Shown here piece by piece: positions 1-64,000 of a stretch of 64,000 bases of DNA. Numbering within the stretch: position 1 is the stretch's first letter; the number at the start of each line of letters is the position of its first letter. The stretch is from NCBI GenBank assembly GCA_963575745.1, contig CAUYUJ010000203.1:62001-126000 (forward strand), written 5' to 3'. The DNA is from Prorocentrum cordatum. Taxonomy: Eukaryota. A model generated the notes under the pieces. The model saw nothing but the letters and a program-made list of their open reading frames with translations. It searched no databases and had not been told where the DNA came from. A program made the position numbers and the translations under genes.

Positions 1-15
1 CCTGAGCCCGCCTCA

Positions 16-180
16 CAGTGGAGGCCCATGCCAAGAAATTCCTTGCTTGCATCCAGATTGCCCTGGGTTTCTTGGACTTTCATGGTTTTGCGATGGAAAG
101 CGCGACGCTCCCACACCAAGCATCAATGGAAGTCCTGGGGTCTCAGGGATGGGTTTCTTGTGGAAGGTTTCTTGTGGTCC
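16..180. repeat. Dispersed ~165-bp repeat (second copy ~7434-7597)
   Basis: Shared gcccatgccaagaaa...ggttttgcgatggaaagcg...gggtttcttgtggaaggtttcttgtgg. Confidence 0.8.
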
Positions 181-329
181 AGCCCCTATTGTAATTAGGC
201 CCAGGACGTGGGACAACTTCCTTCCTCGAGAAACCGCGAACCTCGGTCCTCGAGGGCCCAGGAAAGGGTGAGGATCCCTTCCCCCGTCACCTCCCGACGT
301 GCAGCAGCCCCCCCCCCCCGCGCGAGCAG

Positions 330-390
330 GCCTCATTTGGGCCGTGCTGATGCTCTGGTTCTTCTGCATGGGCGCGTTCTCGCACATGAG
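330..390 (+). CDS. Host gene exon a, polycystin/PKD2-like cation channel (xLIWAVLMLWFFCMGAFSHM-R, TM helix)
   Basis: CAG acceptor at 327-329 and GC donor at 391. Hydrophobic helix. Ends ATG AG, which joins exon b (G CTG GAG) to read M-R-L-E-E. Upstream exons lie outside the window. Confidence 0.7.
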
Positions 391-502
391 GCGGGCCCCG
401 CCGGCCGGCCTGCCCGTGTTGCCGTCGGCGCTCCGCATGGTCGTCCGCCGGGGGTGCTGGGCACCTCCTCCAGCCCATCGCCATGGACAATGCAACGTCT
501 TG

Positions 503-673
503 TCGGGGGTGGACAGACCTTCTGCCCTGGCGCGTCGATTGAGGAATTGGCCGTTTTCGGTTCGCGAGAGGGCGCCGCGGCCGTCCTGTTTGCGGGTCCA
601 GGTCCATCGGTTTCGGTCCCAGGCCGTTTTCACTAAGGGGAGGTCTACTCAAGGGAGGTTTGTCCACCATTGA
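503..673. mobile_element. MITE-like family A (171 bp, TC...GA ends, 5-bp TSD TCTTG)
   Basis: TIR TCGGGGGTGGACAGACCT / AGGTTTGTCCACCATTGA. TCTTG at 498-502 and 674-678. Homologous copies at 30525 and 60083. Confidence 0.8.
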
Positions 674-982
674 TCTTGGACTGGGACGATCGAAATGGGT
701 ACGGAAAGAACGGATACAATGCCCCACAGCGGTGCCCGTTCATTTTGCACAGGGCTCGCGGCTCGCTGTCCGCGCCGCCGCAGGCGTTGTTCCTCGAAGA
801 CAAAGGGCCGCCTGCCAAACAGTGCCCGCTGTCGGTTTTGGACAACCTTGCGGTGTTCGGCATCGTACCCATGCTTGCTGTACCCACTTCGGATGTACAA
901 GTGGGTGGGCAGAGGGGTCCTCGAGGTGCTGCGCCTCTGGGCCTCTTGATATAGAGCTCCTCAGCATGAGAGGCCGTGCCTG

Positions 983-1174
983 TCGGGCCGGACGAGAGGG
1001 GGGATTGGGAAAGGGGGAGTTACGACATTTGCTGCATGCAGCTGGTTTCGGCCCCACCGAGGGGCCCATTCCTCAAACATGGGCGGCTCCTGGCGCCGGG
1101 AGGCGCCGGGAAAAGCAGCAATGTGAGCTGATTCTCAGACCCCCCTTTGCTATCCCCCCTTCCGCCCGACCCGA
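983..1174. mobile_element. MITE-like family B flanked by a 71-bp direct duplication
   Basis: TIR TCGGG..CCCGA. 912-982 repeated at 1175-1245 with 4 mismatches. Homologous to 27953-28147. Confidence 0.8.
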
Positions 1175-1519
1175 GAGGGGTCCTCGAGGTGCTGCGCCTC
1201 TGGGCCTCTTGATGCAGAGCTTCTCAGCATGAGAGGCCGTGCCCGGAGAAGGGGCCCCGGGGTCCACGGGGCCAAGTGTCCTCAGCGCCCGCTCCCCCAG
1301 GCCAGTCGTCCTCTTCCGCCCCCGCTCGTCCCGCCCTCGAACGTCGATGCTCGAGCCCCGAATATGTCCATGGGGTCCCCAAAACACATTAGCCAACTCT
1401 CGCCCAAAGCATCGGACAGCGATGGCCGCCCCCCCTCCCCCGTCCTGGAGGATGGGGCAGAGGAGGAGAAGGGGAAGGAGGAGGAGGAGGAGGAGTCGGA
1501 GAAGAAGTAGGAGTAGGAG

Positions 1520-1557
1520 GATGATGATGTTGATGACGGTGACAATGATACTGCAGT

Positions 1558-1601
<44 letters not shown>

Positions 1602-1865
1602 GTGATCTCCATGATCATGATGATCATCATGACGATGATGATCATGAGGAGGAAAATGCTGATGATTATGCTGATGCTGCTGTGGATGATGATGATGCAG
1701 ATGCTGATGCTGATGCTGCTGATGATAATGATGATGCTGATAAGGATGCTGATGATGATGATGATGATGAGCATGATGATGCTGATGCTGCTGCTGATGA
1801 TGATGATGCTGATGATGATGATGATGCTAATGCTGATGATGATGATGATGATGATGATGCTGAAC

Positions 1866-1915
<50 letters not shown>

Positions 1916-1943
1916 GGTGGTGATGATGATGATGATGATGATT

Positions 1944-1979
<36 letters not shown>

Positions 1980-2070
1980 GTGATGATGATGCTGATGGTG
2001 ATGCTGCTGATGATGATGATGATGATGATGCTGATGCTGATGCTGATGCTGATGCTGATGATGATAATGC
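1520..2070. repeat. (GAT)n compound microsatellite with GCT/GGT interruptions
   Basis: Direct inspection; source of the poly-M/D/I/H ORFs. Confidence 0.95.
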
Positions 2071-2254
2071 TGTAGGGTCCAGGACGCGTTTCCCTCGTTG
2101 ACCCGCCCCCCCCCACGCTGAGCCCTCCCCGGGCCTCGCACCAGCTCGCAGGAGCTCCGTGCCGGACTCCGAGCCTAGAGGTCTCGGGCGGGGGTTGGCA
2201 ACGGATGGGGCGACCTGGATTCAAAGGCAGTGGCGGAGCATCCTGGCTTGCCTC

Positions 2255-2470
2255 ACGTGGGCCCATCAACGAATGTTCTAGTGAGAGTCTTCTCTAGCCT
2301 GCACTGAGTTTTTTTAGAACACTTCTAGCGGAGACCGTGCTGTTGTAATACGTCGGGCCTATGTTCCACGAATTTGATGTTCTGTTTCTGGAGCATTAGT
2401 TGGTTCTGAGAACATGTCGTGGTAGGCCTATACGGCTGCCGGGACGGTCGTTGCCCCTGCTCAATTCATT
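2255..2470. repeat. Dispersed repeat (relatives ~53115-53322 and ~57820-58027)
   Basis: Shared gttcta..tagaac motifs and end gtggtaggc...gccg(g/a)gacggtcg..ccctgctca. Confidence 0.6.
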
Positions 2471-4463
2471 GGGGACGGGGAGCAGGGCCTCGAATCGGGG
2501 GAGCGTAAGACCCGGGTTTGCCAGGACTCGGGTTCGCCATCGTTTTTTGACGACCGCGCCTCGGATTTTGACGAGTAGGAGTTTCGTGGGATGTCTGCAG
2601 CGGGAGGCCTCGTCAAAATGCAGGCTCGGCCTCGTCATTTTTTGACGACCTCGTCGGGGATTTCCGAGTCCCTTGTACCCAGGTCTTACGTCCCCCTGAT
2701 TGAAGGGGTCCATTCGGTTCCCTGTTGGAGCCAGCACGGGTCCTAAATGGCCCCATTTAGTTTGATGTGGTTGACGCATAGAAGGTCCATCGAAAAGAGG
2801 GTGGTGCAATAGATCTGGTGCAAGATGTTTGTGGGATTGCAATACATGTGGGGCGTGCAATAATACATTATCGTGCGCAGATGTATTGTTGGATTCGGGC
2901 GTGCAATCATTAGATGCAACACGATGCAATCTTATTCTCCTGCGTAATAAATTCGCAACACAATTGCCCAAGTCTATAGCACCACCCCCATTTCAGCTGG
3001 ACTCCCCTCTGTGTCAACCAAGGTGAGGGCCTTTTTTTCTGCACCCCCCCATTTAGGCAAGCTCCCATCACCACCCGCCCGAAGGTTTGGCTCATAACCC
3101 TGGCGGCGCAGGAGAGAAAGAGAGAGAAAGAGAGAGAGGTTGTCGACTGGCGTGTTGGCATTCGCGCGCAAATGAAGAGGGAACATTCGGCACGCACACA
3201 AATGAAGATCGATGCCCAGGACAGCAGCATGGGACACATTCGGGAAGCGGCGGGGTAGACGAAACTCCAGAACATGTGGACAAACATCTAGGGAGTCCTT
3301 CAAGGTGTGTATGTTTGGCCGTGCCTCCCTGGGCTCCTTTCGGCCGCCTGCGTAGACTGCTCGGGTGCTGCTGGGAGTGGTCCGGGCCCACGGTGCCCCC
3401 GGCCTGCCCCGCCCGAGCGGCGCAAGAGAGAGATGGCCGACCGCCGCGGGCTCTCGCACGCAGATCGGAGGAGCAAGAAGCTTGGAGTCGTCTGAGGATT
3501 TCTGAAGCGGCCCAGCACTGGTCCTGGGCAGCAAGAAGGGCGGGCAGGTTCAAGGTTCTGGGTTCGCAACGGTTTTGTGCCTCTGTCGGCCTCTGGGGGC
3601 AGTTTTAGGGCGCGGGGACAGTCAAAAACGAATGCTGGGTGAACAACTACACCAGATGGACGCCGGGAGGGGTCCAGGGACCGATTTTGAACGGAATTGG
3701 CGTCATCCCCCCTCCTGACCGATGTTCTGTGGTCCTAATCAGTTCAGATCCCCAGCTCAGATCCCTGGCCGCCTCCAACCAGAAGCCATGACCATGATGG
3801 TGCGTTCCGGGACCCCCCAGGTTTCCTGTTCTTCCCGCTGCCTCCGGTCATGGGGGCCTCTGGATGCCCCAGAGCTCCTGGGTCATATCCTGAGCTCATC
3901 GCTCGATGTCATCGTTCTCGCCCCAGGTCAGGGCTCGTTTCGATTCCTCCGATGCGATTCGATTCGGTTTCGATGGGCTCCGATTCCGATTCGATTCGAC
4001 TTGGGATTCCAATTTGGGTTCCGATTTCTTGTTGGAGGCATACTGGCCTGCCCATGTCCGCCGATCCGATGCTGGGCTCTCCTGCCAGGTGGAGGCTGCC
4101 AGCGCAGACGGCGTCGGCGGCGCGCAAAATCGCCCTCTGCCCCGCGCGGGGTGCCGCCCAGAGGGAGGGCTGCGAGAGCCGCCGCGCGGGGGTCGGCGTG
4201 CCCCCCGGCGCGTGGGCTGGGCGCCCTTCTCTCGGCGACCCGTGCTCGTATCTACCCTCCTCCTCCTCCTCCTCCACCTTCTCCTCCTCCTTCTCCTCCT
4301 CCTTCTCCTCCCTCCTCCTCCTCCTCCTCCTCCTTCTCCTCCTCCTCCTCCTCCTCCTCCTCCTCCTCCTCCCTCCTTCTCCTTCTCCTTCTCCTTCTCC
4401 TTCTCCTTCTCCTTCTCCTCCTCCTCCTCCTCCTCCTCCTCCTCCTCCTCCTCCTCCTTCCTC

Positions 4464-6827
4464 TTTCAAGACCCTTTCAATAAGGGCTCCGCAGCGCCCC
4501 ACGGCGGGGCGCTGTAGCCGAACGCGACGAACTTGTCCCCCCCTCGGTGGCCGCCAGCCTCCTCCACCTGAGGAGGGCGGCACGCTCACCACCCGAGGGG
4601 GCGATGGCGATGAGGAAGCCGCTGTTCAGGTTGGTTACCTCCGTGAAGCCCTGCTGGTGCCCGATGCTCTGCTGGTGCCGGGTGCTCTGCTGGTTCCCGT
4701 TGGTGTGCTGCTGGTTCTCGGGGGTGTGCTGGTTCCCGTAGGTGTGCTGCTGGTTCCCGTCGGCGCGGGGTGGAGGCTTGGCCGCCAGACTGGTGTTGGG
4801 GCACGCCGTCGGAGACGCTCTCCTGGGGCGTGGTGTTTCTGGTGGCGTCGCCGTGGTCGGCTGGGCCATCAGGGTCATCGGGATCGATCTCGTCCTCTCG
4901 GGGGTCGGGCACGGCCTCGAGGATGAAGCGCACCTTCTTGGTCGTAGGGGTTGGTGTGGTGGCAGCCGTCGGAGTCCTCCTCGTGGGAGTAGTCCTGGGG
5001 CTGCTGGTCTTCCTTCTGCGTACTCCAGCGTCCTCCTGCACGATCTTCTCCTCGTTCTCGCCGTCAGCTCGCACGTCGACGCCGGCCAGGATCGCCTCGA
5101 TTCGGGCGGAGATGGGAGGCGAATGCTCCATGGCGGCCTTGGAGGCGGCCATGGAGGCGAAGGCGGCGGCGTTGGGGAGAACGATTCCCGCCGCCTGGAG
5201 TGGTGCAGTGGCTGCGGCATGCCATTGGGGTGTCGTTCGGAGGTCGGGGGTCGTGGGGCCTCTTGGTCGTTGGGCGGGGTCGTCGGGGAAGGATCGTCGG
5301 GGGAGGGGCGTCGAAGGGCGTCGTGGGGTCGTCGAAGGGAGCCGCGTGTCGTGAGGCTTGGGGCGTCGAGGGGGGGGGCGGGGGTCTTCGAGGGTCACGG
5401 GTCTCCTGGGGCACGCCGTCGGACATGGTGTCCTGAGGCGTGGCGTCGTGGTCGGCGTCGCTGTCAGAGTCCTCCTGGTCGGAGTCGTCGTCGGCTGGGC
5501 CGTCTGAGTCCTTCTCGTCCGTCGTCGTCGGCAACAACTGGGTCCTCCTATTGGTACTCTCCTCCTCGTGCTCGGGATCGTCATCCTGATCGTCCGTATC
5601 GCCCTCCTCGGACTCGCTCCCGTAGCTCCCGTAGCTCTTCTCGCAGCTCCCGAGGGCAGCCTCGGAGACGCTCCCGTTGCGCCCGTAGCTCTTCTCGTAG
5701 CCCTCCTCGAAGTCGCTCCCGTAGCTCTCGTTGCCCCCGTAGCTCTTCCCGTAGCTCTTCTCGTAGCCCTTCTCGTAGCTCTCGTTGCTCCCGTAGTTCT
5801 CGTTGCTCCCGTAGCTCCTCCCGTAGTTATCGTAGCTCTTCCCGTAGCTCTCGTTGCTCCCGTAGCTCTTCCCGTAGCTCTTCTCGTAGCCCTTCTCGTG
5901 GCCGTTGATCCGCAGGGCCTCGTGCGTGTCGACGTGGTCGCCGATCCGCTGGGCCTCGAACGCGTCGACGTGTTCGCTGATCCTCTGGGCCTCGTACGTG
6001 TCGACGTGGTCGCCGATCAACTGGGCCTCGTACGTGTCCTGTTTCTTGTGGCCGTTGGTCCGCTGGGCCTCGTACGTGTCGACTTGGTCGCCGATCCGCT
6101 GGGCCTCGTACTGCTTCGCGTGGCCGTCGGTCTTCTGGGCCTCGTAGGTGTCGGTGTGGCCGCCGATCCGCCGGGCCTCGTACGTGTCGATGTGGCCAGC
6201 GTGGCCGGCGCCGCGGCGCGCCGTGGCAGCATGCGCGGCCTCCTCCGCGACCTGTCGGAGGCGGTCGGCCGAGGGACAGGCGACCCCTGGAGATGGGGTG
6301 GTCCAGCAGTGCGCCTGCGGCACCTGGATGGCTATGTACTTGGCGTACTGCTGCTGGTCGTGCTTCGTGTCGGCGCCCGTGCTGTTGGCCTCGGCCCGCG
6401 GCCTGCTGCCGCCGTGGCCCAGCCGAGGTCGACCTGCGGCCAGGGCGATGTCACCTGCGGTGGCGGCCGCGAAGCCCGTCGCGGGCGCGCGTGCCGCGTG
6501 CCGGGCGGCGTTGCGGCGCCTGCGCGCGCCGCCTGGGAGGGGCCGCCCCTCGGCCGGGCACTGCAGGGCCGGGCGCGAGGCGGCCTCGCGATCCCGCCAG
6601 GACCCCGGCGCGCTGTCGCGGCTGCCGAGGGCCCGGCGGAGGCCCGCCTCGCAGGCCAGCCGGCAGCGCATCCGGGCCGCTCGCCGGGCCGCCGAGGCTC
6701 CCTTCTCCTGGGCCTCGCGGGCCCGTGTCCCAGTGGGCCGCCATGCTGGCGGGCAGCCCCCCGCAGCCATGAGAGCACGCCGGGCGGAACCCGCGCGCGA
6801 GCTGGCTTGAGCCAAAATGGCTACGGA
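4464..6827 (-). pseudogene. SL-headed intronless retrocopy or non-autonomous retroelement encoding a tandem-repeat protein (frameshifted)
   Basis: Perfect SL at 6827-6806, ATG at 6770, frame open to 5064, then overlapping frames 4586..5584 and 4477..5220. Repeats: DTYEAQRIGDHV (36 bp), SYGK/SYEK (12 bp), GNQQHT (~21 bp). (CCT)n tracts on both sides. Left boundary approximate. Confidence 0.6.
6806..6827 (-). other. Genomic copy of the dinoflagellate spliced leader
   Basis: cttgagccaaaatggctacgga is the reverse complement of TCCGTAGCCATTTTGGCTCAAG, an exact match to DCCGTAGCCATTTTGGCTCAAG. Confidence 0.97.
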
Positions 6828-8282
6828 GTCCTCCTCCCTCTCCTCCTCCTCCTCCTTCTTCGCCTCCTCCTCCCCTTGTCCGTCCATTGTTTTGGACTCC
6901 CAGATTCAATCGGTCGTTGAAAGCAGGTCGTTGCAAGTAGGTATTCTTCCGAGGAGGAGAGGGTACCCCTACCTCTACCCTTCCCTCGTCTTCCCCTTTC
7001 TGGGGCCTCCTGGGAGGCCCACGCTGCCACCGCTGGGTTCGCCTCGAAATCCTGGTCAGAACGCACCCCAGGAGAGGTCGAGGGGGTGTGGCGGTATCGG
7101 TACTTTTTGGTTTCCCAGTGAAGTCCGAGCATTTTCTCTGGGTAGAGGGCAAAGGGTGAAATCTGGAATGCCGTTTCGACGGATGTTCGAGGCTTGACTC
7201 TGCAAAAGGTGAATGACAAGTCGGATTGAGTTTCGAGGTGCAGAAGCCCATATGGATTTCACCCTGAGCCCTCCACCCTAAGAAAATGCTCAGGAATTCC
7301 CATATTCCACTCTAATTACTTTAAGCTCTTGCCTACTTCAATGATCGAGTGGCTTCACCGTTTCCCTCCTCTCGGGGGGCGCGCGGAGGCCCAATCTACT
7401 TTCACAGCCTTCCTACTCCATGTTCCTACCTGCAGTGGGGGCCCATGCCAAGAAACACCCTGCTTGCCTCCAGGGTGCCCCTGGGTTTCTTGGGTTTCGA
7501 TGGTTTTGCGATGGAAAGCGTGACGTTCCCACACCAAAAATCAATGGACGTCCTGTGGTCTCAGGGTTGGGTTTCTTGTGGAAGGTTTCTTGTGGGCTGG
7601 GCCCCGCTTTTCGTGCTTTCCGCGTCGAAGGACAGAGCGTAAGCATGCTATCTCGGAGGTCCGCGCGGATCTCTTGGACCTGGCTGGGCTCGGCCCCGCT
7701 GGCGGCGCCTCCGGCGCCGCCCCTGCCGCGCTCCGCCGGAGAGGGAGGGGGGGGGTTCAGCGCGTTATCCAAGACATCCGCCTGGACTGTCGAGAAAGTA
7801 GGTTTATTATTCGACGTGCTCCTCAAACAGAGGATGCCCCGCGCCTGTGCCCCTCGCCCCGGCGTGACCCTCGGCTGCGGCCCACGGCCTTCCGACCTCG
7901 GCATCAAGCTGGGCCCTGGCGTCCCAGGGGTCTGACACGGTTGGGACCCCAGAGCATCGGGCAGGAAGGGGAGATGAGACCAAATCCGCTCAAATGCGGC
8001 CCCCGCACCTTGGGGTCCGTCTGGTACAGGTTTTTTGCCCAGGTCGATCTCTCACGGGCCCAGGGCCCGGGAACGGCCCCCAGCAGCCGAACATGGCAAA
8101 CAACCTCTTCGACCCCAGAACCTCGAGCTTGCCCGCCCTTCGTGCCGGTCGGAAGCAGTGCTGGGCCACCTCAGACCCCCAGGCGGCTCCGCGGCCTTGG
8201 CGTGTTCTTCCGATTTGGTCTCGCTGCAGTTGCCGCGGCACCCACGGCGCACCCGACCGCTCGGCCCGCACCCACGGCTCAG

Positions 8283-8356
8283 GCTGGAGGAGGCGCACGC
8301 GCAGGAGTTCGCTGTGATCTTCGACATACAGGAGAACGCGAACTTTGCATTCAGCG
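8283..8356 (+). CDS. Host gene exon b (LEEAHAQEFAVIFDIQENANFAFS-G)
   Basis: CAG acceptor and GT donor at 8357. Phase-compatible with exons a and c. GC3-rich. The FDIxENANFAF motif resembles dinoflagellate polycystin-like proteins as I recall them. Confidence 0.8.
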
Positions 8357-10750
8357 GTGCCTCGGCCCGAGCTGGATCTGTCACCTCGTGAGAGTTCGTC
8401 GAGGAGGCACAACCCTACACTTTCGGGGCTTCGCCCGGATTTCTTGGATCGGCGCTGAGCCCCACCCCAGCGGCGCCTTCGGAGGCGCCGCTCGGGGGGG
8501 CCCATCGCCGATACGAGACATTTGCGCGGAGCGCCGAGATTTTCGACTTACGCAGCTGTGTGTTCTTCGAAGGGATCGTCCAGATGGTCAGCACCCGAAG
8601 GTGCAGGTTCGATTGAATCCGATGGCGGTGGATGAACGTCTCTAAGGGAATGGAACTATTCTTTCGCAGATGGTGGCCGGTTCCACATGGGGCCTCTGCT
8701 CGTTGTGACTGGATGCGTCCAGCGAATTCACGAGCCCATTGGACCAATGAATCTTCAATATGTAACCCCTTACTGGCTCGATTGAAGACCCAGAGGGACT
8801 TTGGGGCTGCTGACTTCTCTCGTGCTCTTCCCACCTCCCCTACCCGCCCCCCGTCTCTCCCAGCGCCCCGCCTTGTCGTGTCTTGCCATCCCAACTCTCG
8901 ATCCTGAACCTCCTCCTCCTCCTCTTCCTGCTCTCTCTCTCTCTCTCTCTCCTCATCCGCTTCCTTGTTTGCTGTACCTCTCCAGTGCGTCCTCCGCTGC
9001 TCCCAGTCCGACGACGAAGGCCTCCGACGAAGGCCTCCAACAGAGGTCCCCGAGCCTAGACCATGTCCTCCGACAAGAGGCCTCGTTGAGGAGGGGGGGG
9101 CCTTCCCCAGAGGGGGGCGGTGGGCTGCAGGAGGTGATGTCCGTCGTCAGTCCACGATTGGAGTTCCGCCAGCTTCCAGACCCTGGATCCCTGATCCAAT
9201 AGGTCGGCGGCGAGCGCGGGGGGGAAGTGAGAAGGAGAAGGCCTTCTCAGAAGGCGGCGGGGCTTCTCAGGAGCTCTGGCGCCTTCTGAGACGACTTCTG
9301 TGTCTTCGTGGAAGGCTTAGGAGACTTTTCAGGAGACCGGGGGACTCCCGAGCCTTCTGAGAAGGCCCCTCGTCACTCCCCCCTGGGCGCGCCGCCGAAC
9401 AGTTCCTTATCCAATGCCTTTGTTCATCACATGCACAAGCTATATTCACGTATGGTAGCAAAGACATTCGACCCGCATAGTAAGGATGGGGAACCTTCCC
9501 AAGGGTACCCTTGCATCCTTGTCTCCTAGGCCCATCCTTGGCCGCTTTCGCTGGATGCGCCCCGGCCGCACCGTGTCAACATGGCCTTCCCAGGCCCTTG
9601 CATCCTCATCGTGCATCCTTATGATATGGGTTGGTTGCACATCAACATGTCAGAGTGAGGGGGCCGAACTGTCATTCAATTTCCCTGGGTTGGTGGCTGA
9701 AGTGGGGTTCCTCGGTGCGGATTGTTGTTGCGTTGCGTTGCGTTGTTGTTGTCGTCGTCCCACTCGCGACCCGGCCCGTGACCCACCCGCGATCCGCCCG
9801 CGACCCACCCGTGATTCACCGCGACCCACCCACCCGCGACCCCGCCCCCGACTCGCCCACCCGCGACCCAACCCGCGCCCGCCCTTTCACTCTGATCCGC
9901 GACTGCGGGGTGCTGCCCACACACGGAACGGAACGATGTCCCCTACCAAGGGTTGGCTGAGCGGGTCAGGAGAGTTCTTTGGGTTGTTTTTTGTTGGGGG
10001 GGCTTCTCCCTACAGGGGTGGCTTCCCCTATGCGAAGCTGTGCCACTATTGGAGAGGCCTGACGGCCGGTGCCGCCGACCCTGAGTGAAAGGGCTAGGAG
10101 TGGGGGGAGGAAGCGGAGGAGGAGGAGGAGGAGGAGGAGGCGGAGAAGGAGGAGGAAAAGGAGGAGGAGGAGGATTTTTTGTGGCTGTTTTTTGTTGGGG
10201 GGGCTTCTCCCTCCAGGGGGGGCTTCTCCTGTGCGACGCTGTGCCACTATCTGAGGGCGCCGTACCTCGGCCCCCATCCCGCGCCCCTCGAGCCACCCTC
10301 GATCGACCCCTCGATCCTCGATCCTCGATCGGCCCTTCGACCTCGATCGATCCTAGATCCTCTGATCCTTCGACCTCGCCTGACCAGCTTGAGACATCTC
10401 CCGGTCCCTGCGTTTGGCACCGCCTCGCCTCGGTGCCGATCTCGAGGACTCCCTCCATTTCTGAGGGCACGTCCCTGAGACTGTCCTCATTTTTGATGCT
10501 CGCCCCTCTAAGGGATAGTCAGAGCCCCGAATCATCAGGGGTAACTCGGGTCAGGGCTAACTCGGGTCAGGGCTAACTCGGGTTCCTTTTTTCGGGAATC
10601 CAAACCCGAGTTACCCCGGACCCGAGTTACCCCGGATAACTCGGGCGCCCAATTTTTGATGCTCGCCCATCTTAGGGATAGGGATAGGTTCGAGGCTGGT
10701 TAGGGTCGGCCCCCTCGCGGGCCCCCCGCGCCCCGCCCTTCGGGGCGCAG

Positions 10751-10788
10751 GCTCCGTGCCGCACGAGAACGGCCGCATGGGCCACAAG
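10751..10788 (+). CDS. Host gene exon c (G-SVPHENGRMGHK)
   Basis: CAG acceptor and AAG|GC donor. Phase 1 start matches exon b; phase 0 end matches exon d. Confidence 0.75.
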
Positions 10789-10900
10789 GCCTCCGCTCTC
10801 TGCCGCCCGAGGGCCCGGTCCTTGCCTCCCCGCGCGGCTGCATCCCGCTCCTCCCTCCTCCTCCTCCCTCCTCCTCCTCCCTCCCTCCTCCTAAGACTCG

Positions 10901-10942
10901 TCCGTAGCCATTTTGGCTCAAGTCCGTAGTGTTTCACTCAAG
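10901..10942 (+). other. Spliced leader (10901-10922) plus degenerate second SL TCCGTAGTGTTTCACTCAAG (10923-10942)
   Basis: Exact SL match followed by a 20-nt copy conserving TCCGTAG and CTCAAG. Confidence 0.93.
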
Positions 10943-11101
10943 GACTGAGTATTTTGGCGTGGGGGAGCAGCGGCCCCCGAAGGCTTCCGTACCTCCTCTC
11001 TGCCTGCCCAGGCTGGAGGTACCTCTTACACGTGCTACATCGGGACCGTAAGTTCCCTTCAGCAGTTACCAGTTACATCACTTTGCAGCCTGCGAGGGCG
11101 G

Positions 11102-12190
11102 ATGTCTCAGGGTGATGGACGGGCCCCGAAGACGAGCAGGCACGCCCAGAAACGTCGTGCTGATGCGACGGATTGGGTATGCCGCTGGTGCGTCCACCCT
11201 GTGTCAGGCGCGGCTTGGTGGAACAGATCGGACAAAGTGTCATGTCAGAAATGTGGTGTCGCCAAGGCCTCTTCCTTCCTGGAGCCTCGGTTCAAGCACA
11301 CGGCGCCGTCGCAGAAGCAGCAGCGTGCCGACCGTGTGGCCTCTGCCGAGCCGCCGCCGCCATGGCATGCACGCAAGCTCGCGGAGCTGGAGAAGCAGCT
11401 GGCGGCGGCGCGGCAGCAGCTGGCCACCGGTGGGAAGACAGAGAGCAACGCAATGGAGGTCGACGTGGAGAGCGGTGAGCTGCCGCCGCAGACTACCGCT
11501 CAGATCCGAGTTCGCCTTGACGAGATCGATGAGGCCATGCGGGCTATCAAAGATCTCAAGGACCCCTGCTTCGAGAAGGCCAGAGAGGACTTTGAGGCGG
11601 AGCGTAAGCGGCTGCGGGTGGACTTGGAGGCGTCCAAGCCAGTGCCTGCGCAGCTGCGATCGTTGTCATTCCAGTCGGCTAAGTGGAATTCCAAGAAGGT
11701 CAAACACGAGGGCCTGTTGGCAGCCGCCAAGCAGGAGTTGCAGAAGCTGCAGGAGACCATCCGCGAGCAGGAGCAGTTGGTGGTCGAGGCCGAGCAGGCC
11801 ATCTTGCAGATTGCAGAGGAACAAACTAGGCTGGCGTCTACGGTGCCGAGGCCTCCACCGTCCTCCACTGAGGCGGGCGAGCTTGTGGCCGCCCTTGGCA
11901 TCACGGTCGACACGCTTGGAGGCATCTTGGCAGGACTCGGAGACGACGGTCAATTGCAAGCGAAATTGGACTCGGCCTTGGAAGAGGTGCGGGTACTTGA
12001 GGAACGTAAGCGACAGGGGCGGGCGGTACCCGAGGCAGCACAGCAGGAGAAGACTGAGCCGCAGCGGGGGGCCGCCCCACCTGACGATGCCAGGTCTGAG
12101 CCTGGGGGAGTCGACGTACCAACACCAGACGACACGGACCTGGAGGAGCTGCGAGCTTTTCTGGGGCGCTGGTGTCGCGGTGCAGCCTGA
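11102..12190 (+). pseudogene. Element 1 ORF1: RanBP2-like C4 zinc finger plus coiled coil
   Basis: WVCRWC...WNRSDKVSCQKC, then E/K/Q/L-rich heptads. Apparent frameshift near 12170; the continuation AAIRGSVRKLAE resembles the ORF1 end of element 3. Confidence 0.75.
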
Positions 12191-12899
12191 GGCCGATGAG
12201 GCAGCGATCCGTGGGAGCGTTCGCAAGTTGGCCGAAGGGCTCAATGAATGGTCCAAGGTCCAGGGCCTGAACCGAGAAGCGAGCCAAGGTCCAGGTCCCC
12301 GCCTAGGGAGGGACGGCCTTCGGCACACACACGTTGTTGCTCTGCGCACTTCTCGGCACGTACTCTGTTTGTATGGTTGATGGCTCTGGTTCGAACAGTG
12401 GGTGCCATGACGTCGCTGGGCACGGTAGCAGGGTCGCTTGCTGCGAATCCACTGTTCCAGGAGCCTGGCGGCAGTGGAGCTGCTGATGTGGTGGCCAGGG
12501 CGCGCTGCCTGGGTCGGAGCGGCGGCGGCAGAGCCAAGGGCCGTGGCAAGGGACTGGGAGGACGAGCCGCGGACGCGCGGGTGGCCGACGCCTCGTCCCA
12601 CGTCCGACCTCCTGCTCGAGACGTCGACGGACGTAGCGCCCCGAGCGGGAGGGCTGCCGCGGCCCAGGCGGGTCCGCGGCCGCTTGACTCCAGGCCCCGA
12701 CATGGTGCTGAGCTGGACGGGCCAAGCCATGGCGCTGGAGGCCTAGTGGCCAAAGGCCGTGGCAAGGGGCGAGCTAGGCGAGCCGCGGACGCGCGGGTGG
12801 TCGATGCCTCGCCTCTCGCCCCTGGGCCCACTCGGGCCGTCGACGGACGGAGCGCAGCCCCGAGTGGGGCCTTGGCCACAGAGCAGGCTGGTAGCAAGG

Positions 12900-15800
12900 G
12901 CAGCATCGCGACGTTGAATTGTTCGTCCGGGAAGCAGCTGCTCGAGTACATGGTGCACTGCAGTCACACAGTGGTCGCGGTGCAAGAACACCATGTTGCT
13001 CCTAATGATCTGGCTGATGCGCAGCACCGTTTGCTGGGCGCGGGCTGGCAAGGCATGTGGGCAGCAGCTAACCCCACTGGGCAATGGCGGCACGCAGGCA
13101 GGGCTAGCTGTATTGGCGAGGCCGAACGTCCTGATAACGCGTGGGCCGCGCCTGAACGGGCAGACCGAGCTGGCTGGTGGTCGAGCGTTGCCTGCCCAAG
13201 TCCACTGGGGAGTTCCTGGAGGAGTGGTGCTGGTCTCAGTGTATATGTGCGTCAATGAGGGTTGGTCAGACAATAACCTACACATCATGCAAGAGGTTAG
13301 CAGTTATTTGGAAAAATTGAATCATGCTGGCTACGATTGGATTGTGGCAGGAGATTTCAATATTGAAGCGTCGCAGTTTGGTGATATGCGGTGGCTGCAC
13401 GGGCTTGGCGGTATGCTTCGGGCTCCAGTTGCGACCGCATGTCGACAAGCTATGCCTGGTAGTTGCATCGACTAGTTCCTCACATCGTCTAACTTGGTGA
13501 CACGTGTTGGGCAGCCGTGCGTACAGGAAGCGACTACCACTTTCCCACACTTGCCTGTGTACATGCCTATCAGTGGTAAGGACATCCAGTTGTATCATCG
13601 TGAACTTCGTGGGCCGCGTTCTGTGCCCAAGCAGCCGAGACCAGGATGTTCGAGGTTCCCATTATGTTGGCATGGAGTGGCACGTCTTATAGATGCCGCG
13701 TGTGACGATAGCAGTTTGCAAGTGGCATGGGATGCAGTGTTGAGCCACATCGAACTGGAGCTGCTTGCCAGGCATGACATCGCTGGTGCCAAGGTCGAGC
13801 CGTTCGTCGGAGCATGTGGCCCCGTCGAGTTCGAGAAGGTCAAGCTGCAGTGGCAACCGCAACAGAAACGTTCATACTTGTCGAAAGCAGCCAATGCGTG
13901 GAGTGTCGCGGCCAGGTGGGCACGACATATGCGTGGGGCGAAGGAAGCGATCACCAACGTCACGGCGTTGGTGAGTCACCAGCAAGAGACAGGCACGTTG
14001 GACACACCCCTTTATCACAAGCTGTCGAACTTGATGATTGAGCTTGGCCGTTTCGTGGCGAAGGTGTTGTCCGAGACGGCCGTGCTTAGCGAGCTCGACA
14101 GCTGGGCGTCTGACGTTTTTCTTTCAGGAATGGAGTTCCTTGTCTATCCAGAATTCGATGCAGTGCTAGATGCGATCGAAGCCAAAGCAGCGGAGCTTGC
14201 TGAGGCACGCAGCCAGAAGACCGCCAAAGCCTGGAGGGACTGGGCGGCAGCTAGCTTCATTAATGGTGCGCGTTTCGCGCATAGGCACACGAGGGGGAGG
14301 GCGTTGCAGGAGGTGGTTAATGCAAATGTGACTGCTCGCACGCCGGCCCAGCCGCATCAGTTAGCCGATAAGGCCATGCGGGAGTGGGACAATATCTGGA
14401 CGATGCATGATGTTGCCGCCCCACAGTTGCCAGCAGAAGCGCAGGACTGGGAAGAGCTCCCACCTTTGACTGTGCTAGACGTGCAGCGCGCCATTCTTCA
14501 GTTTCCATGGGCGACGGGAGTCGGCCAGTTTAGCTTCGCACCCCGCAGTCTTATTTTCCTGAGCAATTCAGGCCTGGCGGCCGTTGCCAAGCTATTCATG
14601 AAGTGTGAAAGTCTCTTGATCTGGCCATCTTGTAGACTGCTGACGCAGCCAGTTCGCCTCCCCAAGGCGTCAGGGGGATGCAGATTGATAGCGCTCTTGA
14701 ACACGCTTCTGAGAGTCTGGGGTAGAGCCCGCAGGCCCATGGCGGCCGCCTGGGAGGTCGAGCATGACCTCGAATGTTTCTGGGGGGCGGGAGCTGGTAG
14801 GTCGAGCTCGGACAGCGCGTTTTCTTTGAATCTTGATGCTGAGATAGCGCGCGGGATAGGAGAGGACAGCCTCACAGTCTTTATCGATATGCTGAAATGC
14901 TATGAGACTGTCATTTTGCAGAGCCTGCTTCACGAGGCTAGGCTGAATCAGTTCCCGATGAGATTAGCATGGATGACGATCCAGACATACTTGCAACCTC
15001 GCTGCCTGCGTGCCTTTGCTTCGCTGCCTGTGCCAGTGCATTCCAATCAGGGAATCCTAGCAGGCTGTTCTTTGGCCACTACAATGCTTCGGGTCCTTTT
15101 GCATAGAAGCCTGCAGGATAGCATGACTATATGCCCCACGGTCAAGCCACGATCTCTGATCGATGACGTGAGCTTCCACTGGACTGGTGAACGGGCCAGG
15201 GTGGGAGAGCACGACGGTCAGGCCAGAGACTTGGCCAATGCAGTTCACAGCTTTTGCCTTAGCGTGAGGCCGCTAGGGTTAGTAGTCCAGCCGAGCAAGT
15301 CAGGGTTCGTTGCGAACACGACTCGAGGTCGATATAGATTCGCTCGATTAGTCAAGCTTCTTCGTATGAGAGCGAAGCGAGCGATGCGCAATTTAGGGCA
15401 CGAGATGCACGGCACTAGGGTCTTGCGTGTGCAAGAAAAGACGCGTCTTAAGAATCTCACGGCTCGTAGGCGCAAAGTGTGGGGATTGAAGCACGCCGCG
15501 GGGGAGGCCGTGAAATCTTTGTGGAGGGCGGGGCTCCTCCCAGCTGGCGGCCATGGCGCTGGAGTGTCTGGGATATCCGGCACGGCTATTCGAAAGCTTC
15601 GAACGTTCGCTGGAGGCATGTGCGGGGCCAAGCCCAAGGCGTCGCTCACTCTGTTTTTAGCAACGCAGCGAGACGACAGGTTCGATTCCATTTTTGATGC
15701 GACGGTTCCTCTGGTGGTTAGGTTTGCTTCGTTCATCTGGGACAATAGGGTCGCGCCTGGGCGGCTCCGTAGAGCATGGGATGCGGTCAAGGCCAAGCTC

Positions 15801-17591
15801 GACCATCGCACCTCGTGGACCAGAGCTCGTGGCCCCATCGGCTCTGTTTGGGTCACGCTTCTGCGAGTGGGTTGGACGATGTTTTTCTCCAACAGTGCTT
15901 GTGGACGATCGAGGTCGCCACGTCGATTTAGTGAGGAATTGCCCAGGTGATGTGAAAGCCTTCTTGGAGGAAGGCCTTCGCCGCTGGCAGGTATATAGGA
16001 TCCTTCAGCACCTTCCCAACAGCCTTGGAGAGAGCTGCTGGAGGAGGGGAATGCGGAAAGCAGTTCTTGCAGTGAGAGACGTTGCGAGGCGAGGCGCCTT
16101 GCGAACGCTCTGGTCGTCAGGAGTTTGGACCCCCGAGCGGTTGCACAGCATAGGTCTTCGCAGTTCCCCGCAGTGTTTCGTGTGCAAGCAGGCGATTGGC
16201 AACGAGTCCCATCAATGGTTCGAGTGCGAAGCCATGTTAGAAGGATTGGACGTGACAGTTCCTGATCGTGTCCTCGAGCTTAGGACGGCCATCAAGGCCA
16301 AGCATAATTCGCAGTCTGGAGCGGATCAATTTTATCTCAGCTTCGGTTTGCCGCCTGAGCCGCCAGCGCTGTCGCCCCCGAGCGACGTGTACCCTGTGAT
16401 GGGATGGGGGGACTGGCGTGGGCGATGGGGGCGGAGGGTGTTCGCGGACGGAAGCGGCCAAGCGTCGTCGATCCCAGAGCTGGCCCGCTGCGGCTGGTCA
16501 GTGGTAGAAGTCGACGATGCGGGCAATGTTTTGCGTGCAATTTTTGGCGCGCCCCCAGGAGCGGTACAGACGGTGCCGCGAGCGGAGCACTACGCAGCGC
16601 TCAAGGCAGTAGAAGTTGCGCAGCAGCCAGCGATTGTCGTTTCAGATCACCTGAATCTGGTGCGAGAGGGGTGTGCTTGGTCGGAGGCAGCTGCCTCGTC
16701 TAGTGGCCGTCGCGCTGCGGTGTGGGAAAACATTCGTCGGATCTGTTCGGAGGCTCCTCCTACCTTCGAGTGGGTCCCAGCCCACGGAGATCTCTCGGCG
16801 GTCTTGGAGGCCCCTGATTGCGATTTTGTCCGTTTCGTTGCGCACGAGTGGGCAGACTTCTTCGCCGAGCGTGGGGCTCTGGTGCACTCTACAGGCCAGA
16901 CCATGCAGGACTATTATATGCAAGCCATGAAGGCGGCCAAGGACCATTCCCATGTGTTTGCATGGATGGCCCAAGCAGCCGCCAAAAAGAAGGTGGAGCT
17001 CCAGCCCAGGGAAGTTGTGCCGTCTCAGGTCTGTCGTGTCGTCACCACCCCCCTGGTTGTGCTGGACTCGCATGAACTTCGATATTGCGAGAGCCTGTCA
17101 GAAAACAGGTGCCTGAATTGTAACAGGTTCGCGAGGACTCCCGACTCCTTAAGGCCCTTCGAGCGAGGCGATGCGAGCCCACGGATCTCCTGCGAGCGAT
17201 GGCGACGCGTTATTTCGCCCTCACCCCCGAGCGCTATCGGCACGCCTCGCTTGCGGCGGACGCCGCCGTGCGCGCTGCAGGCCTTGATGAAGGCCCAGGG
17301 CCCCCTGGAGGCCCGCCTGCGGGAGGGGGAGTGGGGGCTAACGTCGTCGCCGTCGGGGTCGATCGGGAGGTGGAATTGTATTCGGAACTTGGCCACGGTG
17401 TGGAGCGTTTCGGTTCCACGGTCATCTGCCTCTGCTGTGGGGCTTTCAGTGTGGCTGGAGGCCGCATCCGCAAGCTGCGTGCCCAGTGCAAGGGGCACTC
17501 GGACGTAGCTTCCACGCGTGCGAACGAGGAGATGCAGATCTCCCGTGCGTTGCGCGGGCTGCACCCCCGATCGGGGGACCCTTGCCCATGA
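12900..17591 (+). pseudogene. Element 1 ORF2: EEP/APE endonuclease, RT, RNase H, C-terminal Cys-rich region (disrupted)
   Basis: EEP: IATLN, VAVQEHH, WIVAGDFN, CID*F. RT: LPKASGGCRLIAL, FIDMLKCYE, GILAGC, LIDD, MRNLG. CFVC..ESHQWFEC. RNase H: VFADGS, RAEHYA, VVSDH, WVPAH, ADFFA. C-terminus CLCCG...LRGLHP. Confidence 0.9.
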
Positions 17592-18219
17592 TGCCCTCGA
17601 CGCCAGGTCTCCTCCGTCGGCCTTCCGACGCGGCGGGGACGGCGCTGTCGAGGACTAGCGGCACGGTGCGATGGCTCGTGGCCTCGCCGTGTTGCTTCCA
17701 ACTTCCTTCCCGCTGAAGCGGGTCCGCACGCTCGGACTCGCTCTTCATCGCTCGCTGCCTCCTCCTAAGACTCCTTCCTCCTCCTCCTCCTCCCCCCTCC
17801 TCCTCCTCCTCCTCCTCCTCCTTCTCCTTCTTTTCCTCCATCTCAGACCTCCTTCCTCCTCCCTCCCTCCTCCTCCCTCCTCCTCCTCCTAAGACTCCTT
17901 CCTCCTCCCTCCCTCCCTCCCTCCCTCCCTCCCCTCCCTCCCTCCCTCCCTCTCTCCCCCCCTCCTCCCCCAGAGACGAACCGAAAGCAAACTGCCAGAA
18001 ACATATGGACACACACACACAGACACCGATATAAATGCACACGCACACACATCCCAGGATTCCGTTCTATATCCCCCCATTTGTTCTTGACGTTCGTCTT
18101 CCCCCCAGTCCCCATCATGATTCCCAGGCCTTCCCCGGGAATCGACGATCATTTGTGACTGCGTCCTTTCCTCTTCCCTCCGAATTTGCGTTGAAGAAAA
18201 TACAAGGAAAATAAACGTT

Positions 18220-18360
18220 TGGCGCTCCGCGCGGACTCTTTTGGATCTGCGCTGGGCCCCCTCGGCGGCGCCTCCAGCTCCGCCCCTGGCGCGCTCCGCG
18301 CGCCAGAGAGGGGGGGGGGTGTCCGGCGCAGATCCAAGAAATCCGCGCAGAACGCCACAA
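18220..18360. repeat. Abundant fold-back repeat with core gcgccgcccctggcgcgctccgcgcgcca (also ~7657, 8420, 30935, 31340, 35065, 54240)
   Basis: Inverted arms gcgctccgcgcgga..ggatctgcgc / gcgcagatcc..tccgcgc.ga.cgcc recur across the window. Confidence 0.7.
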
Positions 18361-18959
18361 GTTTTTGTTTATTGTTTTTGATTCGTCTTCTACGCGAGCG
18401 GGGAAGGAGGAAGAAAGCACACAGATAATGATCGTCGATTCCCGGAGAAGGTATGTGAACAATCATTGGTTGTGGGGGGAGGAGGGAGCGAGAGGTGTGA
18501 GACACGGGGTGCTGTCTCTTCAAAACGTGAGAGTGCAAGCGCAGCCCTGGTAAAAGGGGTGGGGCTGACAGGCGCCCCGTATTGGAGCACAAACCAGAAA
18601 TCGGAGCTTTGGGAATCAAGCGCTCAAACGCTCCTCCTGCTCCTCCCGAGTCCAGGATCGATCGGTGTACTTACACTGTTGCTGGGCTCAGGTTGGGCCC
18701 TACCAGAGGCGAGGGAACTCTGCAGATCTCGCCGCCCTACGGCAGGCCGAAGAGGGGACATCTTCCGATGCCGACACGCCCCTCCCCCGTGCTCGCCCTG
18801 CCCGGCCTCCCTTGTCTCCACGGCTTGGTCCGCCTCGGCGTCCTGGTCGGAGCACGCCGCGTGAGAGGTCTAGGGAGCAGCGGCATCGGCAGATGCATGG
18901 ACATAGACAGGTAGATATGTGTATATAAGACGTGTATATATATACATACATACTCACAT

Positions 18960-20000
18960 ATTGAATCGCTTCGCTCATTCCGCCGGCCCGTGATATGGCA
19001 TCGCTGGTTTTTGTCTGTGTGTTCGTTGCCCATGTTGCGCTCTTGGGGGCGGGTGTCGTTCGGACGCGTTGCGTGGGGAGTTTTGATGGTGAAGCAGTTC
19101 CCTGGGGGTCGTCTCTCGATGGGGCGAAATAGAGTCGTCGTCAAGATGCTTCTTTGGGGGGCCTCTTGGGGTCTGTTGAGAGGCCGTTCGGGGGCGCCTG
19201 GGAGACATGTTTGAAGCCTTCTGGGGCTTCTTTTGGGCCTCCTGGGAGTCTCCTGGGGCCTCTTGGCGACATCTTGGGGCCTCTTGGAGGCCTCTTGGGG
19301 CCTCTTTGGGACCTCCTGGGCGCCTTCTGGGACGGAGGGCTCCATTTTTGAGTTCTCGGTATCCCTCCTGAGTCCCTCTTGGGCCCGTCTTGGGGCCTCT
19401 TGGTCCGTCTTGGGCGGCACTTGGGCCGTCTTGAGGGCTCTCTTGGGTCGTTTCGGCGCCGTCTTGGGAGCTTCGTGGGCCGTCTTGGAGCGGTCTTGGG
19501 GGCCTCTTGGGCCGTCTTGGAGCGTCCGGAAGCCGAAAAAGCCAGAACACAAAAAACATAGAAAAAACCAATGAAAATCAACGATTTTGGCCTCTTGGGG
19601 CTCTCTTCGGAGGCCTCTTGGAAGGCTCTTGGGGCGTCTTGGAGGCCTCTTGGGCTGTCTTGGGGGCCTTTTGGGCCGTCTTGGGGTCATCTTCGGCGTC
19701 TTCGAGCGCTCTTTGGGCGTCTCGGGGGCCTCTTGGGCAGTCTTGGGGGCCTCTTGGGGCACTCTGAGCGCGCTCTGGGGAGCCTGAGAGGCCGCACCCA
19801 GAAGGAAAACCATCTCTGAGTAGACTTGGTCGGGCGGCGGTCGGGTCGGGCGGCGGGCGGCGACCGGGCGTTGGTCGGGGTACTTTTCGCCGGGGGACCC
19901 CCAGGGGCCGCCCCGCGCGCGCGAACTAGAAATACTGTTAATACTGTTAACCAGTTACCGGAGATCTTAGCACGCCCTGGCCCGTTGGGCCGGCGAATTT
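18960..20000. repeat. Element with degenerate ~11-bp (GGCCTCTTGG/GGCCGTCTTGG) satellite core
   Basis: Same core at ~21290-22400, 23760-24720, 25370-25700, 28920-29520, 36060-36420 and 42410-43200. Head attga..gcttcgctcattccgccggccc is also at 28844. Confidence 0.75.
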
Positions 20001-23000
20001 ATAGACTCATATCTATACACATATACACACATATATAGATATACTCTCAAGGAGGGCAGGTGAGGCAGGATCGGATCGGACCGCCCGTCCACGAAGGAGG
20101 GGTCAAGCCCCTGCTGCTGGGCGTGCGCCGAGCTCAAGTGAGCTCGACGGTCGGGGCTGACCCTCGGAGAGGCCAGGGACGGTCCCGGGATCAAAGCCCC
20201 GAGGACAGAGCTCGGGAGCGGGGGAGGGAGGATTCAGCGCGCCCGGTCCAGCGCGCCCCTGGAGCGGGCCCCCGAGCGGGCCCCTGGGCACGAGTGGGCT
20301 TCGCGGGGAGCTCGCTACGAATGCCATGGCGGCGCGTCAGCCAGCAGCCGCTGCGCGCTTCTACCCAGGGCGGACACCAGGAGCGACGCCTCGCCCGACC
20401 CCTCCTGTGGGGCGCATGTCCTCGAGCGGACCCCCCGGGATACGGCGGACGAGCCCGGCCGACGTCCGCCGCTTCCCCAGCCCGGGGCGCGGGCGGAGCG
20501 AGCAGCCCGTCGCCCCCCCCCCCCGCTGCTGCATGTTCGAGGCGCCGGGCTCGGGGAGGTGCTGTGCCCGCTGCGGCCTCTGGGGGCCGCTGGCTGCAGG
20601 GTCGGAGACCGCAGCAGATGGGACCCTGGAGGGGTCCGGGGGCAGATTTCGTGCGGATTTGGGCCTCGTCCCCCCCTTTTCCTGGCTGATTTGGTCTGGA
20701 GCCCCAACCACTTCGGACCACCCAGGCGCCTGCATACATCTCCCACCCGGAGGCTTCAAGTGCCCGCGATACATCTCCCACCCGGAGGCTTCAAGTGCCC
20801 GCGATCGTGGGCATGGTCGGGAGGGAAACAAACCGTCTCGATGGCACGCGCCGCCGGCGGGAGCCCGTTCGCGTGACGCTCCTTTCGTCTTCTGCCCGAA
20901 GGCAGTGTGCTTCTGCAGCAGTGGAGCGCTGATGGGCTCCCCACGACGTCGTGTCCGCGATGCTGTTTTTGCTCCCCCGAGTGGGCCTGCTTCGCGCACG
21001 TGTTTCCGCTCACGCTCGCGGGATGCTGTAGGAGGCGGCCCTGGCGAACAGGGGGCTATGGAGCGCCCGACAAGATTCCCAGAGCTGCCTTGCGAGTTAC
21101 GGGGAGTCGTGGCCCCTGCGTTCTATCCATATCGAAGACGCCTACGGCGAGTCACCGTCGCCCCCTGCCTTTGTGGAAGCGCCTATGTGGCCGAACGTTG
21201 AGGCCAGACCTGCCAAGCTATCGGACCATGTGTTCCCCGAATCGGTTTGGAAAGCCTTCGGGGAACACGTGGGCATCTTGAAGGTCCTCTTGGCCGCATC
21301 GAGGTCATTTTGACCCTTTTGGGCTTCTTGGAGGACGTCTTGGAGGGCTCTTGAGCCGTCTTGGAGGCCATCTTGCGTCTTGGAGGCCTCTTGGGCCGTC
21401 TTGGGGGCCTCGTGGGGCAGTCTTGGGCCTCTTGGGCGATCTTTGGGGGCACTTGGGTCGTCTCGGGCCGTCGGAAGACCGAACAACAAGCAAATGCCAC
21501 AATCCTTCAAAAACTCGCTGGAAATCCATAATTTTGGCCTCTTCGGGCCTTCCTGGAGCCCTCTTGGAGGGCTCTTGGGCCATCTTAGGGCCATATTCGG
21601 CCGTTTTGGTGGGCCCTGGCCCGTCCGACGCCGTCGAAAGCCGTTTGGGGGGCCTCTCTGAGCCGACTTGGGGCCCTCTTGGAATGCTCCCGTCTTGGAG
21701 GCCATCTTGGGCGTCTTAAAAGGCCTCCTGGGCCGTCTTGGGGGCCTCTCGGGGCCGTCTTTGGGGCCTCGAGGGCCGTTCTGGGGCCATCTTGGAGGCC
21801 TCTTGGGCGATTCGGGTCGTCGGAAGACCGGAACGAAGCAAATGTCAACATCCTTCAAACACTTATGGAAAATAAGTGTTTTTGGTCTTTTCGGGCCTTC
21901 CTGGAGGCCCTCTTAGAGGCCTCTTGGGCCGTCTTGGGCCATCTTAGGGCCATATTCGGCCATCTTGGTGGGCTCCTGGCCCGTCTGACGCCGTCGGAAT
22001 CCGTTCGGGGAGCCTTTCTGGGCCGACTTGGAGCCCTCTTGGGGTGCTCCAGGGCCGTCTGAGGCCATCTTGGAGGCCTCTTGGGCGCTGTGGGGGCGAT
22101 CTTGGGGGCTTCTTGGGCCGTCTTGGGTCGTCGGAAAGCCGAGAAGAAGCGAATGCCAAAGTCGTTCAACAACCTAAAGAAAATCAATGATTTGGGCCTC
22201 TTCGGGCCCTCCTGGAGGAGCTCTTGGAGGCATCTTGGGCCGTCTTGGAGGCCTCTGGGGGGCCTCTTGGGCCGTCTTGGACTCTTGGGCCGTCTTGGAC
22301 CATCTTGGGCGAACTTGGAGGCCATCTTGGGCCATCTTGGAGGCCATCTTGGGCCGACATGGCAATCTTGGAGGCCATATTGAGCCGTCTTGGAGAATTT
22401 TGTGTGGACGCTGAGGTAGTTTACGCGGCCTTCAGGGACCCCGGCGGAACGGGCCGAAGCCCCAGGGGGAGTTCTATTTGGAAAAAGAACCAGCACCAAA
22501 ACCGAGAGGATCCAGCACGCCAGGCACCCCTGCGAGGAATCGACAGGGGGCGACGGATCCGAATGGCCTTCGGCCCATCCCGCCACCGTGCCTGGACTGT
22601 GGGTCAGAGACCTTTTGAGTGTTTGTTGTGGTCTCGTGGTAGGTCCCTTGGGGGGTCTCTTGGAAGCAGTTTTTGACGACTCTCGTGTTGTCCAGCAAGC
22701 ACCCGTTGAGTCAGATCCTCTGCTTGGATGAAGACGTGTTGCAACTGATTGCGATGTGGACGTGTTTTTGGTCGACTTGGGGCCCCGTTGGGGCTGTTGG
22801 AGGTTCTCTTGGCCTGTATCGGGTCTTTTGGCAGCGTTGGGTCAGAATGGAGGCTTCTTTGGATATAATGGAAGGTTCCTGGGTGCCGTTTGGGCAACGT
22901 GGCCTTTCCTGGTGAGGGGATGAGATCGAAGTGAAAATGATCCTGCGTTTCCCAGAATCAAGTCTTGCGTCGTACAGATGCGCGGTGGATGAGGATGGCC

Positions 23001-23134
23001 ACGTCGGACTTCTGCCGAAGCGAGGAGAATCGAGAATCCGGGTTCTCGCACTTCTTCCGCGCCCAGCGCATGGAAGAGCAGATCGAACGAGATTGGTGCC
23101 GCGCGAGTGGCATCTGAGTCATGATGTCTTGGAA

Positions 23135-23725
23135 GTCTGTATGCCCCAGGTAGTACCATCCAGACACTTGGAGCATCTTGTCTCTATGCCTCCTCAAGTG
23201 GTACCAGGTACGTACAACTTGAGGCGTGCCGCCCGCATGCCTCAAGTTGTACATGTCTTGCTTCAGTTGAGGCATATCGTTTGTACGCTCGATACATGTC
23301 GTTTGTATGCCCCAAGTCGCACCAGCCATGTACCACTTCAGGCATACCATCTGCGTGCTTCAAGTTGTACCGAGCCATTCCCGCTTGAGGCAGTTTGTCT
23401 TTATCCCTTCAGTGGTACAGGGCAACTACAGCTTGAGACATGCTCTCTGTATGCTTCAAGCGGTACCTGACATGTTCCACTTGAATCATGTCGTTTGGAT
23501 TCTGCAGTTGGCATCGGCCAACTACCACTTGAGCCATGCCGTCTGTATGCCTCAACTGGTACACGATAAGTGCCGCTTGATGTATTGCGTCTGTATGCTT
23601 CAAGTGCCTCAACTGGTACCGACGATTTACCAATTGAGGCATGTCGCCTATATGCTTGACGTGGGACCGACCCAGTACCACTTGAGGCCTGTCGCCTGTA
23701 AGCTTCAAATTGCACAGGACAAGTG
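23135..23725. repeat. Degenerate tandem array of ~48-bp palindromic units
   Basis: Consensus ATGCCTCAAGTGGTAC-N7/8-GTACCACTTGAGGCAT-GTCGTCTGT, about 12 units; seen as 16-aa periodicity in ORF 23307..23912. Confidence 0.8.
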
Positions 23726-24324
23726 TACATCGCTTATGTGCCTCTTGTGGTACCAATCATTCGGGGGGTCTCTTGGAGACACTGTTTGGGGCTCTGGGGA
23801 ACCGTCTAGGGGCCTCTTGATGCCTCTTAGGGGCCTCTTGGGGCTTCTTCGTGGCCTCTTCGGGGTCTCTTGGGGGCTCTTGGGGGCCTGTCGGGCCACA
23901 TGGGCATTTTGAGGCGGAAGGCTCGAATGTTCGGTTCGTGATCCCCCTCCTGGGCCCCTCTCCTGGGTGTTTTCTTGGAGCCCTCTTGCGCCGACTTCGG
24001 GGGGGGGGAGGGAGGAGGAGGAGGAGGAGGAGGAGGAGGAGGAGGAGGAGGCGGAGGAGGCGGAGGAAGAGGAGAACTAGGGGATGGGGTCGCAGGAGAC
24101 GACGACGACGACGATGACGATGACGATGACGACGACGAAAACGACGACGACAGGGGGGTCTCGGGTTTCTGTTGTGCGTTCGTGGGAGGCCTTTTAGTCG
24201 TCTCTTGGAAGCAGTTTGTCGGCCTCTGGGAGGCCGTCTGGTGATCTCTTGGGGCCTAGTCTGGGCCTCTTGGGGCCTCTTGGGCGTTTCTTGGGGCCTC
24301 TTGGAGGCCTCTTGGAGCCTTCTA

Positions 24325-24489
24325 TCAGAGCGTGAATTACCTACCCCGCTTTCGCTTCCAGGCAAAACCAAGCCATACCACGAGTCGCCTCGTCAGGCGG
24401 CCTGACCAGTACAGGTTGCAATTTGGCATCGTTTGGTATCTCTTGGAAGCGAGGGTGGTCAAAAGCGAGGTAGGTTTGTTTTCCCCCTA
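24325..24489. mobile_element. 165-bp fold-back element, family C (TSD TTCTA)
   Basis: Closely similar to 60611-60775. TTCTA at 24320-24324 and 24490-24494. Nested inverted repeats (ACCTACC/GGTAGGT, TCGCTTCCA/TGGAAGCGA). Confidence 0.78.
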
Positions 24490-26238
24490 TTCTAGGGCCC
24501 TCTTGCGGCGGAAAGCTGACATTTTCGGTTCGTGGTCTCCGTCTCGGGCCCCTCATGGGACCGTCTAGGGGGCCTCTTGGGCCGTCTCGCGCTCCTCTGG
24601 GGCCGTCTTGGTGCTCTCTTGAGCCATCTTGGCGCCCTCTTGGGGCCCTCTTGGGCCGTCATGGGGCGGTGTTGGAGCCCTCGTGGGCCGCCTTGGAGCG
24701 GCGGAACACCGAAAAGGAGAGAATTGGGCTTCAACATGTGCGTGAAGTTTGCTATTCATTCATTTTTCTACAAAAGACCTGGATCTTGGTCAAGCTCATA
24801 CGCTGATGGGTTGTCCACCTGGCATGATATTGATATTGTTTGTACCCCCCGACCGACAGTTACACCCAGTGCCTCGCGGTACGGTGGCGGATACCGCAAA
24901 TCACCCACGGCGCAAATGTATGGCGCAACCTTTAATTATGGAATTTTCGCGTAATTCCATCAGCCCAATTAGGAGAGCCGCCTTGATCAGGAATGTGTAG
25001 CGGCATGCAGTGGAACAACACGAGGACAGTCGTCACTTCTGGAAAGTGAGGAAGAAGGGAGGCTGGTAAACGGAGGAGGCAGGAAACGGTTGGGTGGAAA
25101 GGGAGTTACAGTAGGACGGACCGGCGAGAGGAGGGGGGGGAGGGGGAACGGTGAGTTCAGATTCCGAGATAATTTGGAGCTGCTTCTCTGGAGATCCTCG
25201 CTCTTTGGGAACTTTGGAGGGGGGGGAATGGGGGGTCTAGAAAGGTTGCGGAGGGATGGGTGGTTGATGGGAGGGTTTGAGGGGGTATGAGAGGGATGGG
25301 CGCCTTCTTGGAGGCAATCGGTTGAAACGGGCGGCGCTAACGCATGCCTCCCGTCGGTTAGCACCCAAAACCGCTTTGGTCGCTTTGGGGGCGCTCTTGT
25401 GCGCTCTTGAGGCCGCATTGCGTCCCTCTTGGGGCCGTCTTGGGCAATCTTGGAGCCACCGTGAGACCTCCAGAGCCCATTTGAAACGAAATGGCGAGGA
25501 GGTAAACAGCATTGAAACACTCATCGGTGTTGAAGGATTTTTGGCCTACTGGCGGCCTCCTCGGGAGGCTCGTGTTGGAGGCTATCTTGAATCATCTTGG
25601 GACATCGTGAGCGACCTTGGAGGCCGTCCTGGGCGGTGGAGCCGTTTTGGAGCCATCTTGGGCCACACAGGATCCTCTGACACCTCGCGGGGCGCCCTCC
25701 AGGTCTAGGGAGGGGGAATCCCCCCCCAAGGGGAAGACGGGGGGTTATCACGCCGTGAACGGCTGGTGGGATTGCAGGGGGGTGGGGCGTCATGGAGAAG
25801 GCCTTTGGCGATGGGGTGAGGGCGGCGAAGCAGGAGGGAGGAAGGAGGAGGAGTTCGGATGGAGAATTGAGGATGCGCAGCAGGAGAAGGACGGCGACGA
25901 CGACGACGACGACGGGGCCCTCGCAGAGAAGGCACATCAACTGAGAAGGTATCGGCCTGCCAGCAGGTGCCAAAGGGAAGTATCTTACACCCCGATGGCC
26001 CAAGGGACCCGCAGAAGTTCTGTGGTACCTTGGGACCCTCAGAGGTCGACAAAACCACGTGCTCCAAGATGTCCACAACTGTGTGTCTGCTGTAGCTGTA
26101 TTCGCTCGTGGTTTTTTGCTGGGCAAGCCCTCCCGAACTGTGCCCGACACGCGGCGATCTGTTGTATGGCCTCGTTCGGCGAGAGGTCTGGGAAGCGGGC
26201 TGGTCCGCTGTGCCGCCTTCTGCCGCCCGCTCGCTCAG

Positions 26239-26273
26239 ACCATGAACGACATCAACAGCATCCCCGACTTTTG
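26239..26273 (+). CDS. Host gene exon d (TMNDINSIPDF-W)
   Basis: CAG acceptor and GT donor at 26274. Joined to exon e it gives DINSIPDFWSWM, matching the polycystin/TRPP I.S..DFW.W motif after the first TM helix. Confidence 0.8.
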
Positions 26274-27952
26274 GTCCGCACGCGCGGGCGGGAGGGGCTC
26301 CGATCTCTTGCGTCGGCAGTGCGGTCGGCCAGGTTCATGGACGGTTCTCGTGAAGCGTTTCCATACCGTACCCATGGCGTCGCTCTTTGAGGCCTCAGCT
26401 TGCAAGGCTATGGATACACAAGGGCATGGATGCAGCGTCTTGGATGCATCTGGCTGTGGTATACCTCCACCCATGCCATGGCAGCCTTGACCTGCAATCT
26501 GATATTTACATTTCTCCCCCATGATTCTCTCTCCCCTCCCCTGACCCCCGGGAAGTTCGGCTCCACATCATATGGTTCCCCTTCTGCCCACGTTTCTTCA
26601 CAGTTATTCTGGTTGGTCAGTTGTTGTGCGTCTGTGTGTGCCAGCGTGTGTCCCAGCAGTGAGTAAGACGTGTAGTCTATGTGGTGCGATCGTTGTGTTA
26701 CAATCTGTGTGTTGCAACCGATGTGGTGCAATCTAGGTGGGGGCAAGCTACGTGGTGAACGTTACAGCATGCAACCCATAGGTTGTAGCATGTGTGGCCG
26801 CAACGTTTGTGGTGCAGTCCTTGCGGTGCCGTGCATGTCGTGCAGTCCATGGATTGTTGCGCGCAGGTGCGTTTTGCAACAGAAGCGATGCAGTCTACTC
26901 GGTGCACGTAATGTTGAAACTGTCGAAGTCGTCAACTCCACGATCGAGCACACATCCAACCAACCCGCCCGTAATTTCTTGAAAAAGTATGAAATGGCGC
27001 AATGGTGCCAGGACCCGTCTAATGCAGACCCATGCCTCGGGCTGGCGAGTGATGATAGTGACGTCGGCATCGGCGACGGCGACGTTGATGATGTTGCAAG
27101 TGACGACGATGACCAGGGCGACGACAACGACGATGACGATTGTGATGGCGATGATGACAAGCATGATGGGATCATGATCCTGATCATGATTATGATGAAT
27201 CTGACCATGGCGCCGACGACGATTGTGATTGCGATGAGGATGATGGTGATTTGTGGTGACGATAACAATGATGACGCTGCTGGTGTTGATGACGATTGTG
27301 TGTTGATGAGGATAGTGAGCGGCTGTGCGCGCAGGAACGGGGGCAGACTTGTTGCAAATGCATTGCTTTCATGTGCGCTCAACACTTCGATGCTGAAATG
27401 CTCATGCACCGAATGGTCTTGCAATGCAGGGCTGGACCTAAACGGTGTTTCTGGCGATTTCGTGGGCCGTTTTCGTTTCGACGTCGTTTTGCGGTAAAGA
27501 TGGATTGAAGACAAAACGAGGGACAACGAAAACAACACGAAAACGAAACACACCGTTAGGTTCAGCCCTGCTGCAATGCGGAGGAGTCTTGCGCGGGCTC
27601 GCACGCTCCTGCTCACTGCCGTGCCTGAGCTGGCGCGGGTCCTCAGCGCCTCTGGCTCAACGCCCCCTCCTCGTCCGCAGCCTCGTCCTCCGCCTCGCTC
27701 CTTCCTGCCCTTCGCCCCTCCTCCCGCTCGAGGGCGTCTTGGAGTCTTCTCTGGGCGTCCTGACGCGTCCCCTTGGCGCCCGCTTGGCATCCCTTCGAGA
27801 GGGCCCCCGGGGGGCCCTCTGCTGGCCTCTGTTGGGGCGAGCGGCGCCGGGCCTCGGGGGCCCCGGTGCTGCAGGGGCACCCCCGAGGCGGCTCTGCAGA
27901 GGCTCTGCGGCTTTGTTGTTCCACCGCACAGCCGCCGGCCCACCCGCGCATC

Positions 27953-28147
27953 TCGGGTCGGGCGAAAGGGGGGGATTGGGAAAGGGGGGGTTACGAAATT
28001 TGCTGCATGCAGCTGGTTTCGGCCTCACCGAGGGGCCCATTCCTCGGTACATCGCCGCCTCCGGCGCCGGGAGGCGCCGGGAAAATCAGCTACGTGAGCT
28101 GATTCTCAAACCCCCCCTTTGCTATCCCCCCCTTTCGCCCGACCCGA
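27953..28147. mobile_element. MITE-like family B copy (TSD GCATC)
   Basis: TIR TCGGGTCGGGCGAAAGGGGGG / CCCCCCTTTCGCCCGACCCGA. GCATC at 27948-27952 and 28148-28152. Confidence 0.82.
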
Positions 28148-30396
28148 GCATCCGGGACGGTCGGTCCCTGCTCCAGTGGAGGACAGGGGTCGATCTAAAC
28201 GGTGTTTTGGCGATCTCGTGGGCCGGTTTCGTTTCGGTGTCGTTTTGCGGCAAGGGCGGATGGGCGGCAAAACGAGGGACAACGAACACAGCACGGAACC
28301 GAAAAACACAGTGTAGGGCGACCCCTTGTGGAGGAGGGAGGGGGGAGGACGAGCGTCGAGGGGCGAGGAGGAAGGGGTCGAATAAGGAAGCACGGGTGCG
28401 CAGGCTTGTCCTGATCGTTTGACTCTTTTTTTTTGTGATCCCGTTTCTTCGTTCCTTGTTGCAGTCATTTTGTTTTGGAGGAGGCTGCCCAGGAATTGGG
28501 CACTTGATTTCAATTCCTCAATAGACAACATCCCGCCCCTACATCCACCAGGACGGTGTTTACATGTTTTTGTTCGGAACGCCTGTCGATGTAGTCGACC
28601 CAATCGGATGGCGATAGTTCAGGTCGCCTCTTTGTTGTGCCAAACGTCGTTTTATACCACAGTTGTTCCTTTACATACATATATATAGATAGTTCTAACC
28701 GCTTCTACTTTTCATTACGCTCGTGAGTACATTAAGAAACAAAAACATGCGACGGTGCATGTGCGCGAAAACGCTATTTGAGGAATGTTCCAGGGATCCT
28801 CACGCATGGCAAATTTTATTATGAAGGGGTTTGGGGCCTTCTTATTGATTGCTTCGCTCATTCCGCCGGCCCATATTGTCGCATAAGCGGGCGATGAGGA
28901 GAAGGAGGTGGCTTGTCGATGGTTTCTTGGGGAACTCGTTTGACGAAACTAGGTCGTCGGCAACACGGGTCTCTTGGAGACGCCGTGGGGTTTCTTGGGA
29001 GGCCTCTTCGGAGCCTCTTCGGGGCTTCTTGGGCTAGTGTATTTTGGAACTTCTGGGAGCTTCTTGGGGCCCTGCTGGTGGTCTCGTGAGGGATCTCGCG
29101 GAAGAGGGCCGGACGTGGCAGCTCGGAGTGCCGCTCTTGGGGTCTTCTGGGAGCCTCTGGAGCGGTCTTGAGGAGCCTTTGGGGTTGTCTTTCAGCGCTC
29201 ATGGGCTGTCTTGGGCTCATCTTGGAGGCATGTATGGCCGTGTTGGGGCGGTTTTGAGGGCCTCCTGGGCAGTTCTACGTCGTGAAACTTCAAAGTCGCT
29301 TATGCGGAAAACGTACGCAATCCTACGGGAATGGGAGGATCTATGCTTCTTGGGGACCTCTGGGAGGGCCTCTTGCAGCTCTCTCGATGCTTCTTGGCGG
29401 CCGGTTTTCTAGAGGCCATCTTGGGCGTCTTGGACCGACCTTTCGGCGACGCGGTGCCTCTTGGACCATCTGGGGAGCATCTGGAGCGCTGTGGGGGACC
29501 TTGCGGGGACCTTGCCAGAAGTCTCCCAGGTTTCAACCGGGGTACTTTTCGCTCCGGGTCTTGCCCGCCGCGCGGCGTCTGCGTTGTCGGCAAACAGGAG
29601 ACGTCCAAGGCCCCGATAGCGGAGCAGTCCAAAGCGCTTGCAAGCCTGTGGGAGAGGCTTGCAAGGACGGTGGGAAGGCTCTGTGGGGAGCTTGTAAGCT
29701 TCAGACTGGAGCTTCGCAGGAGCTCCCGAAGCTCCGTATCGTTTATCCGATCCCCATCCCCATCCCCATCCCCTTCAAGACACCACCAAATTGCCACCCC
29801 AGTTGGGGATACACCCCTCGAAATCCGCAGGGAACAACCTATATCCCCATCTAGGGGGGTCAATCGGCCAGCGGGGCCCAGGCCACGCCGCTGGGGATGG
29901 GGATCGGTAAAACGATACTCACGCAAGCTCCAGAATGGAGCTTCGCAGGAGCTCCAGGAGCGCTGCGAAGGAGCCGCGGCAAAAGCCTGCGGCAAACGTG
30001 ATTTATGGGGAGCGCGGGACACGCCGGAGGGTCAAGCAGCTCGCTGCGAGAGGCTGCCTGCCCAGCGCCAGAGAGAGATCCGGGACTACCCCTCAGTCGG
30101 GCCTGTCCCTCTACAGGGGGAGCATTGAGACACTGCAAAACTAGTCGGGGGACGCTTCTGGGAGTCATTTTACGAGTCTTCTTTGAAAACGATATGTTTG
30201 GATCTTTCGTCCGAACCCCGTCTGTATGGGGGGCACGCCCGACCTAAGACTACCCTGCGCCGCCAGCTTCTAGTCCGGAGCCCTCCTAGCCCTCGGAGAG
30301 AGCTGCCCGGGGAAACATCCGGGGGCCCCGCTCGGGGCACGATGAGGCCAACGGCGGGCGTCGGGCAACGCAGGCCCCCGAGCGTCGTCGAATATC

Positions 30397-30437
<41 letters not shown>

Positions 30438-30524
30438 ATACTCTGTGGCGCGGCGGGTGTGGGTGGCCCGGGCTGCCTTCGAGTCTCGGGCGATCGCAGG
30501 CACGGATCAGGGAGGCGTGGATTA

Positions 30525-30695
30525 TCGGGGGTGGATAGACCTCCTACCCTGACACGTCGATTGAGGAATTGGCCGTTTTCGGTTCGCGAGAGGGCGTCGC
30601 GGCCGTCATTCTTGCGGGTCCAGGTCTGTCGGTTTCGGTCCTAGGCCGTTCTCACTATAGGGAGGTTTACTAAAGGGAGGTTTGTCCACCGCCGA
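30525..30695. mobile_element. MITE-like family A copy
   Basis: Homologous to 503-673; flanks GATTA / GATTT. Confidence 0.78.
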
Positions 30696-31267
30696 GATTT
30701 GCGACAGGTCCCGCTTCCATGGAAAGGCGCGGATTTCCGCCGCCGAGCGAGGCGGCACGAGCCGCGTTTTGGGGAGAGCGCCTCCCCCGATCCGTGGAAT
30801 TGGCGACCGCGCGCCACGTCCATGGGTCGCTGATCCATGTCTGCGCGCCCCCGAAATTTGGTGCGCGGCCGTTGCCTTAGTGACTTTGGCTCTTGGGAAA
30901 GAAAGCAACAGCATAAACATAAGCTACATGTTTGGAGCTCCGCGCTGATTTCTTGCTTCGGCGCCAGCCCCCCCTGGCGCCGCCCCTGGCGCGCTCCGCG
31001 CACCAGGGAGGGGCCTCCAGCGTGGATCCAACAGATCGGCGCGGACATCCAAAAATTCACGTTTATGTAATTCTGTCGTTCCTCTACGGTAGGATGGCGG
31101 TGCAAAACGAGGAGTCGGGGGCGAGGGAGATGTCTGTGGGGGGGCATATCATGGCCGGGGACGGGGCCATGATATCTCCCCTGACTTCATGGCGTCCCTT
31201 GGTTCCCCACTTCCGCGCACATGATTCGTGCCATGCTTTGCGAACCTCCCTCCTGGACGCCGCGGCC

Positions 31268-31308
<41 letters not shown>

Positions 31309-31914
31309 AAGAAGAAGAAACAAGGTCACAAACAAAACTTTTCGCGCTCAGCGCGGATTTCTTGGAGCCGCGCTGGGCCCCCCCGGCGGCGCCTCTGGCG
31401 CTGCCCCTGGCGCGCTCCGCGCGCCACGGAATGGAGTCCAGCGCAGATCCCAGGAATCCGCGCGGAGCGCCAAAAGTGTATGCTTGTGCCGCCTGATTTT
31501 CTTCTTCTATCCTCGCTGTCGGGTTCACGCCCCGTGCTCGCTGGAACGCACGCCCACGCGTGCGCGCGGGCATGTCCGGGCGCTCTGCGCGTGATCATCT
31601 GCGGGTGGCTCGTGCGCCCCTGCGCGTGGCCCCGCACGGGTGCCAGCCGGCGAGCACGGGGAGGCGAGGTTCGAGGTCTCTCCTGGGTTCGAGGAGAGTG
31701 CAGTGCTCTCTATCTGGCCTCCAGGAGCCGTTGTCGATCCCGGGGGGCCTCGCAAACGGATCCGAGGGGATGCAACCAGAGCTGTCCTGGCGGAGGACCT
31801 GGCCAGGTGCAGTTGCAAGTGCCTTCGTTGCGGGTGTCCGCTTCGCGGGACCTCCTCAACGGGCCGTGAAGCATGCCAAGGGTGTGCCGATATGGGGCGG
31901 GGCCGCCATGTGGG

Positions 31915-32775
31915 CGCTGCCACTGGGGCATTCTGTGGAACGCATGATGGGGCCGCGAAACGTGTTCGGGGTACACCGCAATGGGGCGGGGCCGCCACTG
32001 GGGCATTCGGTGGAGCTCCCTCTGGGGCCACGAAACGCTGTACACCGCCACTGAGGCCTTCGGTGTGGAGCTACCTACGGGGCCACGAAGCGCTGTACTG
32101 GGTGGGGGAACCGCATGCGGACACCGCCACTGAGGCCTTCGGTGGAGTCCTCCATGGGGCCACGAAGCGCTGTACTGCTTGGGGGAACCGCATGCGGACA
32201 GCGCTGCTGAGGCCTTCGGTGGAGCTCCCTATGGGGCCACGCAGCGCTGCACTGAGTGGAGGATCCGCATGAGGAAACCGCTGCTGAGGCCTTCGGTGGA
32301 GCTCTCTAAGTGGCGACGAAACTCTGAATTGGGTGGGGAACCAGATGCGGCCACCGCCACTGAGGCCTTCGGTGGAGCTCCCTATGGGGCCACGAAACGA
32401 TGTACTGGATGGGGGAACTGCATGCGGAAACCGCTGCTGAGGCCTTCGGAAGAGCTCCCTCTGGGGCCAGGAAGAGATGTACTAGGTGGAGGATCCGCAT
32501 GCGGACAGCGCTGCTTAGGCCTTCGGTGGAGCTCCCTCTGGGGCCACGAAACGCTGTACTGGGTGAGGGAACCAGATGCGGTCACCGCCACTGAGGCCTT
32601 CGGTGGAGTCCTCTATGGGGCCACGGAACACTGTGCTGGGCGGGGGAACCGCATGCGGACACCATTCAGGCCTTCGGTGGAGCTCCCTATGAGACTACGA
32701 CGCGCTGTACTGGTTGGGGGAACCGGATGCGGTCACTGGCCGACATTGAGGCCTTCGGTGGAGCTCCTTGAGGGG
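31915..32775. repeat. Tandem array of ~77-bp units
   Basis: ctgaggccttcggtggagctccctatggggccacgaa recurs roughly every 75-81 bp, about 10 copies plus degenerate ones. Confidence 0.9.
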
Positions 32776-33097
32776 TCACGGAACTGGGAGGGTTGTGCCG
32801 ACATGAGATGCGGAGGGCAGATGCAGGGATGGGAGGAGGGGCAGGAGGGGGAGTAGAGGAGATGCGGGGCGTTGTCTCTTCAAGACGAGGACCAAACACC
32901 AGAGGATGGCTGGGAATTGGCAGATGGACCCCCAGACCGGTTTTGAGCGGGTGTGTTCTGATCCCCACCGTTTTTGACCGATTGTCTTCAGGTCCGTCCA
33001 GTTCAGACCCCCAGGCTGCCTGCAGTGTGCGCGCGTGCGGTTGCAGAGCACGCACTGTGGCGTAGATGCGTCGCCGTCGCCCTTCTCCACCGGCAAG

Positions 33098-33203
33098 GTC
33101 GTGGATGAATTTGGGCTTCGTTCCGTTGCTGTTCCCCGCCGAGGGCTCCTGGGATACCGACGAGATGCGAGCCAACGTGGGGACCATGTGCAATAGTTAC
33201 AAG
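33098..33203 (+). CDS. Host gene exon e (SWMNLGFVPLLFPAEGSWDTDEMRANVGTMCNSYK)
   Basis: AAG acceptor; completes the TG|G Trp codon from exon d. 3' end ambiguous: GA donor after 33203 or GC donor after 33207. Confidence 0.8.
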
Positions 33204-35260
33204 GAGGGCCGCGTAGTGGCAAATGCATCTGATCATTTCTTCCCTCAGCATAGCATTGCGCTGTATTGGATATGTGCTGCTACCACTTGGCATAGCTATC
33301 GTAGTCGTCGCAACAGTCGTTCTGGCAGCCGCAGTCTTGGTGAGCCCATTATTTCGCCCGCTATGTCGCAATTGTTGGCGAATGGCTTTGCTTGCATTGC
33401 CAGGCCGCTAGTACCCGACACATGTAGGGTCGCAGAAGTACCAGCACTAGCAGTTGCATTAGAAGCAGTAGCATGCATAGTTGCATTCGCACTTGAATCG
33501 CATTAGTAGTATCAGTAGTGCCCAACGGTTGGGGCTCTCGTGCTGTTTCAGGATATAAGCGTTGGTGTAGATGTGGATGAAGACGCGGACGAACATGTTG
33601 ATGTAGACGTACATGTTGCCCCCCCGATATATATCTATATATATATATATATATGTAGAGAGAGAGAGAGAAAAAGACAAAAAAACAGAGATACAGAGAC
33701 ATTCGAGGAGGATGACCTGCCCGCCGCACGGAGCACTTGCTTTCTTGGGGGGAGAACCACAGGGAGATTGTTTTCCCTTTTGGGTTTGAGTTGTTGGCGC
33801 AACTAAGAACAAGCAGACACTGTTTTGTGTCCAAGAGTCTTGGGTGGGAATCAAAGCACAGCAACACAAGCTCCGATCAGGGTAGCACATCAATAATCAT
33901 CTAATGTGGTCGATCCTTTTGGGCTTCCCCAGGGCCCATCCAACCCAGATTCTGCCAAGCAGTCCGAAGGCCCAGCATCCGATGACTCTTATGTGTGTTC
34001 ATGGCCAAATAACCTCGCAGAGTTGTTGTAGACCCAAGATGTTGCCTTATGAGCGAAACGAATGCTTCGCACCAGTCTCTCTCTTTCTCTCTCGCTCTTC
34101 CTCCTTCGTTTTTCTTGACGTGTCTCCCACACACCTCTCTTCCACCAACAGAGACTGAAGCCATATTACATTCCCCTACGCCAGCATCTGCACGTTCGTC
34201 AGCAACTGCATCCTTGAATACGGTTTCCGCCAGATGGATCCTTGTCGTAAGAATTCATTCAGTAAGGATTTGTGATCGTACGGGTTGCTTGGTCGGAATT
34301 CGTCCAGCCACGGCTCCTTGCTGAGGACGCTTTTCATTCTTTCGTACGGATGGCTTGTGGATGGAGTCCTTGGGCCACGTTGTTTTTTGTTGTTTTCAAC
34401 GGATGTCTGTAAGAAGCATGTCTTTCGCATTCCTGCAATAAGGCTTCCTGTAGTAATGATATTTGTTTGTGGGGTGAGGGATCTTTTCTGAAGGTGTCCG
34501 TCAGTATTGATTCATTCAGGATTTCATCAGTACGCATTCTGGCAGAGGGTTCTTTAAGCGGGTTCCATGAGTATTGATTCCTTCCGTAGAGCGAGACTTC
34601 TATTTGGGAATACTGTGCAAAGGATTCTCAAAAGGGTTACAGAGTCGGCATCTCTTTAGAGCAAGGGGTCCTTGGACAATGAGTGGGCAAGGGTTCCTTG
34701 AGTATGCATTTCTTTAGGGATGCCCCCTCTTGCAAGAAATTGTCTTGCCATCACCCCGTAAGGACGGATCCGTGTCGTAATGGATCCTCTGGTATGGACC
34801 TCTCGGCGGACGCCCCGAGCGCAGTGGAAACGGGCGGCACCGTGGCGAGACCTCGCTCCGGACCTCCCAGGGCGCTGTGGGCGTTCTGCAGGGCGGCAGC
34901 GAGGCGGCTGTGGACGGGGCGGGCGCGGCGGCACAGAAGGCGGCAGGCGCGGGCGGCCGCGGGCGGTTCGGCGTGGCGGAGCTCTGGCGGGCCGACATGG
35001 CGCGGTGGGCGGCGGCAACGAGGAGGCAGCGTTCGAAGAATAATAGCGCCATAGACATACATGTTTGGCGGCTCGGCGCGTATTTCGATCCGCGCTGGCA
35101 TCGCCCTGGCGGCGCCGGAGGCGCCGCCCCTGGCGCGCTCCGCGCGCCAGGGGGGGATCCAGCGCAGATCCAAAAAACCCAGGCGGAGCGCCAAAAGTCT
35201 ACGTTTTTGCAGTTTTTTAGTTGTTTTCTTTTTTCCATCTTCTAGAGGAGGCAGCGTGTG

Positions 35261-35397
35261 CCGGGGGTTCAAAGACGGGGGGTCCTGAGGGTTGGGGTCC
35301 TAAGGACGAGGTGCCTCAAAGAGCGCGCAGATCCACCCTTGGAGCCCTTCCTGTCCTGAGGGCCCCAGCACTCAGGACCCCGTCTTTGAACCACCGA
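35261..35397. mobile_element. MITE-like family E (137 bp)
   Basis: TIR GGTTCAAAGACGGGG / CCCCGTCTTTGAACC, ending CCGA (left end reads CC rather than TC). Flanks GTGTG / GCGTG. Confidence 0.68.
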
Positions 35398-38300
35398 GCG
35401 TGGCGAAGTCTCCGCGGAGCCCCCTAAGCGCGGCAGCAACGGGGCGGCACCGTGTGGCAGCAGGCGGCAAAACCTCGGCGGAGCCATTCGATGCCTCAGC
35501 AACGCAAGTTGGAACGCCGAAGGGCAAGCACTGCCTGGGAATCGCCAGAAGCACTACGAGCATCGGTCAGCGTTGGCAGCACTAGCAGATGTTGTGGCAC
35601 CCTTGTCATTATCCAGTTGCGTTGCTGCGAATGCTAGCCAACAAAAATGGGGAAAGCAGCGCAGCAGCGCTCAAGCACGTCATGTGGTCTCTGCGCACAG
35701 TGGGGCCGTTAGGGGGCGGGGGCCTTGTTGCCATCGGGGGGCAGTTTCTGGCAGGGGCCGTCCCGAGTCGACGAGCGCGTTCCACTACTCGCAAAGTAAC
35801 TACTCGCAAGTGGCCTGGATCCCCCGCGGGGGATCTACCTGGATCCCCCGCGGGGGATCTACAATAAATGTTCGGCGCTTCGCGAATCCCCACCAGCCCA
35901 TCCAGAAACGATGCCCAGAGGAATTGCCTCGATCAGGGAAGTGGGCAGCACACAGAGGAAGCCAGTATGAGACATCTTGGGATATCTTGAGACATCTAGG
36001 AGGTCTGGGCTCTCCCAGGCGCTCTTGGAGTCATCTTAATCAGTGCCCCCCCCCCAAGAGGCCAACATGTGGCTAACACCTTCGTAACATCAATGATTTG
36101 GCATTCTCGCCGAGGCCTCTTGGAGCACCTTGGGTGCCTCTGCGGGGTCGCTTGGGGCCTGTTGGGGGTCTCTTGGGAGTCTCTTGGGGGCATCCTGGGG
36201 GCCTCTTGGGGCTTCCTGGCCCCCTCTTGGGGCCATCTTGGGGCACCCTTGGGAGCCGTGGCGCCATCTTTGGGCCATCTTGGGTGAGATCGGTCACAGG
36301 AGGGGGGGTGTTCGATTAGTGTCCCCCCCCCCCCCCAAGAGGCCAAAATGGTGCCAAAACCATAGTAAAACAAATGATGTTGGCTTCCTCGCCGAAGCCG
36401 TTTTGGACGCCCTGACACCTCGCGACCCCCTCCGTCCAGGTCTAGGGGAGGGGGTAGGGGGAGGGGTAAACCCCTCCCCGAAGGGGAAGAAGGAGGGGTG
36501 GAAGAGCACTTTGCGAGTAGTGGAACGCGCTCGGCGACTGAGGGTTTTTGTTGGGCAGTCTCCTCGGGAGGTGGGGCCGTAACGGGCTCGCCTTTGGGCT
36601 GTGATTGGGCCGTCTCGGACTGGGTCTGGCCCGTTCTCCTGGGCCGCAGTTGCGCTGCTCAAGAGCGGTCCGAAGGCCGTCCAGTGACCATCCAGAGGCA
36701 GAGCCCTCTGAGGCGTGGGCACATTGTCCAATAGGGTTGAACGCGTACATGGCCATTGCAGTCAATGCGCTTGTTAGGGATGCGCGCCTGCTCTGGGGTA
36801 CCCTCGTGTCCTTGCCTCTGTCCTCTGCGGACCGTTCTTTGCCGTCCGTTTCCAATGGCCATTCTCTCAGGGTATATTTGTGGTTTGGTCACCCGCAGCC
36901 CAAGACATCTTGACTTCGGCATGGAAGGGTCTTGCGTTCCTACCCCGTCCTTATTATACGGTTTCACGATACGCCATTACGCTTACGTTAGACAGCAGTA
37001 TTTTCACATTCCATTGCAGAGTCAGGTTCGCGGAAGCCCCCAAATGCTCACCGTCAGTGCTAACGGAGCAGGGTCCACGTGCACGTGTACGCCAGCGAGA
37101 AGACAGAGTCATTATTGTCATAGTAACCGGTGTGATCTCGCACTGCATTATTTCGACCGTTTCTGCCTGGATGTGCTGGAATATGTCGGTGTACTGCCTC
37201 GATGTGCTGGTGTCCGTGTGCTGGGATCGGTGGTGTAAGATGTGTCGGACGTACTGGGGTGTGCGTTGGGGGCTAGGATGCATGCTGTGATGTGTTGGAA
37301 CACGTGCTGGCCGTGCCCCCTGGCACGTGTCGGTGCGCGCTGGGGGTGCTGGGATGCTTGGGTGTTGGCTCCCCCCCCGCCCCTGTCCTATTGTTCCCGC
37401 TCGATGCCAACGCAACCGGGATACGAATCGTCATTATTGGGTGGGTGCTGGATGGCACGTGTTTCATCAGTACGACAAGAAGGTGGCAGTGGTAGAGCAT
37501 GCGTCATTACAACCAATGGTTTCTACTTTCACGATTACAATTGGAATTGGATCTCAAAGCGCAAAGGCAACGGAAACGGGTCATATAACCACGTGCACTT
37601 CGGAAAATGGTTGTCGAATGGAGATGACCTCACAGACTGCCGATTGATGAAGGAATGTGCGGCTTAGCCGCACGTTGCCTTGGACTTGATGATGGATTGG
37701 GTCATTAACTTTACCGTGTCCTTGACCATGAGCGGAATGTGCAACTCAGGCGCATGTATCCCTCCCTGTATTTACCTGTTCTAGAAGATCAACATAACGC
37801 TGTTGACCAAGAACGTGGGTATGAGCTGGCGTTGCGGGATACGTCAGTCTGCTTCGCCCCGCTCTACCAGGACAAGATGCCATCCCGTCGCATGCGCTGT
37901 AAAACGTTTTGGATCTTGGCGCCGTGGGCGCCCAGTGTCCCTGGGGATGGCATGAAGTCTGGCAGCTCCGAAGGAAGCATCATGTCGGGCCTATTCATCC
38001 TGCCGCGGATGGGGATTCATACGACTCCTTCCTCGCCGTCTCCCGCCGCCGACGCCCCACACCGCCGGTGGTCATCGCGTATACCGCAGTTGCATTGGGC
38101 TGAGAGTCGGTGGAAGAGGGGCGCGCCCTCGGCTGGCTGGCTCCCCTCCCTACGCATGCCTCTCTGCACGCCTCCGCTTCACAGAACCATAGTGTAGCCA
38201 TGTCGAACACAATAGCCTACTGAGGTGATGAGCGCATTGACGACTCCAGAGCAAGTTGATACGCGGATCATTATGCCAGCATTTTCCGAGCCCACGGCAA

Positions 38301-38585
38301 ATAAGTAGCAATGATTGATTATGTTCCGACCCTGTGGCGTAATTAATTGAGATTTGCGACGCTCCAGTGGTTCTATCACGATTGCTCCCCAGACCATTCT
38401 CGATGTCGACATTGGCATTTTCCCCGCGCCGCGTCCAGCCGTGGCGACGAGGGGGCCCTTCCTCTCCCCCCCTTCAGCTGGACAGAACTAGCGCGGGGCC
38501 ATCTCAGCCTCCCAGCCGGCTCCAAGCATCTATCCGTGTTTCCGAAGTACGCGATTCTTCTCCCATCTGCCAACCACCACTCGAG

Positions 38586-38631
38586 GCAGCGCTCGAGGGG
38601 TTCGGTGGCTACGACGACGACATGCTCAGCG
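38586..38631 (+). CDS. Host gene exon f (AALEGFGGYDDDMLS-G)
   Basis: AG|G acceptor (alternative CAG gives start 38590) and GC donor gcacga at 38632. GC3-rich codons; in phase with either version of exon e. Confidence 0.6.
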
Positions 38632-39204
38632 GCACGACGGACACTACCGGCATTCACGGCAACATGAACACCGATTCTGGATCTTACCGCCCCCGCGGAG
38701 TGGCAGTGGGAGTAAGGACCGGTTGTGTCGCGACAGCGTGCGCACACGTGGCAGCCTTAGAGTTGTCTCGGAGCGTGCCTGATGCAGTGTATGTCTTAAG
38801 CAGTGTTTGCACTCGGGGGCTCGTGCATCCCTCTTCTAACGAGTTGGGCCCGTCTGGTGGCCCGGCGGCCCCGTTCCCTTCCGTCGCCGCTGTATCATTC
38901 CCCGTACAATGCCCGTCTGTTGGCCCGGCTCGCCCCGTTGCACCCCCTTTCTCGCATCGCAAGTGCTGCGTTGCGTTGCGTTGTGTTGCGTTGTTGCGCG
39001 TTGCGGTGCATTGTTTTGCTTTGCATCGCATTGCGTTGCATTGCGTTGCATCGTTTTGCATTGCTTCGCGTTGGCTAGCATTGCATCGCATTGTTCGCAT
39101 CGGTGATGGTGCATTGCGTGGCGTTGCTTCGCATTGGTTGGTTTGCATTGTTTTGCGTACCTGTGCCCCGCATGGATTCTCCTTTCTGAAAAGAGAACCG
39201 ACTA

Positions 39205-41616
39205 CCCCCCCCGCGTTATCCGCCCCCCTTTCGGGTATGTAAGTCATATCTGGTTCTGACCACACGTCTATCCTAAATATGAATTTGCACTATCCCAGAG
39301 GGGCCGGGATCGGCCCCCCTGAGGTTCCCTTGTAAAAAAACGATACGCGGGGACATCTTTTGTTCTAACATAACACTGTTTCACGAATCCCTTGCAAGAA
39401 ATGGGACGAAGTGCACACGCGCGCGTCGTCGCGCGCGCATGTCGAAATCCTTCAAAAACCTTCGGTGTCGGAAGGGTTTCGCAAACGAGGTCCCAAAACA
39501 CATACAAAAACACAGGGTTTTGCAACACTGATTTGCTAAAAAAGCTTCCCCGCGAGCTCTTGCGGAATCTTAAGAAAACCATAGATTTTTCAAGATTTCC
39601 ACAAACTGCTACCAAGCGAGCTTCGCGCGCACGCATGCCGAAATCTGTCGAACGCCCTTGCGCGTGTGCCGTCGCGAGAATCCTCTGTAAAAAACGGGAC
39701 GAAGTGCAGACGCGCGTGTCGTCGCGCGCGTATGCCGAAATCCTTCAGAACCCATCGGCTTCGGAAGGATTTCAACATCGTGTGTCCAAAAAACCTACAA
39801 CAACACAAGGTTTCGCAACACGGATTTTCAACAAAAGCGTGCGCGCGCGTTCTTGCGTCGTCGTCGTCGTCGTCGCTGTCCTCCCTCTTGCCGCGTCGTC
39901 GTCGTCGTCGCCTACGTCGTCCTCTGTCTTTCCTCGTGTTCGTCGTCGTCGTCCTCTTTTGCGTCGTGGTCGTTTCCGTCGTCGTTGTCGCCGTGGTCGT
40001 CCTTCCTCCTCCTCCCTCGTCGTCGTCGTCGTCCGTCGTCGGCGTCTCGTCGTCGTTCCCCGTATTTCGTCGCCGTCGTCGTCGTCGTTGTCGTCGTCGT
40101 CTTCCCTCCTCCCTCGTCGTTGTCGTCGTCGGCGTCGCCGTCCTTCCTCCTTCGTCGTTCGCGTCGTGGCCGTCCTCCCTCCTCCCTCGTCGTTGTCGTC
40201 GTTGTCGTCGTTGTCGCCGCCGTCGTCGTCCTCCCTCCTCCCTCGTCGTCGTCTTCGTTGGCGACGTCGTCGTCGTCTTCGTCGTCGTCGTTGGGTGTCG
40301 TCGTCGTCCTCGTCGTCGTCGACGTCTGCGTCGCCGTCGTCGCCGCCGTCGTCGTCGTCGTCGTCGTCGTCATCGTTGTCGTCGTCGTTGTCGTCGTCGT
40401 CGTCGGTGTCGTCGTTGTCGTCGTTGTCGGCGTCGTCATCGTCGTCGTCGTTGTCATCGTCGTCGTCGCCGTCGTCGTCGGCGTCGGCGCCGTCGTCGTC
40501 GTCGGTATCGTCGTCGTCGTCGTTGTCGGCGTCGTCGAAGTCGTTGGAGGCGTCGTCGGTGTCGTCGTAGTCGTCGGCGTCTCGTCGTCGTCGTCGTTGT
40601 TGCTGTCGTCGTCGGCGTCGCTGTCTTTGCCAAGTACCATTTGGTACCCACCGTCACGGTCTTAAGAGATTTTGCAAACCAAGTTGCAGGTGGGTGGGTG
40701 GGATCTTTGCGCGAGCAGTGGAGGTGGTCAAGCGCGGTGCAGGGTAGTCAGTTCTCCCCCCCCCCACCCCGGCGTTATCGGCCCCCCTTTCGGATTCTGA
40801 CCACATGTCCATCCTAAATATGAATTTACACTATCCCTGGCCAGCCGGGTTCCCCCCCCTGAGGTTCCCTTATAAAAAACACTATGCGGTGACATTTGTT
40901 GTTCTAACATAACATTGTTTCACGAATCCCTTGCAAGAAATGGGACGAAGTGCACACGCGCGCGTCGTCGCGCGCGCATGTCGAAATCCGTCAAAAACCT
41001 TCGGGGCCGGAAGGATTTTGCAATCGAGTTTCCAAAACACATACAAAAACACAGGGTTTTGCAACACTGATTTGCTAAAAAAGCTTCCCCGCGAGCTCTT
41101 GCGGAATCTTAAGAAAACCATAGATTTTTCAAGATTTCCACAAACTGCTACCAAACGAGCTTCGCGCGCACGCATGCCGAAATCTGTCGAACGCCCTTGC
41201 GCGTGTGCCGTCGCGAGAATCCTCTGCAACAAATGGGACGAAGTGCAGACGCGCGCGTCGTCGCGCGCGTATGCCGAAATCCTTCAGAACCCATCGGTTT
41301 CGGAAGGATTTCAAAATCGTGTGAAAGAAAAAACCTTCAAAACCACAAGGTTTCGCAACACGGATTTTGAACAAAAGCGTGCGCGCGCGCTCTTGCGTCG
41401 TCGTCGTCGTTGTCGCCGTCTTCCCTCCTCCCGCGTCGTCGTCGTTGTCGTCGCCTACGTCGTCCTCTGTCTTTCCTCGTGTTCGTCGTCGTCGTCCTCT
41501 TTTGCGTCGTGATCGTTTCCGTCGTCGTTGTCGCCGTGGTCGTCCTTCCTCCTCCTCCCTCGTCGTCGTCGTCGTCCGTCGTCGGCGTCTCGTCGTCGTC
41601 CCCCGTATTTCGTCGC

Positions 41617-41647
<31 letters not shown>

Positions 41648-42085
41648 TTCCCTCCTCCCTCGTCGTTGTCGTCGTCGGCGTCGCCGTCCTTCCTCCTTCT
41701 TCGTCGTTCGCGTCGTCGCCGTCCTCCCTCCTCCCTCGTCGTTGTCGTCGTTGTCGTCGTTGTCGCCGTCGTCGTCCTTCCTCCTCCCTTGTCGTCGTCT
41801 TCCCTGGTGACGTCGTCGTCGTCTTCGTCGTCGTCGGCGTCGGCGTCGTTGTCGTCGTCGAAGTCGTCGGAGACGTCGTCGGTGTCGTCGTAGTCGCCGT
41901 CGTCGTCGTCGGTGTCGTCGCAATCGGTGTCGGCGGCGCCGTCGTCGTCGTTGTCGCTGACGTCGTCGGCGTCGGTGTCGTGGCCAAGTGTCATGTGGTA
42001 CCTACCGTCACGGTCTTGTTTTAAGAGGTCTTGCGACCAAGTTGCGGGAGGGAGGGTGGGATGTTTGCACGAGCAGTGGAGAGGA
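39205..42085. repeat. Two tandem copies (~39205-40735, ~40755-42085) of a ~1.4-kb unit with a (GTC)n core
   Basis: Near-identical unique heads (tcctaaatatgaattt...cacagggttttgcaacactg) and tails (ccgtcacggtctt...gagcagtggag) around (GTC/CTC)n. Confidence 0.9.
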
Positions 42086-44140
42086 CAGTTTCTAGACGGT
42101 CAAATATTAATTGCACCACCTAGACTGCACCACGTCGATTGCATCATAGATGACACTGCGTACAGTACAAGAACTCACTGTTCGGGGACCACGCTGGTTC
42201 ACATGTTCATAGAATTCTTGACGCTTCGCGTATCCCCACCAGCCCATCCTACACCAGGCACTCGAACGAAGAGCGCCGATGATCGGCAGCTGTTCTTCTC
42301 CCCCTCTTCCTCCTTCTCCTCCGCCTTCTTCCTCCTCCTCCTCTCCTCCTCCCTCTCCTCCTCCTCTTCCTCCATCACGAGTAAGATTCGAATTGGAAGC
42401 CAAGGTAACCCCAAAATGGCTCCAAGATGGCCCCAAGATGGCCCCAAGATGGCCCAACATGGCCCAAAAATGGCCCAATGGCCCCAGGATGGCCCTAGCT
42501 GGCCCCAACATGGCTCCTTAGGGGAAGCTTGGAGGTGGAACATGCTCTTACTCTTGACTTTGGAAAACCATTGACTTTACACCATTCTGAAAAGTCAAGA
42601 GTAAGAGCCGAATTGGAAGCCAAGGTAACCCCAACATGGCTCCAAGATGGCCCAAGATGGCCCCAAGATGGCCCCAAAGGCTCAAAGATAGCCCAACATG
42701 GGCGTCTGGGGTCCTTTTAGACGCCATCGGGGCGCTCTGGGGGGGCATCTTGGAGCAAATGTATCAAAGAAGAGCAGAGCTTTAATTAGCGTTGCCCCTC
42801 CAGACTGTCTAAAATCGCTTCCTGGACCCCTCTTGGATCGCTCTTGGAGCGCTCTTGGACGCTGTTGAGGCAGTCTTGAGGCTCTCTTGGGCCCCTGTTG
42901 GGGCCCAGTTGGGACATCTTGGCGCCATCTTGAGGCCTCGGATGGGCTTCGGAAGCGAAAAAGTGAGAACACCAAAAACATTGATTTTCCCTAGGGTTTT
43001 GAAGCATTTCTGCCTTTTGAGGGCACTCTAATGATGCTCTTGTGGGCACTTGGAACCATCTTGGAGCGGTCTTGGAGCGTGTTGGAGCGTCTTCTGAACC
43101 ATCTTCAGGCATCTTGCGCTATCTTGAGCCATTTTGGAGGCGATCTTGGGCTCTCTGAGGCCCTCTTGGAGCCGTCCTGGGCCATCTTGGACGCTCTGAC
43201 CGCTCCCCGCCCCTCCTGTCCAGGTCAGTGGGGAGGCGGTAGGAGGAGGGGTAAACCCCTCCCCGAAGGGGAAGAGGGAGGGGTGGAAGAGGAAACGCCC
43301 TAAACCACCGACGCCCAGAGGGCTGGTGGGATTCTATATTGTTTCTAAAAGGTGGTACAGGACGTATGGGGGAAGAGCAGGGAGGAGGAGGAGGAGGAGG
43401 AGAAGGGAGGGAGAGGAGGACGAGGGAGAGGAAGGCAGGGAAGAAGGTAGAGGCCGCAAACAACGGCTGCCTTGAACTTCCCAAAGCCTTTCCTGCCATT
43501 CGAAGACACTCTCAATCTACAGCCTCCTCTCCCTGGGAGGAGAATGGTGAGGAAGGAGGCTGGATGACGATGAGGGTAAGGAGGACGCAGAGGAGGAGAG
43601 AGGAACGATGAGGGAGGACGGAGTGGTTCAAGTACTGGAGAGGGGACCGCTCGCTCCATGGACTTCGCGCCCCACTGATCCCGATGAGGGTAGGTCCATT
43701 CTCGCACCGCTGGACCAGCTCTGGCGATGGCTGCGCTGCGCTGCGCTCGCATGTGTCGCAGGTGGCGTGTGCTTCTCCCGCTCCCCCTTGGACTACGTAA
43801 GTCGGGCCCGTCCCTCTCCAGGAGGAGTTCTCAAGCATAGTAACAACATGTCCTGTGGACGACTGTTGATGATTCTTTGTTGTGATGTTTGAGCATCTTT
43901 GGGTTATGTTTTGCTTGTCGTTAGAAATCTGCCTGTAGGGGTGCCGACGCCTGTGAGGCTGTGTGAACGCGAACCTCCCGATGGATGAAAGAATGAGGCA
44001 GAGGCACTTGTTTTGAGCCTGAAGATTTGGCTGAACTCTCCGCGTCGCGGCCGCCGTTTCGCGAGTTTTGTGATCCCGTATTGGACACGCCCTTTTTTTT
44101 CTCCTGCAAACTCACTCAAGCAATCCTCGCGGCCATGCTT

Positions 44141-44141
<1 letters not shown>

Positions 44142-44210
<69 letters not shown>
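44142..44210. repeat. Poly(T) tract followed by (AT)n
   Basis: Direct inspection. Confidence 0.9.
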
Positions 44211-44216
<6 letters not shown>

Positions 44217-44482
44217 AAAAAATGTACTGGACACGCCCGACCTGACCACGCCCTCGACGGCCGCGGCCCCCGCAGCGAACCCCCCCGGGGGACCCGCGCC
44301 CCCCCCCGTGCCCCCTGCTCGCGGGCCTCCCCGGGAGCGGGGCGCGCCCCCGCCCGCGGCGGCGCCCTGCCCCGGCTCACGCGTGGGCGAGCGCGTGCGC
44401 CCAGCCATGGGCATGGAGGCGGAGGAGGAGGAGGAGGATGGAGGAGGAGGATGGAGGCGGAGGAGGAGGATGGAGGAGGATG

Positions 44483-44523
44483 TCCGTAGCCATTTTGGCT
44501 CAAGTCCGTAGCGGTTGCTCAAG
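44483..44523 (+). other. Spliced leader (44483-44504) plus degenerate second SL TCCGTAGCGGTTGCTCAAG (44505-44523)
   Basis: Exact SL match followed by a 19-nt copy conserving TCCGTAGC and GCTCAAG. Confidence 0.93.
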
Positions 44524-44646
44524 GATTTGAGATCTGGCAGGGGGGATCGCGCGGCCCCCGACAGCTTTCCCTTGCGTTCGCCCGCCAGGCATCTTCCACA
44601 TCACGTTCAGGCTATCGAAGCGCCACTTTCACTGCCCACATCCTCG

Positions 44647-45963
44647 ATGGCTCCTTCTTCGTCTCGCTTCACTTATAACCCGTGGGCGCAAGCATCTGAG
44701 GGTGATGACGGGGAAGGGGAGTGGCAGGTCAAAGGCGGTGGCAAGTGGTACAACAAATTCAAGTCGCCCATCAAGTGCCCAGGTTGTGGGTGTCGTAAGA
44801 ACGCTCCCTCGGCGAAGTGGTGCAAAAACTGTCATGGTCCTCTCCCTCAGGTTCCAACTACTCCTGGTCGCTCTGGCCCTCTTGCTCTGTCCTACTGGTC
44901 GAGACCGCCTGGGTGGTTCGGCGCTGCCTCTGGGAATAAAGGAGGGCCTGGTGGTAAAGGCGTCGGCAAAGGCAAAGGCAAGGGTTTCAATGATGCGTTT
45001 CGGTTCGAGTGGCATGGTTCAACCCCAGGAGGCCAGCTGCAGCCCGCAGGGATGGGAGGGGGTGCCCCGCCGCTCCCCGCTGGACTTGTTCCTGCGCTGT
45101 CCGTCGATGAAGCTAAGCAGATGGCCTCCCTGTCGTACAAGGCGGGGGATGCTACGAGGGCTACGAGGGGCAAGTACTATACCGACGTGGCGGCCAGCCT
45201 GGAGGCCGCCAGCAAGCCTACGGAGATCAATGTCCACCAGCAGGTTCAACAGCAGCATGCCGCAGTCCGTCGCCTGGAGAAGCAGCTCGAGGGACAGCTC
45301 ACTCGCTTGCTCAAGTGGAAGCAGGAGACTGCAGAGCTGGAGGAGCAGGTTCGCCAGTCGCGGGACCAGCTCGGCAAGGCCGATGAGGAGTACAAAGCGG
45401 CGGTCGAACGGCTTCGTGACAGCAGTGGCGCAGGCGCGACAGGCGCTGGAGAGACCTCGGCTCCGCGCAGCACTCCAGCCATCCCGCTGCGGGACATCAT
45501 GGAGGGCAAGTTCGATCTCACGAGCATTATCAAGTTTGACATTATGGAGGAGTTCGAGAGCAGCGAGTACGATGTCACGATGGAGATCGCAAGGAGTACC
45601 AGACTCGGCTGGAGAAGTTGCAGTCTGGCGTGCAGGACCTGTCCAAGTCATTGTTCGAGCAGCTCACCTCTACGGCCGCGGAGGTCAAGGCAGCCCATCT
45701 GGCTCACAAGGCACGGCTTCAGCGCAAGCGACGTAAAGGTGACGATGGCGAAGGACTTCCTGTTCAGGACGATGACGATGCAGGTCGCGGTGCCGCGGCA
45801 GGTGGAGGAGAGGCTGCTGCGCCTTCTGAGCCAGGCGCCGCGTCTCAGCCTGCTGCGAGGCCTGCCGCTGCTGCTGCAGCCGCTGACATTCGAGCTCGGG
45901 TTGACCAACATTTGTCAGGTGTTCCCCCCCCCTCGCTTGAGGGGGGGCGGCCTAGTGGTGTAA
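44647..45963 (+). pseudogene. Element 2 ORF1: C4 zinc finger, GKGKGKG motif, coiled coil (frameshift near 45590)
   Basis: CPGCGCRKNAPSAKWCKNC; GKGVGKGKGKG; heptad region RRLEKQLEGQLTRLLKWKQETAELEEQVRQ. 3' end approximate. Confidence 0.72.
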
Positions 45964-46389
45964 ATTGTGGCACTCCGAGCTCGGGTGACTTGTCCTCTTT
46001 TTTTCAACTTTTTGGCAGGCCGAGTCTCTTCTGTTGGCTCTCAGTACAGAAGTCAGGCTTGCGCTTGGCGCGCAAGCTACACTCGATGTCCCAGGGCGTC
46101 TCCGAGTTTTTTCCTGCTCCAATTTTTCCTTGGGACCCTCATCCTGTGCCCCCAGGTGACCGTGAAATCCCTGATCCTCGTCCCTCTTCTCCCTGGTCTG
46201 GCAGATCAGACGTTGAGCGATGGTCCCGCAGCCATGGTGTCGCGCGCTTGCCGCCATCCGATCTTTTTTGCTGGAGCAAGTACGGTCAGGGCCTCCAGTC
46301 GGGGAGGGGCTATGGACTGGTCAGCCCCCGCCCCTGCGCCTCCAGCGACGTCTGGTCCAGCCAGGCCACAGAGTTGCGGGCTCGACGAA

Positions 46390-49300
46390 GGCCTGCCGGT
46401 GTCCACCGTGAACGCCAACTGCTGGGGCACACTGAAAAAAACTACCTTACGAGCAGTGTATCGCATATCGTTATCGCGCAGGAGCATCGCCTACGAGGTG
46501 ACGACGATATTGCAACGGCCGCGAAAGGGACCAAGTTTTTGGGTTGGGAGTCGCTCTGGGCTCCTGGTATAGTTGGCGAGGGCGGGGACACCTCCTCTGG
46601 GGTCGGCGTCATTGTGCGTGACGCGCTCGGCATGTTCGAGCACCAGGACGAGATCGTGCTGGCCGAGGGCCGCGCGATAGCAGCCATGGTGCACGTGCCA
46701 GGGTGCGCCACCTTCTGCGTCTTCTCCCTCTACCTCCGCCACAGCGAAGGTCTGTCAGAGGCCAACTTGTCTATCTTAAAATCAGTGGGGGGAATTTACC
46801 GGGGGTTTAGAATGCGATTTCATCATTGGGGCTGACTGGAATTTCCCCCCCGAGGCTTTGGCTGCGTCTGGCTTCCATGCTAAGGCTAATGGGGTGATTG
46901 TCAGTTCCTAAGGGCACGCTCACTTCCCCAGGGTCGGCACCCCCGAACGTTTTGATTTGTTCGTTGTGTCGCGCGCCCTCTCCCTCGGTCTCAAGCAGAT
47001 CGATGTGCAGGGGGACTCGCCCATCCACCCTCATAGACCTGTGTCTCTGCGTTTCCACGCGTCTGTTGGTGATCTCAAGGCTCTCGCCTTCCGACGCCCG
47101 CATGACCTTCCTGTGGGGCCACCGGTTGGCCCGCAGCCTGAGCCTGGGTCGTGGGAGGTCCCCCTTGGGCTGGCGCGCGAGGCTTTTCGGGCGGTGCAAG
47201 AGGGCGAAGGTGATCGTGCTCGTGCTATGCTGGCCCCTGGATACCGTGCGTGGGCCAACTCGGCCGAGCGGGACCTCAGCGCCATCATGGGGGTGATGGT
47301 TCCTAGGGGGGCCAGGGGTAAGCGGCCGCAGATGCATTGGAAGAGCATTCCGGAAGAAGGGGGCCGTGAGCCTAATCCTACCCTCAGGTCGGTGCTTTGG
47401 TTGAGCAGCCAACTTCGTGCTCCCAGGTGCTACTTAAGCTCTGAGGGCCTTCTAGATGGAGGTCGTCAGGTGCTGGCGGCGCTCGCGGAGCCGCCGACGA
47501 CGGTGGCGGTGGCAGAGAACTCAGACTATGCGCCTCTTTTTCGCACTGCCGCTGGCTTAGCGCGTAGTCTGCTGCGCTCGGTGGACGATCCCGAGGTGGC
47601 CGCCGACCTCGATCGGCACATCTGCGAAGTTTCTGAAGCTTGTGTCACTGCTAAGGCATCCGCGGCCAAGTCCTCTCGGATGGCATGGTGCGAATGGGTG
47701 CGTCAAGGGCTCGAGAAAGGGACGCGTAATGCGCAGAGGGCTATTCGGGACCCTGTGGCCTGGGCTCCCACCACAACTCTCTGTCGCTCAGGCATTGCGG
47801 TGTCAGATCCCATGAGCTTGCTCAAGGCTGAATCGGCCAAGTTTATTTCTATCTGGGGGGAAGGTGCTGGCCAGGGTCTTTGCGGTAAGGAATTGTTGTC
47901 ATGCCCCCCCCCCTTCTCGAGCCCGACATCATCAGGGCCATGTCCAAGAAATATCGGCCTGCCTCTGCTGTCAGCTTGGACGGCTTCCACTGCCGTCATT
48001 TCAGCCTGCTCCCTGACGAGGCTCTGATGGCTCTTTTTCTGTGGTTCTCGGTCATGGAGGCCACGGGGTCCTTGCCTGTCCAGCTCTCTTGGGTGCTGGT
48101 CGCCTTGTTGGCCAAGCCCTGCGGGGGCTTCCGGCCCATCGGGATTTTTCCGAGCTGGTACCGTGTCTGGGGCAGGTGCCGTCGTTTCGAAGCTCTTCGT
48201 TGGGAAATCCAGCACAGCCGCCATTACTGGGCGGCGGGGGCTCACCGTGGTGCGGGGGGCGTGGTCTGGAGGCAGGCTTTCAGAGCGGAGTCGGGGACGG
48301 TCAGAGGTCAGGTCAGCGCGTCTATGTTTTGGGATTTGCGTAAGTACTACGATCACATAGACCTCGGCTTTCTTTGGGCCACGTGTAAGCATCATCAGTT
48401 TCCTTTGGAAATCGCGCGCCTCGCGATTCACGCCTACTCCTGCGCGAGGTTCATGACCCTGGGGGGAAGTGTCGACGGCCCCTTCTATGCCCTGAGAGGG
48501 ATCGTCGCGGGTTGCACCTTCGCGACGAGCCTTATTCGGGCGTTTGCCTTAGAGGCTTTCGACTCCATCCCGAGGGGACCTGATTTTGACGTTTATGTTG
48601 ACGATTTGAGCCTCAGCGCGACAGGCAAGCCCAGCTGTGTTTCGAAGCTTCTTGTTTCAGGCGCTAGAGCTCTGCACTCTGCGATCACGACGAATATCAA
48701 GTGCAAGCTGGCTATGGACAAAGTTGGCATGGTCTCCAGCAGCAAGCACATTTCTGCTGCGCTCTCGGCTGAGCTCGGGGACTTAGTTGGCGATCCAGCT
48801 TGCACTCGGGTGACCAACTTAGGTGTGGATTTCACGGCTGGCAGAGCGGTCAGAGCTCCTGGAAAGAATCGGAGTTCCAAGGCTAAGCAGAGGGCGGCAG
48901 CGGCCCTCAGGAAAGCTCGCCGTCTCGGGAGATTGGGCCCCACTCTGGGGCGCAAGGTGGTTAACATCTTCACCTCTGGACCCTTAGCTGGGACTGTGTA
49001 TGGTTCGGACTTGCATGGGGTCTCTGACCGTGAGCTGCTGTCGCTTCGACGATTGGCCATGTCTTGCGTTAAACCCTCTGTCCAGGGTAGGTCCCTTGCC
49101 GTTTTGTGTCTTTTAGAAAGGACCCCACGTGGAGGGCCAGCTGCGCCCCTATCATCCGCTGGGCCAAGGAGGTGTGGATCCGTCAGGCGAGGGCCTTTGA
49201 GTGGGCCCTGAGCTGGGCCGAGCTTCGGACTGGGTGGAGTTCGGTTTTTCAAAAAAGACGACTGGACCTGGGCCAAAGTTTCGGGACCTATCTCAGGGCT

Positions 49301-50913
49301 TCGAATGTCGCTGTACAGGCTTGGGTGGACCATGCCCAATTTTACTACCCTCGTGGACGATTTTGGTCACGAGATATCTCTCACCTTGTCGCCGCCCAAA
49401 CTGGTGAAGCTTTTTTGTTGCAAGGCGGCTGTATTTCGGAGCCTTGAGCGGGATTCCGGGGACAAGTTTCAGGCTGGTGCCCGTCTCTGTTGGGACGTCC
49501 CACAGAGACTTCTTGCGTCCAAGAAAATCCATGGGGTTCAGAAGGGTATGATCCGTGCTCTGGCCACCAATGCCTGCTGGACTGCAGGCGATGCAGCCGA
49601 CTTAGGCTACCCCATCTCCAGTTTGTGCCCGCTGGGCTGCGGCGCCAAGGACACCCTGTTTCACCGCCTCTGGGCGTGCCCGTGCGCGCAGGCCGAGCGG
49701 GACGAGTGCATGCCGAAGTGGATCCAGGAAGCGGCGCTTGAAGTGCCTGAGAGCGACCCCGAGAGAAAAGCTATGTGGCTTCATGGTGCGTTCAGACATC
49801 CTGGGGACTGGGCTCCGAAGCCGGCTATCTCGCCCGACGGCGTCACTGTCGACTGGCATGTTGACCCGCTCCCTGATCCTGCCAGGCCAGGCTCGCCCCC
49901 CTCCATTGTTCCCAGGGGCGGCGTCTGGGGGCACCTTTTCATGGATGGGTCCTGCTCTAGGCACCAGGTTAGGGAGTTGTCTAGGGCGGGGTGGTCTGTT
50001 GTTATGGTCTCGGAGTCGGGGGAGAAGCTTGGGGTCATAAAAGGTCCCCTCTGGGCTCCGTGGCCTCAGACCCCCCAGGGAGCCGCATTTGGCGCCCTAG
50101 CCTGGACTGCGTTGTGCACGGAGGTCCCTGCTCAGTGTTAGTCAGATTGTGCTAATGTGGTGATGTTGCAGAATCTTGGCGGAGCCGAGGCGTCTGGCCC
50201 AGCCCGTCAGTACGCTGGCTTCGTCATGCAAGCTCGCCACCATTTTGGCCGCTTTTGCGAGGGCATCCACAAAGTGGCTGCCCACAAAGATCTGGAGGAG
50301 GAGGGTTCGTCGGCGGAAGGGGCGCTTTCGGAGGTTGGGTAATGCGTATGCCGACGTCGAGACGAAGGAAGGTGCGACGCGGCATCCGACTATGACGCCA
50401 ACGGAGGCCGATGCTTTAAGTCGTACTTTAAAGATTGCTAGGGCTGTGTTGCTGGGCGGAGCAGCGTTGCCCCCGCTTTGGCCCAAAGTCGAGTTCCGTG
50501 GCTTGGAGCGAGTCCAGCCGCCGAAGCCACCACGCCCTCCTCGGCTTGTGCTGGAGCACGATTGGGACCGCCAAGGTAGCTTTTGGAGGTGCCGCGTGTG
50601 TTTGCGAGGCTCCAGAGCGTCATCCCTGCCGAACAGCGGGTCGGAATGTGCGGGCCGCAGCAGGCTCGACAGGTGCGTTCTGGAGCGTCTCGGGCATCGC
50701 GTGGTAGCGTTCCCTTGCACTGATAATGCTAACCTGTTCCTTTGCATGTCGTGCAAGTTTTATAGCAGTGGTGGAGTTGTGTTAGGCCTGGGGCGTAAGT
50801 GCGCCCCACCTGCGGAGTCTGGCGTGAAGAACATGCGTAAGCTCCGTAGAGGCCTGCATCCTGATAAGAAGGGTGTTTACGTCGACATCGACGAATTCAT
50901 CCCGCTGTTATAA
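46390..50913 (+). pseudogene. Element 2 ORF2: EEP/APE endonuclease, RT, RNase H, Cys-rich C-terminus (disrupted)
   Basis: STVNAN, AQEHRL, GADWN. RT: LAKPCGGFRPIG, FWDLRKYYD, GIVAGC, VYVDD, NLGVD. CPLGC..HRLWAC. RNase H: LFMDGS, HKVAAH, GNAYAD. CRVC, CMSC, RRGLHP. Stop at 50139 and several frameshifts. Confidence 0.9.
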
Positions 50914-51624
50914 GGTACAGGTTCAGTGCCGCACCAGTTGCGCCTCTGGGCTGGTCGTGCAGACACTGTTCTCATAACAGAGGCCGCGGCGTTGCTGCTC
51001 AAAAAAAAAGGAGGAGGATGGAGGAGGAGGAGGAGGCGGAGGAGGAGGGGGCGGAGGAGGAGGAGGATGGAGGAGGAGGAGGAGGCGGAGGAGGAGGAGG
51101 AGGAGGAGGAGGATGGAGGAGGAGATGGCAAGCTAGGCGGAAGAGGAGGAGGAGGATGAGGAGGAGGAGGAGGAGGAGGCAAACTAGGTGCGCTGGCGTC
51201 ATATCTGGCGTCCTTCCCCTCCCTCCCATCCCTTACCATGTTGCAGACCTCCTCCCTATTCGCACAGTCGGAGGTCGAGGCAGGGCAATGATCCCGACAG
51301 GGTGCGCGATGCATCGTAGAGCACGGCATAGCAGGGCGTAGAAGAGCACGGCAGAACGTAGTATGTCATAGCATGGCGCGGCGGTGCGCAGTGAAGAATT
51401 GCATCACAAAGCATTGCAACGCACATATTGGCATCGCACAGCGGCACAGAACAGAGCATGGCATAGCATGGCGTTGAATATCAAAGCGTAGCATGGCATA
51501 GCATGGCGTGGCAATGCGTAGTCAAGCATTGCATATCCTAGCATTGCAGCTGAAGGCATGGCACCGCATAGCAGAACACCACATAACGTTGCATTGCATG
51601 CCGTGGCATGGCACTGGAAATAAT

Positions 51625-51810
51625 GACGCCAGCGCTGCAGCGGGAGCGCGATTCGGAACGAGCGGAGGCACGAACATGAGACCGACGCTGCTGCGGGAGC
51701 ACGATTCGGAACGAGCGAGAGCGCGGTCATGAGGCCAACGTTGCAGCGGGAGCACGATTCGGAACGAGCGGAAGCCCGAACATGAGGCCAGCGATTCAGC
51801 GGGAGCAGCA
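51625..51810. repeat. Short tandem repeat of gcagcgggagcacgattcggaacgagcg units
   Basis: Three to four copies about 53-55 bp apart. Confidence 0.7.
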
Positions 51811-52448
51811 TTTTGAAACACACAACCCAAACGAGAACCCAACTCCGGGGAATCCTGTGTGAAATGCGAAGGGGGGCCAAGCCTCTTACGTACGTAATCA
51901 GAGGAGAGAGGAGAGTAGTATCCATATTGTGCAATGGTGGAGTGGGGGGTGAAGAAGGAGAAAGAGAAGGAGGAACAGAGGAGGAAGAGGAGGAAAAGGA
52001 GGAGGAGGAGACGGAAACGGAGGAGGAGGAAGTGGAGGAGGAGGTGGAGGAGGAGGAGGAGGTGGAGGAGTTGGAGTAGGAGGAGGAAGGAGGAGCAGAG
52101 GAGGAGGAGGAGGAGAGGAGGAGGAGGAGGAGGAGAGGAGGAGGAGGAGGAGGAGGAGGAGGGGGGAGGAGGACGCCTCATTCCAGCGTCCTTTGCCATG
52201 CTGCGGCCATCCTTCCGCCGCCAGAGGCGGCGAGGCCAGCCCATAGTCTGGAGGCCCTGGTCCAGACGCCTGGGATGCAGGCTTTCCTATCACGCATTCA
52301 GGCTAGAGAGGCAGCCCAGCGCAACGCTTCTGCTGTTAAAGCAAACCCTCTTTGTATGTCCGCCATGCTGGGTGGAGGCTGTAGCTGTTGTGGTGGAGTG
52401 GGGTGATTCCGCTGCCATAGTTCGACCCTGGGGTGACTCCGCTGCCAT

Positions 52449-52479
<31 letters not shown>

Positions 52480-53933
52480 AACAAAACGAGTAGGAGGGGG
52501 AGGAGGAGGACAGGGTGGAGGAGGACGAGGAGGACGAGGAGGAGGAGGAGGAGGAGGACGACGACGACGACGAGGAAGGGCGCGCGGGGAGACTGGCCAG
52601 CACGGGCGCCACAGGCGGCCCGCCTGCAGGCCTGGGCCTTCCCTCGGGGCGCCTCTCCGCCCAGCGCGGGCCCACGGGGGGTGGCCCCCGCACCCGCCCT
52701 GCGCACTCGGCTCCGGCCCGCCGCAGCACCCCGAGGTGGAGGGTTTCTCCGAATGGCTTAGGTGACCCGTCCTCCTCCGCCTCCTCCTCCTCCGCCTCCT
52801 CCTCCTCCTCCTCATCACCATCCTCCTTCTCCTCCCCCTCCCTCCTCCTCCTCGTCCTCCTCCTCCTCCTCCTTCTCCTCCTCCTCCTCGTCCTCCTCCA
52901 CCTCCTCCTCCTCCTCCTCTCCTCCTCCTCCTCCTCCTCCTCCTCTCCTCCCCCTCCCCCTCCTCCCCTCTCCCTCCCCTCCCCCTCCCCCTCCACCTCC
53001 TCCTCCTCCTTCTCCTCGGGTCGCCTACGGTCCGGGTGGGCAGCACCCCGAGGGTCACTCTTTGCTCGTTGGCGATCGGGCAGGCGCAGGTTCGAGTAGT
53101 GGCAACGCGCCGTGGCCCTACAAGCCCACCGAAGACTGTTCGAATAACCTTTGTGGACTGCGCGTGATGTGTAATGTGCTTGGAACGTTTCTGACTGAGA
53201 CTCGTGTTTGGACGCATCGGGTTGATGCTATAATAACATTGTTTTCGTTCTTAGAACACGTTCGGGTTCTAGGATATCTCGTGGTAGGCCCATAGGAGTG
53301 CCGAGACGGTCGGTCCCTGCTCACACCGAGTGCCCGTCCTGCGCGTTGGCGATCGGGCAGACGCAGGTGGAGCACCCCCCCCCCCGACGGACGGAGCGTC
53401 GCGGAATGAAGCGAGGCACAGACACACCAACTCGGTGGTCCGCGCGGATGTCTTGGATCGGGGCCGGGCACCCCTCACTGGCGCGAGGAACGCGCGAGGG
53501 GCGGCGCTGGAGGCGCCTTCAGGGGGGTCAGAAACAGACCCTTCGTCTCTTGCTGTGCGATGCTGATGCCAGCACGATGGCTGCATGTTTGCGTCATCGT
53601 CCGGTTCTCCAGAGCGGCCGACAGTGCGAGCGGGCGCAGATTGGCCAAGCGGCGCCGCCCCCGGGGAGAACCGGGGGCCGGCCGTCCGGGCAGGGGGGGC
53701 GAAGACGCCGCCGCCACCGCCGCCGCCGCCGCCGACGCCGCCGCCGACGACGACGATAACGACGTCACCGACGACGGGCACGACGACGGCGAGCACGAGC
53801 ACGACCACGAGAGCGGAGGCGTCGTCGACGTCGGCGGAGACGTCGACGACGACGGCGGCGGCGGCAGCGCCTGCAGCGGTGCCCGCGGCGCCCGCGGCGG
53901 CGCTGGCGGCGGGCCCCCCTCCCGCCCGCGGAG

Positions 53934-54009
53934 GCTGCCCCGAGGCCGAGGCGCCCGGGCCCGCGTGGCCCGAGGGCTTCCTGGGGGCCGAGGGGCAGCA
54001 GGGGCACAC
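53934..54009 (+). CDS. Host gene exon g (G-CPEAEAPGPAWPEGFLGAEGQQGH-T)
   Basis: AG|G acceptor (start uncertain; an upstream in-phase CAG exists) and GT donor at 54010. AC|G joins exon h to give GHTYLYY. Confidence 0.6.
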
Positions 54010-56385
54010 GTGCCCCGCGCCCCGCCGGCTAGGAGGAGGAGGAGAAGGAGGAGGAGGAGGAGGAGGAGGAGAATTAGGAGGAGGAGGAGAAGGAGGAGGA
54101 GGAGGAGGAGGAGGAAAAGGAGCCAGAGCGTGGCGGCCTCGCCCTGGCGGCAGAGCGGGCGGCCTCGGGCGTTTGGTGCCCAGGCAAAAGCCGCCGATCT
54201 CCGAACGGTCCAGACACGCGGAGGTCCACGCACTCGGAGGTCCGCGCAGATTTCTCGAGGATCGCCGCTGGAGCCCCCATCTCCCTGGCTCGCGGGGCGC
54301 GCCAGGGGCGGCGCCGGAGGCGCTGCCAGTTGGCCCCAGCGCCGACCCGACATCGCGCGGACCTCCGAGCTGTTATTTCCCAAACAGCGTTTGCTTTCAC
54401 GTCGGGTCTTAAATCTGTTCGAAGGAATCGGGCCTGTCTGTCGGTCTGGCGGCTATGCAGCCACCGTCGCCGCCCCGTCGTCGCCTCGTCGGCGCCCGTC
54501 GTCTGGGCCTGTCTGTCGGTCTGGCGGCTATGTAGCCGCCGCCGCCGCTTCTGCCCCGTATCAGCCTCGTTGCCGCCCGTCGTCTTTGTCGCCGCCGTCG
54601 CCGCCCCGCCTCCCATGGATTTTTTCCTTCTGTTGCAGGAATATTAGGATAGACTCCCCCCCCGAGCGTATCGTTTTCGTATGGCGATGGGCAATTTGAC
54701 ATACGATTCTGCCCAAGCGTCGATCTCAAAATATGAGCTCGTGCCATCCCAGGCAGGCCCGCAGGGCCCGAGACGGGGAGCCCGGACCAACAAAAAAAAC
54801 CGAGCCCCTTCCGCCCCAACAAAAAAACTCCTTGGAGGCCCGAAGAGGCCCCGCCCGCGGCGCCTTGCAGGGGCCTGCTTCGCGCATGCACGTGCGCCCG
54901 CCGCCTGATCCGCGGCCCCCGCGCGCGCTCGGCAATTTAGTCGCGGCCGTAGCCCGCCCGCGACCTCCCGCCGCTGGCGCTTCCGCCTGCGGCTGTCAAA
55001 AAAAAACATGCACGTGCGCGAGAGGAGCAGGAGAGCACCCAGTCGCCTTCGAGCAAGGCGCGGGCCTGCCCCCGCAGAGGGCGCGAACGCGGCGCGCCGG
55101 GCGAAGCGTGGAAGGGGGCCTCCGTCTGCCCTTTGCTCCCTCCGCCCTCTCCTTTTCCTCCTCCTCGTTCTCCTCCTCCTTTTCCTCCTCCTCGTCCTCC
55201 TCCTCCTCCTCCTCCTCCTCCTCCTCCTCCTCCTCCTCCTCCCCCTCCTCCTCCTCCCCGCTTCTCCTCCTCCCTGCTCCTCTCATGAGGGGGCCCCCGG
55301 CCCCCTCATGGCGCCCTCCGCCGGCCAGGGTGGTCGGTCCACCCAGGCCGCGGGGGGGGATAGAGGGGGTCGGTGCTTTCGTTTCCCCAAGCAGCCTGTA
55401 CCTCGTCGCCGCCACTGGGGGCAGGGATGGGGGACGCACCGCTCCCTCGGATGGCCCCCCCTTCCAGGAGCTCTCGGCCCCATCCCGCGCCCTTCTCCGT
55501 CCTTCCCCTCCGCCCCTCTACCGTATTCCAGTGCCTTCGACATGCTCGCCGTCGGCCGCGCTGCCGAACGCACACTGTGCATCCGAGGTTCCGGCGCACA
55601 TCGGCACAGTGGGATCTGGCGAGTTTCGCACCAATCGTCCTTTTTACGATGCCGAGGGCGCAACCGATGGCGCGGTCCTGGACGAGGACGACGAGGAGGA
55701 GTTGGCGCAATAGGACGACGAGGAGGACGAGGAAGCTGACGAGGGGAGGACGACGACGACGACGATCAGGACGGGGAGGAGGACGGGGAATAAGTCGAGT
55801 GGTACGGTGACGAAATGTAGGGATTTGAATGTGCGCGGGGTTACGCCCGATGTATGCTCGCCGTTTGGGCTGGCGGCGGGGCCCAAACGGCGAGCTGTCT
55901 TGTGATTGAGAATGCTGTTTCTCTAGCGGGCTCGGCGCCCCTGTTACCCTTACGGCCGCACATGGTCGTATGTGTTCCCTCGCTTGTCGCTGTGAGGATC
56001 TGGAATATGATCCCAGGACGACGGGCGAGGGAGTACATCGCGGGTCGTGTGCATCAGACTGACGCGCCTGTTCGCACGTAGCCAGGAGGACGAGCAGGCG
56101 GACGAGGAGGAGGAGGATGAGGAGCAGCAGCAGCAGGTCGAGGAGGAGGATTTTTTCCACCGCGCAGATTCAGCCCACAGGACATCACACGCGGCCCCGC
56201 CGCGGTGCCCCGCGCGCTCAGCCGGCGGGCGAGTCCGACCGAACCACACGGGGAAAAAGCCCCGCCCCACGGGCAGGCGGGAGGCCCCAACCGAACGGAG
56301 CCGACCCCACAAAGGGGGAGGCCGAACGGAACGGCCTCCCGCACGCCCAAGAGGCAGGGCAAAAAAGGACCCGGACCCCGGGACC

Positions 56386-56444
<59 letters not shown>

Positions 56445-56899
56445 AACGACACGACACGACGGGGGGACGGACCGCCAGTCCCGCCCCAAGGCGGCGACCG
56501 CAGGGGAGGGAACCCTGCGCCGCCCTGGGGGAGGCCCCGGGACCTGGCAGCCCCCCCTGGGAAGGGGACCCCGCTTACGGGGGCCATCCCAGGGGAGCGG
56601 GGGCTTTTCGCCCCTCGGGCCCGGCGCTCCCCGCCTGCGCCAGGAGGGCCCTGGGGTCCCGACCCCTCCCCTACGGGAGGGGCCCCCAGGTCGAGGAGGA
56701 GGAGGAGGAGGAGGAGGAGGAGGAGGAGGAGGAGGGAGAGGGAGGAAGAGGAGGAGGATGAGGAGGAGGATGAGGGAGGAGGAGGAGGAGGAGGAGGAGG
56801 AGGAGGGAGGAGGAGGAGGAGGAGGAGGAGGAGGAGGAAGGAGGAGGAGGGAGGAGGAGGAGGAGGAGGAGAGGCAGCGCTCTCCGATTTCCGCGTGAG

Positions 56900-56945
56900 G
56901 TACCTCTACTACCATTCCATCGTCGGTGGGGCCCGTATGCAGCAG
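56900..56945 (+). CDS. Host gene exon h (YLYYHSIVGGARMQQ)
   Basis: AG|G acceptor and CAG|GA donor. Resembles the polycystin extracellular-loop motif (N.llG.pRlrQ.R). Next exon not identified. Confidence 0.75.
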
Positions 56946-58619
56946 GACTCCGGCTCCCGTTCCGCCCTCATTTCCACGTGCGGTCGTTTCTGTTGCCGTC
57001 CGTGGGCGTAACACATATCCGTATCCGCGGCCCCGCGGGCCTGAGCAATGGGCCGCGACCTCGCAGATAAGAGTCGGTTTTTTTCATGGGTATTCGAAGA
57101 TGTTTTGCGCGGGGCGTATCCGTTTTACCGGTATCCGCAACGCGCCCAGGAAGTTAGACCGCGAGGGCGTGGGCATGGATGTGTTCGCCGCTCGTTATTT
57201 GCAATTGTTGTCGTCGTCGATTCTACCCCTCTGCGTGACGCTTCGCTGTAATGTATAGTGTCCTTGTGAAAAATGTATGATGTCCCTCCTCCCCTCCCTC
57301 CCCCCTCTCCCCTCCCCCTCCCCCTCCCCCATGCCACGCGTGCGCGCCGCGTGCCACAGAGCCGCCCCATGGCGGCGGATGACCCGCCGCCGCTCTTCTC
57401 CACCCCTCGGCTGAATGTGGCTCCTCGAAGCCCGCCCGCGCGTTTGGGCGAGCCTCCTGGCTCTGCATCAACCCAGGGGTGCTTCGGCAGCAAGTCGTGG
57501 GAGCGTGGTATACACTTTTAAGTTTGCCTTGAGCGTCGACTAGCGCCGATGAGCGTCTGGGAATGGATGACATGGCGCCGAATTAGCGTCGAGTCGTATC
57601 GATTTAGCGTCGAGTTGCGTCGATTTAGCGTCGACTAGCGTCGATTCGCAAGAGCCGGCAAGATGGTGTGGGAACCTCCCATGAGTTGCCACCGAAGTGT
57701 GGCTGAGAGGGGGGCAATGACTAGGGGGATTTATCATGGCCGGGGCCATGCCATCTTCCCAAATTTCATGGACCACTTTTTACCTTCAATGCAGCGATGG
57801 CGAAGCGTCCTCGTTTGCGTATAGGCCCACCACAAAGTGTTCTAAGAACTTTGTGTGGTCTGCACGCAATGTTCCTAGAACATTTCTGGCTGAGGCTGCC
57901 TTGTTTTATCACATGAGGTGTACGTTCTAAGACATTTTTGGGTTTCTCAGAAAACGCTTGGGTTTCTAAGAGCATTTGTGGTGGGCGTGTAGGACTGCCG
58001 GGACGGTCGGCCCCTGCTCAATTCAATGCGTCTCTTTGTCCCCCCCTCGTCCGCGCACGCGCCTCGGGCCACGAGTTGCGACCCCCCTCCTCGAACGCCC
58101 CGCCCCCGATCAAGGGTGTAGGCCGATCTTGAAGCCAGCGCGTCTCTTTTCGGCGCCAGCGGTTATGCAATGCAGGCCAGTGTCCCCTCTTCCTCCTCCT
58201 TCCTACGGGAGGCGACTCCTTTCCTCCTTTCGGCGACGAGCCCAGGGGGTAGGGGAGAGGAGGTTGGCCTTCTCAGAAGGCGGCGGGGCTGCTTAGAAGC
58301 CCTCAAGCCTTCTGAGGAGCCGCCTCGGTCTTCGGAGAAGGCTCAGCAAACTGCTCAGAAGGCGCGAGGGCTTCTGAGGAGCCTGGCCGCCTTTGAGACG
58401 ACCCAGCTCCTCTGACTTTCCCCCCCGGGGCTCGCCCCCGATCTGTCCTCCTGCAAGCAGCGCTTGGGGGCGGGCCTGGCTCGTGAGCACTTCAAGGTTT
58501 TGCCACGCCATCGCCATGGCAAAGGCGAGCGCCCCGGACCTCTCCCCAGCGCGTTCTGGCCAGGGTCTCGGGCCAGATCCAGCCGCGGCGGGCAAGTCAG
58601 GGAGGCTAAACTTCGAATC

Positions 58620-58888
58620 GACGGTGACGCTGACGATGACGAGGACGATGACGATGCTGCTGGTGGTGATGATGATGACGATGACGATGATGACGACGAT
58701 AACGATTACGATGATGATGCGGATGGTGATGATGGTGATGATGATGATGATGATGACGGTGATGCTAATGATGATGATGCTGCTGATGCTGATGATGATG
58801 TTGATGCTGATGCTGATGCTCATGCTCATGCTGATGCTGATGCTGATGATGGTGATGATGATGGCGATGGTGATGGTGATGGTGATGG

Positions 58889-58955
<67 letters not shown>

Positions 58956-59095
58956 AATGATGATGAGGATGATGATGATGAGGATGATGATGAGGTTGCT
59001 GATGCTGATGCTGATGCTGATGATTATTCTGATGATGACGGCGACGACGACGACGATGATTATGATGAAGAAGATGACGATGGTCATCATCGTCG
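58620..59095. repeat. (GAT)n compound microsatellite
   Basis: Direct inspection. Confidence 0.95.
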
Positions 59096-59581
59096 ATCCT
59101 TTGTGAGCTCTGGTCCCAAATCCTCTCAGGACAGGCCTCCTGGACCCCTTCCAGTGTTCATCCCGGCCCTTTCTGCACCACGGTCAGATTTCTGACGGTC
59201 CTTGGGCACGAAGCGGGCCTCCTGGGTAGATTCCAAACGCTCATTGAAAGTTGGGAGGGGAGAAGATCAGGAGGGGAAGAAACACACAGACACAATTAAT
59301 CGTCGATCCCCAGGAAAATACGGGAAAATATGGGAAGTGGTGGGGAAGACAAAAACTCAGAAAATATGGGAAAATATGGGGAATATTGTTATTTGTGTGT
59401 ATTTATGTGTGTGTTTGTGGGCCTCTTCAGAAGAGTATCAATGGCACGCCGCGCTGGGAGCTTGTCAGCAGGTTACGTCTTCGCTCCTGCGCGAAGTCCC
59501 GGCGTTTCCTCCACAGTGACACGCTGAGAGGTTCCCCACGTCGGCATGCCATGGATATTCGTTTTGTCCCCCCAGGAAAAA

Positions 59582-59774
59582 TCGGGGGCGGAAAAGAGGG
59601 GGGTGATGACTAGGGGGGGTGGATATCATGGCGGGGGCCATGATATTTCCCCAGATCTCGTGGCGCCTCTTCTTATTTCATTACGTCCCTGGCTCCCCCG
59701 CTGGGCCGCGCACATGCCGCCTGTCATGATTTGCACCCCCCCCTCTTGGACACCCCCCTCTTGGCCGCTCCCGA
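59582..59774. mobile_element. MITE-like family D (193 bp) with 29-bp duplication
   Basis: TIR TCGGGGGCGGAAAAGAGGGGGG / CCCCCCTCTTGGCCGCTCCCGA. 59553-59581 repeated at 59775-59803 with 2 mismatches. Partial relatives near 31115-31260 and 57720. Confidence 0.78.
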
Positions 59775-60082
59775 GGATACTTGTTTTGTCCCCCCAGGAA
59801 AAATGAATTGCTGGGTTCCCAATCTACTTGATGCGCCTCCCCGATGCAGTCGTCGAGCGGCGTCCCATCGGCCTTCCTGTTTTGGGGGACGGGCGGCACA
59901 CCCGATCTGTTTTCAACGCCTGCCTCCCCGCTTCTCTCTGGGGGCGGGCAAACGGCACGGCGTCCGCACCATGCGGCGAGTCGGTGGGCAGTCGGGGCCA
60001 CCGCACGATTGCGGGAGCTGGGTCGTTCGCCGCCGACGCCCCGGGACTGGGGCCCCCGAGGGTCCCCCAAGGGCCGTGTGGT

Positions 60083-60254
60083 TCGGGGGTGGACAGAACC
60101 CCCAACAGTGACACGTCGATTAGTGAAGTGTCCGTCTTCGGTTCTCGAGAGGGCGCCGTGGCCGCTATTTTCCAGGCTTGCGCCCGCCAGGTTTGGGCCC
60201 GAGGTCGTTTTCACTAAACCACGTTTTGCTAAAGGGAGGTCTGTCCATCCCAGA
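60083..60254. mobile_element. MITE-like family A copy (TSD GTGGT)
   Basis: Homologous to 503-673; GTGGT at 60078-60082 and 60255-60259. Confidence 0.78.
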
Positions 60255-60560
60255 GTGGTGGCGCACCGTGCAGCAAGGTTTTGGGGGATGTCGAGGTCAC
60301 CGCACGGCCCGTCACTGCATGTTTTTGTAGGACCCCCCCTTCTTTCTAGGCCTCCTTGGATGGGGCCCGAGCACATGAGGTCGGAGGATCGCGCCGCATC
60401 GCCGACACCTCGGCGATGCGGCTCGATGTGGAACCCCATTGTCTCCACGCCAGCGTCGCGGATGCATTACCGACGTCGACGATGCATCGCCGATACATCG
60501 GCGAGGCATTGGCAATGCGGCGCGATCCTTCGACCCCATCTGCTCGGACCCCATCCAGGA

Positions 60561-63500
60561 GCGACAGATGTGTGCAGTCAAGACGCTGAAGCCAGGGCCA
60601 CCTCTGTCTGTCAGAGCGTGAATTACCTACCCCGGTTTCGCTTCCAGGCAAAACCAAGCCATACCACGCGCCCCCTCGTCAAGCGGCGAGAGCAGTACAG
60701 GCTGCAGTTTGGCATCGCTTGGTATCTCTTGGAAGCGAGGGTGGTCAAAAGCGAGGTAGGTTTGTTTTCCCCCGAAAGACGCTGAAGCCAGGGCCACCTC
60801 TGTCTGAGGAGGGGCTCAAGTTTTCTGGCGCTGCCAGCGAGGCCACGGGTGGCGGCAGCGGCACCAGGGACGTCCACGGCGAGGGCGCCTCCGTCGAACC
60901 GAGCGGCCAGGGCAAGTTGCACGAGGAGCTGGAGGCCCTGGGCGGCATGGTCTCAGTTATGGCCGCGTCTGCTAAGTCCAAAGAGATCGGCCCGACCACG
61001 CAGCACGTCGACCGCATACGCACCACGCTCCACGGCGACCCGCAGCACGTCGACCGCCGACCAGGTCGGCCCGACAACGCACCACGCTCCACGGATACCC
61101 GCAGCACGTCGACCGCACCGCGCAGATCCGCGCGGAGCTGGCCGCTGCTCGCCCTCTCCTCGTCCAAGGCGCATGGCTGCGTCGATGAAGTCACAGCTGT
61201 GGGCAAGGCCATCGATCAATGGGAGGCCGGCTTCGCAGCAGAGCAAGCAGATAGCGTTGCGAGGCAGGCTCGGGCTGCCGAGATCCAGGAGCTGATCAAT
61301 GCTAAGCAGGCCGCGGAGCTGGAGCTGGAGCTGGAGCGCCAACGCTCGGAGCTGCTGCAGAGTCGCGTGCCGGCCGAGGAGACCGAGAGCTCCGCCGGCA
61401 CGGCGCTCGAAGGTTTCGCCGCGCACCTGGCCAAGCTCCAGTCGGTCATGCCACAGTTGGGCGCAGGCCAGGAGCTGTTCGAGCTATGCGCGCAGCACGC
61501 GGTGCCCTTCGTCGAGCGCACGCGCAAGGCGCGCGCGGACAAAACCGCCGAGGCGCAGGCGCAAGGAGCAGCGCCCGCCCCGGCGCCATCTGCTCCTGCT
61601 GATGACGGCGGGCACTGCGCTGTATCTGATCTTGACATGGATGATATGGACATGGAGGGGGTCAAGGCTTTCATGGCTGACTGCGAAGTGGAGGTTCCCC
61701 AGGAGGAGCCAGAGATCCGAACTCGGGCCAAGCGCCTCGCCAAGACGTTCTAGGACTTCGCCCCGAGAGCCAAGAAGAAGGCGAAGCCCAGCGACCAGGC
61801 ATGAGCTGAGCCTGGTGGGCCCTTTCGCTCTCTGTCCCCATGACGGGACCGCCATCGCTGCATGCCGCTCGGAGCCCCTGGGCGCCGTGGGGCGCGGGCA
61901 CACGCGGTCTGGGAGTGGCCTGAAGATGGCATGTTCTGTTCTTCGGGTTTTGTCCCGCACGCTTCATGCTGATGACTGGGGTGCGCTCTGTGCGTGGCGC
62001 CTCCGCAGGCGCGTGGGCTCACGGAGGCCTCGGCGCGCCGCCTGCTGCGGCGGCCTCGGTGGCGCGCCGCTCGTGCCCCCCGCCTCGCCAGACGCCATCG
62101 GGGAGGTCGCCCTGCCCTCGTCTGACGGTTGGCCAGTGCGACAGCGGCGGCGACTTGCTCGGAAACGCGGGAGCGGGCCGGGGCGAGCGGCGGCGCGACG
62201 CGATGGAGGGTCGCCTGCTGGCGGCACCGACGGGGCCACCGCCCCCATCCAAGGGTTCATCGCAACGGTGAACGACACTTCCCACAGCTGCCTTCTCGAC
62301 TATCTGCCTGGAGCGGTGGCCACGGTGCTGCTCGCGCAGGAGCACCACCTGCTGGCTGACAGGATCCCGCGGGCCCAAGCCAGGGCTCGCGACATGGGCC
62401 GGCATGGCCACTGGGCCCTTGCCCTCCCCAGCGACACGACCGAGAGCGGCACGGTCGCGGGCGTGGCGATCCTGGTGCGCGCGGACACCATGATCACGGC
62501 GCCCGAGCTCGACGAGGCGAACCTGCGCCTGGTCGGCCCCTTTGCACACGCGCGCTGGGGCGTGCCAGGAGGCTTCGTGGCGGGCAGCCTCTACTTGGAC
62601 AAGGGCGGTATGGGCCCCGGCAACTCGGCGCACGTCTGGAACATGGTCAAGACGGTTTGCCGCCTCAACGCCTTCGGCCATGATTGGGTGATCGGAGGTG
62701 ATTGGGACAGCGAGCCCTCGGCCGCCCTCGCCTATCCTTGGGCGCAGTCCGCGGCCGCTGCTGCCTTTGTGCTTGCGCTGCCGACTTGCAAGCAATCTGC
62801 TCCAGGCACCATCATCGACTACTTCGTTGCGTCGGCCAACTTGTCGGCTCGGTTACACCATCACGTGGAGGTGGACGAGGGCGCCGACCTTTACCCGCAA
62901 CGCCCCGTCTTGCTGCAGGTGATGGTACAAGACACGCCGACGTGGAGACTGGTACCCGACGTGCCGAAGCCACTGCCTCGGCAGGTGCCCGTTGGTTGCG
63001 CGCTTCCCCGTGGACTGGGGCCCGCGGCCGATCGAGTGCGCTGGCGACTCGAGCGAGCTGGCGCACGCCTGGGACTACGCGGTGCAAGGCGTCGAGCGGG
63101 AGCCAACCAATCGCTGCGACTTCATCGGGCCAAGCGCCCTTGTCAACTCTGGCCGGGTAGGGGGGCCGCAGTTTGCGCGGCGGCAAGCCCGCTGGAAGCC
63201 CTCCTGCAAGCGAGCGGCCAAGAGGCCTGCCACCCTGGCTTGGAGGACGGCTGTTCGGTCGCTCGCCCGCAGTAGGCGCGAACGGCGCAGGCTGCGAGAC
63301 TTGGTGACCACGTCGCAGCTGGCCTTCATCACGGCGGCTTTCTCGCCTGAGCAGCGCACGGTGCTCCTCGCGGCCTTCTCCGACGTGCTGAGGTCTCTTG
63401 CCGGCGCACTGCGCGGCCGCATGGTCCTTGCCAGCCCCCCGATGCAGTTGGATTCCTTCCTTCAGTCCGGCCTGGGCGCGCTGGTCGCGCCGACCTTCGA

Positions 63501-64000
63501 CGGCCTGTGCGAGTCGGCGCAGGAGGAGTCCCTGCTCCGCGCCATGCTCGACCAGCAGGCGAGCCGACGCGCCTGGGGTGTGGCCTCCGCTGCACGCAAG
63601 GCTTCCAAGGCGCCCTCTGTCGACGAGGTGGTCTCTTGGCTACGGTTGCGCGACAGGGCCCAGCCCTGCGCGTTGATCGACGGGGACTTGGCCTCGTGGA
63701 GAGGGATCGGGTCGCACCATGCCTGCGTCGAGCTGGAGCGACCCGCCGAGTCGGACGAATGGCCCGCACTCCCCCCCACCCCAGGACTCGAGGTGCTGGC
63801 GGTCATCCTGTCCCTACCAGGGGCCACTTCCACGGGGCCGACTGAACTCCACCCGCGTTCCCCGCGGCGCCTTCCGGACCAGGCGCTCGGGGCGATGGCG
63901 AGGTTATCCGTGCAATGCGAGTCGGTCTTGGACTGGCCGAGGGACCACCTCTGGGCAATGATGCGCCGCGTCCCGAAGCCCGAGTCAGGCCACCGCCTCG
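60561..64000 (+). mobile_element. Third non-LTR retrotransposon related to element 1 (5' end disrupted, runs off the window)
   Basis: Coiled-coil ORF1 remnant to ~61805. EEP motifs IATVN, LLAQEHH, WVIGGDW, TCKQSAPGTIIDYF, similar to element 1 TACRQAMPGSCID. RT start CESVLDWP...VPKPESGHRL at the window end. Left boundary uncertain. Confidence 0.85.
60611..60775. mobile_element. 165-bp family C copy in element 3, with 31-bp duplication
   Basis: AAGACGCTGAAGCCAGGGCCACCTCTGTCTG at 60580-60610 and 60776-60806. Confidence 0.82.

Follow-up and report, generated by a model that had tools for sequence, protein, structure and literature searches.

Non-LTR retrotransposons standing beside spliced-leader (SL) sequence are known from trypanosomatids (SLACS, CZAR and CRE) and nematodes (NeSL-1), where they target a fixed position within SL RNA genes and their endonuclease is restriction-like. 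Mammalian L1 generates target-site duplications, an A tail, an occasional extra 5' G and 5'-truncated copies, and mobilises cellular messengers in trans; its promoter is internal, and it lacks a leader. Microsatellite-specific LINEs (Kibi, Koshi, Dong, Waldo and Mino) insert into simple repeats. Dinoflagellate cells trans-splice a 22-nt leader, the DinoSL, onto all of their messengers. Retrogenes tagged with it have been attributed to "mRNA recycling" (Slamovits & Keeling 2008; Song et al. 2017, PMC5585692), and "RNA-dependent DNA replication" genes are reported to be enriched among SL-tagged genes (Song et al. 2017, PMC5585692). The sections of Song et al. 2017 (PMC5585692) considered here do not describe LINE units beginning with the SL, and we found no paper in the literature that does. 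The dinoflagellate virus dinoRNAV is reported to carry a 5' dinoSL, a case of viral SL mimicry (PMC10235124).

Here, we analyse LINEs whose mobile unit begins with the SL. As with DinoSL-tagged retrogenes, the genomic SL marks the copy of a mature messenger, and repeated rounds leave relic leaders; in contrast to those retrogenes, it is the copying machinery itself that the messenger encodes, target-primed reverse transcription has left its marks in the form of duplications, A tails and microsatellite targets, and the relic leader is complete, a second full SL, where that of retrogenes is usually truncated. SLACS, CZAR, CRE and NeSL-1 also lie beside SL sequence, but the present elements have the SL within the duplication, go into microsatellites, show no SL intron and encode an EEP-type endonuclease. 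L1Tc/ingi are likewise LINEs of organisms whose messengers are SL-trans-spliced, and share a short conserved 5' module across families (PMC1874656, PMC8190864); their Pr77 transcripts are reported as unspliced and without SL, whereas in the dinoflagellate elements the SL is the first 22 nt. Duplications, A tail, extra 5' G, 5'-truncated copies and a family profile matching human ORF2p recall mammalian L1, to which the present elements add RNase H and a zinc-finger ORF1, the comparison being one of features and not of clade phylogeny. The likeness to Kibi, Koshi, Dong, Waldo and Mino is one of target type alone (simple repeats), and here several repeat types are used, in both orientations. Finally, dinoRNAV and giant-virus contigs offer a parallel in that a dinoflagellate parasite presents the host leader at its RNA 5' end; in the giant-virus contigs, however, each gene has an encoded SL preceded by an AT-rich motif, while a LINE has a single SL, at the very end of its mobile unit and within the duplication.

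Results

Three exact spliced leaders at insertion junctions

The window, i.e. the whole 64-kb stretch of DNA analysed, contains three exact copies of the 21-nt DinoSL core CCGTAGCCATTTTGGCTCAAG (10902-10922 and 44484-44504 on the plus strand, 6806-6826 on the minus strand), against none in 100 dinucleotide shuffles. Each core is preceded by T, completing the full 22-mer in all three copies. Two of the three head divergent LINEs, termed E1 and E2, and the third heads a 2.4-kb non-LINE retrocopy, E3. No GT... SL RNA intron was found behind the SL at E1, E2 or E3, and an Rfam search of the window returned no match, SL RNA gene included; unlike the window copies, eight SL-RNA-like sites in MAG contigs have a GT intron after the SL. 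Because no SL RNA gene is present at the three insertion sites, we conclude that the SL came with the RNA. A sequence-only reading of this DNA had proposed that both LINEs start with the exact 22-nt SL and that this SL belongs to the inserted unit, not to the target. The first proposal is borne out at 10901-10922 and 44483-44504, and the second is upheld by the position of the SL inside the E1 duplication, the microsatellite flanks, the lack of an SL intron and the empty Rfam search.

Structure of E1

E1 (10901-17757, +) is enclosed by a 16-bp target-site duplication, CCTCCTCCTAAGACTC, plus one extra G. Its two exact copies lie at 10884-10899 and 17758-17773, as the sequence-only reading had them in both sequence and position; the match ends at 16 bp, the next base upstream differing between the two sides (C against G). 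The target is a locally repeated CT-rich tract, since the 16-mer has a third local copy at 17882-17897; CTTCC follows both this third copy and the 3' duplication, a pattern that fits a duplication and not two pre-existing tandem copies. The extra G (10900, +) separates the 5' duplication from the SL, while the 3' duplication is followed by C; this G is not in the target and was possibly copied from the RNA cap.

The exact 22-nt DinoSL (10901-10922, +) forms the first bases of the inserted unit. It is followed by a decayed second SL (10923-10942, +; TCCGTAG and then TGTTTCACTCAAG), which was aligned with E2 and with the public copies L004 and L005 described below, and by the remainder of the 5' UTR (10943-11101, +). 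ORF1 (11102-12190, +) encodes 362 aa with a C2C2 zinc finger (WVCRWC...CQKC) and a coiled-coil-like region after it, for which Pfam gives weak hints only (Vps36-NZF, E = 0.013). ORF2 opens with an EEP endonuclease region in two frames (12248-13475, +; frame change near 13079, TAG stop at 13473-13475), matched by Pfam Exo_endo_phos at E = 2.6e-4, below cut-off, and by family profile A2 at 1.6e-10. The linker and reverse transcriptase (RT) follow (13476-15950, +; Pfam RVT_1 E = 2.4e-4, below cut-off; 2844 relatives at E <= 1e-3), then a zf-RVT and RNase H region (15661-17508, +) whose reading frame shifts near 15882, within five consecutive T. The 3' end (17509-17757, +) has no poly(A), and a C-terminal profile match runs in another frame at 17124-17588. 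Every Pfam score in E1 for EEP, RVT_1, zf-RVT and RNase H is under cut-off, and the family profile match is strong. E1 is a full-length genomic copy, slightly damaged.

Structure of E2

E2 (44483-51009, +) ends in an A9 tail (51001-51009, +) and is flanked by a GGA-rich minisatellite that continues on both sides and leaves its duplications repeat-ambiguous. Candidates lie at 44462-44482 on the 5' side (a 19-mer, 44462-44480, then TG, or an 11-mer, 44472-44482, that abuts the SL) and at 51010-51028 on the 3' side (the 19-mer, 51010-51028, or the 11-mer, 51010-51020). Since the 19-mer occurs five times in the minisatellite flanks, the duplication is sequence-compatible, not unique. The exact 22-nt SL (44483-44504, +) is followed by a decayed second SL (TCCGTAGCGGTTGCTCAAG; 44505-44523, +) and by an ORF1 of 438 aa (44647-45963, +) with a C2C2 zinc finger (KCPGCG...CKNC), a G/K-rich stretch and a coiled coil. 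Remnants of ORF2 in several frames (46912-50910, +) comprise the linker, RT, RNase H region and C-terminal part, with profile A2 matches of 2.1e-32 to 4.2e-152 and Pfam RVT_1 at 7.3e-6; Pfam and profile A2 searches detected no EEP domain. E2 is a full-length genomic copy more damaged than E1.

E3, E4 and the insertion targets

On the minus strand, the exact 22-nt SL of E3 (6806-6827) is preceded by (GGA)n and C, and heads a body of ~2.35 kb with a repeat-rich ORF (4461-6805) that ends where (GGA)n resumes. This body has no RT, no EEP and no poly(A). Its relatives, at 37-42% identity, are named from Prorocentrum cordatum; E3 is an SL-headed retrocopy from a multi-copy gene family. E4 (60813-64000, +), a third LINE with EEP and RT and 29% amino-acid identity to E1, runs off the window. 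It has no full SL, only GGCTCAAG at its apparent start, and is probably 5'-truncated because the zinc-finger part of ORF1 is absent.

Both junctions of E1, E2 and E3 fall in purine- or pyrimidine-only tracts (GGA/CCT microsatellite), although such tracts of at least 18 nt make up 3.0% of the window. Among SL-headed sites with at least 14 nt of upstream flank, 10 of 18 abut a microsatellite (nine by a period test, E1 by reading). The repeats, in both orientations, are GGA/CCT and GA at the LINEs, and AGT, CAT, GT and GACA at other SL-headed copies.

SL-headed LINEs beyond the window

Public contigs yielded four more SL-headed LINE heads (L001, L004, L005 and L018), a biased sample since they were found via an SL search. 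L018, located by its SL alone, is complete and intact: (GA)n, SL, a 93-nt UTR, ORF1 with a RanBP2-type zinc finger, an open frame of 2536 aa that encodes EEP, RT and RNase H, A6 and (GA)n, in this order, ORF1 and ORF2 both being open. Its duplication has no unique placement within the repeats, and it shares no clear homology in the UTR beyond the SL. A C2C2 finger in an ORF of at least 100 aa, 214-303 nt after the SL, is present at 6 of the 20 SL-headed sites that are not SL-RNA-like, namely E1, E2 and these four. The LINE pieces detected independently of the SL are on contigs truncated at each end. The SL-headed LINE pattern generalises beyond the window.

E1 and E2 had been called highly divergent, and blastn similarity between them is indeed confined to the first ~90 nt (81% identity), with RT identity of 27% over 425 aa. 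Among E1, E2 and L018, RT identity is 25-29% and each has a perfect SL core; on these values the three are deeply diverged, old LINE lineages. EEP, RVT_1 and RNase H score above the Pfam cut-off in the L018 frame and in a relative, P0042, and the family profile recognises human L1 ORF2p (8e-10) as well as R2 and retroviral RNase H. E1 and E2 represent two deeply diverged dinoflagellate non-LTR retrotransposon families, with a zinc finger/coiled-coil ORF1 and an ORF2 of EEP, RT and RNase H. The proposed EEP-RT-RNase H class holds for E1 (sub-cut-off Pfam, strong profile), P0042 and L018, but in E2 the EEP part went undetected; its corollary, that these are not SL-gene-inserting elements with a restriction-like endonuclease, stands, as they are EEP-type LINEs with RNase H.

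Double heads

In an alignment of E1, E2, L004 and L005, all 22 SL columns are invariant, against 35 of the next 88 (hand count). In all four, the adjoining second SL is decayed, TCCGTAG being invariant and the rest diverged, and conservation extends over roughly 110 nt from the 5' end of the element (5' UTR). L001 has an exact SL-SL head ahead of a LINE-type ORF1, and in L004 and L005 the SL is immediately preceded by AG, the acceptor that would create a double head. These double heads, exact in L001 and decayed in the other four, show that a copy already headed by an SL underwent transcription from upstream and a further round of trans-splicing. The invariant first SL beside a decayed second one fits renewal in every cycle. 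A stable head with no growing array of relics would need one of two things, a terminal-AG acceptor or initiation exactly at SL position 1, either of which would leave the sequence seen here. Relics in published retrogenes are reported as mostly truncated (CCATTTTGGCTCAAG) and are read as re-splicing inside the old SL (PMC12014239, PMC5585692). Such truncated relics count against use of the terminal AAG boundary by the LINEs.

Discussion

We propose, with a probability of roughly 0.6 for the explanation as a whole, that SL-headed LINEs derive from SL-bearing messengers and that upstream transcription and SL renewal maintain their heads. As the anatomy shows, each copy arose when target-primed reverse transcription acted on a capped LINE messenger of full length that carried the host 22-nt SL; the SL forms the opening 22 nt of the mobile unit because the copied messenger bore it at its 5' end. 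The common target type and junction anatomy suggest that insertion would occur into purine/pyrimidine or other simple repeats and that the same machinery would also copy ordinary SL-bearing messengers such as that of E3. LINEs are thereby the likely makers of the many SL-tagged gene copies in dinoflagellate genomes. After insertion, transcription would reach the element from outside, e.g. as read-through across a transcribed array, and the host would trans-splice a fresh SL onto it. We favour a model where the usual acceptor is the AG ending the genomic SL, so that the head would be replaced letter for letter, with occasional use of an AG just upstream that would add a whole second SL, later decaying. 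Movement through SL-bearing full-length RNA, as the sequence-only reading had proposed, is well supported by the SL inside the E1 duplication, the perfect SL in three lineages and the double heads; promoter-free regeneration at the terminal AG would be a plausible further step.

The strongest competitor, possible though clearly less probable, is that the elements encode the SL and transcribe it from an internal promoter: transcription would be set by the conserved 5' UTR to begin exactly at SL position 1, and the leader would be inherited and kept by selection (e.g. for translation), with trans-splicing only once or twice in the past. The ~110 nt of 5' UTR conserved despite 27% RT identity resemble promoter modules of other LINEs, trypanosomatid LINEs are reported to use the internal promoter Pr77 and to make unspliced transcripts (PMC1874656, PMC8190864), and a genome-encoded DinoSL has a precedent in giant-virus contigs, where most of the 136 SL sites keep a constant spacing from an AT-rich motif ahead of them. 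However, an encoded leader would need purifying selection to keep all 22 nt perfect in three or more old lineages even as the second SL decays, L018 is without clear UTR homology beyond the SL, and the double heads show that upstream transcription and trans-splicing of SL-headed copies occur.

It is unlikely that SL-headed LINEs are dead-end copies, i.e. processed pseudogenes, unable to propagate, of messengers from replicating masters that have no genomic SL but a 5' end of their own with an ordinary trans-splice acceptor. The damage in E1 and E2 would suit such an origin, but L018 is SL-headed with ORF1 and ORF2 open, and the second SL common to E1, E2, L004 and L005 implies at least two SL-headed rounds followed by long diversification. 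SL-less masters would in addition have to be very old, because every copy of a trans-spliced master would be SL-headed.

Very improbably, the genomic SL might itself act as promoter, as has been proposed for retrogene survival (Song et al. 2017, PMC5585692), its TTT(T/G) being the core element, transcription starting downstream and a new SL being added further down. Whatever lies between the old SL and the acceptor further down would then be lost in each cycle, yet a decayed second SL is retained directly behind the first in three families, and the SL is always at the unit end. That the SL belongs to the target, by insertion into an SL RNA gene as with SLACS, CZAR and NeSL, or reflects chance or an assembly artefact, can be practically dismissed: nothing beyond the presence of an SL beside a LINE speaks for it, the SL lies inside the E1 duplication between microsatellite flanks with no SL intron in an element with an EEP-type endonuclease, three exact copies stand against zero expected, and the same anatomy recurs on independent public contigs.

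Spliced leaders and SL-headed insertions in the window

The core of the dinoflagellate spliced leader (SL or DinoSL, the last 21 of its 22 nt) occurs exactly three times in the window (61% G+C, N = 0), at 10902-10922 (+), 44484-44504 (+) and 6806-6826 (-), and not once in 100 shuffles of it. A T precedes all three cores, giving the 22-mer TCCGTAGCCATTTTGGCTCAAG. As in DinoSL-tagged retrocopies, each leader stands directly at the 5' end of a copied messenger, those of two LINEs, E1 and E2, and of a non-LINE retrocopy, E3. Rfam gave no match in the window, and the 150 ORFs of at least 150 aa outside the window LINEs had no Pfam match at E ≤ 1e-5.

E1 (10901-17757, +) reads, in order, SL, decayed second SL, UTR, ORF1 and ORF2. 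The decayed second SL (20 nt, TCCGTAGTGTTTCACTCAAG, +) lies directly behind the first. ORF1 (11102-12190, +) encodes a C2C2 zinc finger and a coiled-coil-like region, and ORF2 (+), spread over several frames, comprises an EEP endonuclease (12248-13475), a reverse transcriptase (RT, 13476-15950) and a zf-RVT plus RNase H region (15661-17508). Contigs from other runs have one base fewer than E1 at 13079 and one fewer at 15882, and dropping these two bases by script joins the ORF2 frames into 408 aa, one TAG stop and 1343 aa. Both positions are in short homopolymers, and thus the frame changes may be real decay or assembly error.

The 16-bp target-site duplication claimed for E1 in the sequence-only reading was found, with CCTCCTCCTAAGACTC at 10884-10899 and 17758-17773; the match ends at 16 bp, and between the left copy and the SL stands one extra G (10900). 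The 16-mer is present once more, as a third copy, at 17882-17897, indicating that the E1 target was a locally repeated CT-rich tract. CTTCC stands behind both the third copy and the 3' duplication, which fits duplication at insertion and not two pre-existing tandem copies. The same reading held that the SL had been inserted with the element and was not its target, and this is borne out: the SL is inside the E1 duplication, no GT intron follows it, and the flanks are microsatellite. Among the Logan contigs listed for four DNA runs, there was neither an empty E1 site (10899 joined to 17774) nor a loose end at the E1 5' junction. One marine-metagenome contig (run X3) joins 10922, the end of the SL, to 17253 in the 3' part of an E1-like element and so passes over 6330 bases. 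Its SL side is just 20 letters long, too little to rely on; the contig may derive from an RNA that was internally trans-spliced or deleted, or the join may be an accident of alignment. In the flanks of E1 (10300-10833 and 18043-18300), summed Logan depth, a figure not equivalent to copy number, reaches the thousands in run X1 as against 29-167 over the E1 body, and many joints go back by about 126-131 bases around 10520-10650, pointing to a short repeat, tandem or dispersed, of very high abundance.

E2 (44483-51009, +) follows the plan of E1, with a decayed second SL (19 nt, +) behind the SL, an ORF1 (44647-45963, +) encoding a zinc finger and a G/K-rich stretch, and ORF2 remnants in several frames (46912-50910, +). 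The two elements have only their first ~90 nt of DNA in common (81%), and their RTs are 27% identical. The flanks of E2 are GGA-rich minisatellite, in which the candidates for the duplication are a 19-mer plus TG, the 19-mer occurring five times, or an 11-mer abutting the SL. At 44141-44212, 270 bp upstream of E2, about 40 consecutive T lead into (TA)n.

E3 (4461-6827, -) is an SL-headed insertion of ~2.35 kb that starts and ends in (GGA)n. Its repeat-rich ORF resembles neither RT nor EEP; it contains tandem peptide repeats of DTYEAQRIGDHV-like units and is related, at 37-42% identity, to several unnamed Prorocentrum cordatum proteins. No relic leader lies behind the SL of E3. The truncated relic CCATTTTGGCTCAAG does not follow the first SL of E1 or E2 either, their second SL having the full start (TCCGTAG...). 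Relics of this truncated type were found only at L016:42-62 (-), on a contig of a metagenome-assembled genome (MAG), where the classical pattern of an SL followed by two copies of CCATTTTGGCTCAAG is seen, a form absent from the LINE heads.

A third LINE, E4, runs from ~60813 to the window end and is 29% identical to E1 at the amino-acid level. It has neither the zinc-finger part of ORF1 nor a full SL and is probably 5'-truncated, and is uninformative either way on SL heading. The 8-mer GGCTCAAG at its apparent start is found eight times in the window, three of them within SLs, so that chance occurrence at E4 is plausible. A 165-bp repeat (60611-60775) lies between perfect 31-bp direct repeats (60580-60610 and 60776-60806); the repeat recurs at 24321-24487 with 93% identity, there with apparently only a short duplication (TTCTA). 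This repeat may be a small non-autonomous mobile element.

Related SL-headed loci

Scanning metagenomes with the pattern SL + TCCGTAG yielded five loci, L001-L005; the corresponding 28-mer had no match in viral contigs. L004 and L005 represent two separate insertions from the same family, arranged as (CCT)n, AG, SL, decayed second SL and ORF1; their ORF1 finger shares 47% identity with the E2 finger. In L001, an exact SL-SL head precedes an ORF1 with zinc finger and coiled coil, and L002 and L003 have SL-SL heads ahead of unrelated ORFs.

In prokaryote genome contigs, the SL core was found at 20 loci on MAG contigs, which we take to be stray dinoflagellate DNA. One of these, L018, is a complete element consisting of (GA)n, C plus the 21-nt SL core, a 93-nt UTR, an ORF1 of 370 aa with a RanBP2-type finger, an ORF2 of 2536 aa in a single open frame, A6 and (GA)n. 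When its EEP, RNase H and ORF1 were searched against the window by tblastn, nothing was obtained at E ≤ 0.01. LINE pieces retrieved with the RT profile in three MAGs are on contigs cut at both ends and are therefore uninformative about 5' ends.

A C2C2 finger in an ORF of at least 100 aa, 214-303 nt behind the SL, is present at six (E1, E2, L001, L004, L005 and L018) of the 20 SL-headed sites left once SL-RNA-like ones are set aside, a count that is biased because five of the 20 were found via a pattern demanding a second SL; the public examples of SL-headed LINEs were all found by searching for the SL itself. At another eight sites the SL runs into GT, and these resemble SL RNA genes. Exact 21-nt cores are also seen at L007:9001-9021 and L013:9001-9021 in long bacterial-looking contigs (a 5.3-Mb chromosome and a 209-kb contig), with neither an SL-RNA-like intron nor a microsatellite. 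They may be chance matches or misassembly, about 0.3 exact 21-mers being expected in that collection by our own arithmetic. At L003:45 and L018:116, two SL-headed insertions, C precedes CCGTAG where T, A or G is usual. The SL may vary between species, a modified first base may have been misread, or the first base may be lost.

Domain content of the SL-headed LINEs

The Pfam matches of E1 are all under the curated cut-offs: EEP scores 21.2 bits against 24.5, and RVT_1 (2.4e-4) and RNase H (6.2e-3) are weak. HMMER returned 2844 E1 relatives at E ≤ 1e-3, and a family profile built from E1 and 20 relatives scores the E1 ORF2 pieces at 1.6e-10 to 6.3e-273. In one E1-related protein, P0042, EEP (28.3 bits), RVT_1 and RNase H (27.4 bits) are over cut-off, as they are in the ORF2 of L018 (EEP, 36.7 bits; RVT_1, 43 bits against 29.6; RNase H, 25.9 bits against 25.8). 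Compared with PDB chains, the ORF2 family profile A2 matches human L1 ORF2p (8e-10), R2 (2e-7), retroviral and cellular RNase H, and the EEP-fold protein CdtB; phmmer searches of PDB with the E1 RT and with P0042 gave no match. Together, the weak RVT_1 match of E1, its relatives, profile A2 and L018 identify the RT as of the non-LTR type. The EEP is N-terminal to it (weakly in E1, over cut-off in L018) and the RNase H C-terminal, so that these are EEP-RT-RNase H LINEs, as had been proposed; no EEP was detected in E2. Target-site duplications and defined 3' ends or A tails are also observed: E1 has its 16 bp without an A tail, while E2 ends in A9 and L018 in A6, the duplications of both being repeat-ambiguous.

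A perfect leader beside a decaying one

In the alignment of E1, E2, L004 and L005, no column varies in the 22 nt of the SL or in the seven that follow (TCCGTAG), and the invariant list holds 35 of the 88 columns after the SL. The UTRs of L018 and L001 gave no convincing alignment with the E1/E2/L004 group past the SL. Hairpins are predicted in a consensus fold of the 5' UTR (three families), but we do not count them as support for a structure: two-sided changes occur in 3 of 24 pairs only and the covariation term is positive.

Three lineages with RT identities of 25-29% thus combine a perfect leader with an adjacent, decaying second copy of it. The most economical reading of these heads is that the host would supply the first SL afresh each cycle, the second probably being left over from a single earlier round that used an acceptor immediately ahead of the old SL. 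In L004 and L005 an AG stands just upstream of the SL, as such an acceptor requires, and the SL-SL head of L001 would most simply be the fresh product of a round of this kind. Since the head did not grow during a long diversification, nearly all cycles must have replaced the SL exactly, which requires either that splicing uses the genomic SL's terminal AG or that initiation is exactly at SL position 1.

Target sites

Purine- or pyrimidine-only tracts of at least 18 nt make up 3.0% of the window, yet they contain both junctions of E1, E2 and E3, and both orientations are seen. Upstream flank of at least 14 nt is available for 18 SL-headed sites, and a microsatellite abuts 10 of these (nine by the period test, and E1 by reading), the repeat units at SL-headed sites being GGA/CCT, GA, AGT, CAT, GT-rich and GACA. 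E3 was presumably copied by the same machinery as the LINEs.

Origin and proposed renewal of the leader

The anatomy of the elements shows that the RNA serving as LINE template started with the SL and that its whole length was copied into a staggered break. The proposal that these LINEs move via SL-bearing RNA is well supported. We infer trans-splicing as the source of the SL of the LINEs, since no other origin fits the exon-only junction and the double heads. For its renewal, we favour, on the indirect evidence of an unchanging first SL beside a decayed second one and of the double heads, a route in which the LINE would be transcribed from outside and its SL renewed at the terminal AG of the genomic SL; that this SL may act as a self-renewing acceptor is a good hypothesis. 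A broader reading is that dinoflagellate LINEs would be promoter-less parasites of the host's trans-splicing, in which read-through and SL addition at their own SL, a self-renewing acceptor, would recreate the 5' end each generation, and whose microsatellite-seeking endonuclease and RT would drive the mass retroposition of SL-tagged genes. To this we assign a probability of about one in three (0.35).

The main rival, and a serious one, is an encoded SL behind an internal promoter. The conserved 5' UTR argues for it, as do the giant-virus contigs with an encoded SL and the Pr77 precedent in trypanosomatids, in so far as the available portions of the sources describe it. The idea of the SL as promoter, as put forward in the accessible text of Song et al. 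(PMC5585692), does not fit, since the head would then erode each cycle. A template jump of the RT onto SL RNA is rejected on reasoning, because it would carry SL intron sequence and none is present. Chance, artefact and insertion into SL genes are excluded, the last by the microsatellite flanks, the SL inside the duplication, the lack of a GT intron behind the SL and the lack of an Rfam match in the window. SLACS/CZAR/CRE and NeSL insert at a fixed site within SL RNA genes and have a restriction-like endonuclease C-terminal to the RT and no EEP; here no such insertion was found and Pfam reports no such endonuclease, whereas E1, E2 and L018 have microsatellite flanks and E1 and L018 an EEP.

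Relation to published work

Relic leaders and mass retroposition are already well described in print, as far as the accessible texts go. The portions of dinoflagellate genome papers available to us report relic leaders on >20% of genes in two Symbiodiniaceae genomes and call the enzyme source and the integration route unknown. The accessible part of a 2018 review (PMC6050394) favours LTR elements (Ty1/copia) as the source of retroposition, that of PMC9651163 invokes non-homologous recombination, and that of Song et al. finds 'RNA-dependent DNA replication' genes enriched among SL-tagged genes, with the mediator unknown. LINE units starting with the SL, duplications around SL-headed copies and microsatellite targets are not described in the available text of PMC3229502, PMC7245778, PMC12014239, PMC3942190, PMC8045281, PMC10235124, PMC5585692, PMC6050394, PMC10666404, PMC7789003, PMC11453091 or PMC9651163. 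In the literature accessible to us, we found no paper stating that LINE units begin with DinoSL.

Elements of the E1/E2 type provide concrete sequence evidence on the enzyme source and the integration route of SL-tagged copies. The LINE messengers are themselves SL-tagged, their integration bears the marks of target-primed reverse transcription, and the target type of E3 is the same, which together make the question of enzyme and integration directly testable. Trypanosomatid LINEs avoid the leader, whereas the dinoflagellate LINEs described here carry it at their head. They also raise the mechanistic question of how a retrotransposon keeps a defined 5' end where promoters are scarce.

Spliced leaders in giant-virus contigs

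The exact DinoSL core is present at 136 distinct sites in giant-virus contigs of IMG/VR (L025-L142; for example L027:9001-9021, L130, L109 and L047), the G+C content of which is ~20%. In the literature searched, we found no paper describing giant-virus genes with an encoded DinoSL. Considering the 134 viral sites with at least 45 nt upstream, the first SL base is A in 127, the upstream sequence is at least 75% A+T in 124, and TGAWAA stands 43-45 nt ahead of the SL in 82. Different gene starts lie behind the viral SLs, and the loci encode NCLDV major capsid protein, VLTF3, MutS, DNA polymerase X and photolyase. Judged by their sequence, these appear to be viral genes in which the host leader is encoded in the genome, downstream of a viral promoter.

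Follow-up and report, generated by a model that had tools for sequence, protein, structure and literature searches.

Dinoflagellate genomes have few promoters, and all of their mRNAs are trans-spliced. According to the parts of PMC5585692 and PMC12014239 that deal with the subject, dinoflagellate genomes are rich in genes copied back from mRNA bearing the spliced leader (SL), the source of the enzymes and the rules of the process being unknown. The window, that is, the whole 64,000-nucleotide stretch of Prorocentrum cordatum DNA that was analysed, contained two LINE retrotransposons that begin with this leader, referred to as element 1 and element 2. All features of both are on the forward (+) strand.

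Limits and insertion site of element 2

Element 2 was found to be one copy of a non-LTR (LINE) retrotransposon at positions 44483-51010 (+). The insert splits one (GGA)n-type purine tract into an upstream part (44413-44482) and a downstream part (51010-51184), therefore its limits could be fixed to the base. The first non-microsatellite bases were those of the exact SL, and the last ones were an A9 run (51001-51009) ending the 3' UTR (50914-51009). The sequence GGAGGAGGATG was present at both borders, as the last 11 nt of the upstream tract (44472-44482) and the first 11 nt of the downstream tract (51010-51020), and was a candidate target-site duplication (TSD). However, this repeat is uninformative as a TSD and is at chance level in a microsatellite, because, when 5824 junction pairs were placed across the two flanking tracts, 1148 of them (19.7%) gave an exact repeat of at least 11 nt. 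Terminal repeats were absent, as blastn of element 2 against the window matched, apart from the element's own sequence, only the first 85 nt of element 1, which form its head. Rfam matched nothing in 44300-51200.

The leader at 44483, the A9 at 51001 and the same 11-nt sequence on both sides had been described in a sequence-only reading, and all of them were recovered. That reading had taken the leader and the A tail as signs of a reverse-transcribed mature mRNA. The leader supports this view, but the A9 is short, could be templated and offers weak evidence for a mature mRNA, and an A tail is missing from element 1. A T37/(TA)n tract at 44136-44215 was also considered as the tail of another retrocopy, which was unsupported.

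Coding regions of element 2

The ORF1 (44647-45960) starts with an ATG at 44647, has a frame shift near 45577 and encodes a Cys4 zinc-finger-like motif, a G/K-rich stretch and a coiled coil. It was 55.6% identical in amino acids to the ORF1 of L017, an environmental LINE lineage, across 162 aa. A perfect C/G hairpin of 9 bp lies near the ORF1 end (45926-45947), and its L017 counterpart has a 15-bp stem.

The ORF2 begins with an endonuclease of the EEP/APE type (46437-47358) occupying two frames (46437-46793, then from 46816). This region was aligned by tblastn to residues 35-345 of P0004, whose EEP domain passes Pfam, and was 65.6% identical to the endonuclease of L017, which passes the Pfam cut-off (25.8 vs 24.5 bits). 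The reverse transcriptase (RT) followed at 47901-49208, with FWDLRKYYD at 48327 and YVDD at 48594, and then a zinc-binding and RNase H region with the C-terminal part (49269-50910; a frame shift between 50300 and 50335). A Pfam search of element 2 itself gave RVT_1 alone (E 7.3e-6; 26.3 bits, under the cut-off of 29.6), and the endonuclease and RNase H were assigned via relatives, a direct Pfam match being absent in this broken copy. The family profile matched human LINE-1 ORF2p in its RT (E 4e-12), as well as retroviral RNase H (3e-8) and exonuclease III (1e-6). The features of an APE-type LINE were found, namely an RT with a YxDD-type motif, an EEP/APE endonuclease N-terminal to the RT, and no LTRs.

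Hence, the ORF1 and the EEP-RT-RNase H ORF2 that had been read from the sequence are both encoded, but both are broken by stops and frame changes. The element was counted to have two stop codons and a minimum of four changes of frame, with ORF2 passing through frames 3/1/3/1 and containing in-frame stops at 49209-49211 and 50139-50141. The breaks at 45577/8, 47913, 49245 and 50317 were absent from other copies in the contigs of sequencing run X1, and other copies of the family had one extra base at 45577/45578. Element 2 is probably a decayed copy, but "dead" is not certain for every frame break: not every break is surely real, because some lie in homopolymer runs (C10, 47903-47912), where assembly errors are possible.

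The spliced-leader head

The insert starts with SL0 (44483-44504), the exact 22-nt dinoflagellate spliced leader TCCGTAGCCATTTTGGCTCAAG, identical to the DinoSL sequence printed in the relevant part of PMC7245778. When the SL 21-mer was searched with up to 3 mismatches permitted, three matches were recorded in the window, every one exact (6806-6826 on the minus strand, 10902 and 44484), and none in 100 shuffles. Neither an SL intron nor a foreign mRNA body followed the leader of element 2; the 22-nt exon alone was exactly joined to the element.

Behind SL0 lies SL1 (44505-44523; TCCGTAGCGGTTGCTCAAG), a diverged relic leader of full length, 60-84% identical to the relics of element 1, L017 and a further environmental LINE, L019. 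The relic of element 2 begins with the full TCCGTAG and is not the canonical truncated relic joined at an internal AG, which was observed in the transcript-like L017 only. Next in the head alignment came a conserved leader (44524-44566), which has a G-run/GCGGCCCC box and may contain a third, older relic. The test for this third relic was significant in element 1 only (P 0.01) and marginal in L017. The consensus RNA structure of the head, built from 4 sequences only, consisted of two small hairpins with 2 of 17 pairs compensatory, and the single-sequence z-scores of the four heads were -0.56, -2.38, -2.32 and -0.37. A sequence model of the head detected no further heads in the window.

Heads of other LINE lineages

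Element 1 (10901-17756, +) belongs to a second LINE family and carries a homologous head composed of SL0, the relic TCCGTAGTGTTTCACTCAAG and a leader. Its 16-nt TSD, CCTCCTCCTAAGACTC, is convincing, includes non-repeat sequence and encloses the SL, lying outside the leader. The RT motifs FIDMLKCYE and LIDD were located at 14880 and 15156, respectively, and differ from those of element 2. The two RTs were about 30% identical across 105 aa (tblastx), and blastn similarity between the elements extended nowhere beyond the first 85 nt, the coding DNA being not alignable. The separation into two families, which had been claimed from these motifs, was thus borne out.

A head of about 80 nt was observed to be homologous in element 2, element 1 and two environmental LINE lineages, L017 and L019/L021. 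It was alignable to about column 82 across the four lineages, with shared derived changes, and ORF1 followed at a similar distance in each of them. A short 5' signature common to divergent LINE families was thus found, comparable in this respect to Pr77. The earlier statement that the SL head is not a one-off was supported by its recurrence in element 1, L017 and L019/L021, but the description of the families as independent did not hold, as their heads share the leader, the full-length relic and the GC box together with the derived changes.

The observed conservation formed a gradient. Each of the four genomic heads matched SL0 at 22/22 positions. The likeness between lineages was 60-84% in SL1 and 40-67% in columns 43-82, and it decreased to 27-40% in the next 100 nt. 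For comparison, the coding DNA of element 2 and L017 was 65-69% identical (55.6-65.6% in amino acids). Since SL0 is perfect in the genomic heads and the relic beside it is 60-84% identical between lineages, the LINE heads look inherited, not independent, whether they descend from one ancestral head or have been maintained by selection, and the outer leader SL0 is, on these alignments, either renewed or under strong selection.

The 5' end of L017 consists of TCAAG, CCATTTTGGCTCAAG and the relic. This lineage therefore looks like a transcript that was trans-spliced at an AG inside a DNA-encoded SL0. Seven of the 13 loci of the scan that yielded L017 begin within such a leader stack at the contig end, and one of the seven terminates in a 14-A run. 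All three SL-headed inserts of the window and two environmental ones are hosted by (GGA)n/(TCC)n tracts.

A retrocopy that is not a LINE was also recorded; its 5' junction is of this type, and so is the microsatellite in which it lies.

Origin of the leader

It was proposed that the LINE RNA would gain the host spliced leader through trans-splicing, and that target-primed reverse transcription of the leader-bearing RNA would then place a full-length copy in a (GGA)n microsatellite. We regard it as probable that element 2 is an APE-type LINE that arose in this way. Its head comprises three layers, an apparently fresh SL0, the old full-length relic SL1 and the conserved GC-rich leader, and probably represents a heritable 5' module in at least four LINE lineages, not an accident of one copy. 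Propagation through RNA spliced by the host thus seems to be routine for SL-headed elements.

The outer leader SL0 would be replaced at each productive cycle, because it is perfect in the DNA, the adjacent relic is diverged and no extra layers lie between them. The likeliest route would be trans-splicing at the AG ending the DNA-encoded SL0, on a pre-mRNA starting upstream of the element. Such a route would involve this acceptor in productive cycles, read-through transcription and, presumably, cis-preference. The proposed acceptor is unobserved, since L017 used an internal AG, which would leave a 15-nt relic, and such a relic was present in none of the four genomic heads.

The perfect SL0 could equally stem from selection on the encoded leader. 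Accordingly, an internal promoter was considered, with transcription starting from the first base of SL0 and the leader kept for translation or for its TTTT motif rather than by trans-splicing. The conservation of the ~80-nt head across divergent LINE families resembles that of Pr77 in trypanosomatids, as presented in the parts of PMC1874656 and PMC8190864 concerned with it, and the TTTT motif of DinoSL has been proposed as a retrogene promoter in passages of PMC5585692 and PMC9651163. However, the new leader of L017 was spliced inside SL0, which places the start of its pre-mRNA upstream of the head, and selection would have to hold 22 positions while the neighbouring relic drifts to 60-84%. 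This explanation was judged unlikely.

Trans-splicing was also weighed against a chimeric retrocopy, in which the RT, on reaching the 5' end of a LINE RNA that had no leader, would switch to another RNA that carried the SL, making the leader an add-on of the copy or lineage. LINE enzymes are known to switch template, as in U6-L1 chimeras, and tandem full-length leaders differ from the canonical truncated relic. The exact joining of the 22-nt exon only, with neither SL-RNA intron nor foreign mRNA body, and the recurrence of this head in four lineages, with comparable spacing to ORF1, make such an origin very improbable. Site-specific insertion next to a leader already in place, whether in an SL gene or in an earlier retrocopy, would make the leader target DNA in the fashion of SLACS, CZAR and NeSL-1. 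It might be suggested by three SL copies within one 64-kb window, but is scarcely credible and by the sequence evidence already contradicted, as both flanks are (GGA)n/(TCC)n and not SL genes, the element 1 TSD lies outside the leader and the head appears co-inherited with the LINE body. The earlier view of the leader as part of the inserted copy, not of the target, was hence retained.

A wider proposal can be put forward, though we hold it to be doubtful. The SL-headed LINE clade might have made DNA copies of the leader into a portable, self-renewing 5' module, in which the encoded leader and the conserved sequence behind it would provide the element's own trans-splice acceptor and perhaps a TTTT-type promoter. 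Read-through transcripts would be cut back to capped, full-length LINE mRNA without a classical internal promoter, and the same enzymes, aimed at (GGA)n/(TCC)n, would drive "mRNA recycling".

Comparison with known systems

The best match of the family profile among solved structures was human LINE-1 ORF2p (E 4e-12; structures 8uw3, 8sxt, 9k6g and others). Element 2 resembles LINE-1 in its APE endonuclease and RT, its coiled-coil ORF1 and, as candidate features, its A tail and TSD logic, whereas an RNase H domain and a zinc-finger-like N-terminus of ORF1 set its family apart. The two also differ at the 5' end, with a proposed trans-spliced leader in the element 2 family and a long promoter-bearing 5' UTR in LINE-1. 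SLACS, CZAR and NeSL-1 are LINEs that insert into SL RNA genes, so that the leader is target DNA. They too are joined to spliced-leader sequence, but the target of element 2 is (GGA)n and its leader is inside the insert.

Close parallels were the DinoSL-tagged retroposed sequences of Song et al. 2017 (PMC5585692), which, in the passages describing them, begin with a DinoSL encoded in the DNA and have stacked relics and re-splicing at an internal AG, as in L017. In element 2, by contrast, the tagged RNA is the retrotransposon's own, and the inner relic is of full length, old and common to LINE families, and is followed by a conserved box of non-SL sequence. The passages of PMC5585692 on SL-tagged genes report enrichment of the GO term "RNA-dependent DNA replication" among those genes, without a description of heads on LINEs.

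SymbioLINE-Dnmt and other Symbiodiniaceae LINEs, as covered in part of de Mendoza et al. 2018 (PMC5890265), resemble the elements of the window in having an ORF2 of the EEP-RT-RNase H type and UTRs that are conserved at both the 5' and the 3' end. They also have TSDs, for which element 2 offers a candidate, and, like element 1, are without poly(A) tails. SymbioLINE-Dnmt differs in having a DNMT in ORF1, which element 2 does not have. The words "spliced leader" had 0 occurrences in the main text of PMC5890265 and were not found in 3 supplementary files. Pr77 of trypanosomatid L1Tc/ingi, in the relevant parts of PMC1874656 and PMC8190864, is a short 5' signature (77 nt) common to divergent LINEs and their derivatives in another trans-splicing lineage. 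However, Pr77 is an internal promoter yielding unspliced transcripts, while spliced leaders make up the head of element 2, and a relative, L017, appears re-spliced.

A literature search did not find SL-headed LINEs described. The full-length diverged relic and the GC-rich box behind the leader, homologous across LINE lineages, are new. LINE families that themselves carry the leader are concrete candidates for the machinery of mRNA retroposition, and the non-LINE retrocopy, with its similar junction and similar microsatellite, fits this idea. If the portable-module proposal were true, the long-sought engine behind "mRNA recycling" in dinoflagellates would be these LINE enzymes. The conserved head and the ever-perfect outer leader also pose a testable question, namely how a retrotransposon sets its 5' end and gets expressed. 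Trypanosomatid LINEs solved this problem differently, by means of a promoter head whose transcripts are unspliced, a contrast that widens the interest.

Copies of the family in sequencing contigs

Close relatives of ORF1 were searched for in metagenome contigs, where 457 stretches matched the pattern and none was confirmed by tblastn. A 17-base SL/relic pattern gave 8 matches in viral contigs, none with the full leader, which points to chance, and a 28-base pattern gave no matches in prokaryote genome contigs. When 9 relatives were looked up in protein clusters, a single protein yielded organism names. Further, contigs from four runs were aligned to element 2, with the flanking repeats 44404-44484 and 50993-51200 left out. 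Loose ends of run X1 contigs departing "before" 44505-44900 were absent among the 17 listed, a thin sample with 110 more existing. In run X1, 702 contigs aligned to element 2, with identities from above 99% down to below 90%. By this spread the family is multicopy and was apparently active over a long time.

An 8-nt leader end, GGCTCAAG, was observed before a third LINE of the window. It occurred 8 times in the window, where 4 occurrences would be expected; three of the others were in an unrelated repeat.

Limits and coding content of the element

The exact dinoflagellate spliced leader (DinoSL) was found three times in the window, compared with none in 100 shuffles; the GC content was 55-70% in 2-kb windows. 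The leader copy at 44483-44504, identical to the DinoSL sequence printed in PMC7245778, was the first sequence 3' of a 70-nt (GGA)n-type tract, and the tract restarted at 51010, immediately 3' of an A9 run (51001-51009). Since the same kind of tract preceded the leader and followed the A9, it was concluded that the 6,528 intervening bases (44483-51010, plus strand) were one insert with base-exact limits. The sequence-only reading had described a leader-headed insert ending in A9 and flanked by GGAGGAGGATG; the exact leader, the A9 and the split tract confirmed that it was real. The GGAGGAGGATG repeat flanked the insert on both sides and says little within a microsatellite; a repeat as long or longer was obtained for 1148 of the 5824 pairs of junctions that could be placed (19.7%).

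The insert is a LINE. Its frame at 47889-49208 carried the motifs FWDLRKYYD and YVDD and matched RVT_1 with an E value of 7.3e-6, slightly below the Pfam cut-off. Nine database relatives aligned over 46437-50910 in frames 3, 1, 3 and 1. The top named one, P0008, was an unnamed product of Prorocentrum cordatum whose identity reached 92% in short segments; together with the leader copies, it marks the host as a dinoflagellate, probably a Prorocentrum. In another relative, P0004, Exo_endo_phos was over the cut-off and RVT_1, zf-RVT and RNase_H were under it. A profile of ten sequences, built from seven of the nine relatives and one RT-bearing frame each from this element and from element 1, the second LINE family of the window (10901-17756, plus strand), matched the solved structures of human LINE-1 ORF2p (4e-12), retroviral RNase H (3e-8) and exonuclease III (1e-6). 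ORF1 started at 44647 and contained a Cys4 zinc-finger-like motif, a G/K-rich stretch and a coiled coil. No terminal repeats were found in the element.

The reading frames were broken by a shift in ORF1 near 45577, by frame changes in ORF2 at ~46800, 47890 and 50320, and by two in-frame stops (49209-49211 and 50139-50141). Other copies were compared in 702 contigs of a public DNA sequencing run, with 130, 213, 228 and 131 contigs in identity classes from 99% or more down to below 90%; judging from this span, the family comprises many copies of differing age. The contigs differed from the element by indels precisely at 45577/8, 46040, 46183, 47913, 49119-49122, 49245 and 50317, so the breaks were private to this copy. 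Some of them, lying in homopolymer runs, could be assembly errors.

A perfect 9-bp C-run/G-run hairpin was noted at 45926-45947, near the end of ORF1, where the ORF2 frame was opened by no ATG. At the equivalent place in the metagenome locus L017 (1400-1433), a 15-bp hairpin lay ~16 nt 5' of the ORF1 stop. The C-run/G-run hairpin may act as a signal in the translation of ORF2.

A homologous head in different LINE families

Behind the exact outer leader (SL0), the element carried a diverged relic leader (SL1, 44505-44523) with a full TCCGTAG start, three bases shorter than the leader, and 3' of it a leader with a G-run and the GCGGCCCC box. The same head design was present in element 1. Between the two elements, blastn matched bases 1-85 only (80.7%), the remaining DNA being without similarity, and the RT identity was ~30% across 105 aa, which bore out the proposal that these are different families.

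The search of metagenome contigs for the leader followed by DCCGTAG gave 13 loci, two of which, L017 and L019, had LINE homology by tblastn. L017 was related to the element (55.6-65.6% aa identity) and its endonuclease passed Pfam; the homology of L019 covered the endonuclease start only. A further locus, L021, had an L019-type head in a different flank, its contig ending before an endonuclease could show. The alignment of all five heads held to about column 82, and conservation fell steeply from 5' to 3': SL0 was 22/22 in all four genomic heads, while identity between lineages was 60-84% for SL1, 40-67% for columns 43-82 and 27-40%, the noise level, for the next 100 nt. Derived SL1 states, such as G for the ninth leader base C and a shortened T-run, were common to all four lineages, as was the non-SL GC box; the likeness is therefore not merely independent descent from one leader sequence. 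From these alignments we conclude that the head is a heritable module that either predates the divergence of these families or has been retained by selection. The earlier view of the head as a clade-level trait of a reverse-transcribed mature mRNA was probably right in substance, but the word "independent" does not fit families with homologous heads.

Maintenance of the outer leader

Were a layer gained in each round of transcription, splicing and reverse transcription, recent layers should accumulate beside SL0. The layer adjoining SL0 was old in every lineage, and hence productive cycles must regenerate exactly SL0 and SL1. We proposed that a pre-mRNA starting upstream would be trans-spliced at the AG closing the encoded SL0, and because a fresh leader would replace the old one, a perfect SL0 would be obtained for free. 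Alternatively, transcription could begin at the first SL0 base from an internal promoter, selection keeping all 22 bases; we regard this as unlikely. L017 began with TCAAG, CCATTTTGGCTCAAG and the relic, the form expected of an mRNA with a new leader joined at an AG inside the encoded SL0. Seven of the 13 metagenome loci started inside the leader stack at a contig end, one of these ending in a 14-A run, and these seven are thus very likely transcript assemblies. Its sequence indicates that transcription of this close relative starts upstream of the head and that trans-splicing takes place inside the head, which favours leader replacement over the internal promoter. The border AG is the proposed acceptor of productive cycles; L017 apparently used an internal AG instead.

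Template switching should have left behind part of the SL-RNA intron or of a foreign mRNA, and neither was present. Insertion into an SL gene or beside an older leader was contradicted by the flanks of the element and the target-site duplication of element 1.

SL-tagged retroposition is known, and in this element a retrotransposon itself carries the leader head. No statement that dinoflagellate LINEs start with DinoSL was found in the open full-text literature compared (PMC3229502, PMC7245778, PMC5890265, PMC12014239, PMC8045281, PMC5585692, PMC11453091, PMC3942190, PMC10666404 and PMC9651163); subscription journals and supplements may differ. The nearest hints were an enrichment of SL-tagged genes for the GO term "RNA-dependent DNA replication" (Song et al. 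2017, PMC5585692) and the conservation of SymbioLINE 5' UTRs, the leader being unmentioned there and in three supplements (de Mendoza et al. 2018, PMC5890265).

Target sites

Purine/pyrimidine tracts of the (GGA)n/(TCC)n type (52 tracts, for example 4249-4469, 17769-17973, 51939-52176 and 52766-53019) made up 5.2% of the window and adjoined all three SL-headed inserts, with a chance of ~1.4e-4 from the tract share alone. The element lay in a (GGA)n tract, and element 1 in a (TCC)n tract with a 16-nt target-site duplication, CCTCCTCCTAAGACTC (10885-10900 and 17757-17772), that included non-repeat sequence. The third, a 2.4-kb non-LINE insert on the minus strand (6826 to ~4470) in (GGA)n, had the exact leader at 6806-6827 immediately after (GGA)n and ended, without an A tail, before a 221-nt (GGA)n tract. 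This insert resembles the retrocopy of a cellular or non-coding RNA placed in a LINE-type target; its long frame, low-complexity and repeat-rich, had neither a Pfam match nor any homology to LINEs.

L019 and L021 were two separate insertions, each immediately after (TCC)n...CCAG, and in L016, another metagenome locus, an SL-SL head immediately followed (AGT)n. The orientation to the repeat varied among elements, so the nicked strand differs. Endonuclease preference, DNA structure and chromatin are candidate causes of the tract bias. In L019 and L021 the flank was a pyrimidine tract whose terminal AG stood immediately 5' of SL0, and trans-splicing at this AG would yield exactly a full-length second leader; SL1 may possibly have originated in this way.

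One extra G separated the target-site duplication of element 1 from its leader, and a G (as AG) also preceded the leader in L019 and L021. Capped L1 RNA is known to give an extra 5' G.

Remaining sequence of the window

Outside elements 1 and 2 (the latter being the element at 44483-51010), the window is unannotatable by Pfam: at E 0.001, the 71 stop-to-stop frames of at least 220 aa yielded no meaningful match, only two weak low-complexity ones. A dispersed minus-strand repeat (21350, 24618 and 43123) consisted of periodic, coding-like CCAAGA(T/C)GGCTCAAGA units and explained most non-leader matches to GGCTCAAG, the 3'-terminal 8 bases of the leader; the window contained this 8-mer 8 times where 4 copies were expected.

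A third LINE copy ran from 60813 off the window end (64000), with tblastn homology to endonuclease from 62229 and to RT at 63730-63996. Its ORF1-like frame opened right behind GGCTCAAG, itself preceded by GAGGAGG; the 8-mer may possibly be a truncated leader. Just upstream, a 31-nt direct repeat, AAGACGCTGAAGCCAGGGCCACCTCTGTCTG (60580-60610 and 60777-60807), enclosed ~166 nt; this arrangement may reflect a local duplication or a small insert flanked by a long target-site duplication.
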